A stretch of 64,000 nucleotides of DNA, from contig JACROC010000007.1 of NCBI GenBank assembly GCA_016214655.1, forward strand, positions 130,647 through 194,646. The letters are read 5' to 3'. Each line of letters opens with the position of its first letter. Positions within the stretch are counted from its first letter, which is position 1. This DNA is from Candidatus Harrisonbacteria bacterium (GTDB lineage Bacteria; Patescibacteriota; Minisyncoccia; UBA6257; 02-FULL-45-10c). Below are positions 1 through 64,000 of the stretch, one piece after another. The position numbers and the translations under genes are program-made. Under the pieces are notes generated by a model that was not told the origin of the DNA, ran no database searches, and saw only the letters and a list, made by a program, of their open reading frames with translations.

Positions 1-685
1 GATCATTTTCATAATTAACGATTGATTTTAAGATATTTCTTTTAACGGTTAAAAGCTCAATTTGTTTTTTGTGGATTGTTAATAGAGCGGGCGGAACGGG
101 TAGACTATAGATTTGATTTATGATGTCGGTGTAAATACCGGTGACGGCAATAAAATCATTTAAATTTAGTTCTTCAGAAAAGAACGTAAGAGGGATTTTA
201 TCCGCTCCGGCATTTACTATTTTTTGTAAATTTTGAAAATAGGTATTAAGTGCCGTTTTGTCATCCTCTTTAGAAATTTTTAAATCACTGTCTTTAACAA
301 CTGGCCTCAGGCTTTTCGGATCGAATTTTTGTGCCGCTTCTATTAGCAGGTTTTGCGATAACTCTTCCGGATCCGGGAGGTTAATTTTGTTTTGGCCGTT
401 GATATTCGGGCTGCCTCTGGGGTTAGTTTCTTGAATATTGCCGGCTATCCCTTTAATGAAGGATTCGGTAAAATTTTCTTTGGCTGCTGCGGACAAACTT
501 GACCGGTTATTTTCGGGTGAGGGCGTTTCTAAAAATGGCTTATTGGATACAAGGTTGTTCTGAGGCGACTTATTTTCTGGTGTTTGCGCTATTTTTGTTT
601 CGGTAGAAAGAGAATTTTCTAAAACAAAAAGAAACCCGGCGATAGCGAGTCCGATTATCGCGGAAGCCGTGAATTTTTTGATCAT
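1..685 (-). CDS. Hypothetical membrane-anchored or secreted protein. 5' end at ATG 685..683, 3' end runs off the window.
   Basis: Reverse-strand frame is open from the ATG (MIKKFTASAIIGLAIAGFLFVL...) to position 1 with no stop. N-terminal hydrophobic helix. Absent from the ORF table, consistent with an edge-truncated ORF. Confidence 0.45.
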   Translation of the reverse strand, partial: MIKKFTASAIIGLAIAGFLFVLENSLSTETKIAQTPENKSPQNNLVSNKPFLETPSPENNRSSLSAAAKENFTESFIKGIAGNIQETNPRGSPNINGQNKINLPDPEELSQNLLIEAAQKFDPKSLRPVVKDSDLKISKEDDKTALNTYFQNLQKIVNAGADKIPLTFFSEELNLNDFIAVTGIYTDIINQIYSLPVPPALLTIHKKQIELLTVKRNILKSIVNYEND

Positions 686-859
686 TTTTGTACGAGATTT
701 AGCCGGATTGTTGGCTAGATGCATACTCTATTATTATATAGGGTTTTAAGGAGGGGGTACAAATCTAAGGGTGAATAACTGCGGGCTATATAGATAATGT
801 GAAACTATGAATTTATGCGAATGCTGCGAATCTATTTTGTAAGGTGGATAAGCTGTGGA

Positions 860-1645
860 TTAAAACTGGATAAATTTAGCCATTTTCTCTATCTTCTCCA
901 GGCTTAGATCTTGCGGCCTGGATTTCGGGTCAACATTTAGAGGTTTTAGGATATTTTCTGTTTCGATGGCTGATAGATTTAACCCAGTTTTAAGGTTATT
1001 TAAGAGGGTTTTACGGGGTTGTTTGAAGATGATATGAAGCAATTTGTAATAAGTTTTAGGGTTTAGGGTATAGGGTTTAGGGTTGAGTTTTATTACAGCA
1101 GAGTCTATTTTGGGCGGCGGGCGGAAGTCTTTTGGTTTAAGGGTAAAAAGGATTTTTGGTTCTGCCCAGAATTGAACAGTTGCCGCTAATAGGTTCATCC
1201 GCGGCGGTTTTGCAACTATTCTTTCCGCTACCTCTTTTTGAATCATTAAAACAGTTAATTCGGGTTTATTTTCCAGTTCGCTTAGGGTCCGTAAAAGTTT
1301 TCCGGTGATGTAGTAAGGAATGTTGCCCACGACTTTGTAGGGTATAGGGTTTAGCGTATAGGGTTTAGTGATTTTAGGAATTTCTTTTAAAGCATCCCCG
1401 ATTATGATTTTTAAATTTTTGCTATCCCCTAACCCCTCGACCCTAGACCCTAATTGGGGGTCTTTCTCAATCCCGATAACTTTGCAATTTAATTTTCCGC
1501 ATTCTTTCAGGAGCGGAAAGGTTAAGGCGCCTTCTCCGGGGCCGATTTCAATAACTATCTCATTGGGTCCCAAACCTAGGGCCGCCACTATTTTTTTAAT
1601 GGCGGCTTTGTTTACAAGGAAATGCTGACCAAGCCGCTTATTCAT
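860..1645 (-). CDS. rsmA: 16S rRNA (adenine1518/1519-N6)-dimethyltransferase RsmA/KsgA
   Basis: QHFLVN motif near the N-terminus, SAM-binding IEIGPGEGALT, NIPYYIT (NLPY-type) motif. Start placed at the ATG that overlaps the helicase stop (TAATG); the alternative upstream start is at 1675. Contains PYTLNP peptide insertions encoded by GGGTTTA-type repeats. Confidence 0.85.
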   Translation of the reverse strand: MNKRLGQHFLVNKAAIKKIVAALGLGPNEIVIEIGPGEGALTFPLLKECGKLNCKVIGIEKDPQLGSRVEGLGDSKNLKIIIGDALKEIPKITKPYTLNPIPYKVVGNIPYYITGKLLRTLSELENKPELTVLMIQKEVAERIVAKPPRMNLLAATVQFWAEPKILFTLKPKDFRPPPKIDSAVIKLNPKPYTLNPKTYYKLLHIIFKQPRKTLLNNLKTGLNLSAIETENILKPLNVDPKSRPQDLSLEKIEKMAKFIQF

Positions 1646-3453
1646 TATTCTATATAAATTGTTTCGTCGTCCCAATCTTTTATCTCTTCACCATAACTTG
1701 ATATTTGCTTGAACTCAATCAGTTCCGGCGGCAGTTCGCCCAAGAATCTGGATGGGAGATCGTAAAAACTGATATGAAGATTATATTTGGCGCGGGTCAT
1801 GGCAACGTACATTAGCCGGCGTTCTTCTTCCAGTTCATCGGCTTTCAACATCGACCTCTCGTGCGGCAGTAACCCGTCGTTCGCGCCAACGATAAATATG
1901 TGGTCAAATTCCAGCCCCTTGGCAAGGTGAATGGTCATCAATTTAATTGCATTTTCTTCTAACTTTGGCCGGCCATCTAAGCTGGACATTAAAGCAACTT
2001 GTTCCAGGAATTCGTGAGCGTCCTGGAAGGTGGCCGCAAAATTAATTAATTCTTTAATGTTTTCCTGGCGTTCCTCTGGGTTTTTAAAATTTTTCTCTAA
2101 ATATTCTAAATAATCCGTATTTTCTAAGAAATAATTAATCAATTGGACTAGCGACAATTCATTGCTGAGGCGCGGCAGGTTTTCCAATAGGACCGCGTTT
2201 TTTGACCGGTTGAAATTTTTGGCCAGGCGTTCAATGCTGGCGGCATCATTCGGGTTAAAGGCGTAGCGGAGGCCGGCAATAATATCTTTAATTTCCTTGC
2301 GTGCGTAAAATTTCAATCCCCCGAAAATTTCATAAGGTATCCGGCTTTGGATTAACGTTTGTTCAATGGCGCGCGATTGCGCGTTGGTCCGGTAAAGAAT
2401 AGCGATATTTTTAAGCGATTCCCCGTTTTTCAATATTTCCGAAATTTTTTCCGCAATGCCCCAGGCCTCTTCTTCGTTATTCTGATAAGCTGTCAGATAA
2501 ATCGGCGAACCCTCCTGATTGTTGGTCCAAAGGGCTTTGGGTTTTTGGAATTTGTTATTCTTGATCAATTCAGAGGCGGCGCGGATGATGTTTTTGGTGG
2601 AGCGGTAATTTTCTTCCAGTTTAATAATGGCGGCGTTTTGCCAATCTTTTTCAAAGTTCAGGAAATTCCGGAAATCCGATCCCCTGAATGCGTAAATACT
2701 CTGCGCATCGTCGCCGATAACAAAAAGATTTTTATGTTTTTGCGCCAGCAGTTTTATTAAGAGATACTGGCTGGTATTTACGTCCTGGTATTCATCCACC
2801 AGAATTTGCTGCCAAGAGTTCTGATATTTTTCTAGCATTGCGGGATGAGTCTGGAAAATTTTAACCACTTTCTCAATCAGATCATCAAAATCAAAAGCAT
2901 TGCTTTTTTTAAGCAACTCCCCATATTTTTGGAAAACCGCCAGTATAATCTGTTCATAGCGGTCTCCGGATCCCAGTTCTCCGGCATCCAGAAGCTCATT
3001 TTTTATTTTGGAAATTTTGGCCATTACAGCAAGGGGATTAAATCGATCCTTAGATAGATTCATTTCCTCTAGAATTTTTTTAACCAGACTCAGGGAATCA
3101 TCCTCGTCAAAGATGGTAAAATTTCTCGTTCGTCCGACCAGTTTAGCCTCTTGTTTTAAAATTTGGACACCCAGGGAATGAAAAGTACCGATGAATGGCA
3201 TTCCATTATTCATTATTCCTGATTCATTATTCATAATTCTTGATTTCATTTCTTTCGCCGCCTTATTAGTAAATGTAACCGCAACGATATTTTCTGGTTT
3301 GATTCCGGATTTGAGTAAATATATCAGGCGGCTGGTCAGGGTCCGGGTTTTGCCGGAGCCGGCTCCGGCGGCAATTAAAAGAGGACCATTTCCGTGCGTG
3401 ACGGCTTTTCGCTGTACCTCGTTTAAATCTTTAAATAGATTTTTATCGGACAT
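1645..3453 (-). CDS. UvrD/PcrA/Rep-family ATP-dependent DNA helicase
   Basis: Walker A AAGAGSGKTRTLTSR, DEYQD motif (VDEYQDVN), helicase C-terminal motifs (VAMTRAK). Confidence 0.85.
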   Translation of the reverse strand: MSDKNLFKDLNEVQRKAVTHGNGPLLIAAGAGSGKTRTLTSRLIYLLKSGIKPENIVAVTFTNKAAKEMKSRIMNNESGIMNNGMPFIGTFHSLGVQILKQEAKLVGRTRNFTIFDEDDSLSLVKKILEEMNLSKDRFNPLAVMAKISKIKNELLDAGELGSGDRYEQIILAVFQKYGELLKKSNAFDFDDLIEKVVKIFQTHPAMLEKYQNSWQQILVDEYQDVNTSQYLLIKLLAQKHKNLFVIGDDAQSIYAFRGSDFRNFLNFEKDWQNAAIIKLEENYRSTKNIIRAASELIKNNKFQKPKALWTNNQEGSPIYLTAYQNNEEEAWGIAEKISEILKNGESLKNIAILYRTNAQSRAIEQTLIQSRIPYEIFGGLKFYARKEIKDIIAGLRYAFNPNDAASIERLAKNFNRSKNAVLLENLPRLSNELSLVQLINYFLENTDYLEYLEKNFKNPEERQENIKELINFAATFQDAHEFLEQVALMSSLDGRPKLEENAIKLMTIHLAKGLEFDHIFIVGANDGLLPHERSMLKADELEEERRLMYVAMTRAKYNLHISFYDLPSRFLGELPPELIEFKQISSYGEEIKDWDDETIYIE

Positions 3454-3658
3454 AGTTAAGTTCTAAGCACTAAACTCTAAACAATATTAAAATTCAAAGT
3501 ATCAAAATCTAAAACGTTTTATATTTAATATTTTAGATATTTGGATTTATTTAGGATTTAGATATTAGAGTTTTGGATTTTATAGCATAAAAGGAATTTT
3601 TATGCTATGTTAATGTATTATTACTATTCTAAGCAACCAACTTAATAGGATAAAGATC

Positions 3659-4690
3659 TTGTTACTGGATTTCTTGAAAGATTGGACAACCGCGATGACG
3701 GTTGTTTTTATTGCGGCCATGTCTGTATTTAATGTACTCTTTCTGGCTTACCTTAATCAATCCGGGGGATCGCCGAAAGATTTTTTAAGCAGGTCGCTGG
3801 ATTTTTGGGGCGCCGATTTTTTACAGGAAGTTTCTATTTATTCCGGTTTTGCCTCGGCTGAGGGCATAGGTTCGGTGGATATTGGTTTCGCTCCCGAAGG
3901 AAGAGAGACCAGATTTATTATTGTTGATAGCGCGGCGCTTTTAAATACCAATAATCCGATTAGTAATGTAGTGCCGACCCGTGAGGGCCTGATGATTTAT
4001 AAAGTCCAAAAAGGCGACAATCTTTCCAAGATTGCGGCTAATTTCGGAATTTCTTTAAATACCATTTTATGGGCGAATGAAAATTTGAAATCCCAATTAT
4101 TGCAGGCCGGGCAAGAGATTGTGATTTTGCCAGTGACCGGCGTACTGCACCGGGTTCAGGATGAAGAAACTTTGGAATCCATCTCCAATCAATATAATGT
4201 CCCGATTGAAAGAATTTTAAATGCCAATCCGACTTTGATACCGGCGAAACTTTCAGCCGGATTTACGATTATTATTCCAGATACCCGTCCGATGCGGAGC
4301 AGCCGGTTGGCGGGAGTTTCCAGTTTGCCGAGTATTCCGGGATATTTTTCCATACCGACTACCGGCTGGAATTGGGGGCAGCTGCATAATAATAACGCGG
4401 TGGACATTGCCAATGCCTGCGGTACGCCGATTTACGCGGCGGCCGAAGGTTTGGTGGTGGAGGCAGCCAGCGGCTGGAACGATGGATATGGAAACTATAT
4501 TTTAATTGAGCATCCGAATAATACCCAGACTAAATATGCGCATAATTCTAAAAATTTAGTTGCAGTCGGAGATTATGTGGTAAAAGGAGATTCAATTGCG
4601 ATTATTGGAAATACCGGCTTAACTCACGGACCAACCGGGTGCCATTTACACTTCGAAGTAAAAGGCGCCAGAAATCCCTTTGTTAAGTAA
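3659..4690 (+). CDS. LysM-domain M23 family metallopeptidase (peptidoglycan hydrolase)
   Basis: Two LysM-like segments (YKVQKGDNLSKIAANFGISLNTILWAN; HRVQDEETLESISNQYNVPIERIL). C-terminal M23 signature HLHFEV. N-terminal membrane helix. Start uncertain: TTG at 3659 or ATG at 3692. Confidence 0.75.
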   Translation: MLLDFLKDWTTAMTVVFIAAMSVFNVLFLAYLNQSGGSPKDFLSRSLDFWGADFLQEVSIYSGFASAEGIGSVDIGFAPEGRETRFIIVDSAALLNTNNPISNVVPTREGLMIYKVQKGDNLSKIAANFGISLNTILWANENLKSQLLQAGQEIVILPVTGVLHRVQDEETLESISNQYNVPIERILNANPTLIPAKLSAGFTIIIPDTRPMRSSRLAGVSSLPSIPGYFSIPTTGWNWGQLHNNNAVDIANACGTPIYAAAEGLVVEAASGWNDGYGNYILIEHPNNTQTKYAHNSKNLVAVGDYVVKGDSIAIIGNTGLTHGPTGCHLHFEVKGARNPFVK

Positions 4691-4696
4691 AATTTT

Positions 4697-4745
4697 ATTT
4701 AATTAAAAAAAGAAGGCCCCATTGCGCACGCGCGCCTTGGGGCCT
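4697..4745. terminator. Bidirectional intrinsic terminator between convergent genes
   Basis: GC hairpin aaggcccca...tggggcctt flanked by an A-run and T-run, between the M23 gene (+) and the MBL gene (-). Confidence 0.6.
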
Positions 4746-4750
4746 TTGAA

Positions 4751-6214
4751 TTATAGCTTAATCTTCTGCATGTGTTTGCCGTGAAAGACCGGGATATTCT
4801 GGTTCAGAGCCTGAACTCTTCGCTGGAATCCGGCGACGTTTTCCGCGTCGCCGTGATGAGCGATTATCGCTTCTACCAGGCAGAGCTCGCTCAGAAGTCG
4901 GACGCGCTCCACTAGTTTGTCGGCGGTGTCATGACCGGAAAGGCCGAACCGATAAACTTCGCAGCTCACCGGAACCGGCTTATCCACCTCTCGGCGCTTT
5001 TCTGAATCCCAAGTCCGTAACTTGACGGTGTCGCCCTTCTTCACTTTCAGCACAGCTTCGCCAATGCTGCCGGGGAACATGTAGCCAGTGAAGACTACCA
5101 GTCCCTTGCGATTCGGCAGAATATGCTCAGCGTGCTTGACGCTCATCCCTTTATCCATCATGGCAGAAGAGCTGATGATCGGCGAATAATTGATTCCGCA
5201 ACAGCTTCCTGAATCAGTTGCCAGACGGTGGCTTGCTTCGAGCTGATGCTCTTCAGGCAAGCTGTTCTTGTCCAGTTTCCGGTACAGGATCGCCATTTTA
5301 TTTTCGATCAGCTGATCAATTTCCAGCTTGATATCCTGTTCGCACCAGCGATAAGTATCTTGGGAATGAAGCAGGCAGAATTCCCGAGCCATTCCATCGA
5401 TATGCGTCGCGATGCCAAGGTCGCTCAGTTCCTTGACCAGGTTCGGGGCTCGGTCGGAAAATGAAGGCAGGAGGATTTGGTGCCGCTCCTGAATCATTTT
5501 CTTTACGAATCCGCCGAACTCTGACCAGAGCTCATTAAATGACTTTGGCATTTCGCGGTCGCCATAAGTTGCTTCCGTAATCATGACGATCTGCTTGCCA
5601 TCCAGGCGATTTCCGAAGAATTCGCGCGGAGGAAGCATTACGCCTTTGATGATCGGCTGGTCATGCGAACAGATGTCGCCGGTGATGAAATAAGCCGGGC
5701 CTTCCGGCGGAATGATGAAAATCATCATTGCTCCGCGTGTATGGCCGGCAGAATAAAATCCAAATGACCAGCCGGGCCAGATTTCGTACCAGCCAGGCTT
5801 GCCGATCGGATTGGTTCTTTGGAATAAATTCAAGATATCAGTTTGCGAATAAACGAATGGAGTCGGAGAGCCGCCGGCGCGCCGGACAGCTTTCTGCTCT
5901 GTTTCATAGATTTTCAGAGAATCTTTCAGCATGATTTCCGCGCCCATTGCCGTCGGCCGGGTCATGACGACCATAGCTTTGGGATTGTTGTGGACCAATG
6001 CCGGAAGATTTCCAGAGTGGTCCAGATGATGATGACTAAGCAGAATGAGATCGAGCTTGCCATCGTATTCGGTTTTGGCTGGGAAATAATTTCCGCCTAA
6101 TTTTGCATCGCGGATTCCCATTCCGGAATCAATCGCGATATATTTACCGCAGATATACTGAATATGCCCCGTTGCTCCCGGAGTTATCAACTGTTCGCCT
6201 GCCTGTATGTACAC
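4751..6214 (-). CDS. beta-CASP family MBL-fold nuclease (CPSF73/RNase J-like)
   Basis: MBL motifs HHHLDHSG (HxHxDH), SAGHTRGA, ITGDICS. beta-CASP motifs TEATYGD (A), LSGHDTA (B), IAHHGD (C). GTG start preceded by GGAGG. GC about 50% by eye, well above its neighbours. Confidence 0.7.
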   Translation of the reverse strand: MYIQAGEQLITPGATGHIQYICGKYIAIDSGMGIRDAKLGGNYFPAKTEYDGKLDLILLSHHHLDHSGNLPALVHNNPKAMVVMTRPTAMGAEIMLKDSLKIYETEQKAVRRAGGSPTPFVYSQTDILNLFQRTNPIGKPGWYEIWPGWSFGFYSAGHTRGAMMIFIIPPEGPAYFITGDICSHDQPIIKGVMLPPREFFGNRLDGKQIVMITEATYGDREMPKSFNELWSEFGGFVKKMIQERHQILLPSFSDRAPNLVKELSDLGIATHIDGMAREFCLLHSQDTYRWCEQDIKLEIDQLIENKMAILYRKLDKNSLPEEHQLEASHRLATDSGSCCGINYSPIISSSAMMDKGMSVKHAEHILPNRKGLVVFTGYMFPGSIGEAVLKVKKGDTVKLRTWDSEKRREVDKPVPVSCEVYRFGLSGHDTADKLVERVRLLSELCLVEAIIAHHGDAENVAGFQRRVQALNQNIPVFHGKHMQKIKL

Positions 6215-6447
6215 CTTGCCCTCCTTTTGTTCTTTTTACAAAGAACTCATCCCTCACTTCTATAGAACCAATCGGTCCTTAATTCTTTATATCCACTTTT
6301 ATAAATAGTGACTTTCTTACTTGGTCAACATATTCACAACTTTTTCCAAATTTATAAAAGTGAGGGATAAATTCTCTGTTTTTAGTTTTAAAAAATGAGC
6401 CCAGGGCCCGTGCATCCTTCCGGATGCACGGGCTCCCGGGCTTACTG

Positions 6448-7245
6448 TTAGCGGCGGTTGCCGCCCTTCTTCTTGCTGCCCGTTCCCGTCTGGGAGGCGG
6501 GAACCGCGGCAGGCACGGCTGGCGCCGGCGTCACGGCAGGCGTCGCGCTCGCGACGCTTTCCTTGAGCTGGTCCGCCGCTCCCGCAGGGAGCATCTGACC
6601 CAGCGTCACCGGTTTCGGACCACTGGCCCGCTCCTCGAGCCAGTCCCGAGGCGTCGCATCCTTCAGCTCGCGGTACAGCTTGCGGAACGACCCCGTGCTG
6701 AGCTGGACCGCCGGGGAGTTCTTCTTGTCGCCCCGGAACCGAACTTCCTTGTCCAGCCGTTCGAGGACGTCTTTCACGGCTCTCGCGTTCAGCCCGTGCT
6801 CGGGCTTGTAGTGGACCGCCGCCGCCGCGGGGATGAACTTCACCGTGGTGCGGATGCGCGAGTTGACGATCTTCATTCGATCGTCCTGGCACTCCTCCTC
6901 GGTCTTGAGGATGAAGGCGTGCTTCAGGGCGATGAGGCCGCGGGAGTACCGGTCCGAGAACTCCTTGTCCCACTGCCGCTTACCCTCTTCCCCGCTCATT
7001 GCGAGGATGAAGCCCACCTTCTGCATGTGCGAGGAGCACTCTCGGGCCTGGTCCGGCGTCCAGACGGAGACCGCCGTGCGCAGCTTGTCCGCTGCCGTGT
7101 CGTTCGCCTCACTGAGTGCGCCGAGCTCGGCTACGGGCTTGTTCTCCCGCTTGGCCTTGGCCAGGGCGCTGTACGCATCCGAGGCCGCCAGCGCGAGGTC
7201 GATCACCGCACGGTACTTCTGTTCCAGCTCCATCATTTTGTCCAT
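6448..7245 (-). CDS. Hypothetical protein in a very GC-rich segment, with an Ala/Pro-rich, Lys-rich C-terminal tail
   Basis: Chosen among many overlapping shadow ORFs in this roughly 66% GC segment because it is the longest frame and has an AAGGAG RBS 8 nt upstream of the ATG. No recognisable domain. Confidence 0.5.
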   Translation of the reverse strand: MDKMMELEQKYRAVIDLALAASDAYSALAKAKRENKPVAELGALSEANDTAADKLRTAVSVWTPDQARECSSHMQKVGFILAMSGEEGKRQWDKEFSDRYSRGLIALKHAFILKTEEECQDDRMKIVNSRIRTTVKFIPAAAAVHYKPEHGLNARAVKDVLERLDKEVRFRGDKKNSPAVQLSTGSFRKLYRELKDATPRDWLEERASGPKPVTLGQMLPAGAADQLKESVASATPAVTPAPAVPAAVPASQTGTGSKKKGGNRR

Positions 7246-7331
7246 GGTCTTCTTCTCCTTCCCCTTCTGGGGAAACGATCTGCTTTTTGATGTTGTACAA
7301 GGTACTGACTTTCGTAATTAAATACTAGCAT

Positions 7332-7380
7332 AAAAAAAGACCCTTGTCAATACCCTTTTTGGGGTTTAGTGACAAGGGTC
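7332..7380 (-). terminator. Intrinsic terminator for the 7391..8071 gene
   Basis: 11-bp stem gacccttgtca/tgacaagggtc followed, on the minus strand, by a T-run. Confidence 0.6.
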
Positions 7381-7390
7381 CATGGATGGA

Positions 7391-8071
7391 TTATCGCGGA
7401 AAAGTGGGGAAATTATTAAGTTCCGGCGGCACATTGCCGGCGCTGACCAGACTTACCGTGATGATTCCGCAGCTGCTTTCCAGTGCGGCGTCGATTTTGA
7501 GATATCCGAATTCTAAATTCTTTTCTGAAGGAACCACATTTAATCGGTATTTTACATAAAGCGGATTCCAGACCTCGGTTCTGGAAAAGAAATCCAGGTT
7601 TATGTAGCCAATCGGACTCTTCGGATCTTCGTCTTGGTGCTTGATGAAAAACGGACCATTCTCCGGATATTCCGGGAAAATCGTGAAGCGCTGACAGACT
7701 AATCCTTGAACGGATGCATCCGGCGTTTGCTTGAGATTGAGGCGCTGGAAAAGTTTGGTCAGGCCATCAGGCAACGCCGAGAAAGTGATGCGGAGCGTTG
7801 CACTTGAATTTAAAAGAAAAATTTCTTTTAAGAGGTCGGGATTGTTGGCTTCAGCAGTATGGACTAAGCTAACGGTTTGTGCTGTCGGATGTCCGGGAAT
7901 TCTCAACATGAAATGATCCCGAAGAGCCGGAGTTTCAGCAAAGAGCTTTCCGTAATCCCCGCCTAGGTAGGCGGAAAGTTCGTCCCTTCGGACCGTGGTT
8001 TCCAGGCCGACGCTCAATCCTCCTCCGAGAATGCCGGTGAAGCGAGTCAACTGCTTGACGGTGGTTTTCAC
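7391..8071 (-). CDS. Hypothetical protein, first gene of the GC-anomalous island
   Basis: 226-aa ORF. GTG start with GGAGG 5 nt upstream. No recognisable domain. Confidence 0.5.
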   Translation of the reverse strand: MKTTVKQLTRFTGILGGGLSVGLETTVRRDELSAYLGGDYGKLFAETPALRDHFMLRIPGHPTAQTVSLVHTAEANNPDLLKEIFLLNSSATLRITFSALPDGLTKLFQRLNLKQTPDASVQGLVCQRFTIFPEYPENGPFFIKHQDEDPKSPIGYINLDFFSRTEVWNPLYVKYRLNVVPSEKNLEFGYLKIDAALESSCGIITVSLVSAGNVPPELNNFPTFPR

Positions 8072-8146
8072 ATTTTCCTCCTTTTTACGGATTTTCGAAG
8101 AACTTGAGTCTGGCTATAGTATATAACAAAATTGGTTAATTGTAAA

Positions 8147-8295
8147 GAGCTCACTACCTATCTGTCTACCGGCACCGGAGTCCGTCCCGTCCAGCGCGGG
8201 ACGGCTCCTACGCCTCACCCCGAAAATTTTCGTTTCGCGAAAAACCAATCTTTTCGGGGTTCCGTAGTTGCCGCACGACAGATAGGTAGTTCACC
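8147..8295. repeat. Structured palindromic intergenic element, copy A (multi-hairpin; ends are inverted complements ACTACCTATCTGTC / GACAGATAGGTAGT)
   Basis: About 75% identical to copy B at 33813-33955. Differences between the copies are compensatory inside the hairpins (gtcccg..cgggac versus gccgac..gtcggc). Confidence 0.7.
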
Positions 8296-8334
8296 TTTAA
8301 ATTTGTTTGGGGGTAAGGGTGAATTCCGCTCAAT

Positions 8335-8362
8335 AAAAAATCCGCATACACGTGTATGCGGA
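8335..8362 (-). terminator. Intrinsic terminator of the flotillin-like gene
   Basis: Perfect palindrome tccgcatacacgtgtatgcgga followed, on the minus strand, by a T-run. Confidence 0.65.
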
Positions 8363-8386
8363 ATAGTTAATTACTAAAGTACTAAT

Positions 8387-10213
8387 TTATCCTTGTGCAG
8401 GAGGCTCCTTGTGGCCATTTCCATTCTTTAATCCATTTTGGATAAGACCAGCAAGTAGAACGTTGACGAGAGAGTTTCCCCCATCGCCATTGCCTGTTCC
8501 GCCAGCCATGATGTCCGGCACCAGTTTGATTTTGTTGTCAGCCAGCGCCCGTCCAACTTCCATAATGGCATAATTACTTTGGCCTACGGCATTAGTTTTC
8601 TTTTGGATAACTTCCGCTTCGGCCGTACCGACAGCGGTAGTTTTTTCAGCTTGAGCTTTACCGACAACGGTCAGAACTTCAGCATCAGCTTTAGCGTTAA
8701 CGGTTTTTGACGCTGCTTCACCTTCGGCCTGTTTGACTGCGGCTTGAGCAGTGAACTCGGCGATTGCCACGCTGCGTTCAGCATCAACGACTTTAGCTTG
8801 AGTAGCCGCTTGGGCTTTTGCCTGTTCTAATTCTTTGCGGGTTACCTCTGCGAGTCTTTGAGTTTCGTAAGTAACTTTTTCCTGCTCAGCCAGTTTTCTA
8901 TCGGTAAGTGTTTTCATCAGTTCGGCCGGAGGCACGATATCGCCGATAAGCGTATTCACTGCCCCGACGTTATATTCTTGAAGCGCTTCCGAGATACTCT
9001 TTCTGGCATCTTCCTGCCGTTGTCTTCGCGCTTTTAGGAATTCAATGACATCCGAACTCTGGGCGGCATTCCGGAAATAGTTTCCGATCGTTGGCTCCAG
9101 AACTTGAGTTACCAGATTTGCCACATTACCGAACCGCGCAATCACTAATGGCGCGTCATTCCGGGGAATATGAATTATCTGGCTGACGTCCAGGTTGAAT
9201 GAAAAGCCATCTGAAGACCTGACTGTGATAGTCGAAAGTTTTTCGTCCAGCTTGTGGGATTCGGTTTTGCCGGTTGCCCAGTTAAGGACAACGTTGGCAG
9301 TAGGCACGCACTCCAATTTGTGGGTATAGGGATTAATCGGATATTTCCCTGGATCAAGGGGGTCGGCCCAGACGCCTTTTTGTCCCCTGCTTACCAAGTT
9401 GCCGTGCTTGAATTCTTTGCCGCTGACATCAACGCCTTCTGCGCCGACATAGGCGATTACCACACCGACGTGGGCAATGGGAACCGTAGTCATTTCCTTA
9501 AGTTCCACGGTGGCGAAACGCGGGTTGATGAAATATCGTCCGGCCAGCATGACTTGTTCCTGTAAGCCTTTAAATCCGCCATTATCCAGGAAGGCTTGTC
9601 CGTCCTGGAACATGTTATGATTTTGGATTTCTCCGCCGGCAATCTCGCCGGTCTTAAGCGACTTTCCTTCTTTAGTGGTGACAACTCCGACCATATTATC
9701 GTCGATTTCGAGGACCGATTCTTCGGTCACAGAGAAAAGCGCCGTGTTGATCCGGTATGTCCCCGGAGGGATAACCGTAATTTGCGGACCGCGCTCACCG
9801 CCATTCTGGAGAAACGTTCTGGCATCTTGAAATGAATTACAGTCTACCTTTTTTGCAAGAACGCGACCCGCTGCGAGCGGACGGCCGTCGCTGGATTCAA
9901 CCACGCCAATTTTACCCTCTTGAATAGTGGTAAATTTTTGCAGAGTGACCAGATATTGCCATGGCCACAGCCAAAAGTGTACTCCTGGCGCGAGTGTATC
10001 TGCCTGGAGGCCAGCTTCGCCGTTTAAGGCGACGATAGCTCCATCGGGCAGAGTCCGGTTTTTGCCGATGATTACGAACTTCTTATTCACAACGCCCAAA
10101 GAGTCCTCGGGAATCAATACCACTCCGAATACGCGAAGCACCAATTTATAGCCAAATAAAAGCGCTACGATTGGTAATAGCCACAATAGACGCATTAATG
10201 TCTCTACGTTCAT
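8387..10213 (-). CDS. Flotillin-like SPFH/band-7 domain membrane protein (YqiK-like)
   Basis: N-terminal TM. SPFH-like core. Long Ala/Glu/Lys/Gln-rich coiled-coil segment (AEQEKV...AKAQAATQAKV...) typical of flotillins. AAAGGAGGTG RBS. Confidence 0.7.
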   Translation of the reverse strand: MNVETLMRLLWLLPIVALLFGYKLVLRVFGVVLIPEDSLGVVNKKFVIIGKNRTLPDGAIVALNGEAGLQADTLAPGVHFWLWPWQYLVTLQKFTTIQEGKIGVVESSDGRPLAAGRVLAKKVDCNSFQDARTFLQNGGERGPQITVIPPGTYRINTALFSVTEESVLEIDDNMVGVVTTKEGKSLKTGEIAGGEIQNHNMFQDGQAFLDNGGFKGLQEQVMLAGRYFINPRFATVELKEMTTVPIAHVGVVIAYVGAEGVDVSGKEFKHGNLVSRGQKGVWADPLDPGKYPINPYTHKLECVPTANVVLNWATGKTESHKLDEKLSTITVRSSDGFSFNLDVSQIIHIPRNDAPLVIARFGNVANLVTQVLEPTIGNYFRNAAQSSDVIEFLKARRQRQEDARKSISEALQEYNVGAVNTLIGDIVPPAELMKTLTDRKLAEQEKVTYETQRLAEVTRKELEQAKAQAATQAKVVDAERSVAIAEFTAQAAVKQAEGEAASKTVNAKADAEVLTVVGKAQAEKTTAVGTAEAEVIQKKTNAVGQSNYAIMEVGRALADNKIKLVPDIMAGGTGNGDGGNSLVNVLLAGLIQNGLKNGNGHKEPPAQG

Positions 10214-10334
10214 TTACCAACACCTCCTTTCCGTTTTTAGTTGTCGTGGCCAAAACAATCCGGCCACGAGCTTGTTGGAGAATACCATATCTATTTATTT
10301 AAGTCAATAAATTTTAAAGTCTTTACAAATACAG

Positions 10335-10700
10335 ATGGCGATATTACACTTTTATCATATGAAACATTTAACAGAAAAAGATTTACAGGCACTTAAAGAA
10401 CAATTAGAAAAAGAAGCCGGTGAGTTGGAGGCGCAGTTGACGGCAGCTAAAAAGGGTTCGGATTTCGGAAACGATGTGGAATCTGATTTTTCCGAAGAAG
10501 CGGATGAAGCTGAAGAGTTTGCGGCCAACCTAGGCATGCAAGATTCTCTTAAAGGCAGGATGCAAGATATTGAAAATGCCTTGGATAAAATGCTTCGCGG
10601 TGAATACGGGAAATGCGAGAAATGCGGGATGGATATTCCGATGGAAGTCCTGAAAGTGAATCCGGAATCGAGATTGTGTAAGGATTGCAAAGTAAAATAA
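10335..10700 (+). CDS. DksA/TraR-family C4-type zinc-finger protein
   Basis: C-terminal CEKCGMDIP...RLCKDC four-Cys finger preceded by a coiled-coil and acidic region. Start may be the internal M at 10359. Confidence 0.65.
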   Translation: MAILHFYHMKHLTEKDLQALKEQLEKEAGELEAQLTAAKKGSDFGNDVESDFSEEADEAEEFAANLGMQDSLKGRMQDIENALDKMLRGEYGKCEKCGMDIPMEVLKVNPESRLCKDCKVK

Positions 10701-10804
10701 TCAACGCGATCCAAAACTACAAATGCATACGAATCTACAAATATGAAAAAATTTTCGTAGATTCGGATCAATTCGCAGTTTCGTATCGGTTAAAGCGTAA
10801 GCAT

Positions 10805-12343
10805 ATGAATTTATCTAAAGTCTACTCTGCCGCGATTGAAGGCATAGAAGCAAAGCTAATAGAAATTGAGACCGACGTAAACGTCGGTCTTCATAGTTTT
10901 ACTATCGTCGGGTTGGCGGATAAATCACTTTCCGAGGCAAAAGAGCGGGTGAGCTCGGCGCTGAAAAACAGCGGCGTTAAGCCGCCGACCAAAGAAAATC
11001 GTAAAATATTGGTGAATTTGGCCCCGGCGGATTTAAAAAAGACCGGTTCGCAATATGATTTAGGAATTGCCATTGGTTATCTTTTGGCTACTAAGCAGTT
11101 AAAAGAATTTAACACCAAAGATAAAATTTTTGCCGGTGAATTGGCGCTGGATGGCGCGCTTCGTCCGGTAAGCGGAGTTTTGAATATTTCGCGAATGGCT
11201 AAAACGGAAAAGTTTAAGGAAGTTTTCGTGCCGAAAGAAAATGCCGCAGAAGCGGCAATTATTGACGGCGTAAAAGTTATTCCAGTTGGCAGTTTATCGG
11301 ATTTAATCAATCACCTGGAAGACAGAAGGATTATTGATTTACAGCCCAAAACTGAAATTGAGCCGTCGCTTTCTTCCGAGCATCAATTGGTGGATATTAC
11401 CGACATTAAAGGACAGGAGAATGCAAAACGCGCCCTAATGATTGCTGCGGCTGGAGGGCATAATTTATTGATGCAGGGAACTCCGGGTGCCGGAAAAACT
11501 ATGCTGGCGCAGGCTTTAGTTTCCATTCTGCCGCCGCCGAGCTTGGGAGAAATTATTGAGGTGACGCAGATTTATAGCTCTGCCGGATTACTTAAAGGAA
11601 ATTCTTTTATAAATTGGCGGCCATTTCGTTCGCCGCACCAAACTGCTTCGCCAGTTGCAGTTATCGGCGGAGGACAAAATCCAAAGCCGGGAGAAATAAG
11701 TTTAGCGCACCGCGGAGTTTTATTTCTGGATGAGTTGCCGGAATTCCGGCGAGATTTATTGGAAGCCCTCCGTCAGCCGATGGAAAGCGGCAAAGCGATA
11801 ATTTCTAGAATCAGGAATAATTTAGTTTTTCCGGCGAAATTTATTCTGGTGGCCGCGATGAATCCGTGTCCGTGCGGTTATTATGGCGATGAGGAAAAAG
11901 AATGCCGCTGTGGCGCCTACGAGGTAATTCGGTATCAGAAGAAAGTTTCCGGCCCGCTCCTGGATCGGATTGATCTTCAAATTAATGTTCCGCGGGTGAA
12001 GATTGAGCATCTGCAGAATAAAAATCGCGATCAAAAATCAGCAGGAGAAATGCGGGAAAAAATTCTGGCCGCCCGAGAACTTCAAGCCGCCAGATTCGCT
12101 CAATGGAAAGGGATTCTTACTAATTCGGAGATGACCTCTAAGATGTGCGATGAATCAATAGAGTTAGATAAAGCATCCAATCAATTTTTAAAGGATATTT
12201 TTGAAAAATCGCTTATTTCCGCCCGGGGATATTATCGGATTTTGAAAACTGCCCGGACTATCGCTGATTTAGAGAATTCAAATAATGTCAGAGAGGATCA
12301 CTTAGCGGAAGCGTTTCAGTACCGACTTCGGGAAAGCAATTAA
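10805..12343 (+). CDS. YifB/ComM-family Mg-chelatase-like AAA+ ATPase
   Basis: Lon-like N-terminus, Walker A GTPGAGKTMLAQ, ChlI-type motifs, C-terminal Cys cluster CPCGYYGDEEKECRCG. Start placed at MNLSKVYSAAIEGIEA. Confidence 0.8.
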   Translation: MNLSKVYSAAIEGIEAKLIEIETDVNVGLHSFTIVGLADKSLSEAKERVSSALKNSGVKPPTKENRKILVNLAPADLKKTGSQYDLGIAIGYLLATKQLKEFNTKDKIFAGELALDGALRPVSGVLNISRMAKTEKFKEVFVPKENAAEAAIIDGVKVIPVGSLSDLINHLEDRRIIDLQPKTEIEPSLSSEHQLVDITDIKGQENAKRALMIAAAGGHNLLMQGTPGAGKTMLAQALVSILPPPSLGEIIEVTQIYSSAGLLKGNSFINWRPFRSPHQTASPVAVIGGGQNPKPGEISLAHRGVLFLDELPEFRRDLLEALRQPMESGKAIISRIRNNLVFPAKFILVAAMNPCPCGYYGDEEKECRCGAYEVIRYQKKVSGPLLDRIDLQINVPRVKIEHLQNKNRDQKSAGEMREKILAARELQAARFAQWKGILTNSEMTSKMCDESIELDKASNQFLKDIFEKSLISARGYYRILKTARTIADLENSNNVREDHLAEAFQYRLRESN

Positions 12344-12372
12344 AAATATCCGCCTTGGCGGATATTTTTATT
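12341..12372. terminator. Bidirectional terminator
   Basis: Hairpin atatccgccttggcggatat flanked by an A-run and T-run, between convergent genes. Confidence 0.6.
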
Positions 12373-13591
12373 GAACAAGAGAACTGAGAATTTTCTTTAG
12401 GCCGTTGTAAGAGGTGCTGATTATTAGTTTGTCACCAGACCAGGCAAAGTTGAGTCCGGCGCCTTTTTTGGGATAAGTCAGGTAGCGGGTAGTTGCACCG
12501 TTTGCTTGCCCTTCTTTAAATCCGGCAGCCGGTGTTCCGGGCGAGGTGAGGAAAAGATTAACCAGGTTAGGAGAAGATTCTAATGAGGAAATTACGGCTT
12601 GCACTTCAGATTGGTTGGTTCCTAATCTAAGTCTTAATATGTAGGCCGGCCATATGCCATTGGCATCATAATAAAGCGCAGTAGTAAAATCTTCATCAAA
12701 ATTACTGGCTACGATTCCAGGTGTCAGTTCCGGCAATAATAAAGATAACGTCATTGAGGCTGGTATTTGTCCGTCGGCATCGCTTAAGGTAACCTCCGTT
12801 AGTGATCCGGATGGCAGAGATTTTAAGGCTTCTTGTCGTAAGGCGGCTGTTAAAGAATTTAAGTCAACATTAGCTAGGGATGCCGGTGAAATTGAGTCAG
12901 AAGTTTTCAGGAAAGTCTGGTGCGGTTTTAATGTTGGAGTTGGCTGAGGGACTGGTTCGGTAATTGGCAGTGATTCTTCGATTGGTTCTGGGGTGCCTTC
13001 TGGAATGGTAGCAATCGGAATTTCGGTAACAGGTGGTTGCTCGGTTACTGTTTTTGGCGCCGATGCTGGTCCCCCAAACAGGAACGGGAAAATGTAGAAA
13101 TATCCCAGAAAACCGAATCCGGCTATGACTAAAGCTGAACTGGACCATACCAATATTTTTTTAATTCCTCCTTTTTTGGATTCTTCTTCAATAATTGGCG
13201 GCGCGCCATAAGCTTTTAGTTCTTCTATGCGCGGGAGTTCGGTTCTTTGCGGCTCTCCGAATTTTGCCGAGGGGATTCTCGGCGGCATAGGCGGCAGAGG
13301 CGGAGGAGCGGCTGGCACCTGATACATTTCTTTTTTGAGTTCCGGCGGAGTAAATGGTTTGGGAGCAACATAAGTCCCGCCACTTTCTTTAAGCGATTCA
13401 AGGTCTGATGTCATAGTGCGAAGGACAATTTCTGGTGGCGGAGGCGGCAGTGGTTTTTGGCGCTCCGGTGGTGGCGGAGGCGGTGGTGAAGGCGGCATAG
13501 GAGGAATGGGCCGCGGAGGCGCTGCGGGCTCGGTCGGTTCTGAAGGAAAACTAGCCGGCGGAGTCAATTGTTTTTCATCGGGATCCATTTT
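12368..13591 (-). CDS. Proline-rich membrane-anchored hypothetical protein
   Basis: N-terminal poly-Pro tracts (PPRPIPPMPPSPPPPPPP), one TM helix, Ser/Thr/Pro-rich extracellular region. Start at MDPDEK; an upstream in-frame M at 13642 is also possible. Confidence 0.5.
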   Translation of the reverse strand, partial: KMDPDEKQLTPPASFPSEPTEPAAPPRPIPPMPPSPPPPPPPERQKPLPPPPPEIVLRTMTSDLESLKESGGTYVAPKPFTPPELKKEMYQVPAAPPPLPPMPPRIPSAKFGEPQRTELPRIEELKAYGAPPIIEEESKKGGIKKILVWSSSALVIAGFGFLGYFYIFPFLFGGPASAPKTVTEQPPVTEIPIATIPEGTPEPIEESLPITEPVPQPTPTLKPHQTFLKTSDSISPASLANVDLNSLTAALRQEALKSLPSGSLTEVTLSDADGQIPASMTLSLLLPELTPGIVASNFDEDFTTALYYDANGIWPAYILRLRLGTNQSEVQAVISSLESSPNLVNLFLTSPGTPAAGFKEGQANGATTRYLTYPKKGAGLNFAWSGDKLIISTSYNGLKKILSSLVQ

Positions 13592-13647
13592 TTTATTATA
13601 GCATATCCGAATTTTTGGCTTAAAATAAAGAAAAAGACTCAAACGTA

Positions 13648-14040
13648 TTAGTTTGAGTCTGTGGTTGATCGGTCTGGCGCTACCAGAGAAAATTTTTCTA
13701 TGACGATTCTTTCTATTTCTTCAATGGAATAGTGGGGCTCAATTTTGATGACCGGAACGGAGTTGCCGTACTTTTCAAGATGCTGCCTGACGCCGGTATC
13801 GGAACTTTTTACCTGGAACCAAATTTTTGAGCGGTTGGGAAGTATGATAAGTATGTCCCATTTCCTTACCCGATCATTAAAATCGTTATGCTTACTCCTG
13901 CCAGCATCGGCGACATAACCTTTTTCTTTCAAGGATTGGCAGGCCCGGAAAGTTTTTCCCTCGGTGATGTTTCCGCGTTCTATTTGGAGTCTCCTGACTA
14001 TACTAAGAATTCTCAATCGGCGTTGGCGCCATTTGCGCAT
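13648..14040 (-). CDS. Hypothetical small basic protein, possibly with a PD-(D/E)xK-like fold
   Basis: Segment KWDILIILPN...IWFQVKSS resembles the D...(E/Q)xK pattern of the YraN protein at 39516 (ELDIIAKDPEGTLVFVEVKA). Family assignment is speculative. Confidence 0.35.
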   Translation of the reverse strand: MRKWRQRRLRILSIVRRLQIERGNITEGKTFRACQSLKEKGYVADAGRSKHNDFNDRVRKWDILIILPNRSKIWFQVKSSDTGVRQHLEKYGNSVPVIKIEPHYSIEEIERIVIEKFSLVAPDRSTTDSN

Positions 14041-14101
14041 CTGGCGGCCTCCATTTAGAAAACTCTTAAGATGATATTATATTTTTATAAATTAGTCAAC
14101 C

Positions 14102-16210
14102 TTATTTACTTAATTGTTTGATTGAAAGACCAACTTTGCCGTTTTCCATTTTTACGATTTTTGCCCTGACAAAATCACCTAATTTTAAGACATCTTCTAC
14201 CTTTTTGACGTAGCCGTCTTTTAATTCGGATACATGAATCATGCCGTCTTTGCCGGGACTGAATTCAACTATGGCTCCGAATTCTAAAATTTTTATCACC
14301 GTCCCCTCTACTATGTCGCCAACTTTATATTCTTTGGCGATTCCTAAAACCTGATCGTAAGCTTTTTGGGCCGTATCTTTATCTGTGGCGGTAATGAAAA
14401 CTCTGCCGTCATCTTCTATGTCTATTGAAGTTACGCCAGTGGCTTCAATTATTGCATTGATTACTTTGCCTCCCGGACCGATGACCTCGCCGATAAGTTC
14501 CGGATTAATCTGCAGACTAAGAATTCTCGGAGCAAAGGCGGAAAGTTCAGCTCTTGGTTCTGGTAAAGCTTTAACTATAGTTTCTAAAATGTGCAACCGA
14601 GCTTCTTTGGCTTGAGCCAGGGTTTTGCTGAGCATTTCAGGGGTGACGCCAAGAATTTTTACATCCATTTGGATAGCGGTGACGCCATTTTTAGTGCCGG
14701 CCGCTTTAAAATCCATATCGCCGTGGTGGTCTTCCGGTCCTTGGATATCGGTCAGAACTTTAAAATCCTCCCCCTTTTTATCTAATATCAATCCCATGGC
14801 AATTCCGGCCGCCGGTCCTTTAATCGGCACTCCGGCGTCCATTAAGGATAAGCTGCCGGCGCAAACCGATGCCATTGAAGATGAGCCGTTAGACGATAAA
14901 ATTTCGGAAACTAATCTGATGGTGTACGGAAATTTATCTTGCGTGGGTATCAGGGCGCGCAGAGCTTTTTCTGCCAATGCGCCATGGCCGATTTCTCTTC
15001 TGCCAGGCCCCCTCATTGCGCCGACTTCTCCGGTAGAAAATGGCGGGAAATTATAGTGGAGCATAAACCGGCGCTTGCCGGAAAATTCAATAGTATCTAC
15101 TAACTGTTGGTCGCCTGGGGCGCCAAGAGTGGTAAGCGCCAGGGATTGGGTATTGCCGCGGACAAAGAGCGCTGAGCCGTGGACTCGTTTTAACAACCCC
15201 ACTTCGGCATAAAGATCCCGGACTTGATTTAGTTTGCGGCCATCCGGGCGTTTTTCTTCCGCAAGGATTTTTTCATGGAGTAATTCGTCAATTTCTTTAT
15301 CAAAAAGAGTTTCAGCACCGGCAATGTCTTTTTCCGAGTAATCTTTTTCAGCTAGAGCAGTCTTCATTTTACCCTTTAAGGATTCCAGATTTTCTTGCCT
15401 TTCTACCTTGGTTTGGGTATAGAGCGCAGACTCCAGTTTATTTTTCAAAAATTCTTTTACAAATTTTACGATTTCCTGATTGGGTTCAGCTAAATCAACT
15501 TTTTCTTTTTCTTTGCCAGTTTCTTTAATCATATTTTTTTGGAAATTTACCAGGCTAGCAATTTCTTTTTGCGCCATTTCAAAAGCGGCTACTACATCTT
15601 TTTCATTGGCTTCATCTCCGCCAAGTTCAACCATGTTGATCCGGCTGTTAGTGCCGGCAATTAAAGTTTCAAATTCTATTTCTTTATCTTTGAACTCGCT
15701 GGTTTTTGGATTAAGAAGCAGAGCTGGATCATTTTTCAATTTTACTATTTTTACTCCTGCCACCGGACCGTTCCAGGGGATAGAAGAAATCGCCAGCGCA
15801 GCGGAACTGGACAGCAGGCTGATAAAATCTAAATCATTTTCGCCGTCAAAAGATAGGACAGTTATTACCACTTGAACTTCCCTTCTGGTTGCCTGATTAA
15901 ATAATGGCCGTATAGTCCGGTCAACAATGCGGCCGGTCAGAATCGCCTCATCTGAAGACTTTCCTTCACGGCGCATAAAGCGGCTCCCGAGGATTTTCCC
16001 GGCCGCATAAAATTTTTCTTCATAGTTGACCATCAGCGGAAAATAATCTCCATCTTTATCTTCTTTGCTCATGACTGCGGTTGCAAGGACGGTGGTGTCT
16101 CCATAAGTTCCGATCACGGCGGCATTGGCCTGTTCGGCAATGCGGGAAACTTCCAAAGTCAGCGGTTTGCCAGCGAATTCCATTTTAAATTGTTTTCTTT
16201 GTAAATCCAT
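14102..16210 (-). CDS. pnp: Polyribonucleotide nucleotidyltransferase (PNPase)
   Basis: Two RNase PH-like domains, KH and C-terminal S1 domain. Classical rpsO-pnp arrangement. Confidence 0.9.
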   Translation of the reverse strand: MDLQRKQFKMEFAGKPLTLEVSRIAEQANAAVIGTYGDTTVLATAVMSKEDKDGDYFPLMVNYEEKFYAAGKILGSRFMRREGKSSDEAILTGRIVDRTIRPLFNQATRREVQVVITVLSFDGENDLDFISLLSSSAALAISSIPWNGPVAGVKIVKLKNDPALLLNPKTSEFKDKEIEFETLIAGTNSRINMVELGGDEANEKDVVAAFEMAQKEIASLVNFQKNMIKETGKEKEKVDLAEPNQEIVKFVKEFLKNKLESALYTQTKVERQENLESLKGKMKTALAEKDYSEKDIAGAETLFDKEIDELLHEKILAEEKRPDGRKLNQVRDLYAEVGLLKRVHGSALFVRGNTQSLALTTLGAPGDQQLVDTIEFSGKRRFMLHYNFPPFSTGEVGAMRGPGRREIGHGALAEKALRALIPTQDKFPYTIRLVSEILSSNGSSSMASVCAGSLSLMDAGVPIKGPAAGIAMGLILDKKGEDFKVLTDIQGPEDHHGDMDFKAAGTKNGVTAIQMDVKILGVTPEMLSKTLAQAKEARLHILETIVKALPEPRAELSAFAPRILSLQINPELIGEVIGPGGKVINAIIEATGVTSIDIEDDGRVFITATDKDTAQKAYDQVLGIAKEYKVGDIVEGTVIKILEFGAIVEFSPGKDGMIHVSELKDGYVKKVEDVLKLGDFVRAKIVKMENGKVGLSIKQLSK

Positions 16211-16318
16211 AAACTATGATACTAATATACTAATTCTACTAATGATACGAATAATACTAATTCTTTTTTATATTCGTATGATTGGTATCATTCGCATGCA
16301 TTCGTATATTGGTATCGC
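16205..16318 (-). repeat. AT-rich roughly 105-nt intergenic repeat, copy 1 (immediately upstream of pnp)
   Basis: Its reverse complement matches the copies at 46665-46760 and 56889-56992 (gcgataccaatatac.aatgcatgcgaatgatac ... attcgtatcattagta.aatt.gtatattagtatcatag). Contains internal direct sub-repeats ataccaata and attcgtat. Confidence 0.8.
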
Positions 16319-16319
16319 A

Positions 16320-16820
16320 TTACTTTTTTAATAATACTCTTGGCAATTTTTCTAAATCTACGAATTCGTCGGCCGCTTCCTTTATTTTGGCAGAAGTACT
16401 TCGGCCAAAAGCGGCGACTTCTACTGTCCGTCCGGCGCCCCATTTTAGATATTCTACCAGCGGTACAAAATCACCATCGCCGGTCACTAAGATGACTACG
16501 TCCAGGAGATTGGACATCCGAATGGCGTCTACTGCCATACCCACGTCCCAGTCGGCTTTTTTCATGCCGCCGGCGAAAATTTGTAAATCTTTACTTCTTA
16601 ACTCCAGCCCGCTTTTTATCAAAGCATCAAAAAATGCCGCTTCCCCTTCGGCGGTTTCACTTTTAACTACATAAGCGATGGCCGTAATTAATTTTCGGCC
16701 GCTAACCAATTCTTTTAAGAGTTCTTTATAGTTGACTCTGGCGTGGTATAAATTTTTTGCCGAGTGATAGAGATTTTGTATATCAATAAAAATACCAACT
16801 CGCTGATCCCTTCTTTTCAA
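16320..16820 (-). CDS. NYN/LabA-like (PIN-fold) domain protein
   Basis: VGIFIDIQNLYH N-terminus and LVTGDGDFVPLV motif typical of NYN/DUF88 proteins. Inserted between rpsO and pnp. Confidence 0.7.
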   Translation of the reverse strand: MKRRDQRVGIFIDIQNLYHSAKNLYHARVNYKELLKELVSGRKLITAIAYVVKSETAEGEAAFFDALIKSGLELRSKDLQIFAGGMKKADWDVGMAVDAIRMSNLLDVVILVTGDGDFVPLVEYLKWGAGRTVEVAAFGRSTSAKIKEAADEFVDLEKLPRVLLKK

Positions 16821-16837
16821 TTAATTTGCGCAGAACG

Positions 16838-16925
16838 CAAACGATGCGAACATATACGGATGCTGCTAATAATTTATTTTATTCGCGGCATTCGCATACA
16901 TTCGTAGGTTTGCATTATGCTTTAT
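16838..16925 (-). repeat. Degenerate partial copy of the AT-rich repeat (upstream of the NYN gene)
   Basis: Reverse complement contains acgaatgtatgcgaatgccgcgaata, matching the 5' core tac.aatgcatgcgaatgataccaata of the repeat family. Confidence 0.5.
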
Positions 16926-17192
16926 TTATTTTTTCAATCCCAACCTTTTAATTAAAGTATTATAGGATTTGTTATCTGTTTTTGAAAGATAATCCAATAA
17001 TCTTTTTCTTTTACCGACCATTTTTAATAATCCCCTGCGGGAAAGGTTGTCTTTGCGATGTTTTTTGAGATGAGCGGTTAATTCTTCGATTTGCTTGGTT
17101 AAAATCGCTACTTGAACTTGCGGAGAACCGGTATCGGTCTCGTGCTGACCATGCTCTTTTAGGACATTCAGTTTTTGTCTAGTAGTTAACAT
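16926..17192 (-). CDS. rpsO: 30S ribosomal protein S15
   Basis: MLTTRQK...GSPQVQVAILT...HRKDNLSRRGLLKMVGKRK is the characteristic S15 sequence. Start taken at the internal MLTT methionine. Confidence 0.9.
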   Translation of the reverse strand: MLTTRQKLNVLKEHGQHETDTGSPQVQVAILTKQIEELTAHLKKHRKDNLSRRGLLKMVGKRKRLLDYLSKTDNKSYNTLIKRLGLKK

Positions 17193-17274
17193 TGATTTAT
17201 ATATTACCTTACTTTTAAGAAAATTACAATAGCAATAACTGTCGCACAATATCTTTCCGGGGTATAATAAATTT

Positions 17275-18183
17275 ATGACAGAAATCGAAAAATTATTAAA
17301 AGAATATCTTGATTATCTGGAAATAGAAAAAAATCGTTCGCCGAAGACGCGGGAGAATTATGAGCGTTATCTAAGGGTTTTTATTAACTATTCAAAAGCT
17401 AAAAATGTAGAGGATATTACTACTGAACGGGTTAAAGAGTTTAGGGTGTATCTTGCCAGGCAAGAGGATTTAAAGAAAATTACCCAGACGTATTACGCGA
17501 TTGCTCTCCGGAATTTTTTAAAGTATTTAGTAAAAAATGATTATGATGTTTTGTCGCCGGATAAGATTGAACTCCCGAAGATTCCTAAGCGGCAGATTGA
17601 CATTATTGAGTATGCTGATTTGGAGAGATTTTTAAGCGCGCCGCTGCAAAATACGCTCCGAGGTTTGCGCGACCGCGCTATTTTGGAAACGTTTTTTTCC
17701 ACCGGACTCCGTATTTCCGAGCTTTGCAATCTAGACCGGTATATAAATTTGGACCGAGGGGAGGTATCGGTGCGCGGGAAAGGAGAAAAACTCCGAGTAG
17801 TGTTTTTATCTGACCGGGCGCGGGCGGCTCTTAAAAATTGGCTGGAAAAACGCACTGACACTTTAGAACATTTGTTTGTCAGTTTGTCCAAAAGCTCAAA
17901 GCTAAAAACTCAAAGCTCGCCCAAGGTAATCGGGAAAATTACTCCGCGCGCAGTGCAGCGGCTGGTGGAATTTTATCGCCGCAAAGCCGGCATTGCCAAG
18001 AAGATTACTCCCCACCAGATCCGGCATCAGTTCGCTACTGATTTATTGGTAAATGGCGCCGATCTCCGTTCGGTCCAGGAGCTTCTGGGGCATAGCAATA
18101 TTTCCACCACGCAGATTTATACTCACCTAACCAACAAAGAGCTTCGGGAGGTGCATAAATCGTTCCATGCCCGGAGACGATAG
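17275..18183 (+). CDS. Tyrosine site-specific recombinase, XerC/XerD family
   Basis: N-terminal SAM-like core-binding domain. C-terminal catalytic motifs R...HQFATDLL...LLGHSNISTTQIYTHL with the terminal Tyr. Confidence 0.8.
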   Translation: MTEIEKLLKEYLDYLEIEKNRSPKTRENYERYLRVFINYSKAKNVEDITTERVKEFRVYLARQEDLKKITQTYYAIALRNFLKYLVKNDYDVLSPDKIELPKIPKRQIDIIEYADLERFLSAPLQNTLRGLRDRAILETFFSTGLRISELCNLDRYINLDRGEVSVRGKGEKLRVVFLSDRARAALKNWLEKRTDTLEHLFVSLSKSSKLKTQSSPKVIGKITPRAVQRLVEFYRRKAGIAKKITPHQIRHQFATDLLVNGADLRSVQELLGHSNISTTQIYTHLTNKELREVHKSFHARRR

Positions 18184-18186
18184 CTA

Positions 18187-18215
18187 TTGACAGAAAATTT
18201 ATTATATGCTATATT
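18187..18215 (+). promoter_or_regulatory. Consensus sigma70-type promoter (TTGACA-17-TATATT)
   Basis: Exact -35 TTGACA, 17-nt spacer, -10 TATATT. Sits immediately after the recombinase stop and upstream of the small GC-rich ORF. Confidence 0.55.
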
Positions 18216-18273
18216 ATAAATATGATCAGGCCGATGCGTTTTGGTCTGACACAACAGTTCTTTGGGGGGTTAC

Positions 18274-18396
18274 ATGGAAGACAATAAGCCGCAGCAGACG
18301 GGAACGAGAGTCGTGCCAGGACTCGCGTTCATCGGGGGCGTGTTTTTGACCCAAGCTGAGCTCAAGGAGGAGCTCGCGCGGAGGCGGGGCGAGTAA
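18274..18396 (+). CDS. Small GC-rich ORF (40 aa, single hydrophobic segment)
   Basis: MEDNKPQQTGTRVVPGLAFIGGVFLTQAELKEELARRRGE. GC content is far above its surroundings. G-rich SD-like stretch upstream, consensus promoter before it, hairpin terminator after it. Below the ORF-table length cutoff. Confidence 0.4.
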   Translation: MEDNKPQQTGTRVVPGLAFIGGVFLTQAELKEELARRRGE

Positions 18397-18431
18397 GCCC
18401 CAAAGCCCAACCGAAAGGTTGGGCTTGTTTT
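18397..18431 (+). terminator. Intrinsic terminator
   Basis: Hairpin aagcccaacc-gaaa-ggttgggctt followed by a T-run. Confidence 0.65.
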
Positions 18432-18677
18432 TTATTTCAATTTTTTATATAAATCTTGAAATACGTCCATTAAGGACACTAAGGCCCAGACAGAGTTGAG
18501 GATGAGAAATGGATAAGTTTTTAGAAGGAATGCATAGGTAACCAATAATAACCCGCCGATTAGATTAAATAAATCATAAATAACATCATCGTCTTTCCAG
18601 CGATGAGTTTGGTTGAAAATAAATGCGATGAGGATGAAGATTGCTCCGGTGGTTCCAACGAGTAGTTCGGTTTCCAT
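18432..18677 (-). CDS. Small hypothetical membrane protein (2 TM)
   Basis: 81-aa ORF with two hydrophobic helices. Confidence 0.4.
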   Translation of the reverse strand: METELLVGTTGAIFILIAFIFNQTHRWKDDDVIYDLFNLIGGLLLVTYAFLLKTYPFLILNSVWALVSLMDVFQDLYKKLK

Positions 18678-18761
18678 GCGTTTATAATTTTAGTATGCGG
18701 GAAATTTTACACGAAGGCAATTTCTAAAAAGAAACCCCGCCATTTGAGACGGGGAATTTTG

Positions 18762-19439
18762 TTAACTGAGAAATATTCTCCAAATCGTGTCTACGGATCC
18801 GTGGATGAAAATCGGCACCAGGATATTTCTGGATTTCATATAGGAAATTCCATAGACCAGTCCGGCAATGAACGCCATTCCGACGTACTGCCAGTTCGGG
18901 AAAGTGCTATTTCCAGAGAGGTGGGTATAAATAACTGCAAAAAGCGCAGTGCTGGTAAAAAGCGCGGGCCATTTATTAAAGTGTCTTTCCAGTAAATTAA
19001 AGATAATGCCGCGGAAAATTAATTCTTCGCTAGGGGCGACAAAAAGATAATATCCGATAGCGGTGGAAATTATGTGGTTCGGTTCAAGCCGGGGGTTGAA
19101 TTTTAAAAATCCAAGCAATAATCCTGCCGGAATCAGAATCTTAGTCAGGATTCCTAGCGAAAGTATCGCGATCAGCGCGCTTTTTTTAGAAAATTCAACT
19201 TTGCCAAGATTGATTTTTCGGCGGTGTATAAACCAAATGGAGAGCAGAATCAGGATTACTGCCGCTATATTATACGGATTTGCGACGGCGGTAGTGGCGA
19301 GATATTTTTGCCAATATCCCAAGTTGAATACCTGCCAGGAACTTAAAAGAAAAAGCGCATCCCAGTGATTAATTTTATAGGTGTCTTTAGATTTAAAAAT
19401 GGCAAAGACTGATATGGCAATACTTACCCAGAAGACCAT
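18762..19439 (-). CDS. CPBP-family intramembrane metalloprotease (CAAX protease / Abi-like)
   Basis: Motifs EELIFRG (EExxxR), FxxxH and a HGSVD-type motif within a polytopic membrane protein. Confidence 0.7.
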   Translation of the reverse strand: MVFWVSIAISVFAIFKSKDTYKINHWDALFLLSSWQVFNLGYWQKYLATTAVANPYNIAAVILILLSIWFIHRRKINLGKVEFSKKSALIAILSLGILTKILIPAGLLLGFLKFNPRLEPNHIISTAIGYYLFVAPSEELIFRGIIFNLLERHFNKWPALFTSTALFAVIYTHLSGNSTFPNWQYVGMAFIAGLVYGISYMKSRNILVPIFIHGSVDTIWRIFLS

Positions 19440-19515
19440 TTATTACCATTTCAAAGAGCGAATTCTTAAAAAGAGCTTAACTCAAGCAAGATGTTTTTTA
19501 CAAGTTAAAGCCGGG

Positions 19516-19600
19516 TGGTGCCCTCGAGAGGATTTGAACCTCTACTCCTTGCGGAACCAGCTCCTAAAGCTGGCGTGTCTGCCAATTTCACCACGAGGGC
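19516..19600 (-). tRNA. tRNA-Leu (anticodon UAG) with long variable arm and encoded 3' CCA
   Basis: Manual fold: acceptor gccctcg/cgagggc, anticodon stem ccagc/gctgg with loop ttTAGga, extra arm, T-stem agagg/cctct, then discriminator a + cca. Confidence 0.8.
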
Positions 19601-19748
19601 GTATACATATACTATTTATATTAAAAGAAAACGTCACCTTTGACAACACCATCATTTTATGCTATTTTATGGATAGTGTAAACTCCTGTTAATTCGCCTA
19701 AAGCGAATGCGGGATGAGCTTGAAATCTAAACAAAGGAGGTGGAAAGT

Positions 19749-20567
19749 ATGACTTGGTTGCTAGTGGTTGTGATTCTGGCGCTGATAGCCTGTTCGGTGG
19801 TTTCAACCCTTATGCAGGTGCCGGCATATACGGCTGTTTTATTGGAAAATAGAATTTCTGGATCAGTCCGTTCTATCGGACCGGGGATTCACTTCATATT
19901 TCCCTGGGAAAAGATTGTTCCAAATTCAGAAACGGTTATTAAAAAAAGCAGCCATTTGTTCCCGGCTGATTTTGAGACTAAGAATCACAAAGTCATTTCG
20001 TTGAAGGTTGCTTTTGATCTGATACCGGACGTGAATAATCTCAGAGGTTATATTGCTTTTGATGAAAGAACCAGAATAGCTGGAATTACAGAGAGAATAA
20101 AGTCTATTTTGAGCAACCTGATTAGGGAAATGAAGGATCGCGAAGAGGTTATGGCGAAGTTTAAGGAAATTGGTCCGAGGGTTAAAGATATTTTCGAGCA
20201 GACTTTATCCGAGGATGGGAAAAGACTGGAGTACTATTACGGGATTGATTTGAAGGTTCTGATGATTCCAGATGTTGAGCTTCCTAAGGAGTTGAAGGAG
20301 GCAAGCATTCGGCAGGAAGCTACAAAGAAAGATAACGAGACTCGAAAATTAGAGATGACTAATATGAAAAAGATGGCCATGGATTTAGTGAAGGCGTCTG
20401 GTGGCACGATGCCGCTTGAGGTTGCTATGGAAATTATGCAGTTGCAGTTTGGCAAGGGCAACGTGAAGAAAGAGCTTCATCGGTTCGGTTTGGATCGCGG
20501 AACGCAAGAGATGGTTCTGAAGTTTCTGGAAAAGATTCCGGAGCTGATCAATGCCTTCCGATCCTAA
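19749..20567 (+). CDS. SPFH/band-7 domain protein
   Basis: N-terminal TM then IGPGIHFIFPWEKI, which resembles the SPFH/HflK core. AAAGGAGGTG RBS 6 nt before the ATG at 19749. Confidence 0.55.
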   Translation: MTWLLVVVILALIACSVVSTLMQVPAYTAVLLENRISGSVRSIGPGIHFIFPWEKIVPNSETVIKKSSHLFPADFETKNHKVISLKVAFDLIPDVNNLRGYIAFDERTRIAGITERIKSILSNLIREMKDREEVMAKFKEIGPRVKDIFEQTLSEDGKRLEYYYGIDLKVLMIPDVELPKELKEASIRQEATKKDNETRKLEMTNMKKMAMDLVKASGGTMPLEVAMEIMQLQFGKGNVKKELHRFGLDRGTQEMVLKFLEKIPELINAFRS

Positions 20568-21003
20568 GCCGGTTTCGTCGATTAAGCCCTTTCGGGAAAG
20601 CCCGACTTTAAAGCTGGTTATAGCAATCTTGGTGGCTTTGCTGGTTATCTGCATATCCCGAGGACTGATATTTAATTGCGTTTCCGGGCTGACAACGAAT
20701 TTTGATCCATCAGTCTGTTCCGGCGCAGAAAATGTTAGGTTAGACGCCAATTTCAAAGAAAGAGAGATGCTAGTCCGAAAAGATTGTTTATCCGGTGAAA
20801 TCAGCTGGATTCAGCCGGAAGGATTTTCTTTGATGATTGATAAGCGCGGAGACATCCGGTATTATGTTTCGGCTGGAGGCAGATTGCTTGGACCGTTTAA
20901 GTCCCTTAAGGATGCCGACAATCATTATAAGATTGGTCCAGCTGACAATCTTAGGATTATTGGCTATGACGGAACAGCTACTTTGAGATTAGAGAAGATT
21001 TGA
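20551..21003 (+). CDS. Hypothetical membrane-anchored protein, overlapping and probably translationally coupled to the SPFH gene
   Basis: 150-aa ORF whose start overlaps the SPFH stop. N-terminal TM helix. Confidence 0.45.
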   Translation: MPSDPKPVSSIKPFRESPTLKLVIAILVALLVICISRGLIFNCVSGLTTNFDPSVCSGAENVRLDANFKEREMLVRKDCLSGEISWIQPEGFSLMIDKRGDIRYYVSAGGRLLGPFKSLKDADNHYKIGPADNLRIIGYDGTATLRLEKI

Positions 21004-21007
21004 TTAT

Positions 21008-21050
21008 TTAAAAAAACAAAAACCCGCGAAGTAATTCGCGGGTTTTTTCA
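21008..21050. terminator. Bidirectional intrinsic terminator
   Basis: Hairpin cccgcgaagtaattcgcggg flanked by an A-run and T-run, between convergent genes. Confidence 0.65.
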
Positions 21051-21051
21051 T

Positions 21052-21435
21052 TTATCTTCCACTTGTTTGTAAGAAATTTGCTATGATAGCGGTGGCGCTA
21101 TAAGCCGCTAAGCCAATTACAATAGCGATAATTGAGTAGATTAATTGATTTTTGGCTTTACTAACCTGTTCAGCTTCTCCGCCCGCAGTCAGGTAAAGAT
21201 AGCCCGCATACAACATGAAGACAATTGCTAGACTGAAAAATACTATTCCAGCCGTATTGGTAAATTGTCTAACAATATTCTCAACTGTCGTGAAAGAAAT
21301 TGCACTCGGAGGTAATTGTCCTGTTCCCGCTTCACCGGGCACCTGAAATCCTCCTCCTCCTACTGCCAATGCAGTGCTAACCAAGGCCAGATTTAATAGA
21401 GTTACGCCCGAGACCATTTTTATTAAATTTTTCAT
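21052..21435 (-). CDS. Pilin-like small secreted protein with VirB2/TrbC-type topology, paralog 1
   Basis: Signal peptide, then two hydrophobic helices separated by a conserved charged loop TAGGEAEQVSKAKNQ. This is one of four tandem paralogs. Confidence 0.5.
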   Translation of the reverse strand: MKNLIKMVSGVTLLNLALVSTALAVGGGGFQVPGEAGTGQLPPSAISFTTVENIVRQFTNTAGIVFFSLAIVFMLYAGYLYLTAGGEAEQVSKAKNQLIYSIIAIVIGLAAYSATAIIANFLQTSGR

Positions 21436-21553
21436 ATTTTTTTTAAAACAATTAAGTAATTACGTATTTTACTGAATTGCTTATTATTTTATTTTTTGAT
21501 GCTTCGACCTTTCCGGAACTTATTTTAATTATATAATAATTATAACACAATCA

Positions 21554-21868
21554 TTATACACCAAGTAAATTCCTGACAATATATATTATGCCGGTAGCAG
21601 AAAGTAAAAGTACGGCAGCAATGATGGTCCAAGTGACAATGCGCCTTCCTTTAGTGATTTTTTCCGTATCGCCGCCCGCAGACATAATCTGAAAAGCTCC
21701 CCAAAGAAGCATTAGGGTAATGATGGGCGTCCCGATTCTTAATAGCCAGCCGCTGATTTGGTTTATAATTTGGCTGACATCTTCGGTGCCAAGCGGATTT
21801 TTAACTGTAAAACTTACTGAAGAAAATAATAAAGTTTGAAATGAAATTTTTTTAAAAATATTTTTCAT
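21554..21868 (-). CDS. Pilin-like small protein (VirB2/TrbC-type topology), paralog 2
   Basis: Signal peptide; loop motif SAGGDTEKITKGRR between two TM helices. Confidence 0.5.
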   Translation of the reverse strand: MKNIFKKISFQTLLFSSVSFTVKNPLGTEDVSQIINQISGWLLRIGTPIITLMLLWGAFQIMSAGGDTEKITKGRRIVTWTIIAAVLLLSATGIIYIVRNLLGV

Positions 21869-21876
21869 AAAATCTC

Positions 21877-22278
21877 TTATTTGCCGCTCAGCACGTTTTT
21901 AATGATTAAATTTATGCCAGCCGCCACCAGCAAAAGGAGGTAGCCGACAATGGCCCAGGTGATAGTGCGCCGGCCTTTGGAAATTTGCTCTTCATTGCCG
22001 GCGGCGGTCAGGATTTGCAACGCGCCCCAAATAATCATTAAGGTCAGCATGGCGGTTCCCAGCCAGAGCAGAAATTCGCCGATTCTGGCGAAAAGTTTGG
22101 TGATGTCGGTTCCGGTACCGAGCGGATTTGGAAGGTCGTATGTCCTATTTGCGTCCCTTGTTAATATATCAGTCCCCCCGGCAGTTTTTTGAATCGTATC
22201 TCCATTAACTTCTAACGGATTTATTAAAAGCGGAGCTAGTAGTAACAACAGAAAAATTGTAAATATTTTTTTACTCAT
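21877..22278 (-). CDS. Pilin-like small protein (VirB2/TrbC-type topology), paralog 3
   Basis: Signal peptide; loop motif TAAGNEEQISKGRR between two TM helices. Confidence 0.5.
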   Translation of the reverse strand: MSKKIFTIFLLLLLAPLLINPLEVNGDTIQKTAGGTDILTRDANRTYDLPNPLGTGTDITKLFARIGEFLLWLGTAMLTLMIIWGALQILTAAGNEEQISKGRRTITWAIVGYLLLLVAAGINLIIKNVLSGK

Positions 22279-22283
22279 TTATT

Positions 22284-22700
22284 TTAAGATGATTCTACTT
22301 GGCAGGTTATTTGGCTCCAGGGCCTGATTGATTTTGAGTCGGTTAAGTAGCGGAGTAGTCCGCCGACAAAGATCCAGGATACTAACATGATAATCAGTCC
22401 GGTTACGGTAATGGTAATAACCTGCTTCCCTTTGGTTATTCTTTCTTCTGATCCGCCGGCAGTCATAATCAGGAATCCGCCCCAGGCAAAAAATACTCCG
22501 CCGAGCGCTATGGCCAGATCCCTCATTAGTTCCGTAATATTATTAGCTAAGACTAGAAGCTGGCAGAGGTCGCATTCCGGCACTGGCCGGCCGGGACCGC
22601 AGGGAACCAGCGGTTCTCTTGCCAGAACAAAGTCGTTGGAAATTATTAATAAAAAAATGGAAATTATCACCCAATAATATATTTTGTTTTTCGTATTCAC
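22284..22700 (-). CDS. Pilin-like small protein (VirB2/TrbC-type topology), paralog 4, with a Cys-rich insert
   Basis: Signal peptide, CGPGRPVPECDLC segment, loop motif TAGGSEERITKGKQ between two TM helices. Confidence 0.5.
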   Translation of the reverse strand: MNTKNKIYYWVIISIFLLIISNDFVLAREPLVPCGPGRPVPECDLCQLLVLANNITELMRDLAIALGGVFFAWGGFLIMTAGGSEERITKGKQVITITVTGLIIMLVSWIFVGGLLRYLTDSKSIRPWSQITCQVESS

Positions 22701-22704
22701 ACCT

Positions 22705-24015
22705 TTATTTCCCTCGTTGCATTAATTCGGTGACCTGTTTTTCTCCTTGTGATAATGCCTCCAGTGGTTTTAATTTGCCGGATACCACTGCCCCGATCAT
22801 TCCGGAAAAGATTTGGTCTATTGGTTCTTTATCTATGCGCGGCCAGGATTTGGCGGACAGAGCTTGTTTTACAAAAACTCCCAGTTCTGGATGATTTGCG
22901 TATTTTTGAATTAGAGATCGGAGCGCCGGCGGATTATCAGAGGCAATAAGATAATCTTCAGCCGCTTTTTCATAAGTAGTCAAAAATAGTACCAGATTCC
23001 AGGCCCAATCTGGATTTTGGCTGTTGTTAGTTACGGCCAGTCCCCAATAATCCGGATAGTTCACCGCTTTTTCGGTAGTAGAAGGCTGCGGCATAGCGGC
23101 TACCCGGAAATTTAAAAATGGATTTTTGGCCAGGATAGTTTTTCTTTGGGAAGCATAATTGAAAATCATCGCTAGGTTGCCCTTGGCAAAGCTGTTCAAT
23201 GAATATTCCTGATCATCGTTCCAGGTATAAGCCAGATCCTTGGAGTTGCTGAATTTAGTATAGAAATTCAAGCCGTCTAAACCGGCGTTGCGTCCCTCAA
23301 CATTGCCAGTGAAAGTTGCCTCGGTAAATTCTTCATTGGTCATTTTAGTTCCGGCTTGTAAGAGAAGAAGCATCAGCAGGTCCGAAGCTTTATCCATGGA
23401 ATTATTTGAACCGCCAATGGCTGCGGCCGGTTTGACCAGGTTTCCAAGGGAGTCCAGGCGCCTTAATTTATCAACGATATTCTGAAAATCCAGCCAATCC
23501 TGCGGTTCCAGCGCTATGCCATTTTTATCAAAAATGTCTCTGTTATAAAATAGCGCCAAGGTATCTATATATAATGGAAGCGCGTATATTTTCCCCAATG
23601 AGGAAAAATCCTCTTTTATAACTCCCGGAAATAGGTTATCTAGATCGATGACGGAAATTTGATCTTCTTTGGCTGGAATAATTTTGTCAGAATGTTTTGG
23701 CAGCCAGGAGCTGTGAAATGAGACAATATCCGGACCTTTTTTGGTGGCGAGGGCGTTAATTAGGTCGATTTCCAGGGTTTCGGGATCTACTTTTTTGTAA
23801 TCAACTGTGATATTGGGCTGAAATTGCTTATAAAGTTTGAAATTATTTTCAAACCAGCTTGGGTCATCAACCCCCCAAATAGTTAAAGTAATTCTGGGCG
23901 GCGCTTCTGGAATCACCTTAAGTCCCGGGATAATGCCGGTGAAAACTCCGACAAAAAATAAAACTACAACGAGAACGGCGGCTATAACTACAAGTTGCGG
24001 GCGGGAAAGTTCCAT
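22705..24015 (-). CDS. Extracellular solute-binding protein (ABC-type SBP family 1, MalE-like), membrane-anchored
   Basis: N-terminal TM anchor and sugar-type SBP fold features. No permease or ATPase genes adjacent. Confidence 0.6.
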   Translation of the reverse strand: MELSRPQLVVIAAVLVVVLFFVGVFTGIIPGLKVIPEAPPRITLTIWGVDDPSWFENNFKLYKQFQPNITVDYKKVDPETLEIDLINALATKKGPDIVSFHSSWLPKHSDKIIPAKEDQISVIDLDNLFPGVIKEDFSSLGKIYALPLYIDTLALFYNRDIFDKNGIALEPQDWLDFQNIVDKLRRLDSLGNLVKPAAAIGGSNNSMDKASDLLMLLLLQAGTKMTNEEFTEATFTGNVEGRNAGLDGLNFYTKFSNSKDLAYTWNDDQEYSLNSFAKGNLAMIFNYASQRKTILAKNPFLNFRVAAMPQPSTTEKAVNYPDYWGLAVTNNSQNPDWAWNLVLFLTTYEKAAEDYLIASDNPPALRSLIQKYANHPELGVFVKQALSAKSWPRIDKEPIDQIFSGMIGAVVSGKLKPLEALSQGEKQVTELMQRGK

Positions 24016-24046
24016 AATTTAATTATACAACAATAAGTCTTATTGG

Positions 24047-26503
24047 TTATAAACAGATCACTCCCATTACTTTGTCGCCGGAAGCGACGTTCATGATGCG
24101 GACGCCTTGAGTGGCGCGACCGCTTGAGCGGATACTTTCCAATTGGGTCCGGATAATTTGTCCTTTAGCAGAAAGAGCTAAAACCTCTTTTTCTTCGTTG
24201 ATTATTAAAGAGGCGATGACTGATCCGGTTTTCGGCGTAACTTTAGCAGTTTTGATGCCTGATCCGCCCCGTCCTTGCACTTTATATTCCGAAAGCGGAG
24301 TTTTCTTTCCGAAGCCGTTGGCCATGACCGCCAGAAGCTGGCCCTTTTCATTTTCTTTAGTGACGATATTGAGGGCGACTACGGAATCGCTTTTTTTAAG
24401 CCGGATGCCCCGGACGCCGGAGGCAGTCCGGCCCATCGGGCGTATTTGTGATTCTTTAAAGCGGATGGCTTGGCCGTTGGCAGTGGAAAGGGCGATTTGA
24501 TCATTGCCTGAAGAAAGCCGAACCCACTGGAGCGAATCCCCCTTTTTGAGTTTGATGGCGATGATGCCGCTGCGGCGGACATTGGAAAAATCTCCCAGAG
24601 CGGTTTTTTTAATGACGCCATTTTTTGTAACCATAACCAGATATCCCGGGAGTGATTTTTTTTCGCCTGGATAAGCAATAATGGCATTTACTTTTTCTTC
24701 AAGAGGAATTTCCAGGAAATTATGGAAAGCCTTGCCTTTAGCGATTCGGCTGGCTTCCGGGATTTCGTAAACTTTAGTCTGGAAAACCCGCCCGCGTTCA
24801 GTGAAGAACAGTATATTGTCATGAGTGTTGGATGTCATGAAGTGGCTGAGAAAGTCTTCCTCGCCAACATCGGAACCAATTAATCCCTTCCCGCCTCTTT
24901 TTTGGGATTTAAAACTGGACGGCGGGACTCTTTTGATGTAGCCGCTCCGGGACATGGTAATAATGGTTTCTTCTTTTGGTACCAGATCTTCTTCTTTAAA
25001 TTCTTTGAGACCGCCGGAAACTAATTTGGTTTTTCTCTGATCGCCGTATTTTTCTTTCATTTCTTTCAGTTCGTCTCTGATGACTTTCAGAATTTTCGCC
25101 GGGCTCTTCAGTAGGGCCTGCAACTCCTCAATTAATTTTTTCTTTTCTTTAAGTTCGTCCTCGATTTTTTGTCTTTCCAGTGAAGCGAGGGTTTGCAGTT
25201 TCATTTCCAAAATCGCAGTGGCCTGGATATCGGTGAATTTGAATTTAGCAACTAAGTTTTTGTGGGCATCTTCACGGTCTTTAGATTTTTTGATGGCAGT
25301 GATTACCGCATCGATGTTGCCGAGCGCTTTATGTAAACCCATTAAAATATGAGCGCGTTCCTCGGCTTTTTTCAGGTCGAACTCCGCCCGTCGGCGGACA
25401 ATCTCTTTCCGGTGTTCAATATAGGCGAGCAGAATATCTTTCAGGGACATTACTTCCGGCTGAAGGCCGTTTCTAGTCAGGGCAATCATATTCAGATTAA
25501 AATTTTTCTGAAGATCAGTGAATTGGAATAATTGGTTTAGAACTTTTTGCGGCGCCGCGTCATTTTTAAGTTCAATGACAATGCGCAGGCCATCTTTATC
25601 GGATTCATCACGCACGTCGCGCACGCCTTGAATTTTTTTCTCAGTTATCAGTTCGGCGATTCTGATAATTAACTCTGATTTATTAACCTGATACGGAATT
25701 TCAGTTATTTCGACGTCGTATTGATCTTTTTTTCTTTCGGTCACTTCGGTTCTGGCCCGGCAGGTGATAGCTCCGTGGCCAGAAGCGTAAGCTTCGTTAA
25801 TAGCTTTTTTGTCATAGATAATGCCGCCAGTCGGAAAATCCGGACCTTGAATTAATTCCATTATTTCTTCGGTGGTGGCTTTTGGATCCTCGATTAATTT
25901 CGCAGTTGCATCAACTAATTCGCTTAAATTGTGGGGCGGAATATTGGTAGCCATACCAACGGCAATGCCAACAGTGCCATTGAGTAAAAGATTGGGAACT
26001 TTGGCTGGTAAAACTTTGGGCTCCTGGCGGCTGCCGTCGTAGTTCGGAGACCAGTCCACGGTTTCTTTTTCGCTATCCACCAGCATTTCTTCGGCGATTT
26101 TGGAAAGCCGGGCTTCGGTGTACCGGTAAGCGGCCGCGGAATCGCCGTCAATACTGCCGAAGTTTCCTTGTCCGTCAACCAGCGGATAACGGAGCGAAAA
26201 TTCCTGGGCCATGCGCACCATGGCTTCGTATACCGAAGAATCGCCGTGCGGGTGGTATTTACCAAGCACTTCACCGACGATATTAGCTGATTTTTTGAAT
26301 TTAGCCGCGTGGGTAAGCCCGCTGTCCCACATTGCCCAAAGGATTCTTCTTTGCACCGGCTTTAATCCATCGCGGACATCCGGGAGGGCGCGGGAAACAA
26401 TGACTGACATTGCGTAGTCCAGGTAGGATTCTTGAAGTTCTTCGGTTATTTCCCTTTTTTCCAAGCCGCTATCATTAAGTTTGAGTTTTTCTTCTTTGGC
26501 CAT
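24047..26503 (-). CDS. gyrA: DNA gyrase subunit A
   Basis: N-terminal [19 protein letters not shown], catalytic-Tyr region, C-terminal beta-pinwheel repeats. 818 aa. Confidence 0.9.
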
Positions 26504-26513
26504 GGTTGATTAT

Positions 26514-26849
26514 CTATTTATTTTTATTAGTCGCCGGACTTGCTCCTTGGATGGTGATAGAATTAGTCTGGTTGGCTAGTTCTTGAAGCGAGGCCATTAA
26601 TTCACTGAATTTTGACCCCACTTCTTTGGAAGTTATTTCCAGGCCGTTTTTCATAGTTTCCATAAATCCTGGCCCGTTATTATTTTTTTCTTTTTCGTTG
26701 AGGCCCCGGACGGTGAGATTAATATAAACGATCCAAAGCGGAATTATTATTAACATAGTCCCGGAGCTTAAGATCATTAGCCAGCGTTTTTTAGCGGTCT
26801 CGTCTTTTTGCCGAAGATCGAGAAAAAAATTTTGGATTTTTTGTAACAT
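26514..26849 (-). CDS. Hypothetical small membrane protein
   Basis: 111-aa ORF with one TM helix. Confidence 0.4.
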   Translation of the reverse strand: MLQKIQNFFLDLRQKDETAKKRWLMILSSGTMLIIIPLWIVYINLTVRGLNEKEKNNNGPGFMETMKNGLEITSKEVGSKFSELMASLQELANQTNSITIQGASPATNKNK

Positions 26850-26883
26850 ATAAGTCTAATAAGTCCTATTAATCCGATGGAAT

Positions 26884-27504
26884 TTATATTTTGAGTACGA
26901 CTAGCTTCGTCCCTTTTTGTTCCATCACCTCTTTTTTTCTAATGGTCAACTTTTCTGATACTTCCGGTTTTTGTCCCATTTCTTCGGCTAGAGATTTCCA
27001 ATCCGGACCCGTTCTTTTCAGGCCGGGAACTTTGAAAAAGGCGGCCATGACAATTTTCGGGCCGAGCTGTTTTATGAGCTTCGCCGCTTTTTCTTGTGAA
27101 ATAAAAGGTTTTCCGCCGCCAGGAATAAAAATTATATCCGCGCCTTGAAGATTCTGCATTGCTTCGGCAGAAAGTTCATCGCTAAGGTGCCCCAGCAGGC
27201 CTAGCTTGATATCTTCGGCGGTAATTTTGTAAGCAGTTTTAAAAAATTTTTCAGAGGATTCTTTTTGCTGGGGAAAGCCAGTGATTTCTATGCTTTGAAT
27301 TTCGTATTCGCCGGCACCAGAGATATATTGGCTTTCGTCGGATTTTTCTATTTCCATTGGCCAAGGAGTCAGAGTCCTCAAAACCACTTCATTTTTGCCG
27401 CGGGCTGGAGTAAGTCCGGTGCTGGATTCAAACGGATCTGTTAATAAAGTAAGGCCGCCTGTTTGAATCTTGAAGCAGCCTTCTCCGTACCAATTTATAA
27501 TCAT
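26884..27504 (-). CDS. MBL-fold metal-dependent hydrolase-like protein (UPF0173-like)
   Basis: MIINWYGEGCFKIQTGGLTLLTDPF resembles the N-terminus of small MBL-fold hydrolases. Canonical His motifs are not clear. Confidence 0.45.
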   Translation of the reverse strand: MIINWYGEGCFKIQTGGLTLLTDPFESSTGLTPARGKNEVVLRTLTPWPMEIEKSDESQYISGAGEYEIQSIEITGFPQQKESSEKFFKTAYKITAEDIKLGLLGHLSDELSAEAMQNLQGADIIFIPGGGKPFISQEKAAKLIKQLGPKIVMAAFFKVPGLKRTGPDWKSLAEEMGQKPEVSEKLTIRKKEVMEQKGTKLVVLKI

Positions 27505-27628
27505 ACCTAATAAATTTTAGCAGTTTTAGGGTCTATATTCAATAGCAGTTGCAAATTTTTTTATCGTAGATTATCATTTTATGATGTTGCTGGTTATTAA
27601 TCGCTAGTGGCTAGTCGCTGATAATTAT

Positions 27629-27771
27629 GCCCGGTAGCTACAACTGCGATAGGATTAACCCAAGTTATCATGGCTAATTAGAAAATTATGTATAATCTAA
27701 AGGTCAAAATTAAACTTTACTGCGGCGAGTTAATCAATAACTTGCAATCGCAGTTGTAGCACCGGGTATGC
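27629..27771 (+). promoter_or_regulatory. Long-range inverted repeat (about 22-25 bp stem, about 90-nt loop) whose 3' arm contains the rpsA start codon
   Basis: gcccggtagctacaactgcgat (27629-27650) pairs with atcgcagttgtagcaccgggtatgc (27747-27771) with one bulge. The ATG of the S1 gene lies inside the 3' arm. Confidence 0.5.
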
Positions 27772-28859
27772 TAAATAGCTTTCAAAAAACTGATTCAGTA
27801 GTTGCCCAGCTAATGAAATCTTCTCCGGATTTAGCGGCTATGCTTAAGGAGGGAGATTTAGCAAATGGCAGGTTATTGATAAGAATGCCGCGGGCAGTTT
27901 ATTTTGATCTGGGTAAATTTGGAACCGGCGTGGTGTATGGTGTTGAGCTTTTAAATGCAAGAGAGGTTTTAAAGAATTTAAAGGAGGGAGATGAGGTTAC
28001 CGCCAAGGTTCTGGAAACCGAGAATGATGACGGTTATGTCGAGTTGTCTTTAGCAGAAGCCGGAAAGCAAAAATCCTGGCAAAGAATAAAAGAGCTATAT
28101 GAGAAAGGAGAAGATTTTTCAGTTAAGATTACCGGAGCGAATTCCGGCGGATTAATGGCGGATGTTGAGGGTCTGAAAGCTTTTCTTCCGGTTTCCCAGC
28201 TGGCCAGTGAGCATTATCCCCGGGTGGAAGAGGGAGATAAATCCAAAATTTTGGACGAACTCAAAAAATTTGTCGGTCAGGAGCTGCGGGTTAAGGTTTT
28301 GGATTTTAATTTGCGTTCCGATAAGTTGATTCTTTCCGAGCGGGAAACTGTGGTTAAAAACGTCCAGGAGAAGCTTAATAAGTATAAAACCGGCGATGTT
28401 ATTGACGGCATTATTTCCGGAGTGGCGGATTTTGGCGCCTTTATCAAATTTGCCGATGATCCGGAAATAGAGGGATTGATCCATATCTCCGAGCTTGATC
28501 ATCGGTTAATTGAAAATCCGAAAGACGTAGTTAAGGTGAACGATGCGGTAAAAGCGAAAATTTTGGAAATCAAAGATGGCCGGGTTACCTTATCTCTTAA
28601 GGCTTTAAGGGAAGATCCCTGGCTTAAAGTTGAAGAAAAATATAAAGCCGGGACAGATGTGCAAGGGAAAGTTCTTCGTTTTAACCCATTCGGAGCGTTC
28701 GTTTCTTTGGATCCGGAGATTCAGGGATTGATTCACGTTTCGGAATTCGGCGGCGTAGATGAAATGAAAGCTAAACTAAAAGAAGGCGAGACTTATACTT
28801 TTCATATTGACTCGGTAAAGCCGCAAGAAAAGAGAATTACTTTGAAGTTGAAGAAATAA
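27768..28859 (+). CDS. rpsA: 30S ribosomal protein S1-like protein (four S1 RNA-binding domains)
   Basis: Repeated S1 domain signatures (GxV.G.V....FGAFV/I). Short four-domain form. Confidence 0.7.
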   Translation: MLNSFQKTDSVVAQLMKSSPDLAAMLKEGDLANGRLLIRMPRAVYFDLGKFGTGVVYGVELLNAREVLKNLKEGDEVTAKVLETENDDGYVELSLAEAGKQKSWQRIKELYEKGEDFSVKITGANSGGLMADVEGLKAFLPVSQLASEHYPRVEEGDKSKILDELKKFVGQELRVKVLDFNLRSDKLILSERETVVKNVQEKLNKYKTGDVIDGIISGVADFGAFIKFADDPEIEGLIHISELDHRLIENPKDVVKVNDAVKAKILEIKDGRVTLSLKALREDPWLKVEEKYKAGTDVQGKVLRFNPFGAFVSLDPEIQGLIHVSEFGGVDEMKAKLKEGETYTFHIDSVKPQEKRITLKLKK

Positions 28860-28885
28860 AAAACGCCCTAAGGCGTTTTTTGTTG
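28860..28885 (+). terminator. Intrinsic terminator
   Basis: Hairpin aaaacgccctaaggcgtttt followed by a T-run. Confidence 0.65.
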
Positions 28886-28972
28886 ACTTTTGCCTTATTT
28901 TATTATATTATGTAATCAGTAAAGTTGTGCTTGGAAATTGACAACAAAAGATGGAAAGTGAGGTGAGAAAAG

Positions 28973-30664
28973 ATGAAATCGGGCGCGTTCCGGAAGTTAA
29001 GCGATGAAGAGATTGACTCAGCCTTTCTTGGAGAAGGAGAGAGATCTTCAATTTCAAGATCGGCCGATCCTACCGAGTCACAGATTGATATATCTGCCCC
29101 ACAAGGCGGACAGACACCCTGTGCGGTTAAGCTGGCGAATCAGGTTCTGGAGATAGCGCGAAAGCGTTTTTCGGATAACCAGGTTTTGGCCGGTTTGATT
29201 TCTTTTTATGATCAGCTGGATAATTTACTTAAGTCATTTTTCAATCCGGTAGTGCGCCAGACCTGGTGTCGGGATAATTATGAGAATTTTGACCGGGAGA
29301 TTAATTCACTTCGCGGCCAGCTGAATCAGTTCGGGTTTGCGAATTTGGAAGAGATAAATGAGTTGCGTTGCCAGTTCCGTGAAATACAACAGGAACTGCA
29401 GGGACCTGATAAGTGTTTGGAATGTGGTCACGATGTAGAGGATGAGGATGACGCGGAAGACAGAAAACTAATTTCTGGATTATTATTCACTCCACAGTTT
29501 AGTTTTTTGGTTTATACCAGGGAGCAGGATGGGCATGTTCCGGGCGAAATCCGGGAACGCGGCGGAAGGCCCATTCGAAAAGGATCTTTTGTAGCTGTGG
29601 ACGTTGATGAGCGGATTTGTTTTCATAAGATCCCGTTGCTCCTGGGTTTGGATAAGGGTTTTCATATTTTAGCGGCTACTCCGGAAAATATTTCCGAACT
29701 GCAAAATGTTCGGTTAAAGACGGAGTGGAAGGAAGATCGATATATTGATCAGCTAAGGTTGAGATTGAAAACTCTGTATGCCCAGCCCTATGAAGATGCG
29801 GCCTTAAGAGTTAAGGAGCTAATTAAGTATTTGGTTGAGCGTGAGGCGGAGCGGGAAAAACATAAGGATGCTGACCAGCATCTGGAGATTATTGACGTGG
29901 ATCGTGATTACGCGGTTGGCCAGGATCAATCCATGTTTGGCATCGGTCTGAGCTGTTTTACGGATGAACTGGATGCCTTGGTTTCCAAATCCGGCTTGAG
30001 CGAGACGCAAGTGATGGGTCTCGTGGTTGAGTGGATTAATCGAAGCGGGTCTTTAGATGATATTGAGACATACTTTGTGAAGAATCGCGGCGATGCCGAT
30101 GATCTTGGTAAACATAAGGTCAAGCGTTCAACTAAGCGTTTTGGTAAGCCCGGCGGGCTTGGTTTTCCTGGCGGAGGCGTTGAACCGGATTGCTGGAGCA
30201 AGGCCACTGAGGATTATTTGAAAAAGATATTGCCTCCGGTGCTTTGGCAAAAGACGCGCGGAAATTCTCTACAGAGTTCATTTTTTTACAGAAAAATCAC
30301 CAATCTTTGCCGGGAAATCTATGGCGAAAGCGGCCGTTGGCCAATCAAGATCTATGGCCGGGTTGCCAGAATCGTTAAGAATCAAACTCACCTTACCGAG
30401 TTTTGGCTGGTGCGCTTAGAAAGAAGCGCCAGCGGCGGCGTGAGAGAGCTGAATGAAATTGATTGCAATCAGACTAAGGATTGGCTGAAGCTGGGAGAGG
30501 TTTTTCAGATGCGGGTTGGCGGCCTGGATGTCCAGGGAAAGCGCCAGCGGAAAGATCTTCCCTATTGCAGCCATCTCCGCGTATTGGTTGAGAATTTTCT
30601 GGAAAGACAGAACATCCCGCTTACCGATGGCATGAAGAGCTTTAAGGGCAGGCTGAAGAAATAA
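28973..30664 (+). CDS. Hypothetical 563-aa protein, moderately GC-rich, with a short Cys motif (KCLECGHD) and an acidic tract
   Basis: Long uninterrupted ORF with GAGGTGA SD 6 nt upstream and a terminator downstream. GC is higher than its neighbours. No recognisable domain. Confidence 0.5.
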   Translation: MKSGAFRKLSDEEIDSAFLGEGERSSISRSADPTESQIDISAPQGGQTPCAVKLANQVLEIARKRFSDNQVLAGLISFYDQLDNLLKSFFNPVVRQTWCRDNYENFDREINSLRGQLNQFGFANLEEINELRCQFREIQQELQGPDKCLECGHDVEDEDDAEDRKLISGLLFTPQFSFLVYTREQDGHVPGEIRERGGRPIRKGSFVAVDVDERICFHKIPLLLGLDKGFHILAATPENISELQNVRLKTEWKEDRYIDQLRLRLKTLYAQPYEDAALRVKELIKYLVEREAEREKHKDADQHLEIIDVDRDYAVGQDQSMFGIGLSCFTDELDALVSKSGLSETQVMGLVVEWINRSGSLDDIETYFVKNRGDADDLGKHKVKRSTKRFGKPGGLGFPGGGVEPDCWSKATEDYLKKILPPVLWQKTRGNSLQSSFFYRKITNLCREIYGESGRWPIKIYGRVARIVKNQTHLTEFWLVRLERSASGGVRELNEIDCNQTKDWLKLGEVFQMRVGGLDVQGKRQRKDLPYCSHLRVLVENFLERQNIPLTDGMKSFKGRLKK

Positions 30665-30667
30665 AAA

Positions 30668-30700
30668 ATTATTGGCCCCTATCAAACGGGGCCTTTTTTG
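30668..30700 (+). terminator. Intrinsic terminator
   Basis: Hairpin ggcccctatcaaacggggcc followed by a T-run. Confidence 0.65.
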
Positions 30701-30714
30701 TTTATAATAGGAAA

Positions 30715-32565
30715 ATGAAGAACAATATTAATAATCTGCTTTATAAAAATATTTTGTGGGCGACTATGACTCTATTGATATTGGCGATAGCCTTTTCTTT
30801 TTTATTCACGCAAAGCAAAGCCCCAACTGAATTAACCATCAGCGCTTTGGCGGAAAAAATTAATAAAGGCGAGGTGGAAAAAATTATTGTCAGCGGCAAT
30901 AATCTGGCTATTGATTTAAAGAACGGAGAAAAAGCAGTAGCTAAAAAAGAAACCGAACTCGGGCTTTCCCAGACTTTAAATAATTACGGCGTTAATTATT
31001 CGGCGCTTCAGGCGGTGGCTTTGGAAGTTAAAGATGAATCCGGATTTCAGTTTTGGGTAGGAATATTGCTTCCCACTATTTTGCCTTTAATAGTTATCGG
31101 CGTAATGTTTTGGCTGATTTTCCGGCAGGCGAAATCCGGAGCGGCGCAGGCGTTCAGTTTTGGCCGCGCTAACATTAAAATGTTCCATTCTTTTAAGGAT
31201 CGCATAACTTTTAAGGATGTCGCCGGACTTAAAGAAGCTAAACAAGAACTGGAAGAGGTGGTGGATTTTTTGAAAAATCCGAAAAAATTTTTGGAAATGG
31301 GCGCCAGGATTCCGCGCGGAGTTTTACTGATGGGCGCGCCTGGAACAGGTAAGACTTTACTCGCACGGGCAGTGGCCGGAGAAGCTAATGTTCCCTTTTT
31401 CCATCTTTCCGCTTCAGAATTTGTGGAGATGTTTGTTGGTGTGGGCGCTTCCAGGACTCGGGATGCTTTTGCAACTGCAAAAAAAGCCGCGCCATCTATC
31501 TTATTTATAGATGAAATTGACGCGGTTGGCAGAGAACGCGGCGCCGGGCTTGGCGGGGGGCATGACGAGCGCGAACAGACTTTAAATCAGATTTTGGTGG
31601 AGATGGATGGTTTTGATCGCGATACTAATGTAATCGTGCTGGCGGCAACTAATCGTCCGGATATTTTAGATCGCGCGCTTCTCCGTCCGGGAAGGTTCGA
31701 TCGGAGAGTATTTTTAGATTTACCAGACATTAAAGACAGAGAAGAGATTCTAAAGCTTCATGCCGAGGAAAAACCGCTTGCTAAAGATGTGGATTTAAAA
31801 AAAGTAGCAGTGCGTACCCCGGGATTTTCCGGCGCTGATTTGGCTAATTTAATGAATGAATCGGCAATTTTGGCGGCTAGGCATAATCATAAATTAGTTG
31901 CACAGGAAGATCTTTATAATTCTATTGAAAAAGTTCTTCTCGGGCCGGAACGGAAAAACCGCGTAATTACGGAAAAAGAAAAAGAAATTACTGCCTATCA
32001 TGAGGCTGGACATGCTTTGGTAGCGGCCAGCTTAAAAGACGCTGACCCGGTTCATAAAGTTTCGATTGTCAGCCGCGGACGCGCCGGCGGTTACACTTTA
32101 AAATTGCCGGTTGAAGAATTGCACCTGCGAAGCCGGACCCAGTTTTTGACTGATATTGCGGTAGCGCTCGGCGGTTTTGTAGCGGAAAAATTTGTTTTCG
32201 GCGATATCAGCACCGGCGCTTCTAATGATATAAAAGAAGCTTCAAAATTAGCCCGGGCTTTAGTGACTCAATATGGGATGAGCGAAGAATTAGGACCGCA
32301 GACTTTCGGTGAGTCGCATGAACTTATCTTTTTAGGCAAGGAATTGGGAGGCGAGAAAAATTATTCGGAAACTGTGGCAACTAAGATTGATGAAGAGGTG
32401 AAGAATTTTATTGACCGGGGGTTTGAGTCGGCGAAAAAAATAATCAGCAGCCGGAAAAAAGTTTTGGATGCGATTGCCAAGACTTTAATAGAAAAAGAAA
32501 CTTTGGAGAGGGAGGAATTTGATAAGTTGGTTGGTGGATTTAAGTTGAAGCCGCTCGCTATATAA
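30715..32565 (+). CDS. ftsH: ATP-dependent zinc metalloprotease FtsH
   Basis: N-terminal TM helices, AAA Walker A GAPGTGKT, second region of homology, zinc-binding HEAGHAL. Confidence 0.9.
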
Positions 32566-32602
32566 TTTTTATCTTTTTTAAAACCAGCCAGCATATTTCT
32601 AT

Positions 32603-32710
32603 GAGCACCGATGTCGCTCCGCTCTAGCTGCGGAGCGCATCTACGCCTCAGCAGAAAAAATCCCGCTGCGCGGGATAACAAGCTTTTTCTGCCTCCGTAG
32701 TTGCTCTACG
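32603..32710. repeat. Structured palindromic intergenic element, shorter copy C (core CTACGCCTC...CCGTAGTT)
   Basis: Shares the outer motifs catctacgcctcagc ... ctccgtagttgctctacg with copies A and B. Internal hairpins cgctccgc..gcggagcg and tcccgctgcgcggga. Confidence 0.55.
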
Positions 32711-32842
32711 AAACATACTGGCTGTTTTTATTTAAAAATTATACAACTCGCTTATATTGTTATTTTAAAAAGCAAAAGCCCCGCCTATGTAAGCGCGGGG
32801 CTGTGAGGAGATAAAGCTCTCCTCGGGCTTTGTTCTACCCTC

Positions 32843-33271
32843 TTACCGCATGGTATAAGGGAATGGCGCGTCGCTGCTGAGGTTTTCGATGGGCCGAACC
32901 AGTATCTTGCCGGCTTTGGAGGCTTCGCAGTCAAAGGTGCAATCTGCCACCTTGCCTTGATCGAAACCAACATCGCGGTAAAGGAAGCTGATTCTGATTT
33001 TGGCCCACTGTCGACTTATCGACATGATGCCCTCGGCCTTGATCAGTCCCTCCACCCAGTTCTTTTTTTCATCGCCAGGCGAATAGACGCGGATCTTCAT
33101 CGAGAGGCGACGCTGATCCTGGTACTCCAGCCCTTCCCGGCTTTCGATGTTGAGGTCTGATTCCACCCAGCGTCCATTGACCTGCGCCATCGAGCAGAGT
33201 CCTCGATGTTGAAGGATCGCCCTCACCATTTCAATGGCGAGGCTAGTCGTCTGACTGTGGCTGATTTTCAT
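32843..33271 (-). CDS. Hypothetical protein in a GC-rich islet next to tRNA-Ile
   Basis: ORF trimmed to MKISHSQTT... where an AGGAG RBS lies upstream. GC is noticeably higher than the flanks. No recognisable domain. Confidence 0.45.
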   Translation of the reverse strand: MKISHSQTTSLAIEMVRAILQHRGLCSMAQVNGRWVESDLNIESREGLEYQDQRRLSMKIRVYSPGDEKKNWVEGLIKAEGIMSISRQWAKIRISFLYRDVGFDQGKVADCTFDCEASKAGKILVRPIENLSSDAPFPYTMR

Positions 33272-33472
33272 TGTTTTTTCTCCTGTCGTAGGATTCGTCA
33301 GCCGAAGGCTGGCGCGCTGTTGTCTCAACAGCGATTTAGCAAGAAGTTTTCCGACCAAATCGCTGCTGAGAAGATTTTAAAAGAGCTTTATTCTTATAAA
33401 TATATTATACCATATTGGAGTAATTTGTCAATAGTTGGAAAAAGTGTTACTTTAGAGTAAAATATTTTTAAT

Positions 33473-33545
33473 GGGTGCGTAGCTCAGCGGTTAGAGCTTT
33501 CGTCTTATACACGAATGGCCCCTGGTTCGAATCCAGGCGCACCCA
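33473..33545 (+). tRNA. tRNA-Ile (anticodon UAU as encoded), no encoded CCA
   Basis: Manual fold: acceptor gggtgcg/cgcaccc, D-stem gctc/gagc, anticodon stem ttcgt/acgaa with loop ctTATac, T-stem cctgg/ccagg, discriminator a followed by caaaa. Confidence 0.7.
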
Positions 33546-33552
33546 CAAAATT

Positions 33553-33804
33553 ATGTTAAAGTCTCCGGAATTACAAAAATCAAAAAAAGAAAATAAAGGC
33601 GAAAGCGAATTAGAATTTACCAATCAGGCACAGATGGAATTAATGAAGCGGTCATCTTTAAAGTCGCAAGAATGGGTTGAAAAATATGCTAAAGATTTCC
33701 GCGATCTTTATGAGAAAAATAAAGAACAATTTTCAGAAATTTATGATCGTGACCCGGAAGAATTATACGTGCTTTTGAATTTTATCCTTACTAGTAAACA
33801 ATAA
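33553..33804 (+). CDS. Small hypothetical charged protein (83 aa)
   Basis: ORF beginning MLKSPELQKSKKENKG immediately after the tRNA. The longer table ORF overlaps the tRNA, so it is trimmed. Confidence 0.35.
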   Translation: MLKSPELQKSKKENKGESELEFTNQAQMELMKRSSLKSQEWVEKYAKDFRDLYEKNKEQFSEIYDRDPEELYVLLNFILTSKQ

Positions 33805-33812
33805 ATTTTGCG

Positions 33813-33955
33813 TTCGCTACCTATTTGCCTACCGGTACCGGCGTTCGCCGACTCCTGCGGTCGGCGTCGCCTACGCCTCGCCGCGATTTTTTGCTTCGCA
33901 AAACCAAGCAAATCGCGGCTCCGTAGTTACCGCACGACAGACAGGTAGCTCACTT
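33813..33955. repeat. Structured palindromic intergenic element, copy B
   Basis: Homologous to copy A (8147-8295) along its full length with compensatory substitutions in the hairpins. Ends are inverted complements GCTACCTATTTGCCTACCGG / CCGCACGACAGACAGGTAGC. Confidence 0.7.
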
Positions 33956-34138
33956 GTTGTATGATAACCAAAAATTCTGTGAGGCTGATTCGGGCTGGCG
34001 GTGGGATCAATTTAGCTCCCTTTAGGGAGCTTTATAAATATAGGCGTTCAGCCGAAGAGAGTTTTTGGTTTTATTGACTTTGCAGTCGTTTTTAAATAAA
34101 GTTTGTTGGTAAATTGAAAACTAGAAAAAGAATAGTTT

Positions 34139-34576
34139 GTGGCAGAGAAAAATTCCCGGCAGAGAATTGATGTAGTTAAGCAATGGTTTGATAATCACCC
34201 GTTTGTCCGATGGTTTGAGTTGTCGCTTACGCATATTGATAATCAGTCTACGGTTGTAGAGATGCCTATCTGCGTTAAACATTGCACTGGAAATGGCATT
34301 GTGACTGGCGGAGTGCATGCGGTTCTCGGTAATGCGGCTGGTGTGGCTCTGGCAATGATGCATTCGGAAAATTTTACTCCGCTGGCAGAAATAAATAGTT
34401 TGAAATTCTGCCGCCCGGTTAAATTGAGCGACGAAAGACTTTTGGCCGAAGCGCAATTTCTGGGAATCGAGCAAAATAGAATTCTAATTAAAGTATTAAT
34501 TAAAAATTCTGTTGGTGAATTAAAAGCTGAAGGAATTTTTGAATACGCGCTTCTGGATAAGCCATACAATTCCTGA
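34139..34576 (+). CDS. Hotdog-fold thioesterase (PaaI/YigI-like)
   Basis: NGIVTGGVHAVLGNAAGVALAMM is the typical PaaI-family active-site region. GTG start. Confidence 0.6.
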   Translation: MAEKNSRQRIDVVKQWFDNHPFVRWFELSLTHIDNQSTVVEMPICVKHCTGNGIVTGGVHAVLGNAAGVALAMMHSENFTPLAEINSLKFCRPVKLSDERLLAEAQFLGIEQNRILIKVLIKNSVGELKAEGIFEYALLDKPYNS

Positions 34577-34623
34577 CGGTAATAATAAAAACACCACGGT
34601 TGTAACACCGTGGTTTATTATTT

Positions 34624-35625
34624 TTATTTTGCTGCGTAACTTTTTGGAGCAATGCAGTCTTCTGGCTTTTTGTCAGTTCGGAAATCGACCAGTTTGGCAT
34701 CATTAAGTTTTCCACTTTTGAATCTGCCTTCAAACTTCAGTTGGATTACTAATGGTAATTTTGCGCTTAATAATTCTTTCCGCATTTGCACAGTGAATAG
34801 GCCGAATTTCCCGCAGGAGAATTCTTTGCCAGTTTTCGGATCTACTTGCGAAAGACAAACTTCCTTTACTAATCCAGTTTTGTCATTAAGCACTAAGCTT
34901 CTTACAACGAAATCATCCTCATAAATAGGCTTCCATTTGTAACAGCCTTTTGGTCTGGCAGGACTTTTGCCGTCTAAACGATAGGAACCGGTAAAATCCT
35001 TTGCATAGAGCACCAATCCTTCCCATGCATGTTCGTTAACTGCCTTATTCTTTTTGACTAACGCCTTAGCTTCGTCATAAGTCATATTCATTACTGGAAC
35101 TGGAATGATATGTTGAGGCTTAGTCCTTTGGAGTATCTGACTGATTAATTCCAGCTGTTTTTCATAAGGATCCGTGAGCCGGCACTGGCCGCCCAAGAAT
35201 ATTACTTGGAAAATCATTAATCTCATGTATCCATTTTCCAATTGGAAGCGGAGAGCCTTTTCTTTATCAGATTGCATGATGCTGATTACCTTTCCGCGGT
35301 CATCACCGTTTTCCAAATCTACGATTCCTTCGCCAACTAACATAGTCTGGTTGGGAAGATTAAGCTTCTGTAGTTCTGCCTTGATATGGTCTAGGCAATC
35401 AACTTCATTAATGCCATCGGTATAAATTTTCCATTTGCCATTGGCTTTTACCGCGAATAGTTTCCAACCATCGCGTTTTCTGGTGATAATTAGCCTTCTT
35501 TCGCGTTCTAATTGATAAACAACTTCTTCTTTGAAGGTTCCCTGCTGTAATGGTTTAGACATAACTAAGCCCTTTGGCAGCGGATCAAAACACGGCTTCG
35601 GAACAACTCCCCTTTCAGTTTTCAA
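34624..35625 (-). CDS. Small ATP-dependent DNA (or RNA) ligase of the covalent nucleotidyltransferase superfamily (phage-sized, about 330 aa)
   Basis: Motif I KRDGWK (KxDGxR-like), motif III-like MLVGEGIV, motif IV EGLVLYAKD, motif V GCYKWKP. TTG start with AGGAGG RBS. Confidence 0.55.
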   Translation of the reverse strand: MKTERGVVPKPCFDPLPKGLVMSKPLQQGTFKEEVVYQLERERRLIITRKRDGWKLFAVKANGKWKIYTDGINEVDCLDHIKAELQKLNLPNQTMLVGEGIVDLENGDDRGKVISIMQSDKEKALRFQLENGYMRLMIFQVIFLGGQCRLTDPYEKQLELISQILQRTKPQHIIPVPVMNMTYDEAKALVKKNKAVNEHAWEGLVLYAKDFTGSYRLDGKSPARPKGCYKWKPIYEDDFVVRSLVLNDKTGLVKEVCLSQVDPKTGKEFSCGKFGLFTVQMRKELLSAKLPLVIQLKFEGRFKSGKLNDAKLVDFRTDKKPEDCIAPKSYAAK

Positions 35626-35746
35626 CGAACGTCCTCCTGCTATCTCTGCTTACACAAAGATAGCATAGTAATATAATCGCTGTTGATAATTTTGTCAATA
35701 GCCGATAAGATAGTCAATATCGGCGTGTTCGCTGTTGCAATTTTTT

Positions 35747-35819
35747 GGGCGCTTAACTCAGTGGCCAGAGTGCTTCCTTTACACGGAAGAAGTCGGGGGT
35801 TCAAATCCCTCAGCGCCCA
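35747..35819 (+). tRNA. tRNA-Val (anticodon UAC), no encoded CCA
   Basis: Manual fold: acceptor gggcgct/agcgccc, D-stem actc/gagt, anticodon stem cttcc/ggaag with loop ttTACac, T-stem ggggg/ccctc, discriminator a then cag. Confidence 0.7.
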
Positions 35820-35879
35820 CAGTGTAAATTTTGCACCAAAACGAACCCGTATGTTATTATTAACATAAGGTATTATTTT

Positions 35880-36560
35880 GTGTTTCGTTTTATGAAATTT
35901 GAGGAAAAGAAATTAGCAAAAGAATTGCGTACCAGAGGAGATTCCATTAAGGAGATAGCTAAAAAATTAGCAGTTTCAAAAAGCTCTGTAAGTTTATGGG
36001 TGCGTGATATTCAATTGACTAAAGCTCAAAAACAAATCTTGTCTGAAAAAGGAGTTAGAAAAGAAATTATAGAAAAGAGAAGGGTAACCCGCTTAATAAA
36101 TGAATCTATTCGCAGACGCGTCATTATTGATAGCGCTAAACAGGATATTTCGGGGTTATCTAAATTAGAGTTATTACTTATCGGATCGGCATTGTATTGG
36201 GCCGAGGGAAGTAAGAGAAGCAAGGGAACTGTAATATTGTCTAATGGCGACCCCCTAATGATCAAATTGATGATGAGATTCTTTAGAGAAAATTGTGGGG
36301 TTCCAGAAAGTAAGTTTAGAGGATATATTCATATTCATCCTCATTTAGATTTTAAAAAAGCAGAAATTTATTGGGCAGATATTTCTGGGATTCCACTAAA
36401 TCAATTTTATAAAACTTATCGTAAACCAAATATATCTAGCAAAAATAAGAAAGATACGCTCCCATTCGGAACCTTTGATATCACAATTTGTGATACTGTT
36501 TTGTTGCTTAAAATCAAGGGCTGGATAGAAAAACTTAGTGAGATTGCCAAATTAGATTGA
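35880..36560 (+). CDS. HTH-domain protein, possibly with a degenerate homing-endonuclease-like C-terminal region
   Basis: N-terminal HTH (IKEIAKKLAVSKSSVSLWVRD). Segment LLIGSALYWAEGSK faintly resembles a LAGLIDADG block; that part is speculative. Confidence 0.35.
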   Translation: MFRFMKFEEKKLAKELRTRGDSIKEIAKKLAVSKSSVSLWVRDIQLTKAQKQILSEKGVRKEIIEKRRVTRLINESIRRRVIIDSAKQDISGLSKLELLLIGSALYWAEGSKRSKGTVILSNGDPLMIKLMMRFFRENCGVPESKFRGYIHIHPHLDFKKAEIYWADISGIPLNQFYKTYRKPNISSKNKKDTLPFGTFDITICDTVLLLKIKGWIEKLSEIAKLD

Positions 36561-36654
36561 TACGAAGTTCAATTCCCTCGGCGCACAAAAAATCTCGCCT
36601 CACAGCGAGTTTTTTATTGAGTTCCTTTAAAAATGAAAGGCCCCAAGTGGTATG

Positions 36655-37284
36655 CTACCACAAGGGGCCTGGTACTGACTCTTTTTCCTGCATTCTACGT
36701 TTGATCCGGACGATGATGTAGATCATGAGGCTTGTTGAAGGCACTGCGCGGGCGAGATAGATCCATGCGAAAAGATCGTTTTTCACCCACGCCGGATAGA
36801 TCGCGCACAGACTTGCTAGGAGTGCTGCTACCCAGACGAAGACTGGCTCAGTGCTGCGTTCCGCTCGCCATAGTCGCTTGATCGTTGCGAGGTAAGCGAA
36901 GAGCGCAATACATTGAACCAATACGTAGGAGATGAGCGGCTGATCGGTTAACGACCAGAATACTGCTATCACCGCTCCACCAGCAAGGCACCAGCATTGG
37001 ACTTTATCGAATGCCACCCGCAGAGTGCCATAGCGGACGTTGGTCGCGATTACTCCCGTGAGAATCATCGCGATGTTTATCGCTGCGGCAGCCAGCCCGA
37101 TGTTGCCGGTCAAGGACTTTCTGGGACTTTCCCAGTACATCCAGAACGACAGACCCATGACGGTCGTCATTAGGATCCAGGTTGCCGGAACCGGGCTGGT
37201 TTCTCTGATCCAAGCTCGGCGTACATAGTCTATTGCGGATACGATCATCAGAATGACGGTTCCCAGAACTGCGACTTCGTACAT
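36655..37284 (-). CDS. Polytopic membrane protein, GC-rich, paralog 1 of a tandem pair
   Basis: About 6 TM helices. N-terminus is similar to its neighbour (IDYVRRAWIRETSPVPATWIL... versus VPYIRAILLGETKPAKSSWLI...). AAAGGAGG RBS. GC well above the genome background. Confidence 0.5.
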   Translation of the reverse strand: MYEVAVLGTVILMIVSAIDYVRRAWIRETSPVPATWILMTTVMGLSFWMYWESPRKSLTGNIGLAAAAINIAMILTGVIATNVRYGTLRVAFDKVQCWCLAGGAVIAVFWSLTDQPLISYVLVQCIALFAYLATIKRLWRAERSTEPVFVWVAALLASLCAIYPAWVKNDLFAWIYLARAVPSTSLMIYIIVRIKRRMQEKESVPGPLW

Positions 37285-37296
37285 TGTGCGCCTCCT

Positions 37297-37869
37297 TTAT
37301 TGTTTGGTAGTAGTTGGTGAGTGTGGACGAACGTACAGGATGTACATCATGATGGTTTCGATCGCGAAGAACGTAACCGGCTGGGCAGCATCTGCCAGGG
37401 TCCACTGCGGGATTGCGATGACCGCGCACACGCAGGAAACCCAGAAGATCGTCCAGGCCAACTTGTCTTCGCGACTTGGATCTGTCCATGCCGACATGAA
37501 CGTCGGAATGGAGCCGAGGAATACTACACTGAGACTTGTCATGATACCGAGCACTGGATTGCTGAATGCTTGCCAGAGCACGATGCCGAGAACGGCACCG
37601 GCGAGGCAGAACTTGTCCAACTTCGTCCAGCCCGGAGTCCCATACTTCAGGGCGAGAGCGACAACCACCCAAGCTCCAATGACGGCGCCGAGGATTTGAC
37701 CGTTGACCGTATCCTTAGCGTACATCCCAGCGAGGGTGATCGTATCCAGACTTGCCCAGATGAGCCATGACGACTTTGCCGGCTTCGTCTCCCCTAGCAG
37801 AATGGCGCGGATGTAGGGAACGAAAGCGGCGATGAATAGTAGGCCGGCAACGGCGGATAGAGCTTTCAT
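37297..37869 (-). CDS. Polytopic membrane protein, GC-rich, paralog 2 of a tandem pair
   Basis: About 6 TM helices. Paralogous to 36655..37284. AAAGGAGGG RBS. Confidence 0.5.
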   Translation of the reverse strand: MKALSAVAGLLFIAAFVPYIRAILLGETKPAKSSWLIWASLDTITLAGMYAKDTVNGQILGAVIGAWVVVALALKYGTPGWTKLDKFCLAGAVLGIVLWQAFSNPVLGIMTSLSVVFLGSIPTFMSAWTDPSREDKLAWTIFWVSCVCAVIAIPQWTLADAAQPVTFFAIETIMMYILYVRPHSPTTTKQ

Positions 37870-38026
37870 TACACCCTCCTTTATGAAAATTTTAAGGTAC
37901 TGCCCTTATAAAAATATAATAGCATATTTAATCTGTATTGTCAAGGTAAATCTATATAGGGATTGCAAAATAACTGGTAAACAGTTATTTTTTTATTAGT
38001 TGCTGAAAATTGCATAGGAGATTTAG

Positions 38027-38794
38027 GTGGCAAATCGTGTCTGGGTTTTTGATTTGGACGGTACGCTGATGGATACCTTGGATTTATATCGTAAACCAGC
38101 TGAAGAGGCATATACCCTAATTATGAGAAAACTTGGCGATCACTCCCCTTCTTTTAATGAGATTAAGGAGCGCCATAGTATTCTTGATAAGGAAATGATT
38201 TATCAAAAAGATCCGGATACCGGAAAGTTATATTTGTTTACAAAGAAACGATTTCCTACTTCGCTGGTGAAAATATATGAAATACTTTGCAAGGAAGCGG
38301 GAATTGAACCGAGTTTCTTGGTTATGCGTAAGATTTATCGGATTGGACTTAAGGCATTTAATCAGGAGCGCTACCGTCGTAAGATTAAACCCCAGGCCTT
38401 TATGATTGCTCAATTTTTGAAGAAACGAGGAGATATTCTTTTCATTTTAACTAAAGGGGATAGGCGTATTCAGGGAGATAAGCGGAGGGCACTCAAAGAG
38501 GCGGGGCTGCTTAAATTCTTTAAGGCATTTATTATTGTACCGGATGATAAGGGGCCGGCTCTTAAGTCGATTAAGGAAACATATCCCGACAATGAGCGTT
38601 ATTGCATCGGCGACACTTATAAGGCAGATATCATGCCGGGTATTAAATGGGGGTTTTTCGGTGTTTATATACCCTCAAACGCAAACTGGATGGAGGTTGG
38701 AAGGTTGAAGTGGATTGAACAACAGCGAAGCAAGAGACGCTCTAATAGGTACGCCAATTTAATGGAAATAGCCGAAAAATACGATTATCTGTGA
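38027..38794 (+). CDS. HAD-superfamily hydrolase
   Basis: Motif I VWVFDLDGTLMDT (DxDGT). GTG start with GGAG upstream. Confidence 0.65.
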   Translation: MANRVWVFDLDGTLMDTLDLYRKPAEEAYTLIMRKLGDHSPSFNEIKERHSILDKEMIYQKDPDTGKLYLFTKKRFPTSLVKIYEILCKEAGIEPSFLVMRKIYRIGLKAFNQERYRRKIKPQAFMIAQFLKKRGDILFILTKGDRRIQGDKRRALKEAGLLKFFKAFIIVPDDKGPALKSIKETYPDNERYCIGDTYKADIMPGIKWGFFGVYIPSNANWMEVGRLKWIEQQRSKRRSNRYANLMEIAEKYDYL

Positions 38795-39015
38795 AACAAT
38801 GTTTAACAGCGCCATAGGCGCTGTTTATTATTTTCTAAGCGTGAAACAATTTTGTGAAACATTGGTAAGGATTTTGTGCTTAAAGTGACGATGGTACCGT
38901 TACATGAAACAATTTCATTAGATCAATTTTAACGAAAATAATGTTTCACAATTATTTTGTGAAACATTGATATTAGATTTGTGCTTAAATTTAGAAAATT
39001 GTTTGCGGTGAAACA
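38795..39015. repeat. Cluster of GTGAAACA(A/T)T octamer repeats and a roughly 45-nt imperfect direct repeat flanking the homing-endonuclease gene
   Basis: GTGAAACA or its reverse complement occurs at about 38797, 38833, 38846, 38914, 38942(rc), 38958, 39008 and again at 39444(rc). The unit ..ttttgtgaaacattg..a..atttgtgcttaaa is repeated at about 38838-38888 and about 38951-38996. Confidence 0.6.
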
Positions 39016-39443
39016 CTTTTAGCTTCGAAATGACCACGTTTGTATAGGCTATAGAGAACTTTATAATCTGGATGAATATCCGGATCTTGGCCGATTTTCT
39101 CAAGCCATTCTAATAATTGTTTTCCTTTATAACCAATAAGTTTCTTATAGAAAAATGGAATTATTATATCTCTAAGCTCTCCAAAATCTCTTACGATTAA
39201 TCTTGCTGTTTTGCCTCTCTTAAATCCGTCCAAGCTATATGGTTTAAGGATATAAATTTTATTTTTAATATTTAAGCGTCGCTTAACTTGTTCAATTAAT
39301 TCTTTATCCCGTTCATGCATACTAAGAACAAATGCAGGTATTTTTATTTTATTGCCATGCTTATTCTTCTGGGGTATATTACAAAAGGAAAAACAGCCTT
39401 CGCCATCTATTAATCCTCTAATATAGTTGTCAGTTATATTCAT
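38991..39443 (-). CDS. LAGLIDADG-family homing endonuclease (free-standing)
   Basis: N-terminal YIRGLIDGEGCF is the canonical LAGLIDADG motif. 150 aa, single-motif type. Confidence 0.75.
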   Translation of the reverse strand: MNITDNYIRGLIDGEGCFSFCNIPQKNKHGNKIKIPAFVLSMHERDKELIEQVKRRLNIKNKIYILKPYSLDGFKRGKTARLIVRDFGELRDIIIPFFYKKLIGYKGKQLLEWLEKIGQDPDIHPDYKVLYSLYKRGHFEAKSVSPQTIF

Positions 39444-39515
39444 ATAGTTTCACAATAAACTTTCTTAATTTGTTATCGCGATAACAAATTATATCATGTA
39501 ATTCAACAAACATCT

Positions 39516-39983
39516 ATGACTAAAAAATCTGAAACAGGAAAACTGGGTGAAGATATTGCCTGCCAATATCTTTTAAACAAAGGATTTAGTATTATTGAGC
39601 GAAATTATAGGAAGCTATGGGGCGAGTTAGATATTATTGCGAAAGATCCGGAGGGAACTTTAGTTTTTGTAGAGGTAAAGGCAATTCGGCAATTCGGCAA
39701 TTATAAAAATGCGGCAATTTTGCCGGAAGAAAATTTAACTGCCGCAAAATTAAAGAAATTAAAAAGAACCGCATCTTTATATGCTGGATTTAATGAAAAT
39801 TTAATTGATGACGAAAGGGGATGGAGGATTGATCTCGTTGCAATCATGATTCCGGATGTTTTACATGAAACATTGATCCCGTTAGAGACAGAGGCACGCT
39901 GTGAGCCCTCGCGGTCTCTAACGGGATTGACAGAATTATTAAAATATTGTGATATAAAACATTTTGAAAATGTGGAAATGTAA
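39516..39983 (+). CDS. YraN-family (UPF0102) endonuclease-like protein
   Basis: GEDIACQYLLNKGFSIIERNYR...GELDIIAKDPEGTLVFVEVKA matches the UPF0102/YraN PD-(D/E)xK pattern. Has a C-terminal extension. Confidence 0.65.
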   Translation: MTKKSETGKLGEDIACQYLLNKGFSIIERNYRKLWGELDIIAKDPEGTLVFVEVKAIRQFGNYKNAAILPEENLTAAKLKKLKRTASLYAGFNENLIDDERGWRIDLVAIMIPDVLHETLIPLETEARCEPSRSLTGLTELLKYCDIKHFENVEM

Positions 39984-40013
39984 AATGCCGCTCTGAAGAG
40001 CGGCATTTGGATA

Positions 40014-41366
40014 TTAAAAACTGAAAACTAAAGAGGTAGCAATCTGATTGATGTTGGTTTGGCGCGCGTTATCAACTGGAGGAACGTTAATGGTCCAATA
40101 AGAATATTCGGTTTTTAAGATTAAATTGTTATTAATTGGGAAATTCAGGCCGCCGGTGTATTTATCAATTTTGGTAGTAATTTGGTTTCCTTGATTGGGA
40201 AATGCGCTTATTGGCAGGCCCGTTTTTGGTTCGGCATTTCTTGAAAAAATTAGTTTTGGGCCGGAGCGTTCTATCCGGTTAAAGGCCAGAATGCCAAGTA
40301 ATTTTTTACCATTTCCTTTTACTTGCCAAATCGGAAAAGAAGATTGAAAATAAAATCCACGATTAATTTCTATCTTACTCGGAAGATTATCCGTATTTTG
40401 GGCGAAATCCACATTATCATTGGCATCGGCTTGTGCAAGACTAAAATCGGTTTCGCTGTAGACATATTCTCCGCTGAAACTGAAATTTTTATATTGGAAC
40501 AATAAATCAGTTCCGCAAATTCTATAATCTTGGCCGAAGACAGCCTCTTCCAAATCATAGCGTCCATACATGCCGGATAATCCGACTCTGACTCCTTTTA
40601 ATTCGAGCCCCTCTTCAACTGGGAAAGGAATTTTTAAATCACCCAAGGCAAAGGCTATCCTACCGCCTGGAGCTTTGTTGTTGTTGTTGTCGGCAAGGTT
40701 ATTGTTTAGATGTCCGAAGTCCATATTGACACCGCTGATCGGCCGGCCTTGCACGTTAAGCTTTCCAGTATAGGGAAAGGTCCGCAATCGATTGCCGACT
40801 TCGCCAAATCCATTTACCAAATAAGCGGTTAGTTCGCTTGGCAGCCATCGATATGAATTTGGATAGTAGCTTGCCCTTGCTCCGATATCAGTATAACCAG
40901 CGCTGAATGGCGGACGGGGAGAATTTAGCCTAAGAACAAGGTCTAAGTTGTCGGGAGAGGCATAAATTAGCGGCTTGGTGATGGATAGAAATTTATCTGC
41001 TCGATAGAGTTCATTATAGTGGCCGAAGGGAACCAGAAATTTACCCAATTCTAACTTTAATTTCTCATCCCAATAACGGAAATTAGTCGAGAAGCGATAG
41101 AGATTGATTTGTCCCTGGGAGGCAGTTGGAATTTGAAATTCCAGTAAGAAGGGATATTTTTCGCTGATTTTTCCATCCATTCCGAAAAATATATCAGACA
41201 GATAAACTTGTGTCTGGATTTGATATTCATAGCCGGGCCTTCTGGGACCGACGGTTCGGAAGTTAAGGGACATGCTGCCGTTAAGATTGAGATTCTTGGT
41301 GATTTCTTTGGGGTGGGCGAGGGGGGTGATTTGCAGTAAGGACAGAAGCAGAAAAGTCTTTTTCAT
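40014..41366 (-). CDS. Putative outer-membrane beta-barrel (porin-like) protein
   Basis: Signal peptide, alternating amphipathic pattern, C-terminal ...TSLVFSF ending in Phe (beta-barrel C-terminal signature). AAAGGAGGAAAA RBS. Confidence 0.4.
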   Translation of the reverse strand: MKKTFLLLSLLQITPLAHPKEITKNLNLNGSMSLNFRTVGPRRPGYEYQIQTQVYLSDIFFGMDGKISEKYPFLLEFQIPTASQGQINLYRFSTNFRYWDEKLKLELGKFLVPFGHYNELYRADKFLSITKPLIYASPDNLDLVLRLNSPRPPFSAGYTDIGARASYYPNSYRWLPSELTAYLVNGFGEVGNRLRTFPYTGKLNVQGRPISGVNMDFGHLNNNLADNNNNKAPGGRIAFALGDLKIPFPVEEGLELKGVRVGLSGMYGRYDLEEAVFGQDYRICGTDLLFQYKNFSFSGEYVYSETDFSLAQADANDNVDFAQNTDNLPSKIEINRGFYFQSSFPIWQVKGNGKKLLGILAFNRIERSGPKLIFSRNAEPKTGLPISAFPNQGNQITTKIDKYTGGLNFPINNNLILKTEYSYWTINVPPVDNARQTNINQIATSLVFSF

Positions 41367-41495
41367 TTTTCCTCCTTTCAGTTCTTAATCTACTGGTCAT
41401 AGTTTACAAGATCTTCTGGGAAAAGTCAAATGACTGTACCAGAAAGATTGTAAAGCAATTTTTAATTTAAATGGCTATATATTATAATTAATCTA

Positions 41496-44400
41496 ATGAG
41501 AAAATTTTTCGCGGGTTCGTTATTTGTTTTATTATTCACTTTTTTATTTAGTAATATAGCCTTTGCTGTCCAGCCGTATTGTCTTGGTCCATGGATTACT
41601 GAATACAGATATAGAGACTCGGGTGGGCTTAGTGCGGATCAGTGTTATAACCTTGTAAATATTCAAAATTCTGGAGCTACGATAGTCGGCGGATATGCGT
41701 TGCAAAGTTATAGTGTAGATAGAGCCAGTCCACATTGCGAGACCGGTGCATTTTCTCGGGTTGCGGTTTTGGATCCGGGCGGCGAAAGCGGAACTTTATA
41801 TTGCCCGAAATTAAGCGATTCGGTTCAATTAAGCGCTAGCGGCGCAAATTTGGTTTCTGGAAATACTTATCAAATTAACCAGTTTGGCAGCTTTGCAGTT
41901 TCTTGGAATGCTCCTTTTGCGCTTAGCTGTAATTTGTCTGGGAATGCTCCATTTGGCAAATCGTTCGGCGGTGAGTTTGACGGGAGAAGGTCGTCTATTA
42001 TCGGCACCAGCGAAACTTATCGGGATGTGCCTAAGGGAATCTACAGATTTGAATTTGCTTGCAGTGGTTATAAAGATAATCAAATTTCCCCGGATATTGT
42101 AGAAACTAGAAAAGGCGTTACGGTTTTTTCCGGACCAGTGACCTATCCTCAAGTTTCTTTTTCAATAGAACCAACTGCGGTAATCAGGGGTGAGCCGACT
42201 AAATTAATTTGGACATCGGAAAATGTTAAGCGGTTGACTCTTGATGGAGCATCGGTCGCTTTAAGTGGGGAAAAGACTGTAACTAAAACTACAGAAGGAA
42301 CTTTTACTTTTAAAATGGTTGGCTATGGAGAATCGGAGCTGCCTCCTGTTACGGTGGAGAAAACACTGACGGTTTTACCATATCCCCGGCCACAGATTAA
42401 TTTTTTTAAAGTGATACCAGGATCAATCAATAAAGAAAAAGGCGAGAGCGCAATTTTGCAATGGGAAACCGAAAATACTAATTCAGTTACTATTATTCCG
42501 GATCCCGATCCTAGTAAATCCGAAGGGACAAGCGGCTTTGTAGAGATTTCTCCCAGGTTATCAACTAATTACCGGCTTACTGCTTATAGTAAATTCGCTG
42601 ATTTAAAAGAGGCTAGCGCCACTGCATATTTAGAAACTATTTATCCGAAGCTGGAAATTCTTTCATTTGATATTGACCGGGATTCTATTTTTATGGGAGA
42701 GGGCGCGTTTTTAAGCTGGCGCACAAAAAATGTTACCGCCGCATCTTTAAAAGATAGCGACGGAAGGACGATTTCAAATCAGTTGAACGGTTCGGTTACT
42801 GTAAATCCCCTAAAGAAAACCACTTATACTTTATTTGGTACCGGAAAATTTGATGAATCAGGTGAGATAGAGGAATCAAAAGTTTTGAATGTTAGCGCAC
42901 CAGTATTAGAAATTAGTTCCTTTGCCGCTGGTCCATCCCCGGTCATTAGGGGCGAAAAGGTGACTTTTGCTTGGGTAACTAAAAATATCAAGTTTTTAGC
43001 CATCCGCGATGAGACCAGGGGAAGAATTATTGCCTCTAATATAGATCCGGCTTTGGGTAAATATACTCTGGACATTTCCCCATCTAGTGATACGGAGTAC
43101 ATTCTTATCGGCACCGGTGAATTTTTAGAATCGGGATCAACTAGAAAATCCTTTAACTTGAAGGTTAATTTGCCTCCGGCGCCAATTATTAAGTTATTTG
43201 AAATTACTCCACAGACTATTGTCAGGGGTAGAGAGCAAAAAATCACTATTAAATGGGAAACGGAAAATGCGGAATTTTTAACTATTAAAGATGGAAGCGG
43301 CAGGACTATTAATTTAGGAACAGATTTTGATAAAAGAGCCGATCAAGTAGATATTGTTCCGCCGCCCACCATTGATACCTCTTATACTATTATTGTTAGG
43401 GGGAAATTTATTGAACAAGGTGAGGCAAAACAAACAAAAACAGTAGAGGTTAATCTTCCGGGAGCTCCTAACATCAGCTCCTTTACCGCTAATCCACCGG
43501 CTATTATCAAGGGCGGAAAGTCAATTTTGAGATGGAGCGCTGAAAATGCGGTTTCTTTAACCATCAGAGATGATCGCGGCATAATTATTGCCGATAAATT
43601 AGATCCAGGAATTAACGAGATTGAAGTAAGACCGGACGTGAAGACGCAATATTCTTTAACCGCTTATCCGCAATTTACCGAACAAGGGACGGATCGAAAA
43701 TTCGCAACCGTGGATGTATCGTTGCCATCTGGCCCGCAGATTACTTCTTTTACCAGCGAGCCATCGGCAATTGTCCGCGGGACTATTGCCAAGGTTATTT
43801 TAAAATGGCAAGCGCAGAATGTTTCCTCGATTATTATCAGGGATCAGACCAGAAGTATAACTTTGGAAGATAATTTGGATCCTAAGCTGGGACAATTAGA
43901 AGTCAATGCTCCGACTTCTGATACTACTTACGCTATTACCGGCCTTGGGCTCTTGCCGGAATTGCCATCGGCAAAAAGCTCTTTTACTTTAAAGGTTTTT
44001 TTGCCGCAGATTCAGGTTAATTTCAGCTTAGATAAGAATTTAATTACTCGCGGGGATAAGGTGAATTTAAAATGGGATACGGTTAACGCCGAATCAATTT
44101 TAATTAAGGATAATATCGGCAGAATCATCGGCAGAGATCTGAACCCGGCAGCTGGAGAAATTTTAGACCGGCCGGCTACGGATGTAACTTCTTATACTTT
44201 AACCGCTACCGGAGAATTTTTGGAATCTAAGCCGATTGCTAAATCAGTTGCTATCAAGGTTAATCCGCCGCAGAAGCCAACTATTACTTTATTAGAGCTT
44301 AATCCGCCAAAGATCATCCGCGGGCAAAAATCAATTTTGAAATGGGAGTCGGTAAATGCAATTGTTCTTGATATAAAAGATGATCACGGACAGTCGTTAG

Positions 44401-46565
44401 CGAAGGGCTTGGATCCGCAGAAGGGAGAAATAGAAGTCGCGCCGAAGGCGGATACTGTTTATACAATTACGGTTAGCGGGGCATTGGCGGAAGCCGGTTC
44501 AGATCAAGAAACTATTTTGTTAGATGTAAGGCCGCCAACTCCGGAAATAACTTATTTTAAGGTTGAGCCAGGAACTATTGTGAAAGGAGAACAAAAAGCG
44601 ATGCTGAAGTGGCAAACCAAAAATACCTCTAGTGTCAGCGTTAAAGATGGCGCTGGAAAATCGGTAGGGTATTTTTTGGATGCGGCTATGGACGAAGTAG
44701 AGGTGGTTCCGGATCTCACCACTAAATATACACTGACGGCCAAAGGTGAAACTTTGGAAGCGGGCGAGGCCAGACAAACTGTTATTTTAAATGTTGCTTT
44801 GCCGGGCAGCCCTCAAATTACGTCTTTTTCCGTAAATCCGGAATCAGTTTTAAGAGGAAATGGCGCTACTTTATCTTGGGAAACCAAGGACGGAATTTCG
44901 GCATCTTTAAGCCCGGAAATTGGCAGAGTAGATTTAAGTGGATCGGTTGATGTGAAGCCAATAGCTACGACTGAATATATTTTGACGGTTGCCGGTAAAT
45001 TTGAAGAGCAGGGGGTAGCTAAAGAATCCGTCATACTCAGCGTTACACTTCCAGACGGGCCAAGAATCACCTCATTTAAAATTGAGCCGGAAAAAATTAA
45101 AAAGGGAGAAAGCGCCACTTTGAATTGGTCTACAGAGAACGCGACCTCTGTATTGATTTCTCCGGGGATTGGTCCGGTAAGAACTACTGGAACAATGAAA
45201 GTTTCTCCATCCATCACTACTCGTTATACCATTACGGCCCAAGGTAAGTTTAAAGAATCCGGAGAGGATAAAAGATTTATGCTTTTAAAAGTTGAAGAGG
45301 CCCTGCCATTTACTCCTGTAAAACTTCCGGAAATTATAGAAGAAGAGAAGGAGAAGGAAGCTGAGGCCTCAAAGCCAGCGGCGAAACCGGTGATTGATTT
45401 GAAGGTTAATGGCCAAGACGGACCACTGACAATCGCGGCGCCGGCCACACTTAATTTGTCTTGGAATTTAGACGCGTATTGTTTGGTTTACGGTTCTTGG
45501 ATCGGTGTTAAAAATAGGGCTGGCCAGGATCGCCGCGTGGAAAGTAAGCCCGGCACTTATACATATAAGATTTATTGTCCGACTATAGGATCCGATGAGG
45601 TTTCGGTGAATGTTGTGAGATCCAGAAGAGGCGGGGCGGGGGTTGGGGGTGAGGGCGAGGTAGCTTTGCCGTTTGCCGAAGCCAGTGTCAGTAAGGATTC
45701 TAAGAATTTTCAGAAAAGAATCAGCGTGATACACGGCGAGCCTGTTGGGTTTTGGTTTGGCGCCGCTTACGATACTGACGGCGATAATTTAGCCTCACGG
45801 GACGAAACTGATGGCTGGACAAGGCTGATGTCTTCTGGCGGGCGTTGCGATTGGAATACTGACCTAAATCAAGGAGAGGCGACCTTTGAAATAACCGGTA
45901 GCAGTCCTAAGAATCCGGAGCAATGCACCTATTATCTTGGGGAATTAACCTTTAATGACGAGCCCGGCATTTATAGTTATGAAGTTTTGCGATTAGTGCA
46001 AAATGATGGCAAAGTTTCCAATATTGCATCAGTAGAAGTAGAAGTTTTGCCGACTTTGCTGCCACCTGGCCCGCCGGAAATTGATTTAAGAATTAACAAT
46101 CTAGAAGGACCAGTTACTTTGGGCGCACCAGCCGATTATAATGTTACTTGGAATGTTAAAAATGCGGATTCTTGCACCTCTTCCGGTTCATGGGGTGGAG
46201 ATAAGTCTGTCGGCGGGTCGCAGCATTTTGTATCATCAGAGAAAAAAGATTTTATTTATACGCTTACTTGTACTGGGAAACTCGGAACAACTTCCAAGAG
46301 TATCTCTCTGAAAGTCGCAGAGCTTCCGGTTTGTGATTTTTCCGCTTTACCAACGGTTATCAGTTTATCTTCATTTGAACGTCAATCAGTTCTTACCTGG
46401 AAGTGCCAATTCGCAAATTCCTGTTCTATCTCTCCCGGCGTAGATATCGACGGCAAAACTTTCGGGTCCATTAGGGTTTCTCCGGCGGAAACTACAAAAT
46501 ATACTTTAGTTTGCCAGAATTTTGAAGGTAGTAGCGGTTTTGGTGCCTCAGTTGAGGTGAGGTAA
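41496..46565 (+). CDS. Giant secreted repeat protein (1689 aa) with about 12 tandem roughly 90-aa Ig-like repeats; putative surface adhesin
   Basis: Signal peptide MRKFFAGSLFVLLFTFLFSNIAFA. Recurring repeat signature (I/L)xWx(T/S)xNAxSxxI(K/R)D about every 90 aa. Divergent Cys-containing C-terminal domains. Confidence 0.7.
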   Translation: MRKFFAGSLFVLLFTFLFSNIAFAVQPYCLGPWITEYRYRDSGGLSADQCYNLVNIQNSGATIVGGYALQSYSVDRASPHCETGAFSRVAVLDPGGESGTLYCPKLSDSVQLSASGANLVSGNTYQINQFGSFAVSWNAPFALSCNLSGNAPFGKSFGGEFDGRRSSIIGTSETYRDVPKGIYRFEFACSGYKDNQISPDIVETRKGVTVFSGPVTYPQVSFSIEPTAVIRGEPTKLIWTSENVKRLTLDGASVALSGEKTVTKTTEGTFTFKMVGYGESELPPVTVEKTLTVLPYPRPQINFFKVIPGSINKEKGESAILQWETENTNSVTIIPDPDPSKSEGTSGFVEISPRLSTNYRLTAYSKFADLKEASATAYLETIYPKLEILSFDIDRDSIFMGEGAFLSWRTKNVTAASLKDSDGRTISNQLNGSVTVNPLKKTTYTLFGTGKFDESGEIEESKVLNVSAPVLEISSFAAGPSPVIRGEKVTFAWVTKNIKFLAIRDETRGRIIASNIDPALGKYTLDISPSSDTEYILIGTGEFLESGSTRKSFNLKVNLPPAPIIKLFEITPQTIVRGREQKITIKWETENAEFLTIKDGSGRTINLGTDFDKRADQVDIVPPPTIDTSYTIIVRGKFIEQGEAKQTKTVEVNLPGAPNISSFTANPPAIIKGGKSILRWSAENAVSLTIRDDRGIIIADKLDPGINEIEVRPDVKTQYSLTAYPQFTEQGTDRKFATVDVSLPSGPQITSFTSEPSAIVRGTIAKVILKWQAQNVSSIIIRDQTRSITLEDNLDPKLGQLEVNAPTSDTTYAITGLGLLPELPSAKSSFTLKVFLPQIQVNFSLDKNLITRGDKVNLKWDTVNAESILIKDNIGRIIGRDLNPAAGEILDRPATDVTSYTLTATGEFLESKPIAKSVAIKVNPPQKPTITLLELNPPKIIRGQKSILKWESVNAIVLDIKDDHGQSLAKGLDPQKGEIEVAPKADTVYTITVSGALAEAGSDQETILLDVRPPTPEITYFKVEPGTIVKGEQKAMLKWQTKNTSSVSVKDGAGKSVGYFLDAAMDEVEVVPDLTTKYTLTAKGETLEAGEARQTVILNVALPGSPQITSFSVNPESVLRGNGATLSWETKDGISASLSPEIGRVDLSGSVDVKPIATTEYILTVAGKFEEQGVAKESVILSVTLPDGPRITSFKIEPEKIKKGESATLNWSTENATSVLISPGIGPVRTTGTMKVSPSITTRYTITAQGKFKESGEDKRFMLLKVEEALPFTPVKLPEIIEEEKEKEAEASKPAAKPVIDLKVNGQDGPLTIAAPATLNLSWNLDAYCLVYGSWIGVKNRAGQDRRVESKPGTYTYKIYCPTIGSDEVSVNVVRSRRGGAGVGGEGEVALPFAEASVSKDSKNFQKRISVIHGEPVGFWFGAAYDTDGDNLASRDETDGWTRLMSSGGRCDWNTDLNQGEATFEITGSSPKNPEQCTYYLGELTFNDEPGIYSYEVLRLVQNDGKVSNIASVEVEVLPTLLPPGPPEIDLRINNLEGPVTLGAPADYNVTWNVKNADSCTSSGSWGGDKSVGGSQHFVSSEKKDFIYTLTCTGKLGTTSKSISLKVAELPVCDFSALPTVISLSSFERQSVLTWKCQFANSCSISPGVDIDGKTFGSIRVSPAETTKYTLVCQNFEGSSGFGASVEVR

Positions 46566-46664
46566 TCAGCGGAGCTTTAGGATCTTGACAAATCCTACTT
46601 TGTTGTCTATTATTATTGTAATGATTGATTGTCCGCCGAGAGCGGACATTTTATTAAAAACAAT

Positions 46665-46760
46665 CGCGATACCAATATACTAATGCATGCGAATGATACC
46701 AATAATACAAATTCGCATTTATTCGTATCATTAGTACAATTCGTATATTAGTATCATAGT
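46665..46760 (+). repeat. AT-rich intergenic repeat, copy 2 (immediately upstream of nusA; has a central deletion relative to copies 1 and 3)
   Basis: cgcgataccaatatactaatgcatgcgaatgataccaata...attcgtatcattagtacaattcgtatattagtatcatag ends 3 nt before the nusA ATG. Confidence 0.8.
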
Positions 46761-46763
46761 TTT

Positions 46764-47996
46764 ATGTTTAATTTAAAAGAATTAAAAAAAGCCGTGGATC
46801 AGATTGCTCAGGAGAAGGGCGTGGACGCGCAGAAAGTTTTTGAAGCCCTGGAAGCTTCTATTGCTGCCGCTTATAAAAAGGAATACTGCCAGAGGGGCGA
46901 GGTGGTTAAATCAAAATTTGACCAGAAAACCGGCGCGTTAGAGTTTTGGAAGATAAAAACTGTTGTAGATGAAACTACGGTGAGAATCGTGGAAGAGGGA
47001 GAGGTCGTCGAAGGCGAGCCTCGTTTAGAAATTTCTGGGCGGGAGGGGGCTTTATCAGAAGAGGGCCTTTTACCACGTTATAATCCGGACCGCCATTTAT
47101 TTTTGGCGGAAGCGCGCGTTATCAAACCGGATGTACAACTAGGCGAAGAGTTGATATTTCCGCTGGAGACCCATGAAGATTTTGGCCGGATTGCGGCCCA
47201 GACCGCTAAACAGGTCATTCTTCAAAAATTACGCGAGGTTGAAAGGAATTCTATTATTAATGAATTTCAAAACAAGGTTGGCGAGATTATCAGTGGTGTT
47301 GTTCAAAGATATGATCGAGGGAATGTTTTTGTGGATTTAGGCCGGGCTACCGGAATCGTGTTTTATAATGAATCCATTCCCGGTGAACATTATTCTACCG
47401 GATCCAGGATGCGTTTTTATATATTAGCTGTTCAGGAAGAATCTCGGGTTCCAGGTATCATTTTATCTCGTTCCCATCCTAAATTTGTCAGCCGGCTTTT
47501 TGAATTAGAAGTCCCGGAAATCAGCGACGGAGTTGTTGAGATTAAAACCATTGCCAGAGAACCAGGAAGTAGGACTAAAATTGCGGTTACTTCTAAAGTA
47601 GAGGGAATTGATCCGGTCGGATCTTGTGTTGGCCAGAGAGGGACTAGGGTTATGGCGGTCAGCAATGAATTGGGTCAGGAAAAAATTGATATTATTCAAT
47701 GGTCTGAAGACACGGAAAAATTCATTTCCAATTCGCTTTCTCCGGCTAGGGTTACACGAGTTGAAATTTCACCGAGACGGGAAGCTAAGGTTTTTGTCCC
47801 GGATGACCAATTGAGTTTGGCTATTGGAAAGGGTGGTCAGAATGTCCGTTTGGCTGCTAAGCTTACCAGCTGGAAAATAGATGTCCGTTCGCAGGCGAAG
47901 CCGGATGAGGTGCAGGAAGGCGGTATAGCGGCGGCTTTGGAAGAATCCGTTTCTGCTCAAATTGCTGCGGATGAAGAAAAAAAGTCGGAAGAATAG
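46764..47996 (+). CDS. nusA: Transcription termination/antitermination factor NusA
   Basis: N-terminal domain, S1 domain, two KH domains (GxxGxxV, GKGGQNVRLA). Confidence 0.85.
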   Translation: MFNLKELKKAVDQIAQEKGVDAQKVFEALEASIAAAYKKEYCQRGEVVKSKFDQKTGALEFWKIKTVVDETTVRIVEEGEVVEGEPRLEISGREGALSEEGLLPRYNPDRHLFLAEARVIKPDVQLGEELIFPLETHEDFGRIAAQTAKQVILQKLREVERNSIINEFQNKVGEIISGVVQRYDRGNVFVDLGRATGIVFYNESIPGEHYSTGSRMRFYILAVQEESRVPGIILSRSHPKFVSRLFELEVPEISDGVVEIKTIAREPGSRTKIAVTSKVEGIDPVGSCVGQRGTRVMAVSNELGQEKIDIIQWSEDTEKFISNSLSPARVTRVEISPRREAKVFVPDDQLSLAIGKGGQNVRLAAKLTSWKIDVRSQAKPDEVQEGGIAAALEESVSAQIAADEEKKSEE

Positions 47997-48040
47997 TTAA
48001 TAGACTTTTAGCTTCTAGTTTTGAGCTTTTAGAAAATTTC

Positions 48041-48071
48041 TAACAGCTGAGAGCTAACAGCTAACAGCTAG
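48041..48071 (+). repeat. Short tandem repeat (AGCTAAC)n upstream of the pyrophosphatase gene
   Basis: taacagctgagagctaacagctaacagctag is seen directly in the sequence. Confidence 0.5.
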
Positions 48072-48072
48072 G

Positions 48073-50052
48073 GTGATGTTATATTTATTAATTTTTATTC
48101 CAATTGCATTAGCAGTCGCCTATAGCATTTATATTGTGCTTTGGCTTGGCAAACAGCCGCGCGGCAATGCTAAGATGGTAGAAATTTCCGAAGCGATTCA
48201 AGAAGGATCTAGCGCTTTTTTAAATCGTCAGTATCGCAGTGTGGCGGTAGTCGCCGTAATTTTGCTGGTAGCTGTTTATTATTTTTCAGGCTCTCTGTCT
48301 GCTGCTGGATTTTTGGTTGGCGCAGTAGCTTCGGCGGTAGCTGGTTATATCGGGATGAATGTAGCAGTCCGTTCTAATTCCCGGACTGCGGAAGCTGCCA
48401 GCCAAGGTTTAAATGCGGCGCTCTCCCTTGCTTTTAAAGCCGGTTCAGTAACTGGATTTTTAGTAGTGGCGCTGGGACTTTTATCCATTGCTGGATTTTA
48501 TCTTTTGACTCAAGATGTACGGGCTTTAGTCGGCCTCGGTTTTGGCGCAAGTTTAATTTCAATATTTGCCAGACTTGGCGGCGGAATTTATACCAAAGCT
48601 GCCGACGTCGGCACTGACCTGGTTGGTAAGGTTGAAGCTGGTATTCCGGAAGATGATGTCCGTAATCCTGGCGTGGTAGCAGATAATGTCGGTGATAATG
48701 TTGGCGATTGCGCTGGTATGGCGGCTGATTTATTTGAAACTTATGCGGTGACGTTAGTAGCCTCCATGCTTTTGGGATTTTTGATTGATAAAGATTTAGC
48801 CAGTCCGCTGGTCATTTTTCCAATGGTTTTAGGAGGGCTGGCCATTGCCGCATCTTTAATCGGCACTTTATTCGTAAGAGTCGGCGAGGGCGGAACAATT
48901 ATGGGCGCGTTATATAAGGGATTATCCGCCACATTAGTGGTTTCGGCTTTCGCTTTCTATCCGGTGATGCGATTATATTTTGGTGATGGTTACTGGAATT
49001 TTTATCTGAGCGCTTTAGTCGGTTTAGTAGTTACCGTTTTAATGGTGATAGTAACAGATTATTATACGGCGAAAAGTTATCGTCCGGTAAAATCCATTGC
49101 CGAGGCTTCCAATTCCGGCCACGGCACTAATATCATTATCGGACTTTCGGTGGGTATGGAATCTACTTTTGTTCCGGTTTTAATTATTGTCGGGGCGATA
49201 CTCGCCAGTTTTGCGTTAGCTGGTCTTTACGGGGTTTCACTCGCTGCTACTGCCATGCTTTCGGTTGCCGGAATTATTATTGCTATTGATTCTTTTGGTC
49301 CGGTTACGGATAATGCTGGCGGTATTGCGGAAATGAGCGGGGCGTCGTCTGATGTCAGGAAAATCACCGATGCTTTGGATGCGGTCGGTAATACTACTAA
49401 AGCAGTTACTAAAGGTTATGCAATCGCTTCTGCCGGGCTTGCCGCACTGGTGCTTTTTGCCGGTTATGTGGAGGAATTTGCCAGCCGCGCCAGAGATTTA
49501 GTTTTTGAATTAGAAGATCCTTATGTGGTAGTCGGGCTTCTACTTGGCGCGGCAGTTCCGTATCTTTTTGCTTCGATTGCTATGAAGTCCGTCGGCCGGG
49601 CAGCCGGCGCGGTGGTAGAAGAAATCCGGAGACAATTCCGGGAAATTCCAGGAATCATGGAATTTAAGGCTAAGCCGGATTATGGCCGGGCAGTGGATAT
49701 TGTTACCAAAGCCGCGCTTAAAGAGATGGTGGTGCCGGCGCTAATCCCAGTTCTTTCAGTGGTATTAGTCGGATTTCTGCTTGGCGCAAAAGCACTGGGC
49801 GGATTTTTGGTGGGCACGATCGTGGCCGGTCTTTTTCTGGGAATTTCTATGACTACTGGTGGCGCCGCTTGGGACAATGCGAAGAAATATATTGAATCCG
49901 GCAATTACGGCGGTAAGGGTTCTGACGCGCATAAAGCCGCAGTAACCGGCGACACGGTCGGTGACCCTTACAAAGATACCGCCGGTCCAGCAATCAACCC
50001 GCTGATCAAAGTTATAAATATTGTTGCGCTGCTCCTGGTTCCGTTTTTATAA
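48073..50052 (+). CDS. hppA: Membrane-bound proton- or sodium-translocating pyrophosphatase
   Basis: Polytopic. Signature [19 protein letters not shown] and [19 protein letters not shown]. Confidence 0.85.
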
Positions 50053-50058
50053 GATCTG

Positions 50059-51327
50059 ATGAAATATACATCTAAAAAATTACCAAACTCAATAGTTGAG
50101 GCGGAGGTGATTTTGGGCCATCAGGAGTTTTTGAATTATTATCAGCCAGTTTATGATCAGGCGCTTTCAGTTGTGCATTTGAAGGGTTTCCGGCCGGGAA
50201 CCGCGCCAAAAGATTTAGCAGATAAAGCAGTAGATAAAGAAAAAGTTTTTAATGAGGCGGTGAATAAAGCAGTCCGGGATGCGCTTCAAGAAATTAATGC
50301 CGAAAATAATTGGCAATTAATTGATCAGCCGAAGGTTGAAGTTTTGGAAAGCGAGCCGGCGAAAGATATAGGCTTGAAATTCAAAATCACCTTGACCGTT
50401 TTTCCGGAAGTTAAGTTGGGAAATTATCAAAAATTAGTCAAAAAAATTTTACACGAGGATCCCAAAGAAATATTTGTTAGCGAGGACGAGTTAAATAAAA
50501 GTATTAATTGGGTTTTAAATTCCAGAGCTAAATTAACCAGGGTGAATAGAGAAGCTAAGAAGGGCGATGTGGTAGATATCGATTTTTCCGGTTTTTTGGA
50601 TGGAAAGGCTTTGGATGGCGCTTCTGGCAAGGCGGATAATTTCGTTCTTGGCGAAGGAAAATTTATTCCTGGATTTGAAGATAATATTGTGAACCATAAA
50701 GAGGGAGAAAATTTGGAGTTTTCAGTAAATTTCCCGACTGATTATTGGAAAGAAGATTTGCGCGATAAAAAAATTGGTTTCAAAGTAAGCTTGAAAGGAG
50801 TTTTTGAGAAGCAAATGCCGGAATTAACGGATGAATTTATAAAAGGATTAGGAAATTTTCAGACGGTTGAAGAGTTTAAAAACAGTATTCGTGAAGGAAT
50901 GAAAAAAGAAAAAGAGGGCCGGGAAAAAGAACGCGTCCGGCTAAAAATTATGAACGAGATGGTTAAGAATTCCCAGATTGATTCCCCTCAAATCATGATA
51001 GATAAGACGCTGGATAATCTTGTTAACGAATATCGTGCCACGATGCAGCCTCCCAGTGGCGGAAAATTAGAAGACGACGCATCTTTGCGTAAACGTTTCG
51101 AAGAGAGAGCTAAGCACGATGTTGCCGCCAATTTAGTGGCGTATCAAATCGCCAAGGATCAGAAAATTGAACCAACTCCCGATGAAGTTGAAGCGGAAGT
51201 CAATAAATTCTTGACACATTCTCAGTTTTCAAAACGCCCGAAAATTGACCCTCAGCGACTTTATGATTATAGTTATGGTGTAGTTCAAAATCGCAAGGTT
51301 TTTGAATACCTTGAATCGTTGAAATGA
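50059..51327 (+). CDS. tig: Trigger factor
   Basis: N-terminal ribosome-binding domain with the GFRPGxxP signature (KGFRPGTAPK), FKBP-like middle domain, C-terminal arm domain. Confidence 0.8.
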   Translation: MKYTSKKLPNSIVEAEVILGHQEFLNYYQPVYDQALSVVHLKGFRPGTAPKDLADKAVDKEKVFNEAVNKAVRDALQEINAENNWQLIDQPKVEVLESEPAKDIGLKFKITLTVFPEVKLGNYQKLVKKILHEDPKEIFVSEDELNKSINWVLNSRAKLTRVNREAKKGDVVDIDFSGFLDGKALDGASGKADNFVLGEGKFIPGFEDNIVNHKEGENLEFSVNFPTDYWKEDLRDKKIGFKVSLKGVFEKQMPELTDEFIKGLGNFQTVEEFKNSIREGMKKEKEGREKERVRLKIMNEMVKNSQIDSPQIMIDKTLDNLVNEYRATMQPPSGGKLEDDASLRKRFEERAKHDVAANLVAYQIAKDQKIEPTPDEVEAEVNKFLTHSQFSKRPKIDPQRLYDYSYGVVQNRKVFEYLESLK

Positions 51328-51400
51328 GCGCGTAGTTCGTAGAACGTAGGGCGTAGGATTTTTATAATTTTCTACTTACTACGGGCTACTGCCTACGCAC
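51328..51400. repeat. Inverted arrays of NNCGTAG heptamers flanking an AT-rich spacer (tig-clpP intergenic)
   Basis: Left: cgtag ttcgtag aacgtag ggcgtag. Right (reverse complement): cgtag gcagtag cccgtag taagtag. The arrays are separated by gatttttataattttcta. Confidence 0.55.
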
Positions 51401-51402
51401 TT

Positions 51403-52008
51403 TTGATTATGGAAAACGAATATTTAATTCCTACAGTTATCGAAAAAACTCAAATGGGTGAGCGCGCTTATGATATTTATTCTCGTTTATTGAAAGAACG
51501 GATTATTTTTCTTGGCGGTCCGATTAATGATGGGGTAGCCAACACAGTAATCGCCCAGCTTTTATTTTTAGAGCACGAAGACCCGAAAAGGGATATTAAA
51601 TTGTATATTAATTCACCTGGCGGATCGGTGACTGCCGGCTTTGCGATTTATGACACTATTCAATATATTAAGCCAGATGTTTCTACTATTTGCGTTGGTA
51701 TTGCCGCTTCTATGGCGGCCGTTCTTCTTGGTGCCGGTAAGAAGGGGAAGCGGATCGCTTTGCCGAATTCGGAGGTGCTTTTGCACCAAGTTATGGGCGG
51801 AGTTGAGGGTCAGGCAGTGGAAATTGAAATTACCGCTAAGCATATTGTGCGCATGAAGGAGCAGCTTAATCAGGTTCTCGCTAAACACACCGGACAATCC
51901 CTTTCTAAAATCGAGAAGGATACTGACAGGGATTTCTGGCTTACGGCGGCGGAAGCAAAGGAATATGGAGTAGTAGATGAGATTATAAAAAACCGGAATA
52001 TTAAGTAA
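51403..52008 (+). CDS. clpP: ATP-dependent Clp protease proteolytic subunit
   Basis: Active-site Ser region [13 protein letters not shown], His in LLHQVMGG, and the catalytic Asp region. Confidence 0.9.
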
Positions 52009-52099
52009 AAAAATTCCTGCCAAGTGGCGGGAATTTTATTGCAAACATTTATTTTTTCGTTTATTCTGGTGATAGGATTTTTGATGAGTAGGATATGAC

Positions 52100-52390
52100 A
52101 TGGACTCTGATCGGCTCAATGTCCGGTGGAAGTCTTTTATTCTTGTGAACCTTAGGAACCAGCAAATTCATCTTACGGAATTCCTTAGGCAATCGCTTGG
52201 CAGGCATAAAGGCGGAGTGCTTTTTGTGGGGTGCGGCACGGAAAATGGTAATAATATTATTTTAAAAACTGATGAAGAGGATAACTGCTACCGAAAAGTT
52301 TCAGATACCGATGACGATGAGCGAGATTGGGAGTTGATCGGATATTTAGTTGATAAAAATGCCGGGCCGGATTTACCTCCTTATACATAA
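52100..52390 (+). CDS. Hypothetical small acidic protein
   Basis: 96-aa ORF followed by an intrinsic terminator (gctcgtttaataacgagc then a T-run). Confidence 0.35.
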   Translation: MDSDRLNVRWKSFILVNLRNQQIHLTEFLRQSLGRHKGGVLFVGCGTENGNNIILKTDEEDNCYRKVSDTDDDERDWELIGYLVDKNAGPDLPPYT

Positions 52391-52415
52391 GCTCGTTTAA
52401 TAACGAGCCTTTTTG

Positions 52416-52444
52416 TTGACTTTTTAATTTGAATATATTAATAT
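52416..52444 (+). promoter_or_regulatory. sigma70-type promoter (TTGACT-17-TAATAT)
   Basis: Exact spacing of near-consensus hexamers upstream of the 52481 ORF. Confidence 0.5.
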
Positions 52445-52480
52445 AATTTTAATTCTTTAATAATATAAACAGGAAAAAAG

Positions 52481-52774
52481 ATGACTTTTTGCAAAGAAGT
52501 TGTTATAACTAGGCTTAACGGAAGGACAAAATTTGCACTTGTGGATTTAGTTAAGATACCCAAAACACCTGAAGAAAAAAAATTTGAAGACGTTAAATAT
52601 CGTAAACTATTTACGACCAATAAAGGATTATTGCTTCGAGGTATTTGGCAAGTTGCAAAGCAAATTTTGGAATTTCAAAATTCCAAACATTGTACCCCCG
52701 AGCTTCGAATGAAATTAGAGAAAGATTTAGAAAAATTGGCCAGAAAGCTTGATAAAACAATGAGTCTCTCGTAA
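52481..52774 (+). CDS. Hypothetical small basic protein
   Basis: 97-aa Lys-rich ORF with its own promoter and a downstream terminator (acgggag hairpin then a T-run). Confidence 0.4.
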   Translation: MTFCKEVVITRLNGRTKFALVDLVKIPKTPEEKKFEDVKYRKLFTTNKGLLLRGIWQVAKQILEFQNSKHCTPELRMKLEKDLEKLARKLDKTMSLS

Positions 52775-52803
52775 AACGGGAGATTTTTATTTATAATATA
52801 AAA

Positions 52804-53967
52804 ATGGTTAAAAATGATTTATTAACCCGCGGTGTAGTGGAGGTGATTGAAAAAGATCATCTAGAAAAATCTCTTCAAAGCGGCAAGAAGCTGCGGGTGA
52901 AGTTTGGTATTGATCCGACAGCGCCGGATTTGCATTTAGGGCATACTGTCCCGCTTCGGAAATTGCGGCAATTTCAAGACGCCGGCCACCAAGCGGTTTT
53001 GATTATTGGCGATTTTACTGCCGGAATTGGTGATCCCTCTGGAAGAGATAAAGCCCGTCCCCCGCTTTCGGAGAAAGATATAAAAAATAATTTAAAAACT
53101 TATCTGAATCAAGCAAAAAAAGTTTTAGATATGAAAAAAGTTGAAGTTCATTACAATAGTAAGTGGCTTCGTAAAATGGACTTTGGAGAATTAGCTAGAT
53201 TATTTACTGATTTTACCGTGCAACAAATGATAGAGCGTGAAGATTTTAGCGCTAGGATTAAAAATCAAAAGCCGGTGTGGATGCATGAATTAACTTACCC
53301 CGCCCTTCAAGCATATGATTCAGTCATGGTTAATGCGGATTTAGAAATTGGCGGAACCGATCAAAAGTTTAATCTTTTGGCTGGTAGGAATTTGATGGAA
53401 AAGCGTGGTATGAAACCGCAGGATGTTTTGACTTTACCTCTTTTGGAGGGTACAGATGGAGTTAAAAAAATGAGCAAAAGTCTCGGTAATTATATTGCGC
53501 TTAATGATGGGCCTAATGATATGTATGGGAAAATTATGTCTATTTCTGATGCGCTTATTGTGAAATATGCAGAATTATTGACTGATTTGCCGTTAGAAGA
53601 AATGGCAGAAAAAGTTAAAAAAGATCCGCGTGCCGTAAAGATGAAGCTTGCACAAATTATTGTGGCAATGTATCACGACAATAAAATGGCCCAAAAGGCT
53701 GAAGAAGAATTTGTGCGTGTAGTTTCTCATAAAGAAGCGCCGTCAGAGTTGGAAAGTATAAAGTTAAAGGTTAAAAAGTTAACCTTAGTAAATCTATTGG
53801 TGGAAACTAAGATGGCTCCGAGTAAAAGTGAAGCAAGACGATTAGTTGAGCAGGGCGGCGTAAAATTAGATGAAGAGAAGCAAAACGATCCGAATAAAAG
53901 TATTGAATTGGAAAGAGAAATTTTACTTCAGGTGGGTAAAAGGAAGTACTTGCGAGTTTCTTCATAG
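52804..53967 (+). CDS. tyrS: Tyrosine--tRNA ligase
   Basis: HIGH-type motif PDLHLGHTVP, KMSKS motif KKMSKSLGN, C-terminal S4-like domain. Confidence 0.9.
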   Translation: MVKNDLLTRGVVEVIEKDHLEKSLQSGKKLRVKFGIDPTAPDLHLGHTVPLRKLRQFQDAGHQAVLIIGDFTAGIGDPSGRDKARPPLSEKDIKNNLKTYLNQAKKVLDMKKVEVHYNSKWLRKMDFGELARLFTDFTVQQMIEREDFSARIKNQKPVWMHELTYPALQAYDSVMVNADLEIGGTDQKFNLLAGRNLMEKRGMKPQDVLTLPLLEGTDGVKKMSKSLGNYIALNDGPNDMYGKIMSISDALIVKYAELLTDLPLEEMAEKVKKDPRAVKMKLAQIIVAMYHDNKMAQKAEEEFVRVVSHKEAPSELESIKLKVKKLTLVNLLVETKMAPSKSEARRLVEQGGVKLDEEKQNDPNKSIELEREILLQVGKRKYLRVSS

Positions 53968-54014
53968 TTTTGTAATATCTAATCAGCTCCAGAAAATACA
54001 AAGGAGGGGAAACG

Positions 54015-54248
54015 ATGCCTAATCGGAGACGGTTGAACACGGGACAGAAAGTACGGGAAATGAGATTCGCCTTGGGCGGCAGAAGGGCCGTAATCGAGGT
54101 TATGGAATCTGGATCTGTTTCCAGCTTAAAACGCTGGGAGAGGCGTGAATGCTCCCCGATTTCTGCTCATGTAAAGGTGGTTGGCGATGCCTATGACATG
54201 TGGCTATTGATGAAAAAAGCGGTTCGTAAGAGATTGCAGAGACACTGA
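54015..54248 (+). CDS. Small basic GC-rich hypothetical protein (77 aa)
   Basis: Perfect SD AAAGGAGGGG 5 nt before the ATG. Hairpin terminator ctgaccatcttggtcag then a T-run follows. GC is clearly above its flanks. Confidence 0.45.
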   Translation: MPNRRRLNTGQKVREMRFALGGRRAVIEVMESGSVSSLKRWERRECSPISAHVKVVGDAYDMWLLMKKAVRKRLQRH

Positions 54249-54296
54249 CCATCTTGGTCAGTTTTTTGTTTTTACGAGATGTGTTATAGTTATTCT

Positions 54297-54359
54297 ATGA
54301 AATTAGTTTTTGCTATTATCACTACCACAACTACCCGATTTCCTGCTGGGGAGTTTTAG
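54297..54359 (+). promoter_or_regulatory. thrL: thr-operon-type leader peptide ORF (MKLVFAIITTTTTRFPAGEF)
   Basis: 20-codon ORF with five consecutive Thr codons and two Ile codons, located about 95 nt upstream of thrA. The classical Thr/Ile attenuation control region. Confidence 0.6.
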
Positions 54360-54384
54360 TGGTTTATCAAAAATAAAGACACTA

Positions 54385-54415
54385 AACCGGCCTCAACGGG
54401 GTCGGTTTTCATTTT
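54385..54415 (+). terminator. Attenuator terminator between the leader peptide and thrA
   Basis: Stem aaccggcc/ggtcggtt (one G-U pair), loop tcaacgg, followed by ttttcatttt. Confidence 0.55.
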
Positions 54416-54452
54416 AAAAGTTAAGTGATAAAGTATTAACAATCAAAAATAT

Positions 54453-56888
54453 ATGAAAATAACTAAAGTTCTTAAATTCGGAGGTTCGTCGGTGGGCACG
54501 CCAAAGATGATCAAGGGGGTTGGTGAAATTGTGAAAGCTGCATCTAAAAGAGATAGAGTGGCGGTCGTGGTGTCAGCTTTTCAGGGAGTTACCGATCAGC
54601 TTTTAAAATGCGTGCGCTTGACCGCGAAAAATGATAAACGGTTATTCGATGAGCTAAAAAATTTGAAAGAGCGCCACTTAAAAGCAGTTAAATTATTAGT
54701 TCGTAAACCTAAATATTTGCGAAATAATGTTCTAGCGCACGTTGAATCATTGTTTATTGAGCTTGTTGCGGTATTAGAAAAAATTGCCAAAGAAAAAGGA
54801 GTTTCCAATAAAAATTTGGACTGGGTAGCGAGTTTCGGTGAGCGGCTTTCGGCGTATATTATTGCGGCGTCGACGAAGAATGCATATTTCGTAGATGCTC
54901 GCGAATTGGTTAGGACTGATAATAATTTTGTGAATGCGGCTGTGGATTTTAATGCAACCAACCGTAAAATTATACATTTTTTCACTGAGAAACAGAGAGG
55001 CAAAGAAACGAAAAATAAAATCCCGATTATTACCGGATTTTTAGGTTCCACCAGTAAAAGAGAAATCACTACACTTGGACGAGGGGGTTCGGACTATTCC
55101 GCTGCGATTTTTGGTGCTGCGCTTGGTGTAAAAGTAGTGGAAATCTGGACTGATGTAGATGGGGTGATGAGCGCGGACCCTCGCCTGGTAAAACGGGCAG
55201 TGGTGCTCTCGCAGATAAGTTACGAAGAAGCGATCGAGATGGCTTATTTCGGCGCCAAAGTGATTCATCCGGCGACCATGCTCCCAGCGATTAAAAAAGG
55301 AATACCGATTTTGATTAAAAATACATTTAATCCCATTACGCCCGGAACTTGGATCCAGAAAAAAATGGTGCTCGAGCCATTTGTAAAAGGCATCACCGCT
55401 ATTGACGACATTGTTTTAGTTAATATAGGGGGCGTAAGTTTGGGCGGAATCCCAGGGAGCGCCGCCAGGGTATTTGAGGCAACTGCGCGGGCAAAAGCAA
55501 ACGTAATTCTAATTTCTCAGGCTTCTTCAGAATATACTATTTGTTTTGCGCTTAAATCGGCAGAGCTTTCGGCCGCGCTTAAAGTATTGCGGGAGGAGTT
55601 TAGGAAAGAAATAAAATCCGGCCAGGTAAGTATTTCAACCGTACCTTCGCAAGCTATTATTGCGCTGGTTGGCGATGGCATGCGCGGCGTGCCGGGCATT
55701 GCCGGGAAATTATTCAAAGCGATAGGTGATAATGGGGTGAATATTTCCGCAATTGCGCAGGGCGGATCGGAACGGAATATTTCTTTTGTTGTGGATTTGG
55801 CAGATAAGGCGAAAGCATTAAATGTGGCACATGATGAATTTTTCCTAGGCGCAACCAAAAATATTTTTTTGATCGGCACCGGTAATATTGGCGGTACCCT
55901 GCTTGATCAAATTCACAATCTATCGAAGTCCGACTTCAATAGATTGAGGGTATGCGGGATTATTAACGCTTTTAATATGCTTACCAGTGAATCGGGTATT
56001 AATTTAGGCGGTTGGCAAAAGAAATTGGAAAAGGGTGAAAAGCCTGATTTTGAGAAATGGCTCAATTGGGCTAAAGAATTGCCACTTGGCAATAAAGTCT
56101 TTGTGGATTGTACTGCCAGTGATGGGGTTGCCAGAAAATACATTGAAATTGCCGAGGTGGGATTTAACATTGTGACTCCGAATAAGAAATTTAATGTCCG
56201 GCCGATGAAGGAATATAAAAAATTGCGGGAAGTAATGGCAAAAAATAAAAATCAGTTTTTGTATGAAACTAATGTCGGCGCCGCGCTTCCGATTATCGCG
56301 CCGCTTCAGGATTTATTAAAAACAGGTGATAGGATTACAAAAATCGAAGGAGTGTTTTCCGGAACATTAAGCTATATTTTTAATAATTTTGACGGAACTA
56401 AACCATTTAGTAAGGTGGTGGAGGAAGCAAAAAAACTTGGCTACACCGAGCCGGATCCGCGGGAAGATTTAAGTGGGCAGGACGTTGGAAGGAAGTTATT
56501 GGTTCTAGCGCGGGAGATTGGTTACGAGTTGGAATTTAAGGATATTGAAATTGAAAATCTGGTACCGGCAGCGCTTCAACGCGTTAAAGTGCCGGGAGAA
56601 TTTTTGAAGCGATTAAAGGAATTTGACGGATATTTCAAGAAACTTTTAGAAAAAGCATATTCGCAAAATAAGGTTCTGAGATATGTGGCGCGACTAGAAA
56701 GAGGTAGGGCGGTTGCGTCGCTTCAGGCGGTGCCGTTAGATAATCCACTTGCAAGCAATCGCGGCGCAGATAATATATTTGCCTTTTGGACTAAGAGATA
56801 TAAGGAAAGGCCTTTAGTCGTACAAGGACCGGGAGCGGGAAGAGAAGTAACTGCGGCTGGAGTGTTGGCGGATATATTACGAATATAA
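54453..56888 (+). CDS. thrA: Bifunctional aspartokinase / homoserine dehydrogenase
   Basis: N-terminal aspartokinase (KFGGSSVG), ACT domains, C-terminal homoserine dehydrogenase (GTGNIGG Rossmann motif). 811 aa. Confidence 0.85.
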   Translation: MKITKVLKFGGSSVGTPKMIKGVGEIVKAASKRDRVAVVVSAFQGVTDQLLKCVRLTAKNDKRLFDELKNLKERHLKAVKLLVRKPKYLRNNVLAHVESLFIELVAVLEKIAKEKGVSNKNLDWVASFGERLSAYIIAASTKNAYFVDARELVRTDNNFVNAAVDFNATNRKIIHFFTEKQRGKETKNKIPIITGFLGSTSKREITTLGRGGSDYSAAIFGAALGVKVVEIWTDVDGVMSADPRLVKRAVVLSQISYEEAIEMAYFGAKVIHPATMLPAIKKGIPILIKNTFNPITPGTWIQKKMVLEPFVKGITAIDDIVLVNIGGVSLGGIPGSAARVFEATARAKANVILISQASSEYTICFALKSAELSAALKVLREEFRKEIKSGQVSISTVPSQAIIALVGDGMRGVPGIAGKLFKAIGDNGVNISAIAQGGSERNISFVVDLADKAKALNVAHDEFFLGATKNIFLIGTGNIGGTLLDQIHNLSKSDFNRLRVCGIINAFNMLTSESGINLGGWQKKLEKGEKPDFEKWLNWAKELPLGNKVFVDCTASDGVARKYIEIAEVGFNIVTPNKKFNVRPMKEYKKLREVMAKNKNQFLYETNVGAALPIIAPLQDLLKTGDRITKIEGVFSGTLSYIFNNFDGTKPFSKVVEEAKKLGYTEPDPREDLSGQDVGRKLLVLAREIGYELEFKDIEIENLVPAALQRVKVPGEFLKRLKEFDGYFKKLLEKAYSQNKVLRYVARLERGRAVASLQAVPLDNPLASNRGADNIFAFWTKRYKERPLVVQGPGAGREVTAAGVLADILRI

Positions 56889-56992
56889 CGCGATACCAAT
56901 ATACTAATGCATGCGAATGATACTAATTATGCGAATATTTTAAAATTAGTATTATTCGTATCATTAGTACAATTCGTATATTAGTATCATAG
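56889..56992 (+). repeat. AT-rich intergenic repeat, copy 3 (full-length, downstream of thrA)
   Basis: Near-identical to the reverse complement of copy 1 and to copy 2 over about 100 nt. Confidence 0.8.
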
Positions 56993-57053
56993 TTAGCGTC
57001 AGCGATAAAAAAGAAAAGCGCCCCGATGGTTAATCGAGGCGCCGGTGATGAAG

Positions 57054-57203
57054 TTATCTCTTTTTGAGTTCTTCCAAGATTCCCTTTAGGAGACTGTTAG
57101 TTTCATTTAAGGGCTCTAGAAAAAATACGCACAAGATCAATACTGCTAAGATTGGGCTAAACATTATTCCCAATCCCATGAGGGCTAGACAGGCTGTATA
57201 CAT
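57054..57203 (-). CDS. Small hydrophobic protein (49 aa)
   Basis: MYTACLALMGLGIMFSPILAVLILCVFFLEPLNETNSLLKGILEELKKR. AAAGGAGGA RBS 6 nt upstream. Below the ORF-table length cutoff. Confidence 0.45.
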   Translation of the reverse strand: MYTACLALMGLGIMFSPILAVLILCVFFLEPLNETNSLLKGILEELKKR

Positions 57204-57263
57204 TTGATCCTCCTTTGGCGAAAACTTTACGATTTAAATATAATATAGCATATAATTATAAAT

Positions 57264-58331
57264 ATGTCAAGTATAAATAAAAAATTGAGAGTTGGGATTT
57301 TGGGTGCCACCGGAATGGTTGGCCAGCGGTTTATCTCGCTTTTGGAAAATCATCCGTGGTTTGAAGTGGTGTGTTTAGCAGCTTCTCCGCAATCAGCTGG
57401 AAAATCGTATCAAGAAGCAGCTGGGGGGCGATGGAGTATGAAAAACCCTATTCCCGAAAAAAATCGTGATATGAAATTACAAGCCGTAGAAGAAGATTTT
57501 AATGAAATTATAAAAAAGGTTGATTTAGTTTTTTCCGCGATTGATATGGATAAAGAAAAAATTAAAGAAATTGAAGCGCGATACGCTGCGGCGGGTGCGG
57601 CAGTTATTTCCAATAATTCTGCGCATCGGTGGACCGAGGACGTGCCAATGGTGATACCCGAAATTAATGCTCATCATTTATCTTTGATCGACATTCAAAG
57701 GAAAAATCGCAGCTGGAAAAGTGGATTGCTAGTGGTAAAGCCGAATTGTTCTTTGCAGTCATATCTTCCAGTGGTGTATGCGCTTAAAGAATTTAAGCCG
57801 AAATATGTTTTGGTCACAACTTTACAGGCAATATCCGGCGCTGGTAAAACTTTTGAATCATGGCCGGAAATGGTAGATAACTGCACCCCTTTTATAAAAG
57901 GCGAGGAGGAAAAGACAGAAAAGGAACCGATGAAAATTTGGGGCGAAGATTGCCCGGTTATTTCCGCAACTTGCATCCGGGTTGCGGCCTCAGATGGCCA
58001 TATGGCTAGCGTTTCAGTGGAGTTTGAGAATAAACCAACGCTGGAGCAGATACGTAATGCGATTGATAATTTCTCAAATCCGCTTAACGAGTTAAATCTT
58101 CCTTCCGCGCCCGAAAAATTCATTAAATATTTTACCGAAGATGATCGTCCGCAGACTAAGTTAGACCGCGATTATGCTGGCGGTATGGGAATTACTTGCG
58201 GGAGATTTCGGGAAGATGGCAAATATGGGTGGAAATTTGTTGCACTTTCCCATAATACGATCCGTGGCGCAGCTGGTGGAGCGGTGCTGATTGCGGAATT
58301 GCTTCATAAAAAAGGATATTTAAATATTTAG
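57264..58331 (+). CDS. asd: Aspartate-semialdehyde dehydrogenase
   Basis: N-terminal NAD(P)-binding LGATGMVGQRF and the active-site Cys region. Confidence 0.85.
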   Translation: MSSINKKLRVGILGATGMVGQRFISLLENHPWFEVVCLAASPQSAGKSYQEAAGGRWSMKNPIPEKNRDMKLQAVEEDFNEIIKKVDLVFSAIDMDKEKIKEIEARYAAAGAAVISNNSAHRWTEDVPMVIPEINAHHLSLIDIQRKNRSWKSGLLVVKPNCSLQSYLPVVYALKEFKPKYVLVTTLQAISGAGKTFESWPEMVDNCTPFIKGEEEKTEKEPMKIWGEDCPVISATCIRVAASDGHMASVSVEFENKPTLEQIRNAIDNFSNPLNELNLPSAPEKFIKYFTEDDRPQTKLDRDYAGGMGITCGRFREDGKYGWKFVALSHNTIRGAAGGAVLIAELLHKKGYLNI

Positions 58332-58378
58332 TGATTAGCGACTAGCCATTAGCGACTGGAATTTGTATCATAAGAGAT

Positions 58379-58876
58379 ATGAAGGGTGTTACCTTAATTG
58401 GTATGCCAGGCTCGGGTAAGTCTACGGTCGGTAAATTACTTGCTAGCAGGCTTAATTTGAATTTTGTTGACTTAGACCTTTTGATTAAAGAAAAAACCGG
58501 TAAAACTCATCAGGAAATCTTGGAAAAAAGCGGAGATAAAGAATTACTAAAATTAGAAGAGCAATATACGCTTCAGTTAAACTTTGCCAATACCGTATTT
58601 TCTCCCGGCGGGAGCATTATTTATTCTCCGGCGGCGATGGCAAAATTGATCCGAGAAACAAATATTTTTTATTTAAATTTGCCGTTGGAAGAAATCAAGA
58701 AGCGTTTAGGAGAAAATATCGATTATCGCGGAATTGTCGGTCTGAAAGAAAAAGGCATTGAGGGGCTTTTTGAAGAACGCGTGCCGGCGTACCAATCTTG
58801 CGCGCATTATACGCTGGATTGCCACGGTTTTGATGAAAAAAGAATAGCGGAAGGAATTTTATGGCTGCTCAATTAA
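58379..58876 (+). CDS. aroK: Shikimate kinase
   Basis: P-loop GMPGSGKSTVGKLLA and a small NMP-kinase fold. Confidence 0.7.
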   Translation: MKGVTLIGMPGSGKSTVGKLLASRLNLNFVDLDLLIKEKTGKTHQEILEKSGDKELLKLEEQYTLQLNFANTVFSPGGSIIYSPAAMAKLIRETNIFYLNLPLEEIKKRLGENIDYRGIVGLKEKGIEGLFEERVPAYQSCAHYTLDCHGFDEKRIAEGILWLLN

Positions 58877-60192
58877 AGTTTTATAGTACAAATAAAAAAT
58901 CGCCTCGTGCTGATTTTAAACAAGTACTTATGCAAGGACTCGCCTCAGATGGCGGTCTTTTTGTGCCGGAGTTTTTCCCAAAATTGGAAAAGGGGTTTCT
59001 AGCCAATATCCGGGAAAAAGAATTTTGGGAGATTGCCTTAGAAATCAGCCAAAAGTTTATTCAGGATATTCCGCCAAAAGAATTAAAAAAAATCATCAAA
59101 GACTCTTTTAATTTTGAGGTACCACTGAAGCAATTAGATAATAATCTGTATATTTTAGAGTTATTTCATGGGCCAACATTAGCTTTTAAAGATTTTGGAG
59201 CGCGGTTTATGTCCCGGCTCATGAATTATTATTTGCGCCGCGAAAAGGAAAAATTAAACATCATCGTCGCTACTTCCGGGGATACCGGAAGTGCAGTTGC
59301 GCAAGGATTTTACGGATTATCTAATATTAAAGTTTTTATATTATACCCAAGCAAGCGTATTACCCCGCTGCAAGAAAAACAAATGACTACGCTCGGTAAA
59401 AATATTATTGCATTAGAAGTAAAAGGAAATTTTGATGATTGCCAAAAATTAGCTAAGCAAATACTTACTGATGGAGAATTAAAAAAGAAAATTAATTTGT
59501 CCTCTGCCAATTCCATTAATTTCGGCCGCCTACTCCCCCAATCTTTTTATTATTTTTACGGTTTTGCTCAATATGGTGGTCATTGCAAGACTTTAAAATT
59601 AAGGTCTTGCGATGACCTTATATTTGCTGTTCCAAGTGGGAATTTTGGTAATTTAACTGCCGGCTTGATGGCAAAACGCATGGGGCTCCCGGTGAGACAA
59701 TTTATAGCCGCCACTAATGCAAATGATATTGTGCCGCGTTATCTTAAGACTGGCAAATTTGTTTCACGCGTTTCCCGCAAAACAATTTCTAATGCTATGG
59801 ACGTTGGAAATCCGAGTAATTTTGTGAGGATGTTGGAAATGTATAGTCATGATTATAAAAAGATGGCTAAGGATATTATCGGGGTAAGTATTGGCGATCA
59901 ACAAACCCGTGAAACAATCAAAAATGTTTATCGCAAAATCGGATATATATTAGATCCGCATACTGCAGTTGGTGTTGCGGCGGCGCAAAAAAGTAATGTT
60001 TCACAGCCCATTATTGTTTTGAGTACTGCCCACCCGGCTAAATTTAAGGAGATAGTTGAACCCGTTATCGGCAAGAAAATTCTGTTGCCCGATCAACTAA
60101 AAGCGGTGATGAATAAAAAGAAAAGATCTATCATCATTAAAAATGATTTAGCTTCTGTGAGAAAGATTATTTTGGAGAAAAATTCGGCTTGA
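58861..60192 (+). CDS. thrC: Threonine synthase
   Basis: PLP-lysine region GPTLAFKDFG and the PLP-fold II layout. Start overlaps the aroK end. Confidence 0.8.
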   Translation: MAAQLKFYSTNKKSPRADFKQVLMQGLASDGGLFVPEFFPKLEKGFLANIREKEFWEIALEISQKFIQDIPPKELKKIIKDSFNFEVPLKQLDNNLYILELFHGPTLAFKDFGARFMSRLMNYYLRREKEKLNIIVATSGDTGSAVAQGFYGLSNIKVFILYPSKRITPLQEKQMTTLGKNIIALEVKGNFDDCQKLAKQILTDGELKKKINLSSANSINFGRLLPQSFYYFYGFAQYGGHCKTLKLRSCDDLIFAVPSGNFGNLTAGLMAKRMGLPVRQFIAATNANDIVPRYLKTGKFVSRVSRKTISNAMDVGNPSNFVRMLEMYSHDYKKMAKDIIGVSIGDQQTRETIKNVYRKIGYILDPHTAVGVAAAQKSNVSQPIIVLSTAHPAKFKEIVEPVIGKKILLPDQLKAVMNKKKRSIIIKNDLASVRKIILEKNSA

Positions 60193-60251
60193 CCTTTGAC
60201 CTTATTTTGCCCTAGTCTTTAATCATTGTTCTTTGAAATTGGGATCAAGAA

Positions 60252-61832
60252 ATGACCTTGAATCAGGTTTTTGACCGTGCTGTTAAAGAATATCCCAACA
60301 ATGCTGCCTTGATATTTTATGGAAAGAGAATTAGTTATCAGGATTTGCAAAAGCAAGTCGATCGGCTGGCGGCCGCGCTCCAGAATGCCGGTGTCAAAAA
60401 GGGTGATCGGGTGGCAATCATGCTCCCAAATTGTCCGCAAAACGTAATTTCCTATTTCGCTACTTTAAAAGCCGGCGGTATCGTGGCTCAATTTAATCCG
60501 CAGTACACCGCAGAAGAAGTTGCTGCACAATTGAAGGATTCCGGCGCTAAAATTTTAATCGGCTTGGATCTTTTTTCTGACCGATATTCAAAACTTGAAG
60601 GTGTCAATCTAGATGTTTTGGTTCTTGCTTCAATTGGTGAATACCTGCCATTTCCGTTGAATTGGCTATATTGGTTTAAAGAAAGACGGGATATACCGAA
60701 AAAGCCGGAAAACTTCATCGTTTCTCCGTTTAATAAATTTTTAAAATCCGGAGATGTTAGGAGACTTAGGAAAGCACATGTTTATTTTCCGGATGTGGCG
60801 GTTCTGCAATATACCGGCGGAACTACTGGTGTTCCGAAGGCCGCCGTACTTACGCACTCAAATCTAGTTTGGAACCTTATGCAAGTTGAAGAATTTTTTC
60901 CGGGATTGCAAAAGGAGAAAGAAATTATGCTGGCCGCGCCTCCGCTCTTTCATGTTTTTGCGATGACAGTTTGCCAGAACTTAATGGTAAGTTTAGGCGG
61001 CACTATTGTATTAGTTCCTAATCCGAGAGACTTAGGGTCCGTGATGAAAGCGATTCAAGAATACCGGCCAACAATTTTTCCCGGAGTGCCGCGGCTTTTC
61101 GCGGCAGTGAACGCTTATTTGGGGAAAAGAAAAGATGTTGATATGTCTTCAATTAAATATTGCATTTCCGGATCTGCTAAGCTGCCGGTTGAAGTTTTAG
61201 AAAGATTTGAGGAATTAACTGGCGCGCTTTTGGTAGAGGGCTATGGCCTTTCGGAGACGTCGCCGGTCGCGATTTGTAATCCGTTGGATCGTAATAAGCG
61301 CAGGAAGGGATCAATCGGTGTGCTGGTGCCAAATACGAAGGCTAAAATTATTGATGAATCCGGCGAGTTGGCGCTTAGTGGTCCACAGGTAATGAGGGGA
61401 TATTGGAATAAGCCGGAAGAAACAGAAAAAGTGCTGAAAATTATTGATGGTGAGCGATGGTTTTATACCGGTGATGTGGCAAAAAAAGATGGAGATGGCT
61501 ATTACTATATAGTTGATCGCATTAAAGATATGATTAATGTCGGAGGAGAGAAGGTTTTCTCGTTAGAAGTGGAAGAAGTATTAAGTAAGTGCCCCGGAGT
61601 TCAGGAAGTCGCAGTGGTCGGCATTAAAAATAGCCGAGGCAGCGAAGAGGTAAGAGGCTTTATTGTGAAAAAGGATTCTTCAATAAATGATGAAGAAATG
61701 GCAAGCCAACTTAAAGAGTTTGGCCGAGATAAACTTGCACCATACAAGATTCCAGTGAAGTTCGTATTTTTGGCCGAAATTCCAAAGACTGCGATAGGCA
61801 AAACTGATAAGAAAAAACTGAGACAAACGTAA
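60252..61832 (+). CDS. AMP-dependent synthetase/ligase (long-chain fatty-acid--CoA ligase-like)
   Basis: AMP-binding motif YTGGTTGVPKAA and C-terminal domain motifs. Confidence 0.8.
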   Translation: MTLNQVFDRAVKEYPNNAALIFYGKRISYQDLQKQVDRLAAALQNAGVKKGDRVAIMLPNCPQNVISYFATLKAGGIVAQFNPQYTAEEVAAQLKDSGAKILIGLDLFSDRYSKLEGVNLDVLVLASIGEYLPFPLNWLYWFKERRDIPKKPENFIVSPFNKFLKSGDVRRLRKAHVYFPDVAVLQYTGGTTGVPKAAVLTHSNLVWNLMQVEEFFPGLQKEKEIMLAAPPLFHVFAMTVCQNLMVSLGGTIVLVPNPRDLGSVMKAIQEYRPTIFPGVPRLFAAVNAYLGKRKDVDMSSIKYCISGSAKLPVEVLERFEELTGALLVEGYGLSETSPVAICNPLDRNKRRKGSIGVLVPNTKAKIIDESGELALSGPQVMRGYWNKPEETEKVLKIIDGERWFYTGDVAKKDGDGYYYIVDRIKDMINVGGEKVFSLEVEEVLSKCPGVQEVAVVGIKNSRGSEEVRGFIVKKDSSINDEEMASQLKEFGRDKLAPYKIPVKFVFLAEIPKTAIGKTDKKKLRQT

Positions 61833-61860
61833 GACCGCCTAACGGCGGTTTTTGATTTAA
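61833..61860 (+). terminator. Intrinsic terminator
   Basis: Hairpin gaccgcctaacggcggt followed by a T-run. Confidence 0.6.
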
Positions 61861-61866
61861 GTCTTC

Positions 61867-61941
61867 TGGAGCGGGTAACGGGAGTCGAACCCGTATCTTA
61901 ACCTTGGCAAGGTTACATAATAGCCGCTATACGATACCCGC
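61867..61941 (-). tRNA. tRNA-Gly (anticodon GCC) with encoded CCA
   Basis: Manual fold of the reverse strand: acceptor gcgggta/tacccgc, anticodon stem taacc/ggtta with loop ttGCCaa, T-stem acggg/cccgt, then t + cca. Confidence 0.75.
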
Positions 61942-61979
61942 AGTTGTTTATTATTTTATCAGCGATTATCTGTATTTTC

Positions 61980-62012
61980 AAGTAATAAAAAAATCCCCCA
62001 CATAAGTACTTT
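61980..62012 (-). terminator. Intrinsic terminator downstream of the minus-strand tRNA-Arg
   Basis: Hairpin cccccacataagtacttttgtggggg with a minus-strand T-run. Confidence 0.6.
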
Positions 62013-62051
62013 TGTGGGGGAGGCGTACCTTGATTTATTGACATTTCCGAA

Positions 62052-62126
62052 CTGGTGCGCTCGCGAGGAATCGAACCTCGATTACAAGATCCGCAATCTT
62101 GTGTCCTATCCGTTGAACGACGAGCG
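62052..62126 (-). tRNA. tRNA-Arg (anticodon GCG as encoded) with encoded CCA
   Basis: Manual fold of the reverse strand: acceptor gcgctcg/cgagcgc, D-stem gttc/ggac, anticodon stem caaga/tcttg with loop ttGCGga, T-stem cgagg/cctcg, then a + cca. Confidence 0.7.
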
Positions 62127-62198
62127 CAGCTAATAAATTATTGTAAACTATGATTTTGTCGCGGTAAAGGATCCACCTTTTAATTTAGAGATGACTCT

Positions 62199-62678
62199 TT
62201 AAAATCCGATCATTTTGGAAATCGCATCAGTCAGCGATTCTTCATATTCTATTTCTGGCAGATATTTTTTTAATAACTCTTTTATTTCCGGGATTTCCGC
62301 ATCCTCTAATAGAATTTTTAAGTAAGGATGTAATTTTGTTTTGGTTTTTAAGATCAGCTCCGTTCTATCGTGGCTTTCCAAAATATGGAATCCGGACAGT
62401 TCTTCATAGCCGTAAAATTTTATTTTTCCGATCTGCAGCCCCTTCCTATTAAGTTTGAATTCAATATTTTTCGGAAATTCTTTCGCCCACATGATAGTCA
62501 TGGCTTCGGCAATGACAATAAACATCGCGAAAAGCAGGTTTCTTTGCCAGAGGGCGATTAGAAATATAATCCCGGCTGCTATGAGAGTCAGCCAATACCA
62601 CCCTACGTCTTTGTGAACGTATCTAAATTCCGGAGCGGTCCAGGATATTTCTTTTTTTTCATCGAGTGTCGGGTCCAT
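62199..62678 (-). CDS. Hypothetical membrane protein (2 TM)
   Basis: 159-aa ORF overlapping the 3' end of ddl, consistent with an operon. Confidence 0.4.
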   Translation of the reverse strand: MDPTLDEKKEISWTAPEFRYVHKDVGWYWLTLIAAGIIFLIALWQRNLLFAMFIVIAEAMTIMWAKEFPKNIEFKLNRKGLQIGKIKFYGYEELSGFHILESHDRTELILKTKTKLHPYLKILLEDAEIPEIKELLKKYLPEIEYEESLTDAISKMIGF

Positions 62679-63633
62679 GTTTTTGGAGGGCGGATCTGAT
62701 TATTAATTCCAATAATTGAGGGAATTCAATCCCCATTGCTTTAGTTTGCTGCGGCAAAAGACTTGCTTCAGTCATGCCCGGGATAGTGTTCACCTCCAGG
62801 ATATGAAGATTATCTCCTTGTAATATCATATCAGTTCGGGACATGCCGGAACAGTTAAGGAGTTTATGGGCTTTAAGCGCTGCCATTTGAATTTGGCGGA
62901 TAGTTCTGTCTGGAAGTCTGGGCGGGGTTATTTCTTCGGAGCCATTTGTGTTATATTTCGCGTAATAATCAAAGTATTCGCTGGTTTTCGGTGTTATTTC
63001 CGTCGGTACCAGCGGGATCGGATTTCCATTAATTTCTAAAACTCCACAAGTCAGTTCTTTCCCTTGAATATAGTTTTGCGCGATCGCGGTGTTTGAATAT
63101 TGAAAGGCGTTGGTCAACGCTTTTTTAAGCTCCTGATTTTTTCGGACAATACTGATTCCGACGCTGGATCCCCGGTCAGCCGGTTTTATTACGAAAGGGG
63201 TTTTGAAATTTTTATTAATAACCCAATCAAGATAAGGATCGGTTTTTGATAGGGAGATGGATTTTGGAGTTAGAAGGCCGTTCTTGGTTAAAAGCAGCGC
63301 AGTTTTTTGTTTATTCATCGCCAGGGCGCTGGCAATCGGATCAGATCCGGTATAGGGAATTTGAAAAGTTTCTAAGGTTCCTTGTAATTGCCCGTCTTCG
63401 CCGTATTCCCCGTGCATGGCTATAAAAGCGACACCGCATTTTTCTTTGAGATCTGCCAAGGATATCGGCCAGGTTCCATCTTTTTCTATTTTTATCGGAA
63501 AGGCAGTAAACTTCCGCTTATCTAAATTTTTTATTACCATTTCTCCGGTTTTCAAAGAAACCTCATACTCGGAGGATGGTCCGCCCATTAAGACCGCAAC
63601 TCTTATTTTCTTATTCTTAACCATTACCTTCAT
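62659..63633 (-). CDS. ddl: D-alanine--D-alanine ligase
   Basis: N-terminal VAVLMGGPSSEYEVSLKTG, ATP-grasp domain, C-terminal conserved motifs. Confidence 0.85.
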   Translation of the reverse strand: MKVMVKNKKIRVAVLMGGPSSEYEVSLKTGEMVIKNLDKRKFTAFPIKIEKDGTWPISLADLKEKCGVAFIAMHGEYGEDGQLQGTLETFQIPYTGSDPIASALAMNKQKTALLLTKNGLLTPKSISLSKTDPYLDWVINKNFKTPFVIKPADRGSSVGISIVRKNQELKKALTNAFQYSNTAIAQNYIQGKELTCGVLEINGNPIPLVPTEITPKTSEYFDYYAKYNTNGSEEITPPRLPDRTIRQIQMAALKAHKLLNCSGMSRTDMILQGDNLHILEVNTIPGMTEASLLPQQTKAMGIEFPQLLELIIRSALQKHGPDTR

Positions 63634-63702
63634 TATAGCTTTTTAGAACTTATTTCAATAATGATTTTGTGATAAAAACGCCCAAGTGATTTTGGGCGTA
63701 AA

Positions 63703-64000
63703 TTAATACTCAGTTTCTTTTCTTAATTTCTTTTTTTTCGACTGGCGGTGCTTTTCTCCGAGTCTTTGCTCTTTGGCGGATTTCGGAACTTTGGTCGGCC
63801 TTCTTTCCGGGACGACTTCTAGAGAGTTATCCACCAGATCGTGCAGGATTTCAACGGCCGTGGTGCGATTAGCGGCTTGAGTTCTCTCGGTTTGCGAATA
63901 AACCATCAGGTCGCCTTCATCGTTAATGCGATTCTTTAATTTTTCACGGAGTAGTGTCCTTTGATCGTTAGTAAGAGCCGGAGAGTTTTCAAAATTCCAT
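63703..64000 (-). CDS. Hypothetical protein with a Lys-rich C-terminal tail; stop at 63703, upstream end runs off the window
   Basis: Frame stays open upstream of the tabulated Met to the window end (...LLREKLKNRINDEGDLMVYSQTERTQAANRTT...KKKKLRKETEY). Confidence 0.35.
   Translation of the reverse strand, partial: WNFENSPALTNDQRTLLREKLKNRINDEGDLMVYSQTERTQAANRTTAVEILHDLVDNSLEVVPERRPTKVPKSAKEQRLGEKHRQSKKKKLRKETEY

Follow-up and report, generated by a model that had tools for sequence, protein, structure and literature searches.

A dispersed palindromic repeat family of Patescibacteria, probably selfish and sometimes carrying a small nuclease gene, at the junctions before pnp and nusA

Near-identical sequences of about 100 bases lie directly upstream of pnp and nusA in the stretch of DNA analysed here (the window, 64,000 nucleotides in all, from a Candidatus Harrisonbacteria MAG), and the question is whether they form a regulatory module of RNA-metabolism and transcription genes, as originally predicted, or a repeat of another kind. 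The three near-identical copies are indeed there (A, B and C, with core boundaries defined as GATACC...AGTATC), and their arms match a cross-genome consensus at 42–45 of 47 positions. A two-unit pattern occurs 22 times in the window, where 5.5 ± 2.5 occurrences are expected, and 13 of the 22 lie inside A–C. A degenerate copy overlooked in the original prediction (E), a diverged palindrome (D) and a half copy are also present. The features are as follows.

Copy A, 16211..16322 including conserved flanks, minus strand: core 16218–16316; right arm 16212–16262 (42/47 consensus matches), left arm 16272–16321 (45/47).
Copy B, 46664..46763, plus strand: core 46668–46755; left arm 46664–46712 (44/47), right arm 46710–46761 (45/47).
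Copy C, 56887..57004, plus strand: core 56892–56988; 3' part with the tail ATAGTT, then AGCGTCAGCG at 56995–57004.
Copy E, 10706..10804, plus strand, degenerate: element 10706–10787; left arm 10706–10742 (36/47), right arm 10754–10787 (31/47), then ggttaAAGCGTAAGCat and an ATG at 10805.
Copy D, about 16838–16918, no strand assigned: palindrome in the rpsO–NYN spacer, diverged and richer in GC, made of TGCGAA/TTCGCA-type units.
Weak half copy, 806..834, no strand assigned: TGCGAAT units just 3' of a ksgA-type gene.

Copy A entirely fills the spacer between the NYN stop codon and the pnp ATG, and copy B is flanked by a conserved promoter/hairpin on one side and the nusA ATG (46764) on the other. 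The two share orientation and closeness to the start codons, as had been claimed for them: AGTATC ends 7 nt upstream of the pnp ATG and 8 nt upstream of the nusA ATG, and the conserved tail ATAGTT(T) extends to within 1–2 nt of the ATG. Copy C does follow thrA (3 nt past its stop codon) and ends about 270 nt before asd, but it lies outside the asd promoter because a small minus-strand ORF (57054–57203) that has a promoter-like site and a terminator-like hairpin of its own intervenes; copy C faces the 3' end of that ORF and no gene start. Copy E has a DksA/TraR-type gene on one side and a ComM/Mg-chelatase-type gene (ATG at 10805) on the other. The palindrome D, first described as a degenerate copy at 16838–16925, is not a recently decayed copy: four relatives (L110–L113) have a related palindrome at this rpsO–NYN site, with compensatory changes in 6 of 21 predicted pairs. 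D folds at -37 kcal/mol (z -6.4). The half copy resembles one arm of D, with which it makes an inverted pair (16881–16918); its match to the right-arm model is weak (10.8 bits, E 0.02).

The sub-repeats and the GCATGC listed in the original prediction are present, and the sub-repeats are instances of a single 9-nt unit, which reads RATACNAAT in the left arm and, complemented, ATTNGTAT in the right, about five times per arm. Since this one unit is mirrored between the arms, the element is an imperfect palindrome (80–120 bp, with a centre of variable length and an extra GCATGC in the left arm); the mirror-image arms run over about 45 nt, and the palindrome reaches outward past GATACC...GGTATC to AATRY on the left and RYATT on the right. 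Half of the elements selected by their right arm are symmetric R'-R palindromes with two promoter-like ends. The differences between A, B and C all fall at N, spacer or R/Y positions, and each unit in each genome conserves its ATT/GTA core positions to at least 90%, variation being found at the central N and in the inter-unit spacers. Arm identity within a genome (0.83) is barely higher than between genomes (0.78), in samples that were both chosen via exact 19-mers. This pattern looks more like a constrained unit sequence than like a set of young neutral copies. Exchange between units could likewise confine variation to N and spacer positions; we had considered purifying selection on each copy from these identities, a case weakened by the 19-mer sampling and by possible exchange between units.

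The exact left-arm 19-mer matched 105 loci in species-representative genomes, and the right-arm 19-mer matched at least 120 metagenome contigs. Full-scoring arms occur in 66 genomes besides the window, and those with a lineage name are nearly all Patescibacteria, from many lineages. Six of the 105 genome matches (four Bacteroidetes, one Legionella and one Treponemataceae) were rejected as chance 19-mer matches in coding DNA, and the 'Nanoarchaeota', 'Gammaproteobacteria' and many 'Saccharibacteria' labels of third-party bins are unreliable and were left out of the evidence for range. Searches of 2.9 million viral contigs and of phage and plasmid collections did not find the element, and no vector for spread between lineages is evident. 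With Rfam covariance models at gathering score, nothing but tRNAs was found in the window, and permissive E-values over the copies gave chance-level matches only; literature searches turned up no description of the element.

In 67 genomes and over 100 metagenome contigs, the genes next to the copies have widely mixed housekeeping functions, including those for ribosomal proteins, aminoacyl-tRNA synthetases, secE/secA/secY, type IV pilus genes, ATP synthase, dnaJ/dnaK, recA, lexA, ssb, pgk and adk. Because the downstream genes are of such breadth, their listing yields no RNA-metabolism regulon. A regulatory module or operator confined to genes of RNA metabolism and transcription, as had been suggested, finds no support in these neighbours, in the relatives that have no copy at pnp or at the comM-type gene, or in the stretch before nusA, which differs in every relative. 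For the window, this removes the idea of a pnp/nusA regulon. The copies occupy stop-to-start gene junctions, 5' leaders and rRNA spacers. The original prediction had named placement random with respect to gene starts and strands as what would speak against it, and this is largely what the copies show: 45 of 55 evaluable copies contact a gene start, close to the proportion of intergenic regions that include a start, and we rejected gene-start association as a sign of function since any intergenic element in a compact genome would give about this share. Orientation is biased by only about 2:1, with right ends turned toward gene starts more often than left ends, and copies recur before the same gene classes (secE five times, pnp and dnaJ three times each, and pilB/pilC); this recurrence could reflect host selection for a function.

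Elsewhere the left arm lies in frame within continuous ORFs that are class I aminoacyl-tRNA-synthetase-like, Tgt-like or glycosyltransferase-like. These occurrences are single arms only, of about 45 nt, and encode D-T-N-rich peptides; one of the ORFs comes from a single-cell genome. Single arms also occur in insertions of 23S rRNA genes, which we interpret as group I introns. In a 23S–5S spacer, a full copy sits at the tip of a longer stem.

Comparison with relatives reveals variable occupancy of the same sites. Copy A is missing from the NYN–pnp spacer in four relatives whose PNPases are 75–77% identical, the spacer there being 5–42 nt; in relative L108, thrA and asd overlap and copy C is absent; and copy E is absent in four relatives, three of which (L110–L112) have a junction of 0–2 nt and one a plain terminator. 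The position of copy B has a canonical element in the window and variant arrays or nothing in relatives L106–L109, and the stretch before nusA is different in each relative, with the canonical promoter and hairpin farther upstream conserved. About 120 kb of seven relatives contain zero canonical arms, against five copies in the 64 kb of the window. No consistent target-site duplication was found among 110 elements (k = 2–6, 64 offset combinations), and flanking k-mers were barely above the shuffled 95th percentile in these elements (8 against 6 at k = 4, 37 against 33 at k = 2). The junction of the dksA-type and comM-type genes has empty (L110–L112), ORF-less (copy E) and ORF-bearing (L156) alleles at one orthologous site, as is looked for in systems of the homing-endonuclease type; the L156 allele is a full-length element, i.e. 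left arm, GxxExxY gene and right arm.

In this full-length form, a PD-(D/E)XK gene of the GxxExxY family (about 134 aa, Cas4-like fold) lies exactly in the loop. The left arm encodes its first ~10 codons (MHANDTNNTN), and the right arm encodes its last codons and stop. The ORF matches TIGR04256 / PF13366 (PD-(D/E)XK, PDDEXK_3, with function listed as unknown), and among solved structures none resembles the nuclease in sequence. All 11 GxxExxY genes of at least 50% identity in the genome loci lie between element arms or, in two cases at locus ends, directly after one; metagenome contigs add six more arm-associated genes. Database homologues exceed 1000, and most of the best 120 start with the arm-encoded peptide. 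Of 14 evaluable cargo genes, 11–12 run in the same direction as a host gene that starts 5–36 nt past the right arm. The cargo matched no transposase family, and no recognised transposase is associated with the element. The window copies are ORF-less derivatives of the full-length form.

We favour, with moderate confidence, the interpretation that the family is insertional, probably selfish palindromic DNA, some copies of which carry a small nuclease gene, and that it is no RNA-metabolism operator. Copies are gained and lost between close relatives and come to lie exactly between the stop codon of one gene and the start codon of the next, or in 5' leaders and rRNA spacers. GxxExxY would be the element's own enzyme, and its action on the heptad arrays or on the palindrome may drive a homing-endonuclease-like cycle of gain and loss. 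Because the copies sit inside transcription units, they would be transcribed as imperfect hairpins of about 45 bp. The right end supplies -10-like hexamers, so that an insertion might restart, or at least not abolish, downstream expression, which would explain persistence before pnp, nusA and the comM-type gene. The breadth of the family, the variable occupancy, the arms inside ORFs and rRNA insertions, the nuclease cargo, the allelic series and the right-end spacing speak for this interpretation. Against it speak the target-site duplication and transposase that were looked for and not found, the absence from the viral, phage and plasmid collections, the apparent constraint on the unit sequence, the weak promoter matches, the separate nusA promoter and the recurrence before certain gene classes.

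Two classes of mobile DNA come close to this interpretation. Like MITEs such as the Correia elements of Neisseria, the element is short and non-coding, has terminal inverted repeats, insertion polymorphism and outward promoter-like sequences, and has a longer protein-coding relative with the same ends. A MITE would have a transposase-encoding partner with those ends, whereas the partner here encodes the 134-aa PD-(D/E)XK protein and no recognised transposase; nor was a consistent target-site duplication found, and the arms, as heptad arrays, are closer to sub-terminal protein-binding repeats than to simple inverted repeats. Like homing-endonuclease genes (free-standing or in introns) and ORF-bearing 23S rRNA intervening sequences, it encloses a small putative nuclease ORF in its palindromic or otherwise structured loop region, shows the three kinds of allele, and has remnants in group I introns; PD-(D/E)XK homing endonucleases exist (I-Ssp6803I). 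It differs from them as a multi-copy dispersed repeat at many unrelated loci, instead of a single conserved gene, that involves no splicing, with a nuclease that is putative. An integron attC site was rejected, the copies lying at unrelated loci; the Xer-like recombinase gene at 17275–18183 stays beside rpsO in relatives without copy A.

The right end, TATATTGGTATCAT, faces outward and places -10-like hexamers 4–12 nt upstream of the downstream ATG. Its family consensus fits TGnTAnnnT, and the ATG lies 6–9 nt past GGTATC in 23 of 41 and 35 of 72 adjacent genes (two sets). A TATAAT-like box 5–7 nt before the ATG, with no Shine-Dalgarno motif, is common among the genes of this lineage. The gap from TATCAT to the ATG is 4–7 nt, about 2 nt below the general TANNNT-to-ATG peak of 6–9 nt in these genomes; a clean leaderless-promoter reading was set aside since TATCAT is too near the ATG by this amount in the commonest arrangement. 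Consensus promoter scans inside the copies reach 9 of 12 matches at best, and nusA has its own conserved canonical promoter upstream of copy B. Promoter effects of the element are plausible from its sequence, and RNA-hairpin effects are plausible too. The mobile promoter cassette of the original prediction is consistent with the insertional behaviour and with the right-end hexamers, its promoter activity being putative. Putative mobile promoters are likewise about 100 nt long, repeated directly upstream of unrelated genes and provided with gene-proximal -10-like boxes; in contrast to these, the element is palindromic and conserved far past one genome, many copies face no gene start, and promoter activity is putative.

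A less likely alternative is that the heptad arrays are sites for a conserved DNA-binding protein of Patescibacteria (a global regulator or nucleoid protein) and, with the -10-like ends, form a bidirectional promoter/operator cassette for housekeeping operons, many of them leaderless or short-leader. Variation confined to the central N and spacers of a highly conserved ATT/GTA core would fit such sites, and the variable positions lack base-pair covariation, as expected if a protein recognises each unit. The distance from right end to ATG, the twofold excess of right ends toward gene starts, the symmetric R'-R elements, and the recurrence before secE, pnp, dnaJ, ribosomal-protein, tRNA-synthetase and pilus genes point the same way. 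However, close relatives manage without a copy at pnp, comM and thrA/asd, copy C faces the terminator of a convergent gene, and arms lie in frame inside ORFs and also inside introns. The scans found no good -35, placement is that of any intergenic element, and no candidate binding protein was identified. It is similarly doubtful, though conceivable, that the arrays are read by a Patescibacteria-wide protein (GxxExxY, a domesticated relative or a global regulator) and that the element is a self-propagating gene-expression cassette. If so, it would insulate neighbours by an RNA/DNA hairpin, let expression of the downstream gene begin anew from a leaderless or very short-leader mRNA, and be a major organiser of housekeeping-operon expression in reduced genomes.

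We regard as unlikely an element acting in RNA, in which a long imperfect hairpin in operon transcripts directs processing or stability between cistrons, as an RNase III-type site or a 3'-exonuclease barrier would, and uncouples or stabilises the neighbouring cistrons, as likened to T7 intergenic sites, ERIC and REP. The cis-acting leader RNA of the original prediction is conceivable, since the copies lie in transcribed spacers and fold as long hairpins. The copies are all in transcribed spacers or leaders and give long hairpins on both strands (-24 to -38 kcal/mol, z -3.6 to -6.4), and the variant arrays of relatives change both arms jointly (TACGAAA with TTTCGTA; ACGAAT with ATTCGT) and so stay palindromic. 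The position of D after rpsO is kept in five genomes, its compensatory pairs being seen across four, and the stem-tip copy in the 23S–5S spacer also agrees with a role in RNA. In canonical copies, by contrast, the five variable positions of the units form Watson-Crick pairs no more often than after shuffling, and for some unit pairs less often (e.g. 13 against 20.3), sequence conservation goes well beyond the needs of a stem, and single arms (in ORFs, in introns and flanking 400-nt cargo) are unable to form the hairpin locally. The hairpin is not followed by a U-tract, and it has no Rfam match even at permissive thresholds.

Patescibacteria are held to be naturally competent, and the in-frame occurrences in ORFs and the inverted pairs between genes recall DNA-uptake signals for natural transformation, but single units are not enriched outside arrays in the window (ATACNAAT 7 times against 9.8 expected, TACGAAT 4 against 8.3). 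TIGR arrays, reported from these bacteria, are defined by tandem units with 8–12-nt variable spacers (PMC12045711), whereas the element has one variable base per unit and no such spacers, its copies are dispersed single palindromes rather than tandem arrays, and no Nop-domain, Tas or Cas gene lies beside the copies in the window. We rejected both the uptake signal and a TIGR/CRISPR-type guide-RNA array on these grounds, and give them next to no credence.

As probably selfish insertional DNA, the element belongs with ERIC, RPE and MITE as a repeat family of Patescibacteria of the same kind, a resemblance of kind and not membership. ERIC/IRU (enterobacterial repetitive intergenic consensus) sequences are imperfect palindromes of ~100–130 bp in transcribed intergenic regions, unusually conserved in sequence across genera and varying greatly in copy number among related genomes; their function is debated, and mRNA hairpin effects have been proposed. 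The element is like them in palindrome size, dispersal in transcribed intergenic regions, copy-number variation and conservation across genera. It differs in occurring in several named Patescibacteria lineages, against one family for ERIC, and in having a 9-nt periodic unit, a nuclease-ORF form and half copies inside ORFs; no sequence similarity between the two is apparent by eye. RPE (Rickettsia palindromic elements) are palindromic repeats found between genes, in RNA genes, and in frame in coding genes as hydrophilic peptide insertions. Both are palindromic repeats of reduced-genome, host-dependent bacteria with these three settings, and the element differs in showing single arms only in ORFs, in a far broader phylogenetic range and in its nuclease gene.

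Much of bacterial diversity belongs to the Patescibacteria (CPR), and to our knowledge almost nothing is known of their non-coding DNA, promoters and mobile elements. Here an element of about 100 bp keeps ~90% of its constrained positions across many named lineages, sits at gene junctions within core operons, and is linked to a single nuclease family. It offers a handle on three questions, namely expression without a Shine-Dalgarno motif, the role of GxxExxY proteins, and how DNA spreads among these symbionts. It could also be used as a lineage marker. In practice the repeat breaks or confuses assemblies, and gene callers derive spurious N-termini (MHANDTN...) from it.

The original prediction of three near-identical copies holds for the window sequence, in which copies A, B and C are all found, and alignment of these with one another and with relatives elsewhere reveals that they are imperfect palindromes. 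The left arm consists of about five 9-nt units with the pattern RATACNAAT, one of them enlarged to GCATGCGAAT, which contains the GCATGC reported earlier; the right arm is a mirror array, ATTNGTAT(C), and the centre is variable in length. Searches with nhmmer arm models also recovered a fifth copy (E), degenerate and overlooked in the original prediction, and a weak half copy.

16218–16316, reverse strand: copy A core, spanning the entire spacer from the NYN stop to the pnp ATG
46668–46755: copy B core, between a promoter-plus-hairpin and the nusA ATG
56892–56988: copy C core, beginning 3 nt past the thrA stop
10706–10787: degenerate copy E, spanning the dksA-type/comM-type spacer
~806–834: weak half copy

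The arms of A, B and C match the cross-genome consensus at 42–45 of 47 positions, and the two-unit pattern is four-fold over-represented in the window, with all exact matches lying within copies. Pfam identifies the neighbouring genes as pnp, an NYN-domain gene, rpsO, a Xer-like recombinase, nusA, an H+-pyrophosphatase, thrA, asd, a DksA/TraR-type zinc-finger gene and a ComM/Mg-chelatase-type gene. Copy C does follow thrA as proposed, but what it faces is not asd: a small convergent ORF lies there, with its terminator-like hairpin towards the copy.

The exact left-arm 19-mer GCATGCGAATGATACNAAT matched 105 loci among species-representative genomes (fewer than 20 matches are expected by chance, by our own estimate); six of these, in Bacteroidetes, Legionella and Treponemataceae, are chance matches in coding sequence. 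Full-scoring arms are present in 66 genomes besides the window, with sequence beyond the 19-mer conserved as well. Hosts with reliable names comprise Liptonbacteria, Yanofskybacteria, Kaiserbacteria, Jorgensenbacteria, Wolfebacteria, Harrisonbacteria, Azambacteria, Moranbacteria, Falkowbacteria, Buchananbacteria, Jacksonbacteria, Roizmanbacteria and Gracilibacteria, and one host genome was obtained from a single cell. An independent right-arm 19-mer matched at least 120 metagenome contigs, and symmetric R'-R palindromes make up about half of the elements on these contigs among the matches listed. The element was absent from 2.9 million viral contigs and from the phage and plasmid collections searched, had no Rfam match at gathering or permissive thresholds, and full-text literature searches found no description of it. 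A lineage-specific variant with an extra GC-rich outer inverted repeat (GGCCGCCTGAACGGCGGC...) occurs at six loci (L003, L036, L056, L070, L099 and L102) of the MAGs JAHFIF01 and CAIQCM01, in several copies per genome.

Canonical arms are missing from about 120 kb of seven relatives. The gene order xer–rpsO–NYN–pnp is kept in four relatives (PNPase 75–77% identical), but their NYN–pnp spacer is only 5–42 nt, which makes copy A particular to the lineage of the window. Upstream of nusA, five syntenic genomes share a canonical TTGACA-17-TATTAT promoter-like site (11 of 12 matches) and, after it, a T-run hairpin (GTCCGCC..GGCGGAC ATTTTATT). In the window the two occupy 46585–46648, some 115 nt before nusA, and may serve as a leader or attenuator of that gene. 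The stretch between this hairpin and the nusA ATG differs: the window has the canonical element there, one relative (L106) an ACGAAT/ATTCGT array, another (L109) a TACGAAA/TTTCGTA array, and two more (L107 and L108) short unrelated sequence. In L108 thrA and asd overlap, and copy C with the small ORF is therefore an indel. The dksA-type/comM-type junction is 0–2 nt long in three relatives (L110–L112) and a plain terminator in a fourth. Two canonical elements lie between nusA and the H+-pyrophosphatase gene in L109; the same spacer in the window (48005–48070) carries a different palindromic array of 7-nt period, with CTTTTAG-type units facing CTAACAG-type units, and a similar heptad run lies within the Xer-like ORF (17884–17918).

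Gain and loss between relatives speaks for an insertional element, and its contexts, too, are those of tolerated insertions. Single left arms occur in frame within otherwise continuous ORFs (class I aminoacyl-tRNA-synthetase-like, Tgt-like and glycosyltransferase-like, identified by eye from sequence), where they encode D-T-N-rich peptides. Single arms are also found at the 3' end of 23S rRNA gene insertions in L004 (5230–5555) and L087 (181–550), which, judging by their sequence and by intron matches of Rfam in sister loci, we take to be group I introns; Rfam calls such introns in the 23S rRNA genes of L011 and L051, where arms adjoin 23S fragments and introns. Insertions in 23S rRNA genes were found in several Patescibacteria. 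In a 23S–5S spacer, a full copy forms the tip of a stem. No target-site duplication was detectable around the elements.

In nine of 68 arm pairs in genome loci, the arms lie 346–408 nt apart and enclose an ORF matching TIGR04256/PF13366, the GxxExxY PD-(D/E)XK family, to which Pfam assigns no function. The start codon of this ORF is the ATG of AATGCATGC, within the left arm (MHANDTNNTN...), and its end (..KFV, stop) falls in the first unit of the right arm. All 11 GxxExxY genes of at least 50% identity in genome loci lie between arms or directly after them (two, at locus ends), more distant paralogues in these loci are not arm-flanked, and metagenome contigs supply six further arm-associated genes. 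Database homologues number more than 1000, and variants of the arm-encoded peptide are present at the start of most of the best 120. Cargo-bearing elements are co-oriented with a host gene starting 5–36 nt past the right arm in 11–12 of 14 evaluable cases. At the dksA-type/comM-type junction there is nothing in L110–L112, the degenerate ORF-less copy E in the window, and a near-consensus left arm, GxxExxY gene and right arm in L156, a Harrisonbacteria-like metagenome contig; this series is what would be expected of a homing-type cycle of gain, decay and loss. The probable, if far from certain, reading is a selfish palindromic element whose full-length form carries the nuclease gene. It resembles in kind ERIC, Rickettsia palindromic elements, MITEs and homing-endonuclease cycles, although the tests available place it in none of these groups, and its anatomy also differs from that of TIGR arrays, likewise reported from these bacteria. 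The window separately encodes a free-standing LAGLIDADG endonuclease (38991–39443, minus strand) divergent from a UPF0102/NucS-like gene (39516–39983, plus strand), a pair also present in L108.

The main rivals are a host regulatory array and an RNA hairpin function, either of which could also be an additional layer upon a selfish element. Across 58 compact elements, the ATT/GTA core positions are at least 90% conserved in every unit while the central N and inter-unit spacers vary freely, and every difference among A, B and C falls on free positions. This pattern points to a protein that would recognise the unit sequence-specifically, although exchange between units would leave the same pattern and the samples were chosen via exact 19-mers. 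Within genomes the arms have an identity of 0.83, against 0.78 between genomes. As for RNA, either strand is predicted to form a mismatched hairpin of about 45 bp (−24 to −36 kcal/mol, z −3.6 to −5.7), and there is no covariation at the N of mirror units, with Watson-Crick pairs at or below expectation. Palindromy itself matters as well, because variant arrays in relatives alter the unit in both arms together and because D, a diverged palindrome in the rpsO–NYN spacer (~16838–16918), shows compensatory changes (6 of 21 pairs) and keeps its position after rpsO in five genomes.

A possible effect on neighbouring genes is a further consideration. A Shine-Dalgarno-like motif precedes 18 of 50 window genes (about one third), and many, often those lacking it, have a TATAAT-like box 5–7 nt before the ATG, a pattern expected for leaderless mRNAs.

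17275, 22705 (minus-strand ORF 22705–24015), 30715, 41496, 52804 and 57264: starts with a TATAAT-like box, asd among them
10793–10802 and 56995–57004: AGCGnAAGCG motif, after copies E and C

Among 711 starts in related loci, TANNNT peaks 6–9 nt before the ATG. At its right end the element has the sequence TATATTGGTATCAT, and the ATG most often lies 6–9 nt past GGTATC (23 of 41 cases in genome loci, 35 of 72 in metagenome contigs), so that the element may supply −10-like boxes at roughly the right place; junctions 0–2 nt long in relatives also tolerate it. Against this, the TATCAT-to-ATG gap falls about 2 nt short of the general peak, consensus scans reach only 9 of 12 matches, and placement and orientation statistics are near those of any intergenic element: right ends face a gene start in 32 and left ends in 16 of 55 evaluable copies (20 and 10, respectively, for the downstream start between co-directional genes). 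A mobile promoter cassette or dispersed repeat fits better than a specific regulon; its promoter action is something we only infer. A second ATG class, 13–16 nt away, carries AGCGnAAGCG, possibly a GCGNAAGC mini-hairpin; the motif often lies between right end and ATG (e.g. GGTATCAT..AGCGTAAGCGTATG), at many metagenome loci, and the 23S insertions read as introns have it as well, after the arm at their 3' end.

A regulatory module specific to pnp and nusA is contradicted by relatives without copies and by the breadth of adjacent genes, and the proposed RNA-metabolism grouping dissolved into a housekeeping mix when genes starting beside element ends were listed across genomes: ribosomal proteins (rplK, rpmI, rpsL, rpsG, rplB, rplJ, rplC, rplF, rplT), secE (five times), secA, secY, six aminoacyl-tRNA synthetases, ATP synthase subunits, pilin/pilB/pilC/pilT, dnaJ, dnaK, recA, lexA, ssb, pgk, adk, infC, fusA and pnp (three times). 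An uptake-signal role is argued against by the lack of enrichment of single units outside arrays.

Several other repeats occur in the window. TAGCGAC/TAGCCAT-type heptads lie at 27601–27627 and at 58329–58357, the latter just upstream of TGTATCAT, with the shikimate kinase ATG 7 nt further on (58379). TTTAGGG, TAGGGTA and CCCTAGA heptads (1050–1084, 1338–1368 and 1434–1452) fall inside the ksgA-type (RrnaAD) ORF span (860–1675), and about nine copies of a TTTTAGA-like heptad (3517–3582) lie in the spacer from which a UvrD-type helicase gene (1645–3453, minus strand) and an ORF starting at 3659 diverge. Three DnaA-box-like 9-mers (GGTGGATAA, TGTGGATTA and CTGGATAAA) cluster within 40 nt (835–875) at the 3' end of the ksgA-type gene, adjoining the weak half copy. 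A 57-nt repeat is present at 8238–8294 and 33897–33953 (82% identical to each other), and L108 and L109 have similar sequence (..CCAAGCAAATCGCGGCTCCGTAGTTGCCG..) some 250 nt ahead of nusA.

Follow-up and report, generated by a model that had tools for sequence, protein, structure and literature searches.

The stretch of DNA analysed here, called the window throughout, spans 64,000 nt of a Candidatus Harrisonbacteria MAG and carries on its minus strand a tandem array of four small pilin-like genes headed by a gene for a solute-binding protein (SBP). The array consists of pilin D (22284-22700, 138 aa, with a GTG start), pilin C (21877-22278, 133 aa), pilin B (21554-21868, 104 aa) and pilin A (21052-21435, 127 aa). 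An ORF check reproduced the coordinates and sizes given for the four genes in the preliminary description, and the four loop sequences quoted there matched the translations exactly. The SBP gene (22705-24015, minus strand, 436 aa) had been placed immediately downstream of the array, but it is transcriptionally upstream, 4 nt before D, and is the first gene of the operon. In the direction of transcription, a -10 box is followed by the SBP gene and then by D, C and B; next come a spacer that carries a further -10 box, gene A and a terminator.

Hydropathy segments agreed with the proposed common layout of a signal peptide, a variable segment, a helix, a charged loop and a second helix; in each of A-D a hydrophobic N-terminal stretch precedes a pair of hydrophobic helices, each about 20-30 residues long, that flank the charged loop. 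Pilin B, which is identical to NCBI HZB99_04485, is the shortest and is essentially a bare pilin core. Its signal peptide is short and weakly hydrophobic, yet it is kept in the orthologue P0007. In the AlphaFold2 model of B, residues 31-62 and 68-102 are the two helices of a hairpin; pLDDT values exceed 90 in the hairpin and average 77.7 overall. The cysteine pattern CxxxxC...CxxC claimed for one of the proteins had to be corrected, the actual arrangement in D being C34-x8-C43-x2-C46 plus C133. NCBI annotates D as a 128-aa protein (P0003); the length of 138 aa is favoured by sequence comparison because the orthologue P0005 keeps the longer N-terminus. The four genes do lack an SD, as had been noted, but this is not a trait of A-D because SD absence is genome-wide, an SD being present in only about 3 of 27 housekeeping genes of the window.

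We analyzed the signals around the operon. A TATAAT -10 box on the minus strand (24022..24027) precedes the start codon of the SBP gene by 6 nt and is probably the promoter of a leaderless mRNA of the SBP-pilin operon; the arrangement TATAAT-N6-ATG occurs six times in the window, against 0.78 expected, and the SBP site is among the six. The genes are separated by gaps of 4-8 nt, apart from a 118-nt AT-rich spacer before A (21436..21553, minus strand). The spacer contains an extended -10 element (TGTTATAAT, 21539-21547) and a 45-nt block (~21449-21496) that an alignment showed to be 100% conserved in the related loci L001 and L002, where the flanking proteins are only 49-64% identical. A longer gap at this place is not confined to the window: among 60 arrays, gaps preceding the last gene were larger than the others (median 54 vs 17 nt, Mann-Whitney p = 0.002). 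The spacer may function as promoter and 5' UTR, and pilin A is possibly transcribed separately. After A, a bidirectional intrinsic terminator (21018..21047; a 13-bp stem with 6 GC pairs and T runs on both strands) closes the operon as well as the convergent gene at 20551-21003.

All four proteins scored above the gathering score of PF18895 (T4SS_pilin, 26.6 bits), with 37.1 bits for A, 51.4 for B, 39.4 for C and 33.7 for D (E 1e-8 to 1e-13). Only B matched PF04956 (TrbC/VirB2), and at 24.8 bits (E 2.5e-5) it missed the gathering score of 27.9 bits. Matches to NF045849, the Mycoplasma ICE pilin-like family, were below threshold for A-D (15.8-25.6 bits against a 40-bit cut-off, E 7e-6 to 8e-3). 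A profile built from the four sequences matched 54,890 cluster representatives at E <= 1e-3, and among the 120 homologues listed, precomputed PF18895 matches were present on nearly all and PF04956 matches on many. The PF18895 E-values and the breadth of the profile matches put the shared pattern well outside what chance would give. The 120 sequences have the loop motif AGG-x-E...K-G/A-K/R in common and show almost no variation at G66. We compared the 120-relative profile by hhalign with seven authentic Agrobacterium-type (MPF-T) VirB2/TrbC pilins, each encoded between VirB1 and VirB3 genes and validated by 100% identity to annotated virB2 genes. The match (probability 89.5%, E 2e-6, 64 columns) spans the mature N-terminus and both helices, whereas an ATP-synthase c-subunit control gave a probability of 0.24% and no alignment. 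The depth of the profile was important, since the shallow four-sequence profile alone reached a probability of only 2% against VirB2, and the 120 sequences were needed; a PDB sequence search with the four-sequence profile gave no match. Foldseek against the PDB returned only matches with E >1, the helical hairpin being a generic fold; the highest probability, 0.84, was for the Aeropyrum pernix conjugation pilus 8dfu (E 1.4, TM 0.52/0.63, identity 19%), and the ATP synthase c subunit scored almost as high. The PF18895 scores and the profile-profile match to authentic VirB2 uphold the original assignment: at the sequence level, A-D belong to the VirB2/TrbC superfamily as two-helix pilin-like proteins and are divergent relatives of the conjugative pilin.

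Arrays of this kind are already described in Patescibacteria, and A-D are one instance of them. The 2025 census defined an array as at least two PF18895 or PF04956 genes, in tandem or one gene apart, with low mutual identity, and recorded 441 VirB2 arrays of 2-11 genes with a mean identity of 25% and a maximum of 54% (Quinonero-Coronel et al. 2025 Microb Genom, PMC12102498). The window holds four adjacent PF18895 genes in a Candidatus Harrisonbacteria MAG, with pairwise identities of 25-46%, the highest being between B and C; it resembles the published arrays in phylum, family, low-identity tandem genes, chromosomal location and the lack of a relaxase. Among the published arrays, the highest abundance was reported for Microgenomatia and Saccharimonadia (PMC12102498), whereas the window array belongs to Paceibacteria. 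In Southlakia the pilin array is essential (Wang et al. 2023 Cell, PMC10633639; PMC12857230), and its six pilins belong to the essential T4SS cluster; in the window a distance of at least 20-40 kb separates the array from T4SS genes, and the array is joined to an orphan SBP. In cultured Paceibacterales, T4SS pilins rank with the most strongly expressed genes of unknown function (PMC10936435). The highly expressed pilins in that study belong to PMX.50 and PMX.108.

Other known systems share parts of this arrangement. The Agrobacterium VirB2 T-pilin and RP4 TrbC likewise have a long signal peptide, two hydrophobic helices and a short polar loop, but the loop here is 7 residues longer with the motif AGG-x-E...KGK/R, the window has no neighbouring VirB1 or VirB3-B11 genes, the bacterium is a monoderm and no TraF-type cyclase was seen in the window. 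The Mycoplasma ICE proteins Mbov_0395/MMCAP2_0565 (NF045849) are also small two-helix proteins of monoderm T4SSs; unlike the window array, their genes are single-copy and sit in mobile elements with VirB4 and a relaxase. The archaeal Ced/Ted pili (CedA1, 8dfu) provide a VirB2-like hairpin pilin in an organism that likewise lacks an outer membrane, but they differ in machinery and in the direction of DNA transport, and the structural match was not significant (E 1.4).

The SBP scored 76.7 bits against Pfam SBP_bac_1, above the gathering score of 26. Its closest solved relatives in a PDB search were sugar/oligosaccharide ABC binding proteins (5ci5, E 1.8e-23; 1eu8; GacH). The protein contains no Cys and is membrane-anchored by one N-terminal TM segment, the hydrophobic stretch covering residues 3-35. 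We looked for the same arrangement in 79 related loci with SBPs 28-59% identical to that of the window. In 76 of them, from many Paceibacteria lineages, the SBP orthologue was followed directly by 1-9 pilin genes, and contig ends account for two of the three loci that did not show this order. In the related loci no pilin matches preceded the SBP or lay on the other strand, and the SBP and pilin stop/start codons often overlap. The linkage was present in Harrison-, Wolfe-, Jorgensen-, Lipton-, Moran- and Zambryskii-bacteria among the Paceibacteria-type lineages sampled, and loci L001, L004, L008, L090 and L092 show the SBP-pilin array order. No cognate ABC permease or ATPase gene accompanies the SBP in the 64 kb window, where neither ABC_tran nor BPD_transp had a match; a search of the locus flanks, about 1 Mb in all, for the combination of Walker A and the LSGGQ ABC-ATPase signature found a single ORF, and the window contained no such ORF.

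The number of hairpins per operon varies, with three in 24 arrays, four in 10, five in 6, six in 17 and up to nine in others; these counts rule out a constant number. Some arrays contain runs of equal-sized genes, such as the 106-aa genes in L092. We also found as many as eight hairpins fused in one polypeptide; such proteins have one N-terminal signal peptide. A gene-calling artefact was rejected for these multi-hairpin proteins, since P0121 reads through as one table-11 ORF without interruption on four contigs that come from different samples. Because the fused proteins carry a single N-terminal signal peptide, their sequences show the hairpin to be the unit and neighbouring units to be joinable C-terminus to N-terminus on the same face.

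We propose that the operon encodes Sec-exported VirB2-like pilins together with an SBP, and that the pilins are assembled by a T4SS into a surface filament or envelope conduit; we consider this explanation probable, with considerable room for doubt. The N-terminal signal would be removed by signal peptidase, leaving each hairpin embedded in the membrane, its two termini facing outwards and its basic loop facing inwards, as expected from the positive-inside rule. From this membrane pool, a chromosomal VirB4-type T4SS encoded elsewhere, as in most Patescibacteria, would recruit the four non-equivalent subunits and build them into a hetero-oligomer, either a surface filament or an envelope conduit. 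The subunit set would comprise a disulphide-bearing first-position subunit, the middle ones and a separately promoted last one, A, which may be the major subunit. The co-translated SBP might be a glycan-binding partner at the host-cell interface, acting as an adhesin or as a sensor or capturer of host sugars. To our knowledge there is no published case of an SBP as a pilus partner, and we know of no pilus of the VirB2-array kind seen in any member of Patescibacteria; both points count against the proposal. PrgZ of pCF10 is a pheromone-binding OppA homologue that binds peptides, and ChvE of Agrobacterium binds sugar and activates VirA, working by way of a sensor kinase; ABC genes of its own are encoded with it. 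Neither is known to be co-transcribed with pilin genes. Their likeness to the present SBP, as periplasmic or surface binding proteins that couple an external ligand to a T4SS-related process and, ChvE apart, have no transporter genes of their own at the locus, may serve as a lead only.

Genes for VirB4, VirB6, VirD4, VirB3 or a relaxase were not found in the 64 kb window, which counts against T4SS-dependent assembly, and no VirB4 homologue was found within 6-10 kb at 87 related SBP or pilin loci. In the census, pilin genes were near virB4 in 1135 of 1948 assemblies, and many Patescibacteria pilin genes were located away from it (PMC12102498). VirB4 was recorded in four of the eight Harrisonbacteria drafts among the rows listed from Table S1 of that census (PMC12102498), so T4SS dependence is unproven for this lineage, although a missing VirB4 is weak evidence because draft MAGs are incomplete. 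These observations raise the alternative, which we regard as rather unlikely, that the VirB2-descended hairpins build a fixed hetero-oligomeric structure, a ring or channel, within the cytoplasmic membrane and independent of any T4SS. The channel and the orphan SBP would then be a device for uptake or sensing of host sugars, with no pilus and no VirB4. The strict and deep SBP-pilin linkage, an operon that never adjoined VirB4 in the loci searched and the near absence of ABC ATPases close to the SBP all point in this direction; position-specific subunits (described below) fit a defined stoichiometry, and covalent fusions of up to eight hairpins fit a membrane bundle. Against it, the hairpin count per operon is variable, the proteins are homologous to the pilus-forming VirB2, the Southlakia pilins are placed within a T4SS cluster (PMC10633639) and the operon itself has no energising component.

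We then considered the paralogues themselves. A large majority of array pilins (243/278) were closer to a pilin of another genome than to the paralogues of their own array. The best cross-genome match of a first-position pilin was also a first-position pilin in 58 of 63 cases, and last-position pilins matched last-position pilins best in 53 of 63; counting only genomes with an SBP identity <40%, first still matched first in 45/63. The cysteines C34 and C43 are kept in 92% of first-position pilins, the class to which D belongs, and most other pilins have no Cys. Within the window, C shares 61% identity with its orthologue, the second pilin of L001, and A, of the last-position class, has its best cross-genome match at position 4 of the L001 array. 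The only DNA-level repeat among the four genes is a 36-nt loop-coding stretch (61-72% identity), and apart from it no repeat or gene-conversion signal was detected among them. By these sequence comparisons the paralogues are old, position-specific orthologues and not recent duplicates.

The age of the paralogues bears on the suggestion, made in the preliminary description, that the expansion reflects antigenic or functional diversification of a surface filament. The position-specific orthology supports functional diversification; antigenic diversification through recent expansion is disfavoured. In the antigenic reading, duplication would have multiplied one major pilin into mutually exchangeable variants that serve antigenic or host-range variation, as the 2025 census tentatively suggests for Patescibacteria (PMC12102498). 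Antigenic or host-range variation has also been proposed for the Bartonella and Anaplasma phagocytophilum virB2 arrays, where several divergent tandem VirB2 genes likewise occur in a host-dependent bacterium, there within a classical diderm VirB system. Faster evolution of the pilins than of the SBP (49-76% vs 80% identity between the window and L001), array sizes from 1 to 9 and the runs of equal-sized genes would be consistent with such variation. However, positions are conserved, the first one being recognisable even at SBP identities below 40%, the Cys pair is class-specific and conserved, and the operon has one upstream -10 box, a possible second one before A, one terminator and no switching elements. 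We consider antigenic variation improbable because the paralogues are old and position-specific.

It is very improbable that A-D are unrelated small membrane proteins resembling pilins only through hydrophobic composition, a view that could draw on the lack of a significant Foldseek match, on weak spurious matches to DctQ, cytochrome b561 and others, and on sources that label homologues TRAP small permease or YidH, but that is opposed by scores above the curated Pfam threshold, by a conserved loop motif that is not hydrophobic and by a VirB2 profile match specific enough to leave the c-subunit control negative.

The window adds no new kind of gene, tandem VirB2-like arrays having been published in 2023 and 2025. 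The linkage of an SBP to a following pilin array away from VirB4, seen in all but three of the related loci, appears to be undescribed in the literature we searched, and old position-specific paralogues and natural multi-hairpin fusions were likewise not found there. The Patescibacteria array papers (PMC10633639, PMC12102498) yielded no mention of an SBP or gyrA neighbourhood or of fused multi-hairpin proteins; position-specific orthology was sought in the array literature by reading rather than by targeted text search, and no mention was found. McLean 2020 (PMC7427843) contained no text on pilins.

The wider question is how Patescibacteria, which account for much of bacterial diversity, attach to host cells and obtain resources from them; in the one genetically tractable species the T4SS and pilin array are essential. 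The SBP ligand, the order of subunits and the co-occurrence of the operon with VirB4 provide testable handles on the system. We also entertain, as a doubtful extension, the idea that the SBP-pilin operon is a distinct apparatus conserved throughout Paceibacteria, in which the SBP and a defined set of non-equivalent hairpins, in some cases up to eight of them fused in one chain, constitute a glycan-capturing or glycan-sensing host-contact conduit or channel. It would operate without VirB4 or else be a specialised part of the T4SS. In that case the operon would be a concrete candidate for the route by which epibionts with little biosynthetic capacity obtain host material or host cues.

The four consecutive minus-strand open reading frames claimed in the preliminary description were reproduced exactly, as pilin A (21052-21435, 127 aa), pilin B (21554-21868, 104 aa), pilin C (21877-22278, 133 aa) and pilin D (22284-22700, 138 aa, GTG start), and the loop sequences quoted there were also exact. 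Scanning the window with the pilin HMM recovered these four genes and no others. Their products are identical to HZB99_04480-04495 on a 200 kb contig of a Candidatus Harrisonbacteria MAG, each annotated as hypothetical. The NCBI version of pilin D is 128 aa long and starts at the second GTG (the stretch concerned is 22671-22700); the 138-aa form is supported because the orthologous protein P0005 keeps the upstream K-x-IYY N-region. Hydropathy shows in each protein a hydrophobic segment at the N-terminus, then a variable hydrophilic part (nearly missing from B) and two hydrophobic helices with a charged loop between them. The signal peptide proposed for each was seen as such a segment in all four, but that of B is short. 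The proposed CxxxxC...CxxC insert was misread, the cysteines of D being C34-x8-C43-x2-C46 plus C133. The four proteins are 25-46% identical in pairwise comparison, B and C being the most alike, and the AlphaFold2 model of B is a hairpin of helices 31-62 and 68-102 (core pLDDT > 90).

All four proteins exceeded the gathering score of the T4SS_pilin family PF18895 (26.6 bits), with 37.1, 51.4, 39.4 and 33.7 bits for A, B, C and D, respectively. Pilin B also matched TrbC/VirB2 (PF04956) at E 2.5e-5, slightly under the cut-off, and sub-threshold NCBIfam matches to a Mycoplasma ICE pilin-like family were found. We compared a 120-member alignment of the window pilin family with a profile of seven MPF-T VirB2/TrbC proteins of conjugative plasmids, each encoded between VirB1 and VirB3 genes. 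The hhalign match (probability 89.5%, E 2e-6, 64 columns) spans the mature N-terminus and both helices, with the VirB2 loop seven residues shorter than that of the window family; the ATP-synthase c subunit, likewise a two-helix hairpin, gave a probability of 0.24% as a control. Foldseek searches of the PDB produced no significant match for so simple a fold, the top probability (0.84, not significant) going to the Aeropyrum pernix conjugation pilus 8dfu, with subunit c close behind. It is thus sequence profiles rather than fold that support the family assignment, and by these profiles the four window proteins are members of the VirB2/TrbC-type pilin family, as had been guessed.

The sugar-type solute-binding protein (SBP) gene (22705-24015, minus strand), previously placed immediately downstream of the array, is transcriptionally upstream, its stop codon 4 nt ahead of D. 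From 5' to 3', the operon begins with TATAAT at the start codon of the SBP gene and continues with SBP, D, C and B; after a 118-nt spacer comes A, and 3' of A lies a strong bidirectional terminator (21018-21047). The SBP-D-C-B intergenic gaps are 4-8 nt. The B-A spacer holds a perfect extended -10, TGTTATAAT, and a 45-nt block (21449-21496, minus strand) that is 100% identical in the related loci L001 and L002, although the flanking pilin proteins are just 49-64% identical. The block contains the palindrome GTAATTAC and could serve the last pilin gene as a conserved operator or 5' UTR. Shine-Dalgarno sequences are indeed absent before the four pilin genes, but this is not special to them, such sequences being nearly absent genome-wide and found at almost none of 27 housekeeping genes. 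TATAAT exactly 6 nt before ATG occurs at six sites in the window against 0.78 expected (24013-24027, at the SBP gene; 17263-17277, 30703-30717, 52792-52806, 13586-13600 and 18683-18697), and initiation in this genome appears to be mostly leaderless or SD-independent.

The window is otherwise ordinary chromosome, with gyrA, PNPase, S15, a XerC-like recombinase, NusA, trigger factor, ClpP, FtsH, TyrRS, H+-PPase and Ddl; no VirB4, VirB6, VirD4, VirB3, relaxase or rRNA gene was found in its 64 kb. A 19-nt motif, TATATTAGTATCATAGTTT, has three copies (16211-16229, minus; 46744-46762 and 56977-56995, plus) against 0.01 expected; two adjoin the start codons of PNPase and NusA, and the motif may be a common promoter or leader element of RNA-metabolism genes. 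A tRNA-Ile with anticodon TAT (33473-33546; ARAGORN; Rfam 72.6 bits) represents an uncommon bacterial way to read AUA. G+C is 0.49-0.53 at 4001-10000 against 0.36-0.47 across the remaining window; this segment carries overlapping ORFs without family matches (6317-8071) and a 608-aa Band_7 protein whose gene is among the few with a strong SD. A 1689-aa ORF (41496-46565), a candidate giant surface protein, has no Pfam or NCBIfam family, its sole match being weakly Ig-like (E 3.5e-4). Free-standing LAGLIDADG endonuclease genes lie a few kb from the pilin operon in L001 (5197-5829) and the related locus L090 (15158-15871), and about 15 kb away in the window (38991-39443).

Related pilins on other contigs all follow an SBP gene, as 3-8 genes and often after gyrA. 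We searched an SBP alignment against one genome per species and obtained 80 loci (SBP identity 28-59%) labelled Harrison-, Wolfe-, Jorgensen-, Lipton-, Colwell-, Moran- and Zambryskii-bacteria and other Paceibacteria-type MAGs; many TPA records among them bear the generic label 'Saccharibacteria', which we consider untrustworthy. Of the 79 loci whose SBP ORF is complete, 76 have one or more same-strand pilin ORFs starting no more than 600 nt downstream. Of the other three, two lie at contig ends and one has its pilin 651 nt away; across the surveyed loci, no match to a pilin was found upstream of SBP or on the opposite strand. The SBP-to-pilin gap has a median of about 15 nt, with stop/start codon overlap in many loci, and the arrays hold 1-9 genes, most commonly three. 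gyrA is directly upstream in 32/63 loci. In five loci (L038, L042, L057, L071 and L073), another group of 3-5 pilin ORFs lies 2-4 kb downstream of the SBP-linked array on the same strand, set apart by non-pilin sequence. In locus L091, a three-gene array without SBP (9496-11007) lies 4.6 kb from a 701-aa VirB4-like ATPase (15177-17282; TraC_F_IV, P-loop_TraG and DUF87 matches), showing that the VirB4-proximal array type is also present within the same pilin family. A convergent gene pair follows the array in several genomes, comprising a Band_7/SPFH protein and a small ORF of 95-161 aa with no assigned family in the window (19740-21003, plus strand), L004 (10975-12271) and L092 (12320-13784), and 297-aa and 150-aa proteins with no family match on record in L001 (3620-4949); this could reflect conserved synteny or a functional link.

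Position within the array is conserved. The best cross-genome match of the first-position pilin is a first-position pilin in 58/63 cases (45/63 when only genomes with SBP identity < 40% are counted), and that of the last-position pilin is a last-position one in 53/63. The cysteine pair corresponding to C34 and C43 of D is conserved in 92% of first-position pilins, most other pilins having no cysteine, and the gap before the last gene exceeds the other gaps (median 54 vs 17 nt, p = 0.002). These patterns fit specialised, non-equivalent subunits.

We propose that the pilins would be exported by Sec and their signal peptides cleaved, each hairpin staying in the membrane with its two ends on the outside and its basic loop on the inside. 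The subunits would be assembled into a mixed filament or conduit at host contact, most likely by a chromosomal VirB4-type system, which most Patescibacteria encode elsewhere. Ligand binding would fall to the end made up of the cysteine-bearing first subunit together with the co-translated SBP; the last subunit, possibly under its own promoter, may be the major one. What the data demonstrate are family membership, topology, the layout of the operon and the cross-genome patterns; signal cleavage, assembly, the filament and the function of the SBP are inferred.

The main rival, a membrane complex cooperating with the SBP independently of any T4SS, we regard as unlikely. It is favoured by the constant separation of SBP-pilin loci from VirB4, no homologue of which was found in the flanks of any of these loci. 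The SBP, which resembles the sugar and oligosaccharide binding proteins of ABC importers, is an orphan, with no ABC-ATPase signature in the window and one in about 1 Mb of locus flanks, and this too favours the rival, as do multi-hairpin fusions. A profile of the four sequences matched 54,890 cluster representatives at E <= 1e-3, and most of the top 150 family-profile matches carry 2-8 hairpin units in one polypeptide, preceded by a single signal peptide. P0121, P0122, P0123 and P0125 have 4-8 fused VirB2-like hairpins and no internal signal peptides; P0121 (606 aa, seven units; L092:8001-9821) lies within an SBP-linked array and is present on four independently assembled contigs of different samples. 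Against the rival, hairpin number varies between operons, and in Southlakia the pilins lie inside an essential T4SS cluster (Wang et al. 2023, PMC10633639). Antigenic diversification by tandem expansion, suggested earlier alongside functional diversification, is disfavoured, since 243/278 pilins are nearer to a pilin of another genome than to any paralogue of their own array and the sole DNA repeat among A-D is a 36-nt loop-encoding stretch (61-72% identity), which together with the positional orthology, cysteine pair and last-gene gap argues against recent amplification; the functional part agrees with the position-specific subunits.

Pilin arrays of this kind in Patescibacteria are already published, and the array itself is of little novelty. 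A census built on PF18895 and PF04956 counted 441 arrays of 2-11 pilin genes in 383 assemblies (mean identity 25%), with pilin genes near virB4 in just 1135/1948 assemblies (Quinonero-Coronel et al. 2025, PMC12102498). These findings are restated in a 2025 review (PMC12857230). Among the rows listed in the census table, VirB4 is recorded in 4/8 Harrisonbacteria drafts. T4SS pilin genes rank with the most highly expressed of the genes whose function is unknown in cultured Paceibacterales (PMC10936435). We found no mention of the SBP-pilin linkage in the pilin-array literature searched. It is the conserved SBP-pilin operon, the position-specific paralogues and the fused hairpins that merit specialist follow-up.

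Follow-up and report, generated by a model that had tools for sequence, protein, structure and literature searches.

A predicted threonine attenuator with an apparently leaderless leader peptide upstream of thrA in Patescibacteria

Does a short, threonine-rich open reading frame (ORF) upstream of thrA in a bacterium of the Candidate Phyla Radiation (CPR, Patescibacteria) tune that gene to the supply of threonine, and if so, by what mechanism? Leader-peptide attenuation is textbook knowledge for Proteobacteria; Actinobacteria and a few other groups are also known to use it. CPR bacteria are usually portrayed as being without amino-acid biosynthesis and without much of the regulation found in other bacteria. 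The locus considered here lies in a 64-kb stretch of DNA that was analyzed as a whole (the window), and the ThrA protein that it encodes matches, at 100% identity, one listed at NCBI for a Candidatus Harrisonbacteria MAG (Patescibacteria, Parcubacteria group).

An earlier note on this DNA described an ORF of 20 codons, with two Ile codons followed by five Thr codons, located about 95 nt upstream of thrA, and read it as the leader of a thr-type attenuator. Coordinates and sequence of the ORF are borne out (Table 1). Read from the sequence, it comprises 20 codons ending in a TAG stop at 54357-54359, the Ile-Ile codons at 54315-54320 lie directly 5' of the Thr run, and the thrA ATG (54453) follows 93 nt past the stop. 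Codons for the end-product amino acid are thus enriched between the promoter and the first structural gene, with five Thr codons here and 5-10 in the 22 leaders compared below. Runs of at least five ACN codons occur once per strand in the window, against ~0.11 expected from composition; taken alone, this count is only suggestive. The remaining parts of the proposed architecture, namely terminator, antiterminator and a matching geometry, were likewise found by computation in all or nearly all of the 22 leaders. We consider it very probable that the element is a ribosome-mediated (leader-peptide) transcription attenuator that tunes thrA to the supply of charged tRNA-Thr.

Table 1. Positions in the window of the predicted leader elements and of the threonine genes that follow them
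Feature	Positions	Strand	Remarks
Extended -10 element, TGT-TATAGT	54282..54290	+	Read from sequence; transcription predicted to start on the A of the leader ATG (54297) or beside it
Leader-peptide ORF, MKLVFAIITTTTTRFPAGEF + stop	54297..54359	+	No Shine-Dalgarno; predicted leaderless; counterparts in 21 other related thrA loci
Region 1, 5' arm of the 1:2 hairpin	54318..54336	+	Overlaps the Thr codons; pairs with 54349-54363; from minimum-free-energy structures
Regulatory codons, five consecutive Thr (ACT ACC ACA ACT ACC)	54321..54335	+	
Region 2	54345..54363	+	Pairs with region 1 or region 3; holds UGGGG (54347-54351), UUUAGUG (54355-54361) and the stop UAG (54357-54359)
Region 3	54380..54397	+	CACUAAA (54380-54386) and CCUCA (54391-54395) pair with region 2; alternatively, 54384-54394 forms the terminator left arm
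Intrinsic terminator (regions 3:4)	54384..54415	+	Stem 54384-54394 / 54398-54408; loop AAC; U-tract UUUUCAUUUU to 54415
thrA, bifunctional aspartate kinase / homoserine dehydrogenase I, 811 aa	54453..56888	+	NCBIfam NF006959, 946.5 bits against a cut-off of 726
asd	57264-58331		Downstream of thrA
Shikimate-kinase-fold protein	58379-58876		Best NCBIfam match a Desulfovibrio-type homoserine kinase, 132.8 bits, below the 197-bit cut-off
thrC	58861-60192		Downstream of thrA

Promoter and terminator of the leader

The leader ORF appears to begin at the very 5' end of its transcript. The hexamer TATAGT (54285-54290) is preceded by TGT and is separated from the leader ATG by exactly 6 nt, and no Shine-Dalgarno sequence can be read before this ATG. 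The window has no good -35 element for the leader promoter, the position being filled by the T-run of the upstream terminator, and a simple sigma-70 scan did not call the promoter because the -35 is missing. In 20 of the 22 related loci a -10 box (TATnnT, mostly TGn-extended) ends 6-9 nt 5' of the leader ATG, and most of these loci, unlike the window, carry a TTGAC -35 element at 17 nt. The earlier suggestion that the leader is translated from a leaderless transcript is supported by this spacing, the start site itself being predicted from sequence. A -10 box at a distance of 6-7 nt from the ATG also precedes no fewer than nine (at least 9/41) of the window's other long ORFs, tyrS and asd among them, and other genes in the window carry AAGGAGG. 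Because the same layout recurs at these genes, leaderless initiation seems to be usual in this genome and not special to the attenuator. The missing Shine-Dalgarno at the leader may be understood in the same way, since leaderless starts are common elsewhere in the window.

The stem-loop and U-tract that the earlier note placed after the ORF are present, with a stem larger than the aaccggcc/ggtcggtt pairing described there. The hairpin AAACCGGCCTC-AAC-GGGGTCGGTTT (in RNA form, AAACCGGCCUC-AAC-GGGGUCGGUUU) spans 54384-54408, contains 11 bp with a folding energy of -13.3 kcal/mol, and is followed by TCATTTT (UCAUUUU in RNA). A GC-rich hairpin with a T-run is found in nearly all 22 leaders, its stem sequences differing between them. 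At the level of sequence, an intrinsic terminator is therefore present ahead of the structural gene. The 77-aa ORF upstream (54015-54248) has a terminator of its own at 54244-54262, and the hairpin at 54384 therefore does not end the preceding gene.

Whether termination at this hairpin is the regulated step deserves scrutiny, as a translated small ORF could regulate thrA by routes that involve no intrinsic terminator, such as Rho-dependent polarity, translational coupling or occlusion, or mRNA stability. To our knowledge, the mechanism of the comparable mycobacterial upstream ORFs (uORFs) is not clearly based on an intrinsic terminator. Non-terminator routes have been proposed for some leaderless uORFs in mycobacteria. 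Leaderless Cys-rich uORFs of mycobacteria attenuate operonic expression (bioRxiv 10.1101/834739). The U-tract of the window, UUUUCAUUUU, is interrupted and hence imperfect, which would suit such a route. In six relatives (L001, L093, L097, L112, L117 and L154), only 6-14 nt lie between the end of the hairpin and the thrA ATG, so that translation initiation could also be occluded there. However, this gap measures 44 nt in the window and up to 125 nt in other relatives, distances at which the start cannot be masked. The GC-rich stem and T-run are also kept across the family, and the covarying alternative pairing described below targets the left arm and loop of the terminator. These observations make regulation without the intrinsic terminator improbable.

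Conservation and loss among relatives

About 50 ThrA homologs at 58-75% identity to the window protein come from Patescibacteria or from unlabelled metagenome contigs, and the next group, at about 51% identity, belongs to Bacteroidota/Ignavibacteriales. DNA of the relatives was gathered in two ways, by looking up contigs protein by protein and by scanning metagenomes with a ThrA segment specific to the CPR. A contig search with the single ThrA protein returned no relatives, and one with the full CPR ThrA alignment settled on universal aspartokinase motifs, was saturated by distant homologs and returned only the close relative L001. The 400 nt upstream of thrA were then scanned for leaders in 167 loci. 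The Thr-run ORF proves to be conserved upstream of thrA: 22 distinct leaders, the window's included, were identified in the Patescibacteria ThrA clade (49-74% identity to the window protein), with 12-25 codons and 5-10 Thr codons each. Examples are MIKFIFTTTTFTTRLIAEEF, MKFLVTTTTTTTTQRSADGC, METQSLTIVTGTTTTTTRL, MRFSTTTTTTTTTTQNDLRGC, MNKVIFTTTTTTTSLQPRS and MLKIISTIATTITTTTTTLSPSLRS. The gene order clpP, tyrS, leader, thrA, asd, SKI-type kinase, thrC is kept among the relatives. The related loci differ in sequence throughout and are therefore not assembly duplicates.

What is conserved in these leaders is informative about the signal. Across 155 Thr codons, the first two bases are always AC and only the third differs (ACT 65, ACA 46, ACC 31, ACG 13), which points to selection on the codon rather than on the nucleotide. 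The C-terminus of the peptide and the position of the stop vary; one subclade stops earlier (after …TSS or …TSP) yet keeps the RNA sequence CCGAGGUUGUAGUUAAAG, suggesting that selection acts on the Thr codons and the RNA and not on the peptide product. Ile codons are sporadic, with about 9 of the 22 leaders lacking any in or next to the Thr run. The earlier note had pointed to E. coli thrL, in which Thr and Ile codons sense the supply of charged tRNA; for the leaders compared here, threonine is the conserved signal, sensing of isoleucine is not supported, and dual Ile/Thr sensing is rejected because Ile is not conserved.

The same codons bear on a further possibility, namely that the switch consists of RNA only or of RNA with a bound factor (a riboswitch, a T-box-like tRNA sensor or a protein-binding leader) and that the ORF is incidental and untranslated. 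A ligand or a protein could in principle flip alternative hairpins, and no Shine-Dalgarno precedes the ATG. Yet ACN codons are in frame with the ATG in 22/22 leaders, and in 20 of them the -10 box lies 6-9 nt before that very ATG. Neither the codon periodicity nor the placement of the stop relative to region 2 is predicted by a switch of this kind, and no Rfam family, T-box and riboswitch families included, reached threshold in the window or in 13 relatives. We therefore regard a switch that does not depend on translation as very unlikely, and the ORF as a probably translated leader peptide.

The leader is missing in two close relatives, L094 (74% ThrA identity) and L087 (70%), in which the same promoter abuts thrA. 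Judged from these two loci, the element is dispensable and evolutionarily labile. We also weighed whether the attenuator might have been inherited, along with thrA, from the nearest homologs outside the CPR. In the single Ignavibacteriales locus examined, thrA lies inside an operon, 16 nt after another gene, and has no leader.

Alternative structures and their covariation

Attenuation requires that the terminator compete with an alternative pairing. Antiterminators were folded with the region under a stalled ribosome (region 1) masked and the 3' arm of the terminator (region 4) omitted, which represents co-transcriptional order. Under these settings region 2, the segment around the leader stop codon, pairs with the left arm and loop of the terminator in 22/22 leaders. 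In most of the 22, the antiterminator is predicted to be about as stable as the terminator or more so, and z-scores against shuffles average -3.8. In the window, UGGGG would pair with CCUCA and UUUAGUG with CACUAAA, giving -13.5 kcal/mol against -13.3 kcal/mol for the terminator. The mutually exclusive folds on which the earlier note's reading depended are thus predicted in every leader, and they covary. Folded at full length, 17 of 22 leaders have the 1:2 hairpin together with the terminator as their minimum-free-energy structure, and in the remaining five it is the antiterminator itself; the minimum-free-energy structure of the window leader contains the 1:2 hairpin. This hairpin joins the Thr codons to the sequence surrounding the leader stop, its partners in the second subclade being ACAACUACAAC and GUUGUAGUU.

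The spacing of these elements matches the footprint of a ribosome. The antiterminator 5' arm begins a median of 9 nt after the last Thr codon, and the leader stop codon falls between 4 nt before and 16 nt after the start of this arm in 22/22 leaders. Such geometry fits the classical model, in which a ribosome at the stop would cover region 2 and a ribosome stalled in the Thr run would leave that region free.

For the window taken by itself, the fold of the whole leader has a z-score of -2.35, which is only suggestive. Its antiterminator is not significant alone (z = -1.38, with 20 of 200 shuffles folding as well), nor is its 1:2 hairpin (z = -0.75), and its outer antiterminator helix, at -6.7 kcal/mol, ranks 18th of 21 and so counts among the family's weakest. 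Support for the window's hairpins is comparative: 21 other related thrA loci conserve the element, which shows that it is not random. When the complete window leader is folded at equilibrium with a stalled ribosome in place, the terminator is not abolished and 9 bp of it stay; the antiterminator comes up only once the 3' arm of the terminator is omitted. The switch must therefore be kinetic, or co-transcriptional, as in classical attenuators.

Covariation between region 2 and region 3 provides the comparative evidence. The left arm and loop of the terminator vary among loci (CCUCAAC, CCUCAGC, CCAUCAGC, CGCCAGC, CCCCAGU, CCCCGGCG and CCUCAAUCC), and the region 2 variants match them in the same order (GCUGGGG, GCUGAGG, GCUGAUGG, GCUGGUG, ACUGGGG, CGUCGGGG and GGGUUGAGG). 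With its input restricted to regions 2-3, RNAalifold recovered the outer helix, 4 of whose 6 pairs show compensatory changes. On the full-length MAFFT alignment (A3) it predicted no structure, a null result likely caused by misalignment between subclades and by competing alternative structures. In an unfitted MAFFT alignment, 75% of cells are paired under the named 15-pair structure, compared to 31-51% with slid partners, and 10 of the 15 pairs have changed on both sides. After realignment with the covariance model R1, 79% of cells are paired, and the outer helix is 91% paired. The covariation score in the unfitted alignment is 0.269 against 0.194 ± 0.019 (0/500 shuffles as high), and in an alignment-free comparison cognate region 2 x region 3 duplexes average -12.95 kcal/mol against -10.20 ± 0.58 kcal/mol for permuted partners (0/20,000 reaching the cognate energy); as the sequences are mutually related, these shuffle-based statistics are inflated and overstate significance. 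Being aimed at the left arm and loop of the terminator, the covarying pairing bears the signature of terminator/antiterminator switching.

These data also speak to the simplest reading of all, a chance ORF beside an ordinary terminator or insulator hairpin that has no regulatory role. The weak fold statistics of the window's own sequence would agree with it, as would the second run of five Thr codons, on the window's other strand. An insulator is hard to reconcile with an upstream gene that already possesses its own terminator, and chance does not account for an ORF, promoter spacing, terminator and antiterminator that are conserved and covarying in 22 loci at 49-74% ThrA identity. Moreover, R1 matches a single site in the 64-kb window, which is the leader, and among 93 related loci it matches only known leaders. 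We give a chance origin almost no credence, since the comparative data essentially refute it, and retain the attenuator as the explanation of the locus.

From the arrangement of these elements we infer where transcription starts, that the leader is translated, that transcription terminates and how the element responds to threonine, as follows. Transcription would start from the extended -10 promoter at or 1 nt from the AUG, and a ribosome would load at the 5' end of the leaderless leader mRNA. When Thr-tRNA is plentiful, the ribosome would pass the five Thr codons, reach the UAG inside region 2 and cover this region. Regions 3 and 4 would then pair, and the terminator with its U-tract would stop RNA polymerase before thrA. 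When Thr-tRNA is scarce, the ribosome would stall within the Thr codons (54321-54335) and mask region 1, leaving region 2 free. The UGGGG and UUUAGUG segments of region 2 could then grab CCUCA and CACUAAA of region 3 as soon as these are made, sequestering the left arm of the terminator and allowing transcription into thrA. If the leader is not translated, the 1:2 hairpin and the 3:4 terminator may both form, and this state is also expected to terminate.

Regulated genes, known systems and meaning for the lineage

The genes thrA, asd, kinase and thrC together are predicted to make a complete pathway from Asp to Thr. For homoserine kinases of the SKI type there is experimental proof in Desulfovibrio vulgaris (PMC5764234). 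The window alone, unlike its relatives, has a 375-nt insert between thrA and asd. This insert holds a minus-strand ORF of 49 aa with its own promoter and terminator, and asd has its own -10 box. Since the insert parts thrA from asd-hsk-thrC, the attenuator probably governs thrA alone in this genome; in the relatives it heads the whole operon.

In the E. coli thr leader, Thr and Ile codons are mixed and a Shine-Dalgarno sequence is present. The earlier note likened the window element to thrL, a comparison that holds for the architecture and not for RNA-family membership. In both systems a short Thr-rich leader ORF precedes thrA (aspartokinase I-homoserine dehydrogenase I), a 1:2 hairpin, a 2:3 antiterminator and a 3:4 intrinsic terminator can form, and the position of the stop lets a terminating ribosome mask region 2. 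Membership in the Rfam family RF00506 (Thr_leader) was rejected, with 14.3 bits (E = 7.5) against a gathering threshold of 55. RF00506 misses even the Thr leaders of Xanthomonadales, in which no Rfam family reached threshold; it is therefore a narrow family, and failure to match it says little about mechanism. Unlike thrL, the window family has no conserved Ile, and its leader is apparently leaderless. No sequence or structure homology to thrL is detectable, and the host belongs to Patescibacteria rather than Gammaproteobacteria.

Thr/Ile-rich leaders are also found upstream of thrA in Xanthomonadales/Lysobacterales (L018, L021, L025, L026, L028, L031, L035, L037, L038 and L044). This group is said to have been part of the 2004 set of Vitreschak and colleagues. 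Their prediction of gammaproteobacterial thr attenuators is given here as cited in PMC1262725 (Vitreschak et al. 2004, FEMS Microbiol Lett 234:357). As in the window, a Thr-run ORF lies upstream of a bifunctional thrA. Unlike in the window, the peptides read …TTTITT…RPVRPVVFA and the GC-rich RNA has no similarity to the window family, and R1 found no match in 77 distant thrA loci, these among them. This suggests an independent origin of the two groups of leaders. The window element is thus predicted to work like thrL but belongs to a separate, probably independently evolved family.

Leaderless leader peptides have precedents in other phyla. Sinorhizobium meliloti trpL is a ribosome-dependent attenuator whose transcript begins at the leader ATG (PMC7298713). 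It resembles the window element, for which ribosome-dependent transcription attenuation and a leaderless leader peptide are both predicted, and differs in that it senses Trp, regulates trpE(G), occurs in Alphaproteobacteria and is unrelated in sequence. The polycysteine uORFs of mycobacteria, which are leaderless and attenuate operonic expression (bioRxiv 10.1101/834739), and the Corynebacterium ilvB leader are further examples of leaderless or short uORFs, rich in codons for the pathway amino acid, that control biosynthetic genes (bioRxiv 10.1101/834739; PMC11857589; PMC10272879). They belong to another phylum and respond to other amino acids.

In the literature searched, we found no paper that brings a leader peptide or attenuator together with Patescibacteria or the candidate phyla radiation. 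We lean, by a little, towards regarding this as the first described family of ribosome-mediated attenuators in the CPR, driven by a leaderless leader peptide. The mechanism is that of the textbook and the understanding of attenuation is unchanged; what is new is the lineage, along with a leader that is consistently predicted to be leaderless. The element of ~120 nt and the covariance model R1 can be used to annotate such leaders in metagenomes.

If this reading is true, bacteria with reduced genomes would keep autonomous control, based on tRNA charging, over a complete threonine pathway, and ribosomes loaded at the 5' end of the message would be tightly coupled to RNA polymerase. The family would have evolved separately from the thr leaders in Proteobacteria and would be easily lost, L094 and L087 being examples. 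The attenuator also offers indirect evidence, drawn from sequence, for transcription-translation coupling and leaderless initiation in these organisms. A conserved, covarying attenuator before an Asp-to-Thr operon suggests that one CPR lineage may both make threonine and sense the charging of its own tRNA-Thr.

Absent, altered and unrelated leaders upstream of thrA

The Thr-codon-run leader and its attenuator are wholly missing from two close relatives, whose ThrA proteins are 74% (locus L094) and 70% (L087) identical to that of the window. In L094, a small upstream ORF, a terminator and a promoter (gagatgtggTAAATT), the same as in the window, directly adjoin thrA, and this arrangement suggests a clean deletion of ~150 nt. 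A different condition is found in L116, a more distant locus (ThrA homolog, 50% identity), which retains at ~540-620 a motif resembling region 2, the leader segment around the stop codon, AGGUUGUAGUU, together with a terminator, cccgaccttagaggccgggattttt. A Thr-run ORF was looked for upstream of this thrA homolog and none was found; the element may once have been an attenuator that has since decayed or taken on another role.

The spacer between the attenuator terminator and thrA also varies. An additional segment is inserted here in the subclade of L105 and L109, where the spacing is ~110-125 nt, and contains a long inverted repeat (…gtcattgcgag…ctcgcaatgac…). Long spacers are likewise present in L106 (115 nt) and L110 (77 nt), with sequences that differ from the L105/L109 segment.

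In other phyla, unrelated ORFs with Thr/Ile runs precede thrA, and none of the loci tested (L025, L026, L035, L037, L044 and L057) reaches an Rfam gathering score. Within the window, five consecutive ACN codons are found at just one further place, ~40676-40690 on the minus strand; this run falls inside the span of a long minus-strand ORF (40014-41366), an overlap of spans irrespective of frame.

Gene neighbourhood of thrA

Between tyrS and the leader lies an arginine- and lysine-rich ORF of 77 aa, for which a Pfam search returned no match. Its sequence is recognisably kept at the same position in L094, and small ORFs of 78-115 aa take this position in L081, L087 and L089, the last with weak HTH_23 matches. 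Downstream of thrA, the thr operon of the window genome is split by a 375-nt insert that relatives lack and that carries a hydrophobic minus-strand ORF with a strong promoter and a terminator.

The order asd, shikimate-kinase-fold gene, thrC is kept across relatives. The top NCBIfam match of the kinase-fold product is NF040667, the Desulfovibrio-type homoserine kinase, at 132.8 bits, which does not reach the cut-off of 197. This protein is probably the homoserine kinase of the threonine pathway and not AroK.

Features in the window and in retrieved thrA loci (L numbers; own coordinates)
Feature	Coordinates	Strand	Remarks
77-aa ORF	54015-54248	+	between tyrS and leader
375-nt insert	56889-57263		separates thrA from asd
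49-aa ORF	57054-57203	-	inside the insert
Promoter of 49-aa ORF	57270-57242	-	TTGACA-17-TATATT
Terminator of 49-aa ORF	57043-57017	-	
Shikimate-kinase-fold protein	58379-58876	+	165 aa; between asd and thrC
TCGTATATTAGTATCATAGTT copies	16212-16232	-	
	46741-46761	+	
	56974-56994	+	
Gene starts with TATAAT-like box (examples)	12368-13588	-	
	22705-24015	-	
	17275, 30715, 41496, 52804, 57264, 58379		52804, tyrS; 57264, asd
Loci lacking the leader and attenuator	L094 ~430-690		
	L087 ~1240-1500		
Thr/Ile-run ORF, Bacteroidia MAG	L057 2298-2393		…CETTTTITTTP*
Thr/Ile-run ORFs, Xanthomonadales/Lysobacterales	L018, L021, L025, L026, L028, L031, L035, L037, L038, L044		example peptide …TTTITT…RPVRPVVFA

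A 21-nt repeat and apparently leaderless gene starts

Three copies of the 21-nt repeat TCGTATATTAGTATCATAGTT are present in the window, where 0.01 would be expected by chance. Two of the three copies stop 1-2 nt short of the ATG of a gene (14102-16210, minus strand; 46764-47996, plus strand), while the third is situated shortly 3' of thrA with no ORF behind it. The placement of the two gene-linked copies resembles that of a transferable leaderless promoter whose -10 box would be TATCAT. More generally, a TATAAT-like box ends 6-7 nt upstream of the ATG, without a Shine-Dalgarno sequence, in at least 9 of the 41 long ORFs of the window; other long ORFs are instead preceded by AAGGAGG. From these start-site motifs, leaderless mRNAs appear to be common in this Harrisonbacteria genome.
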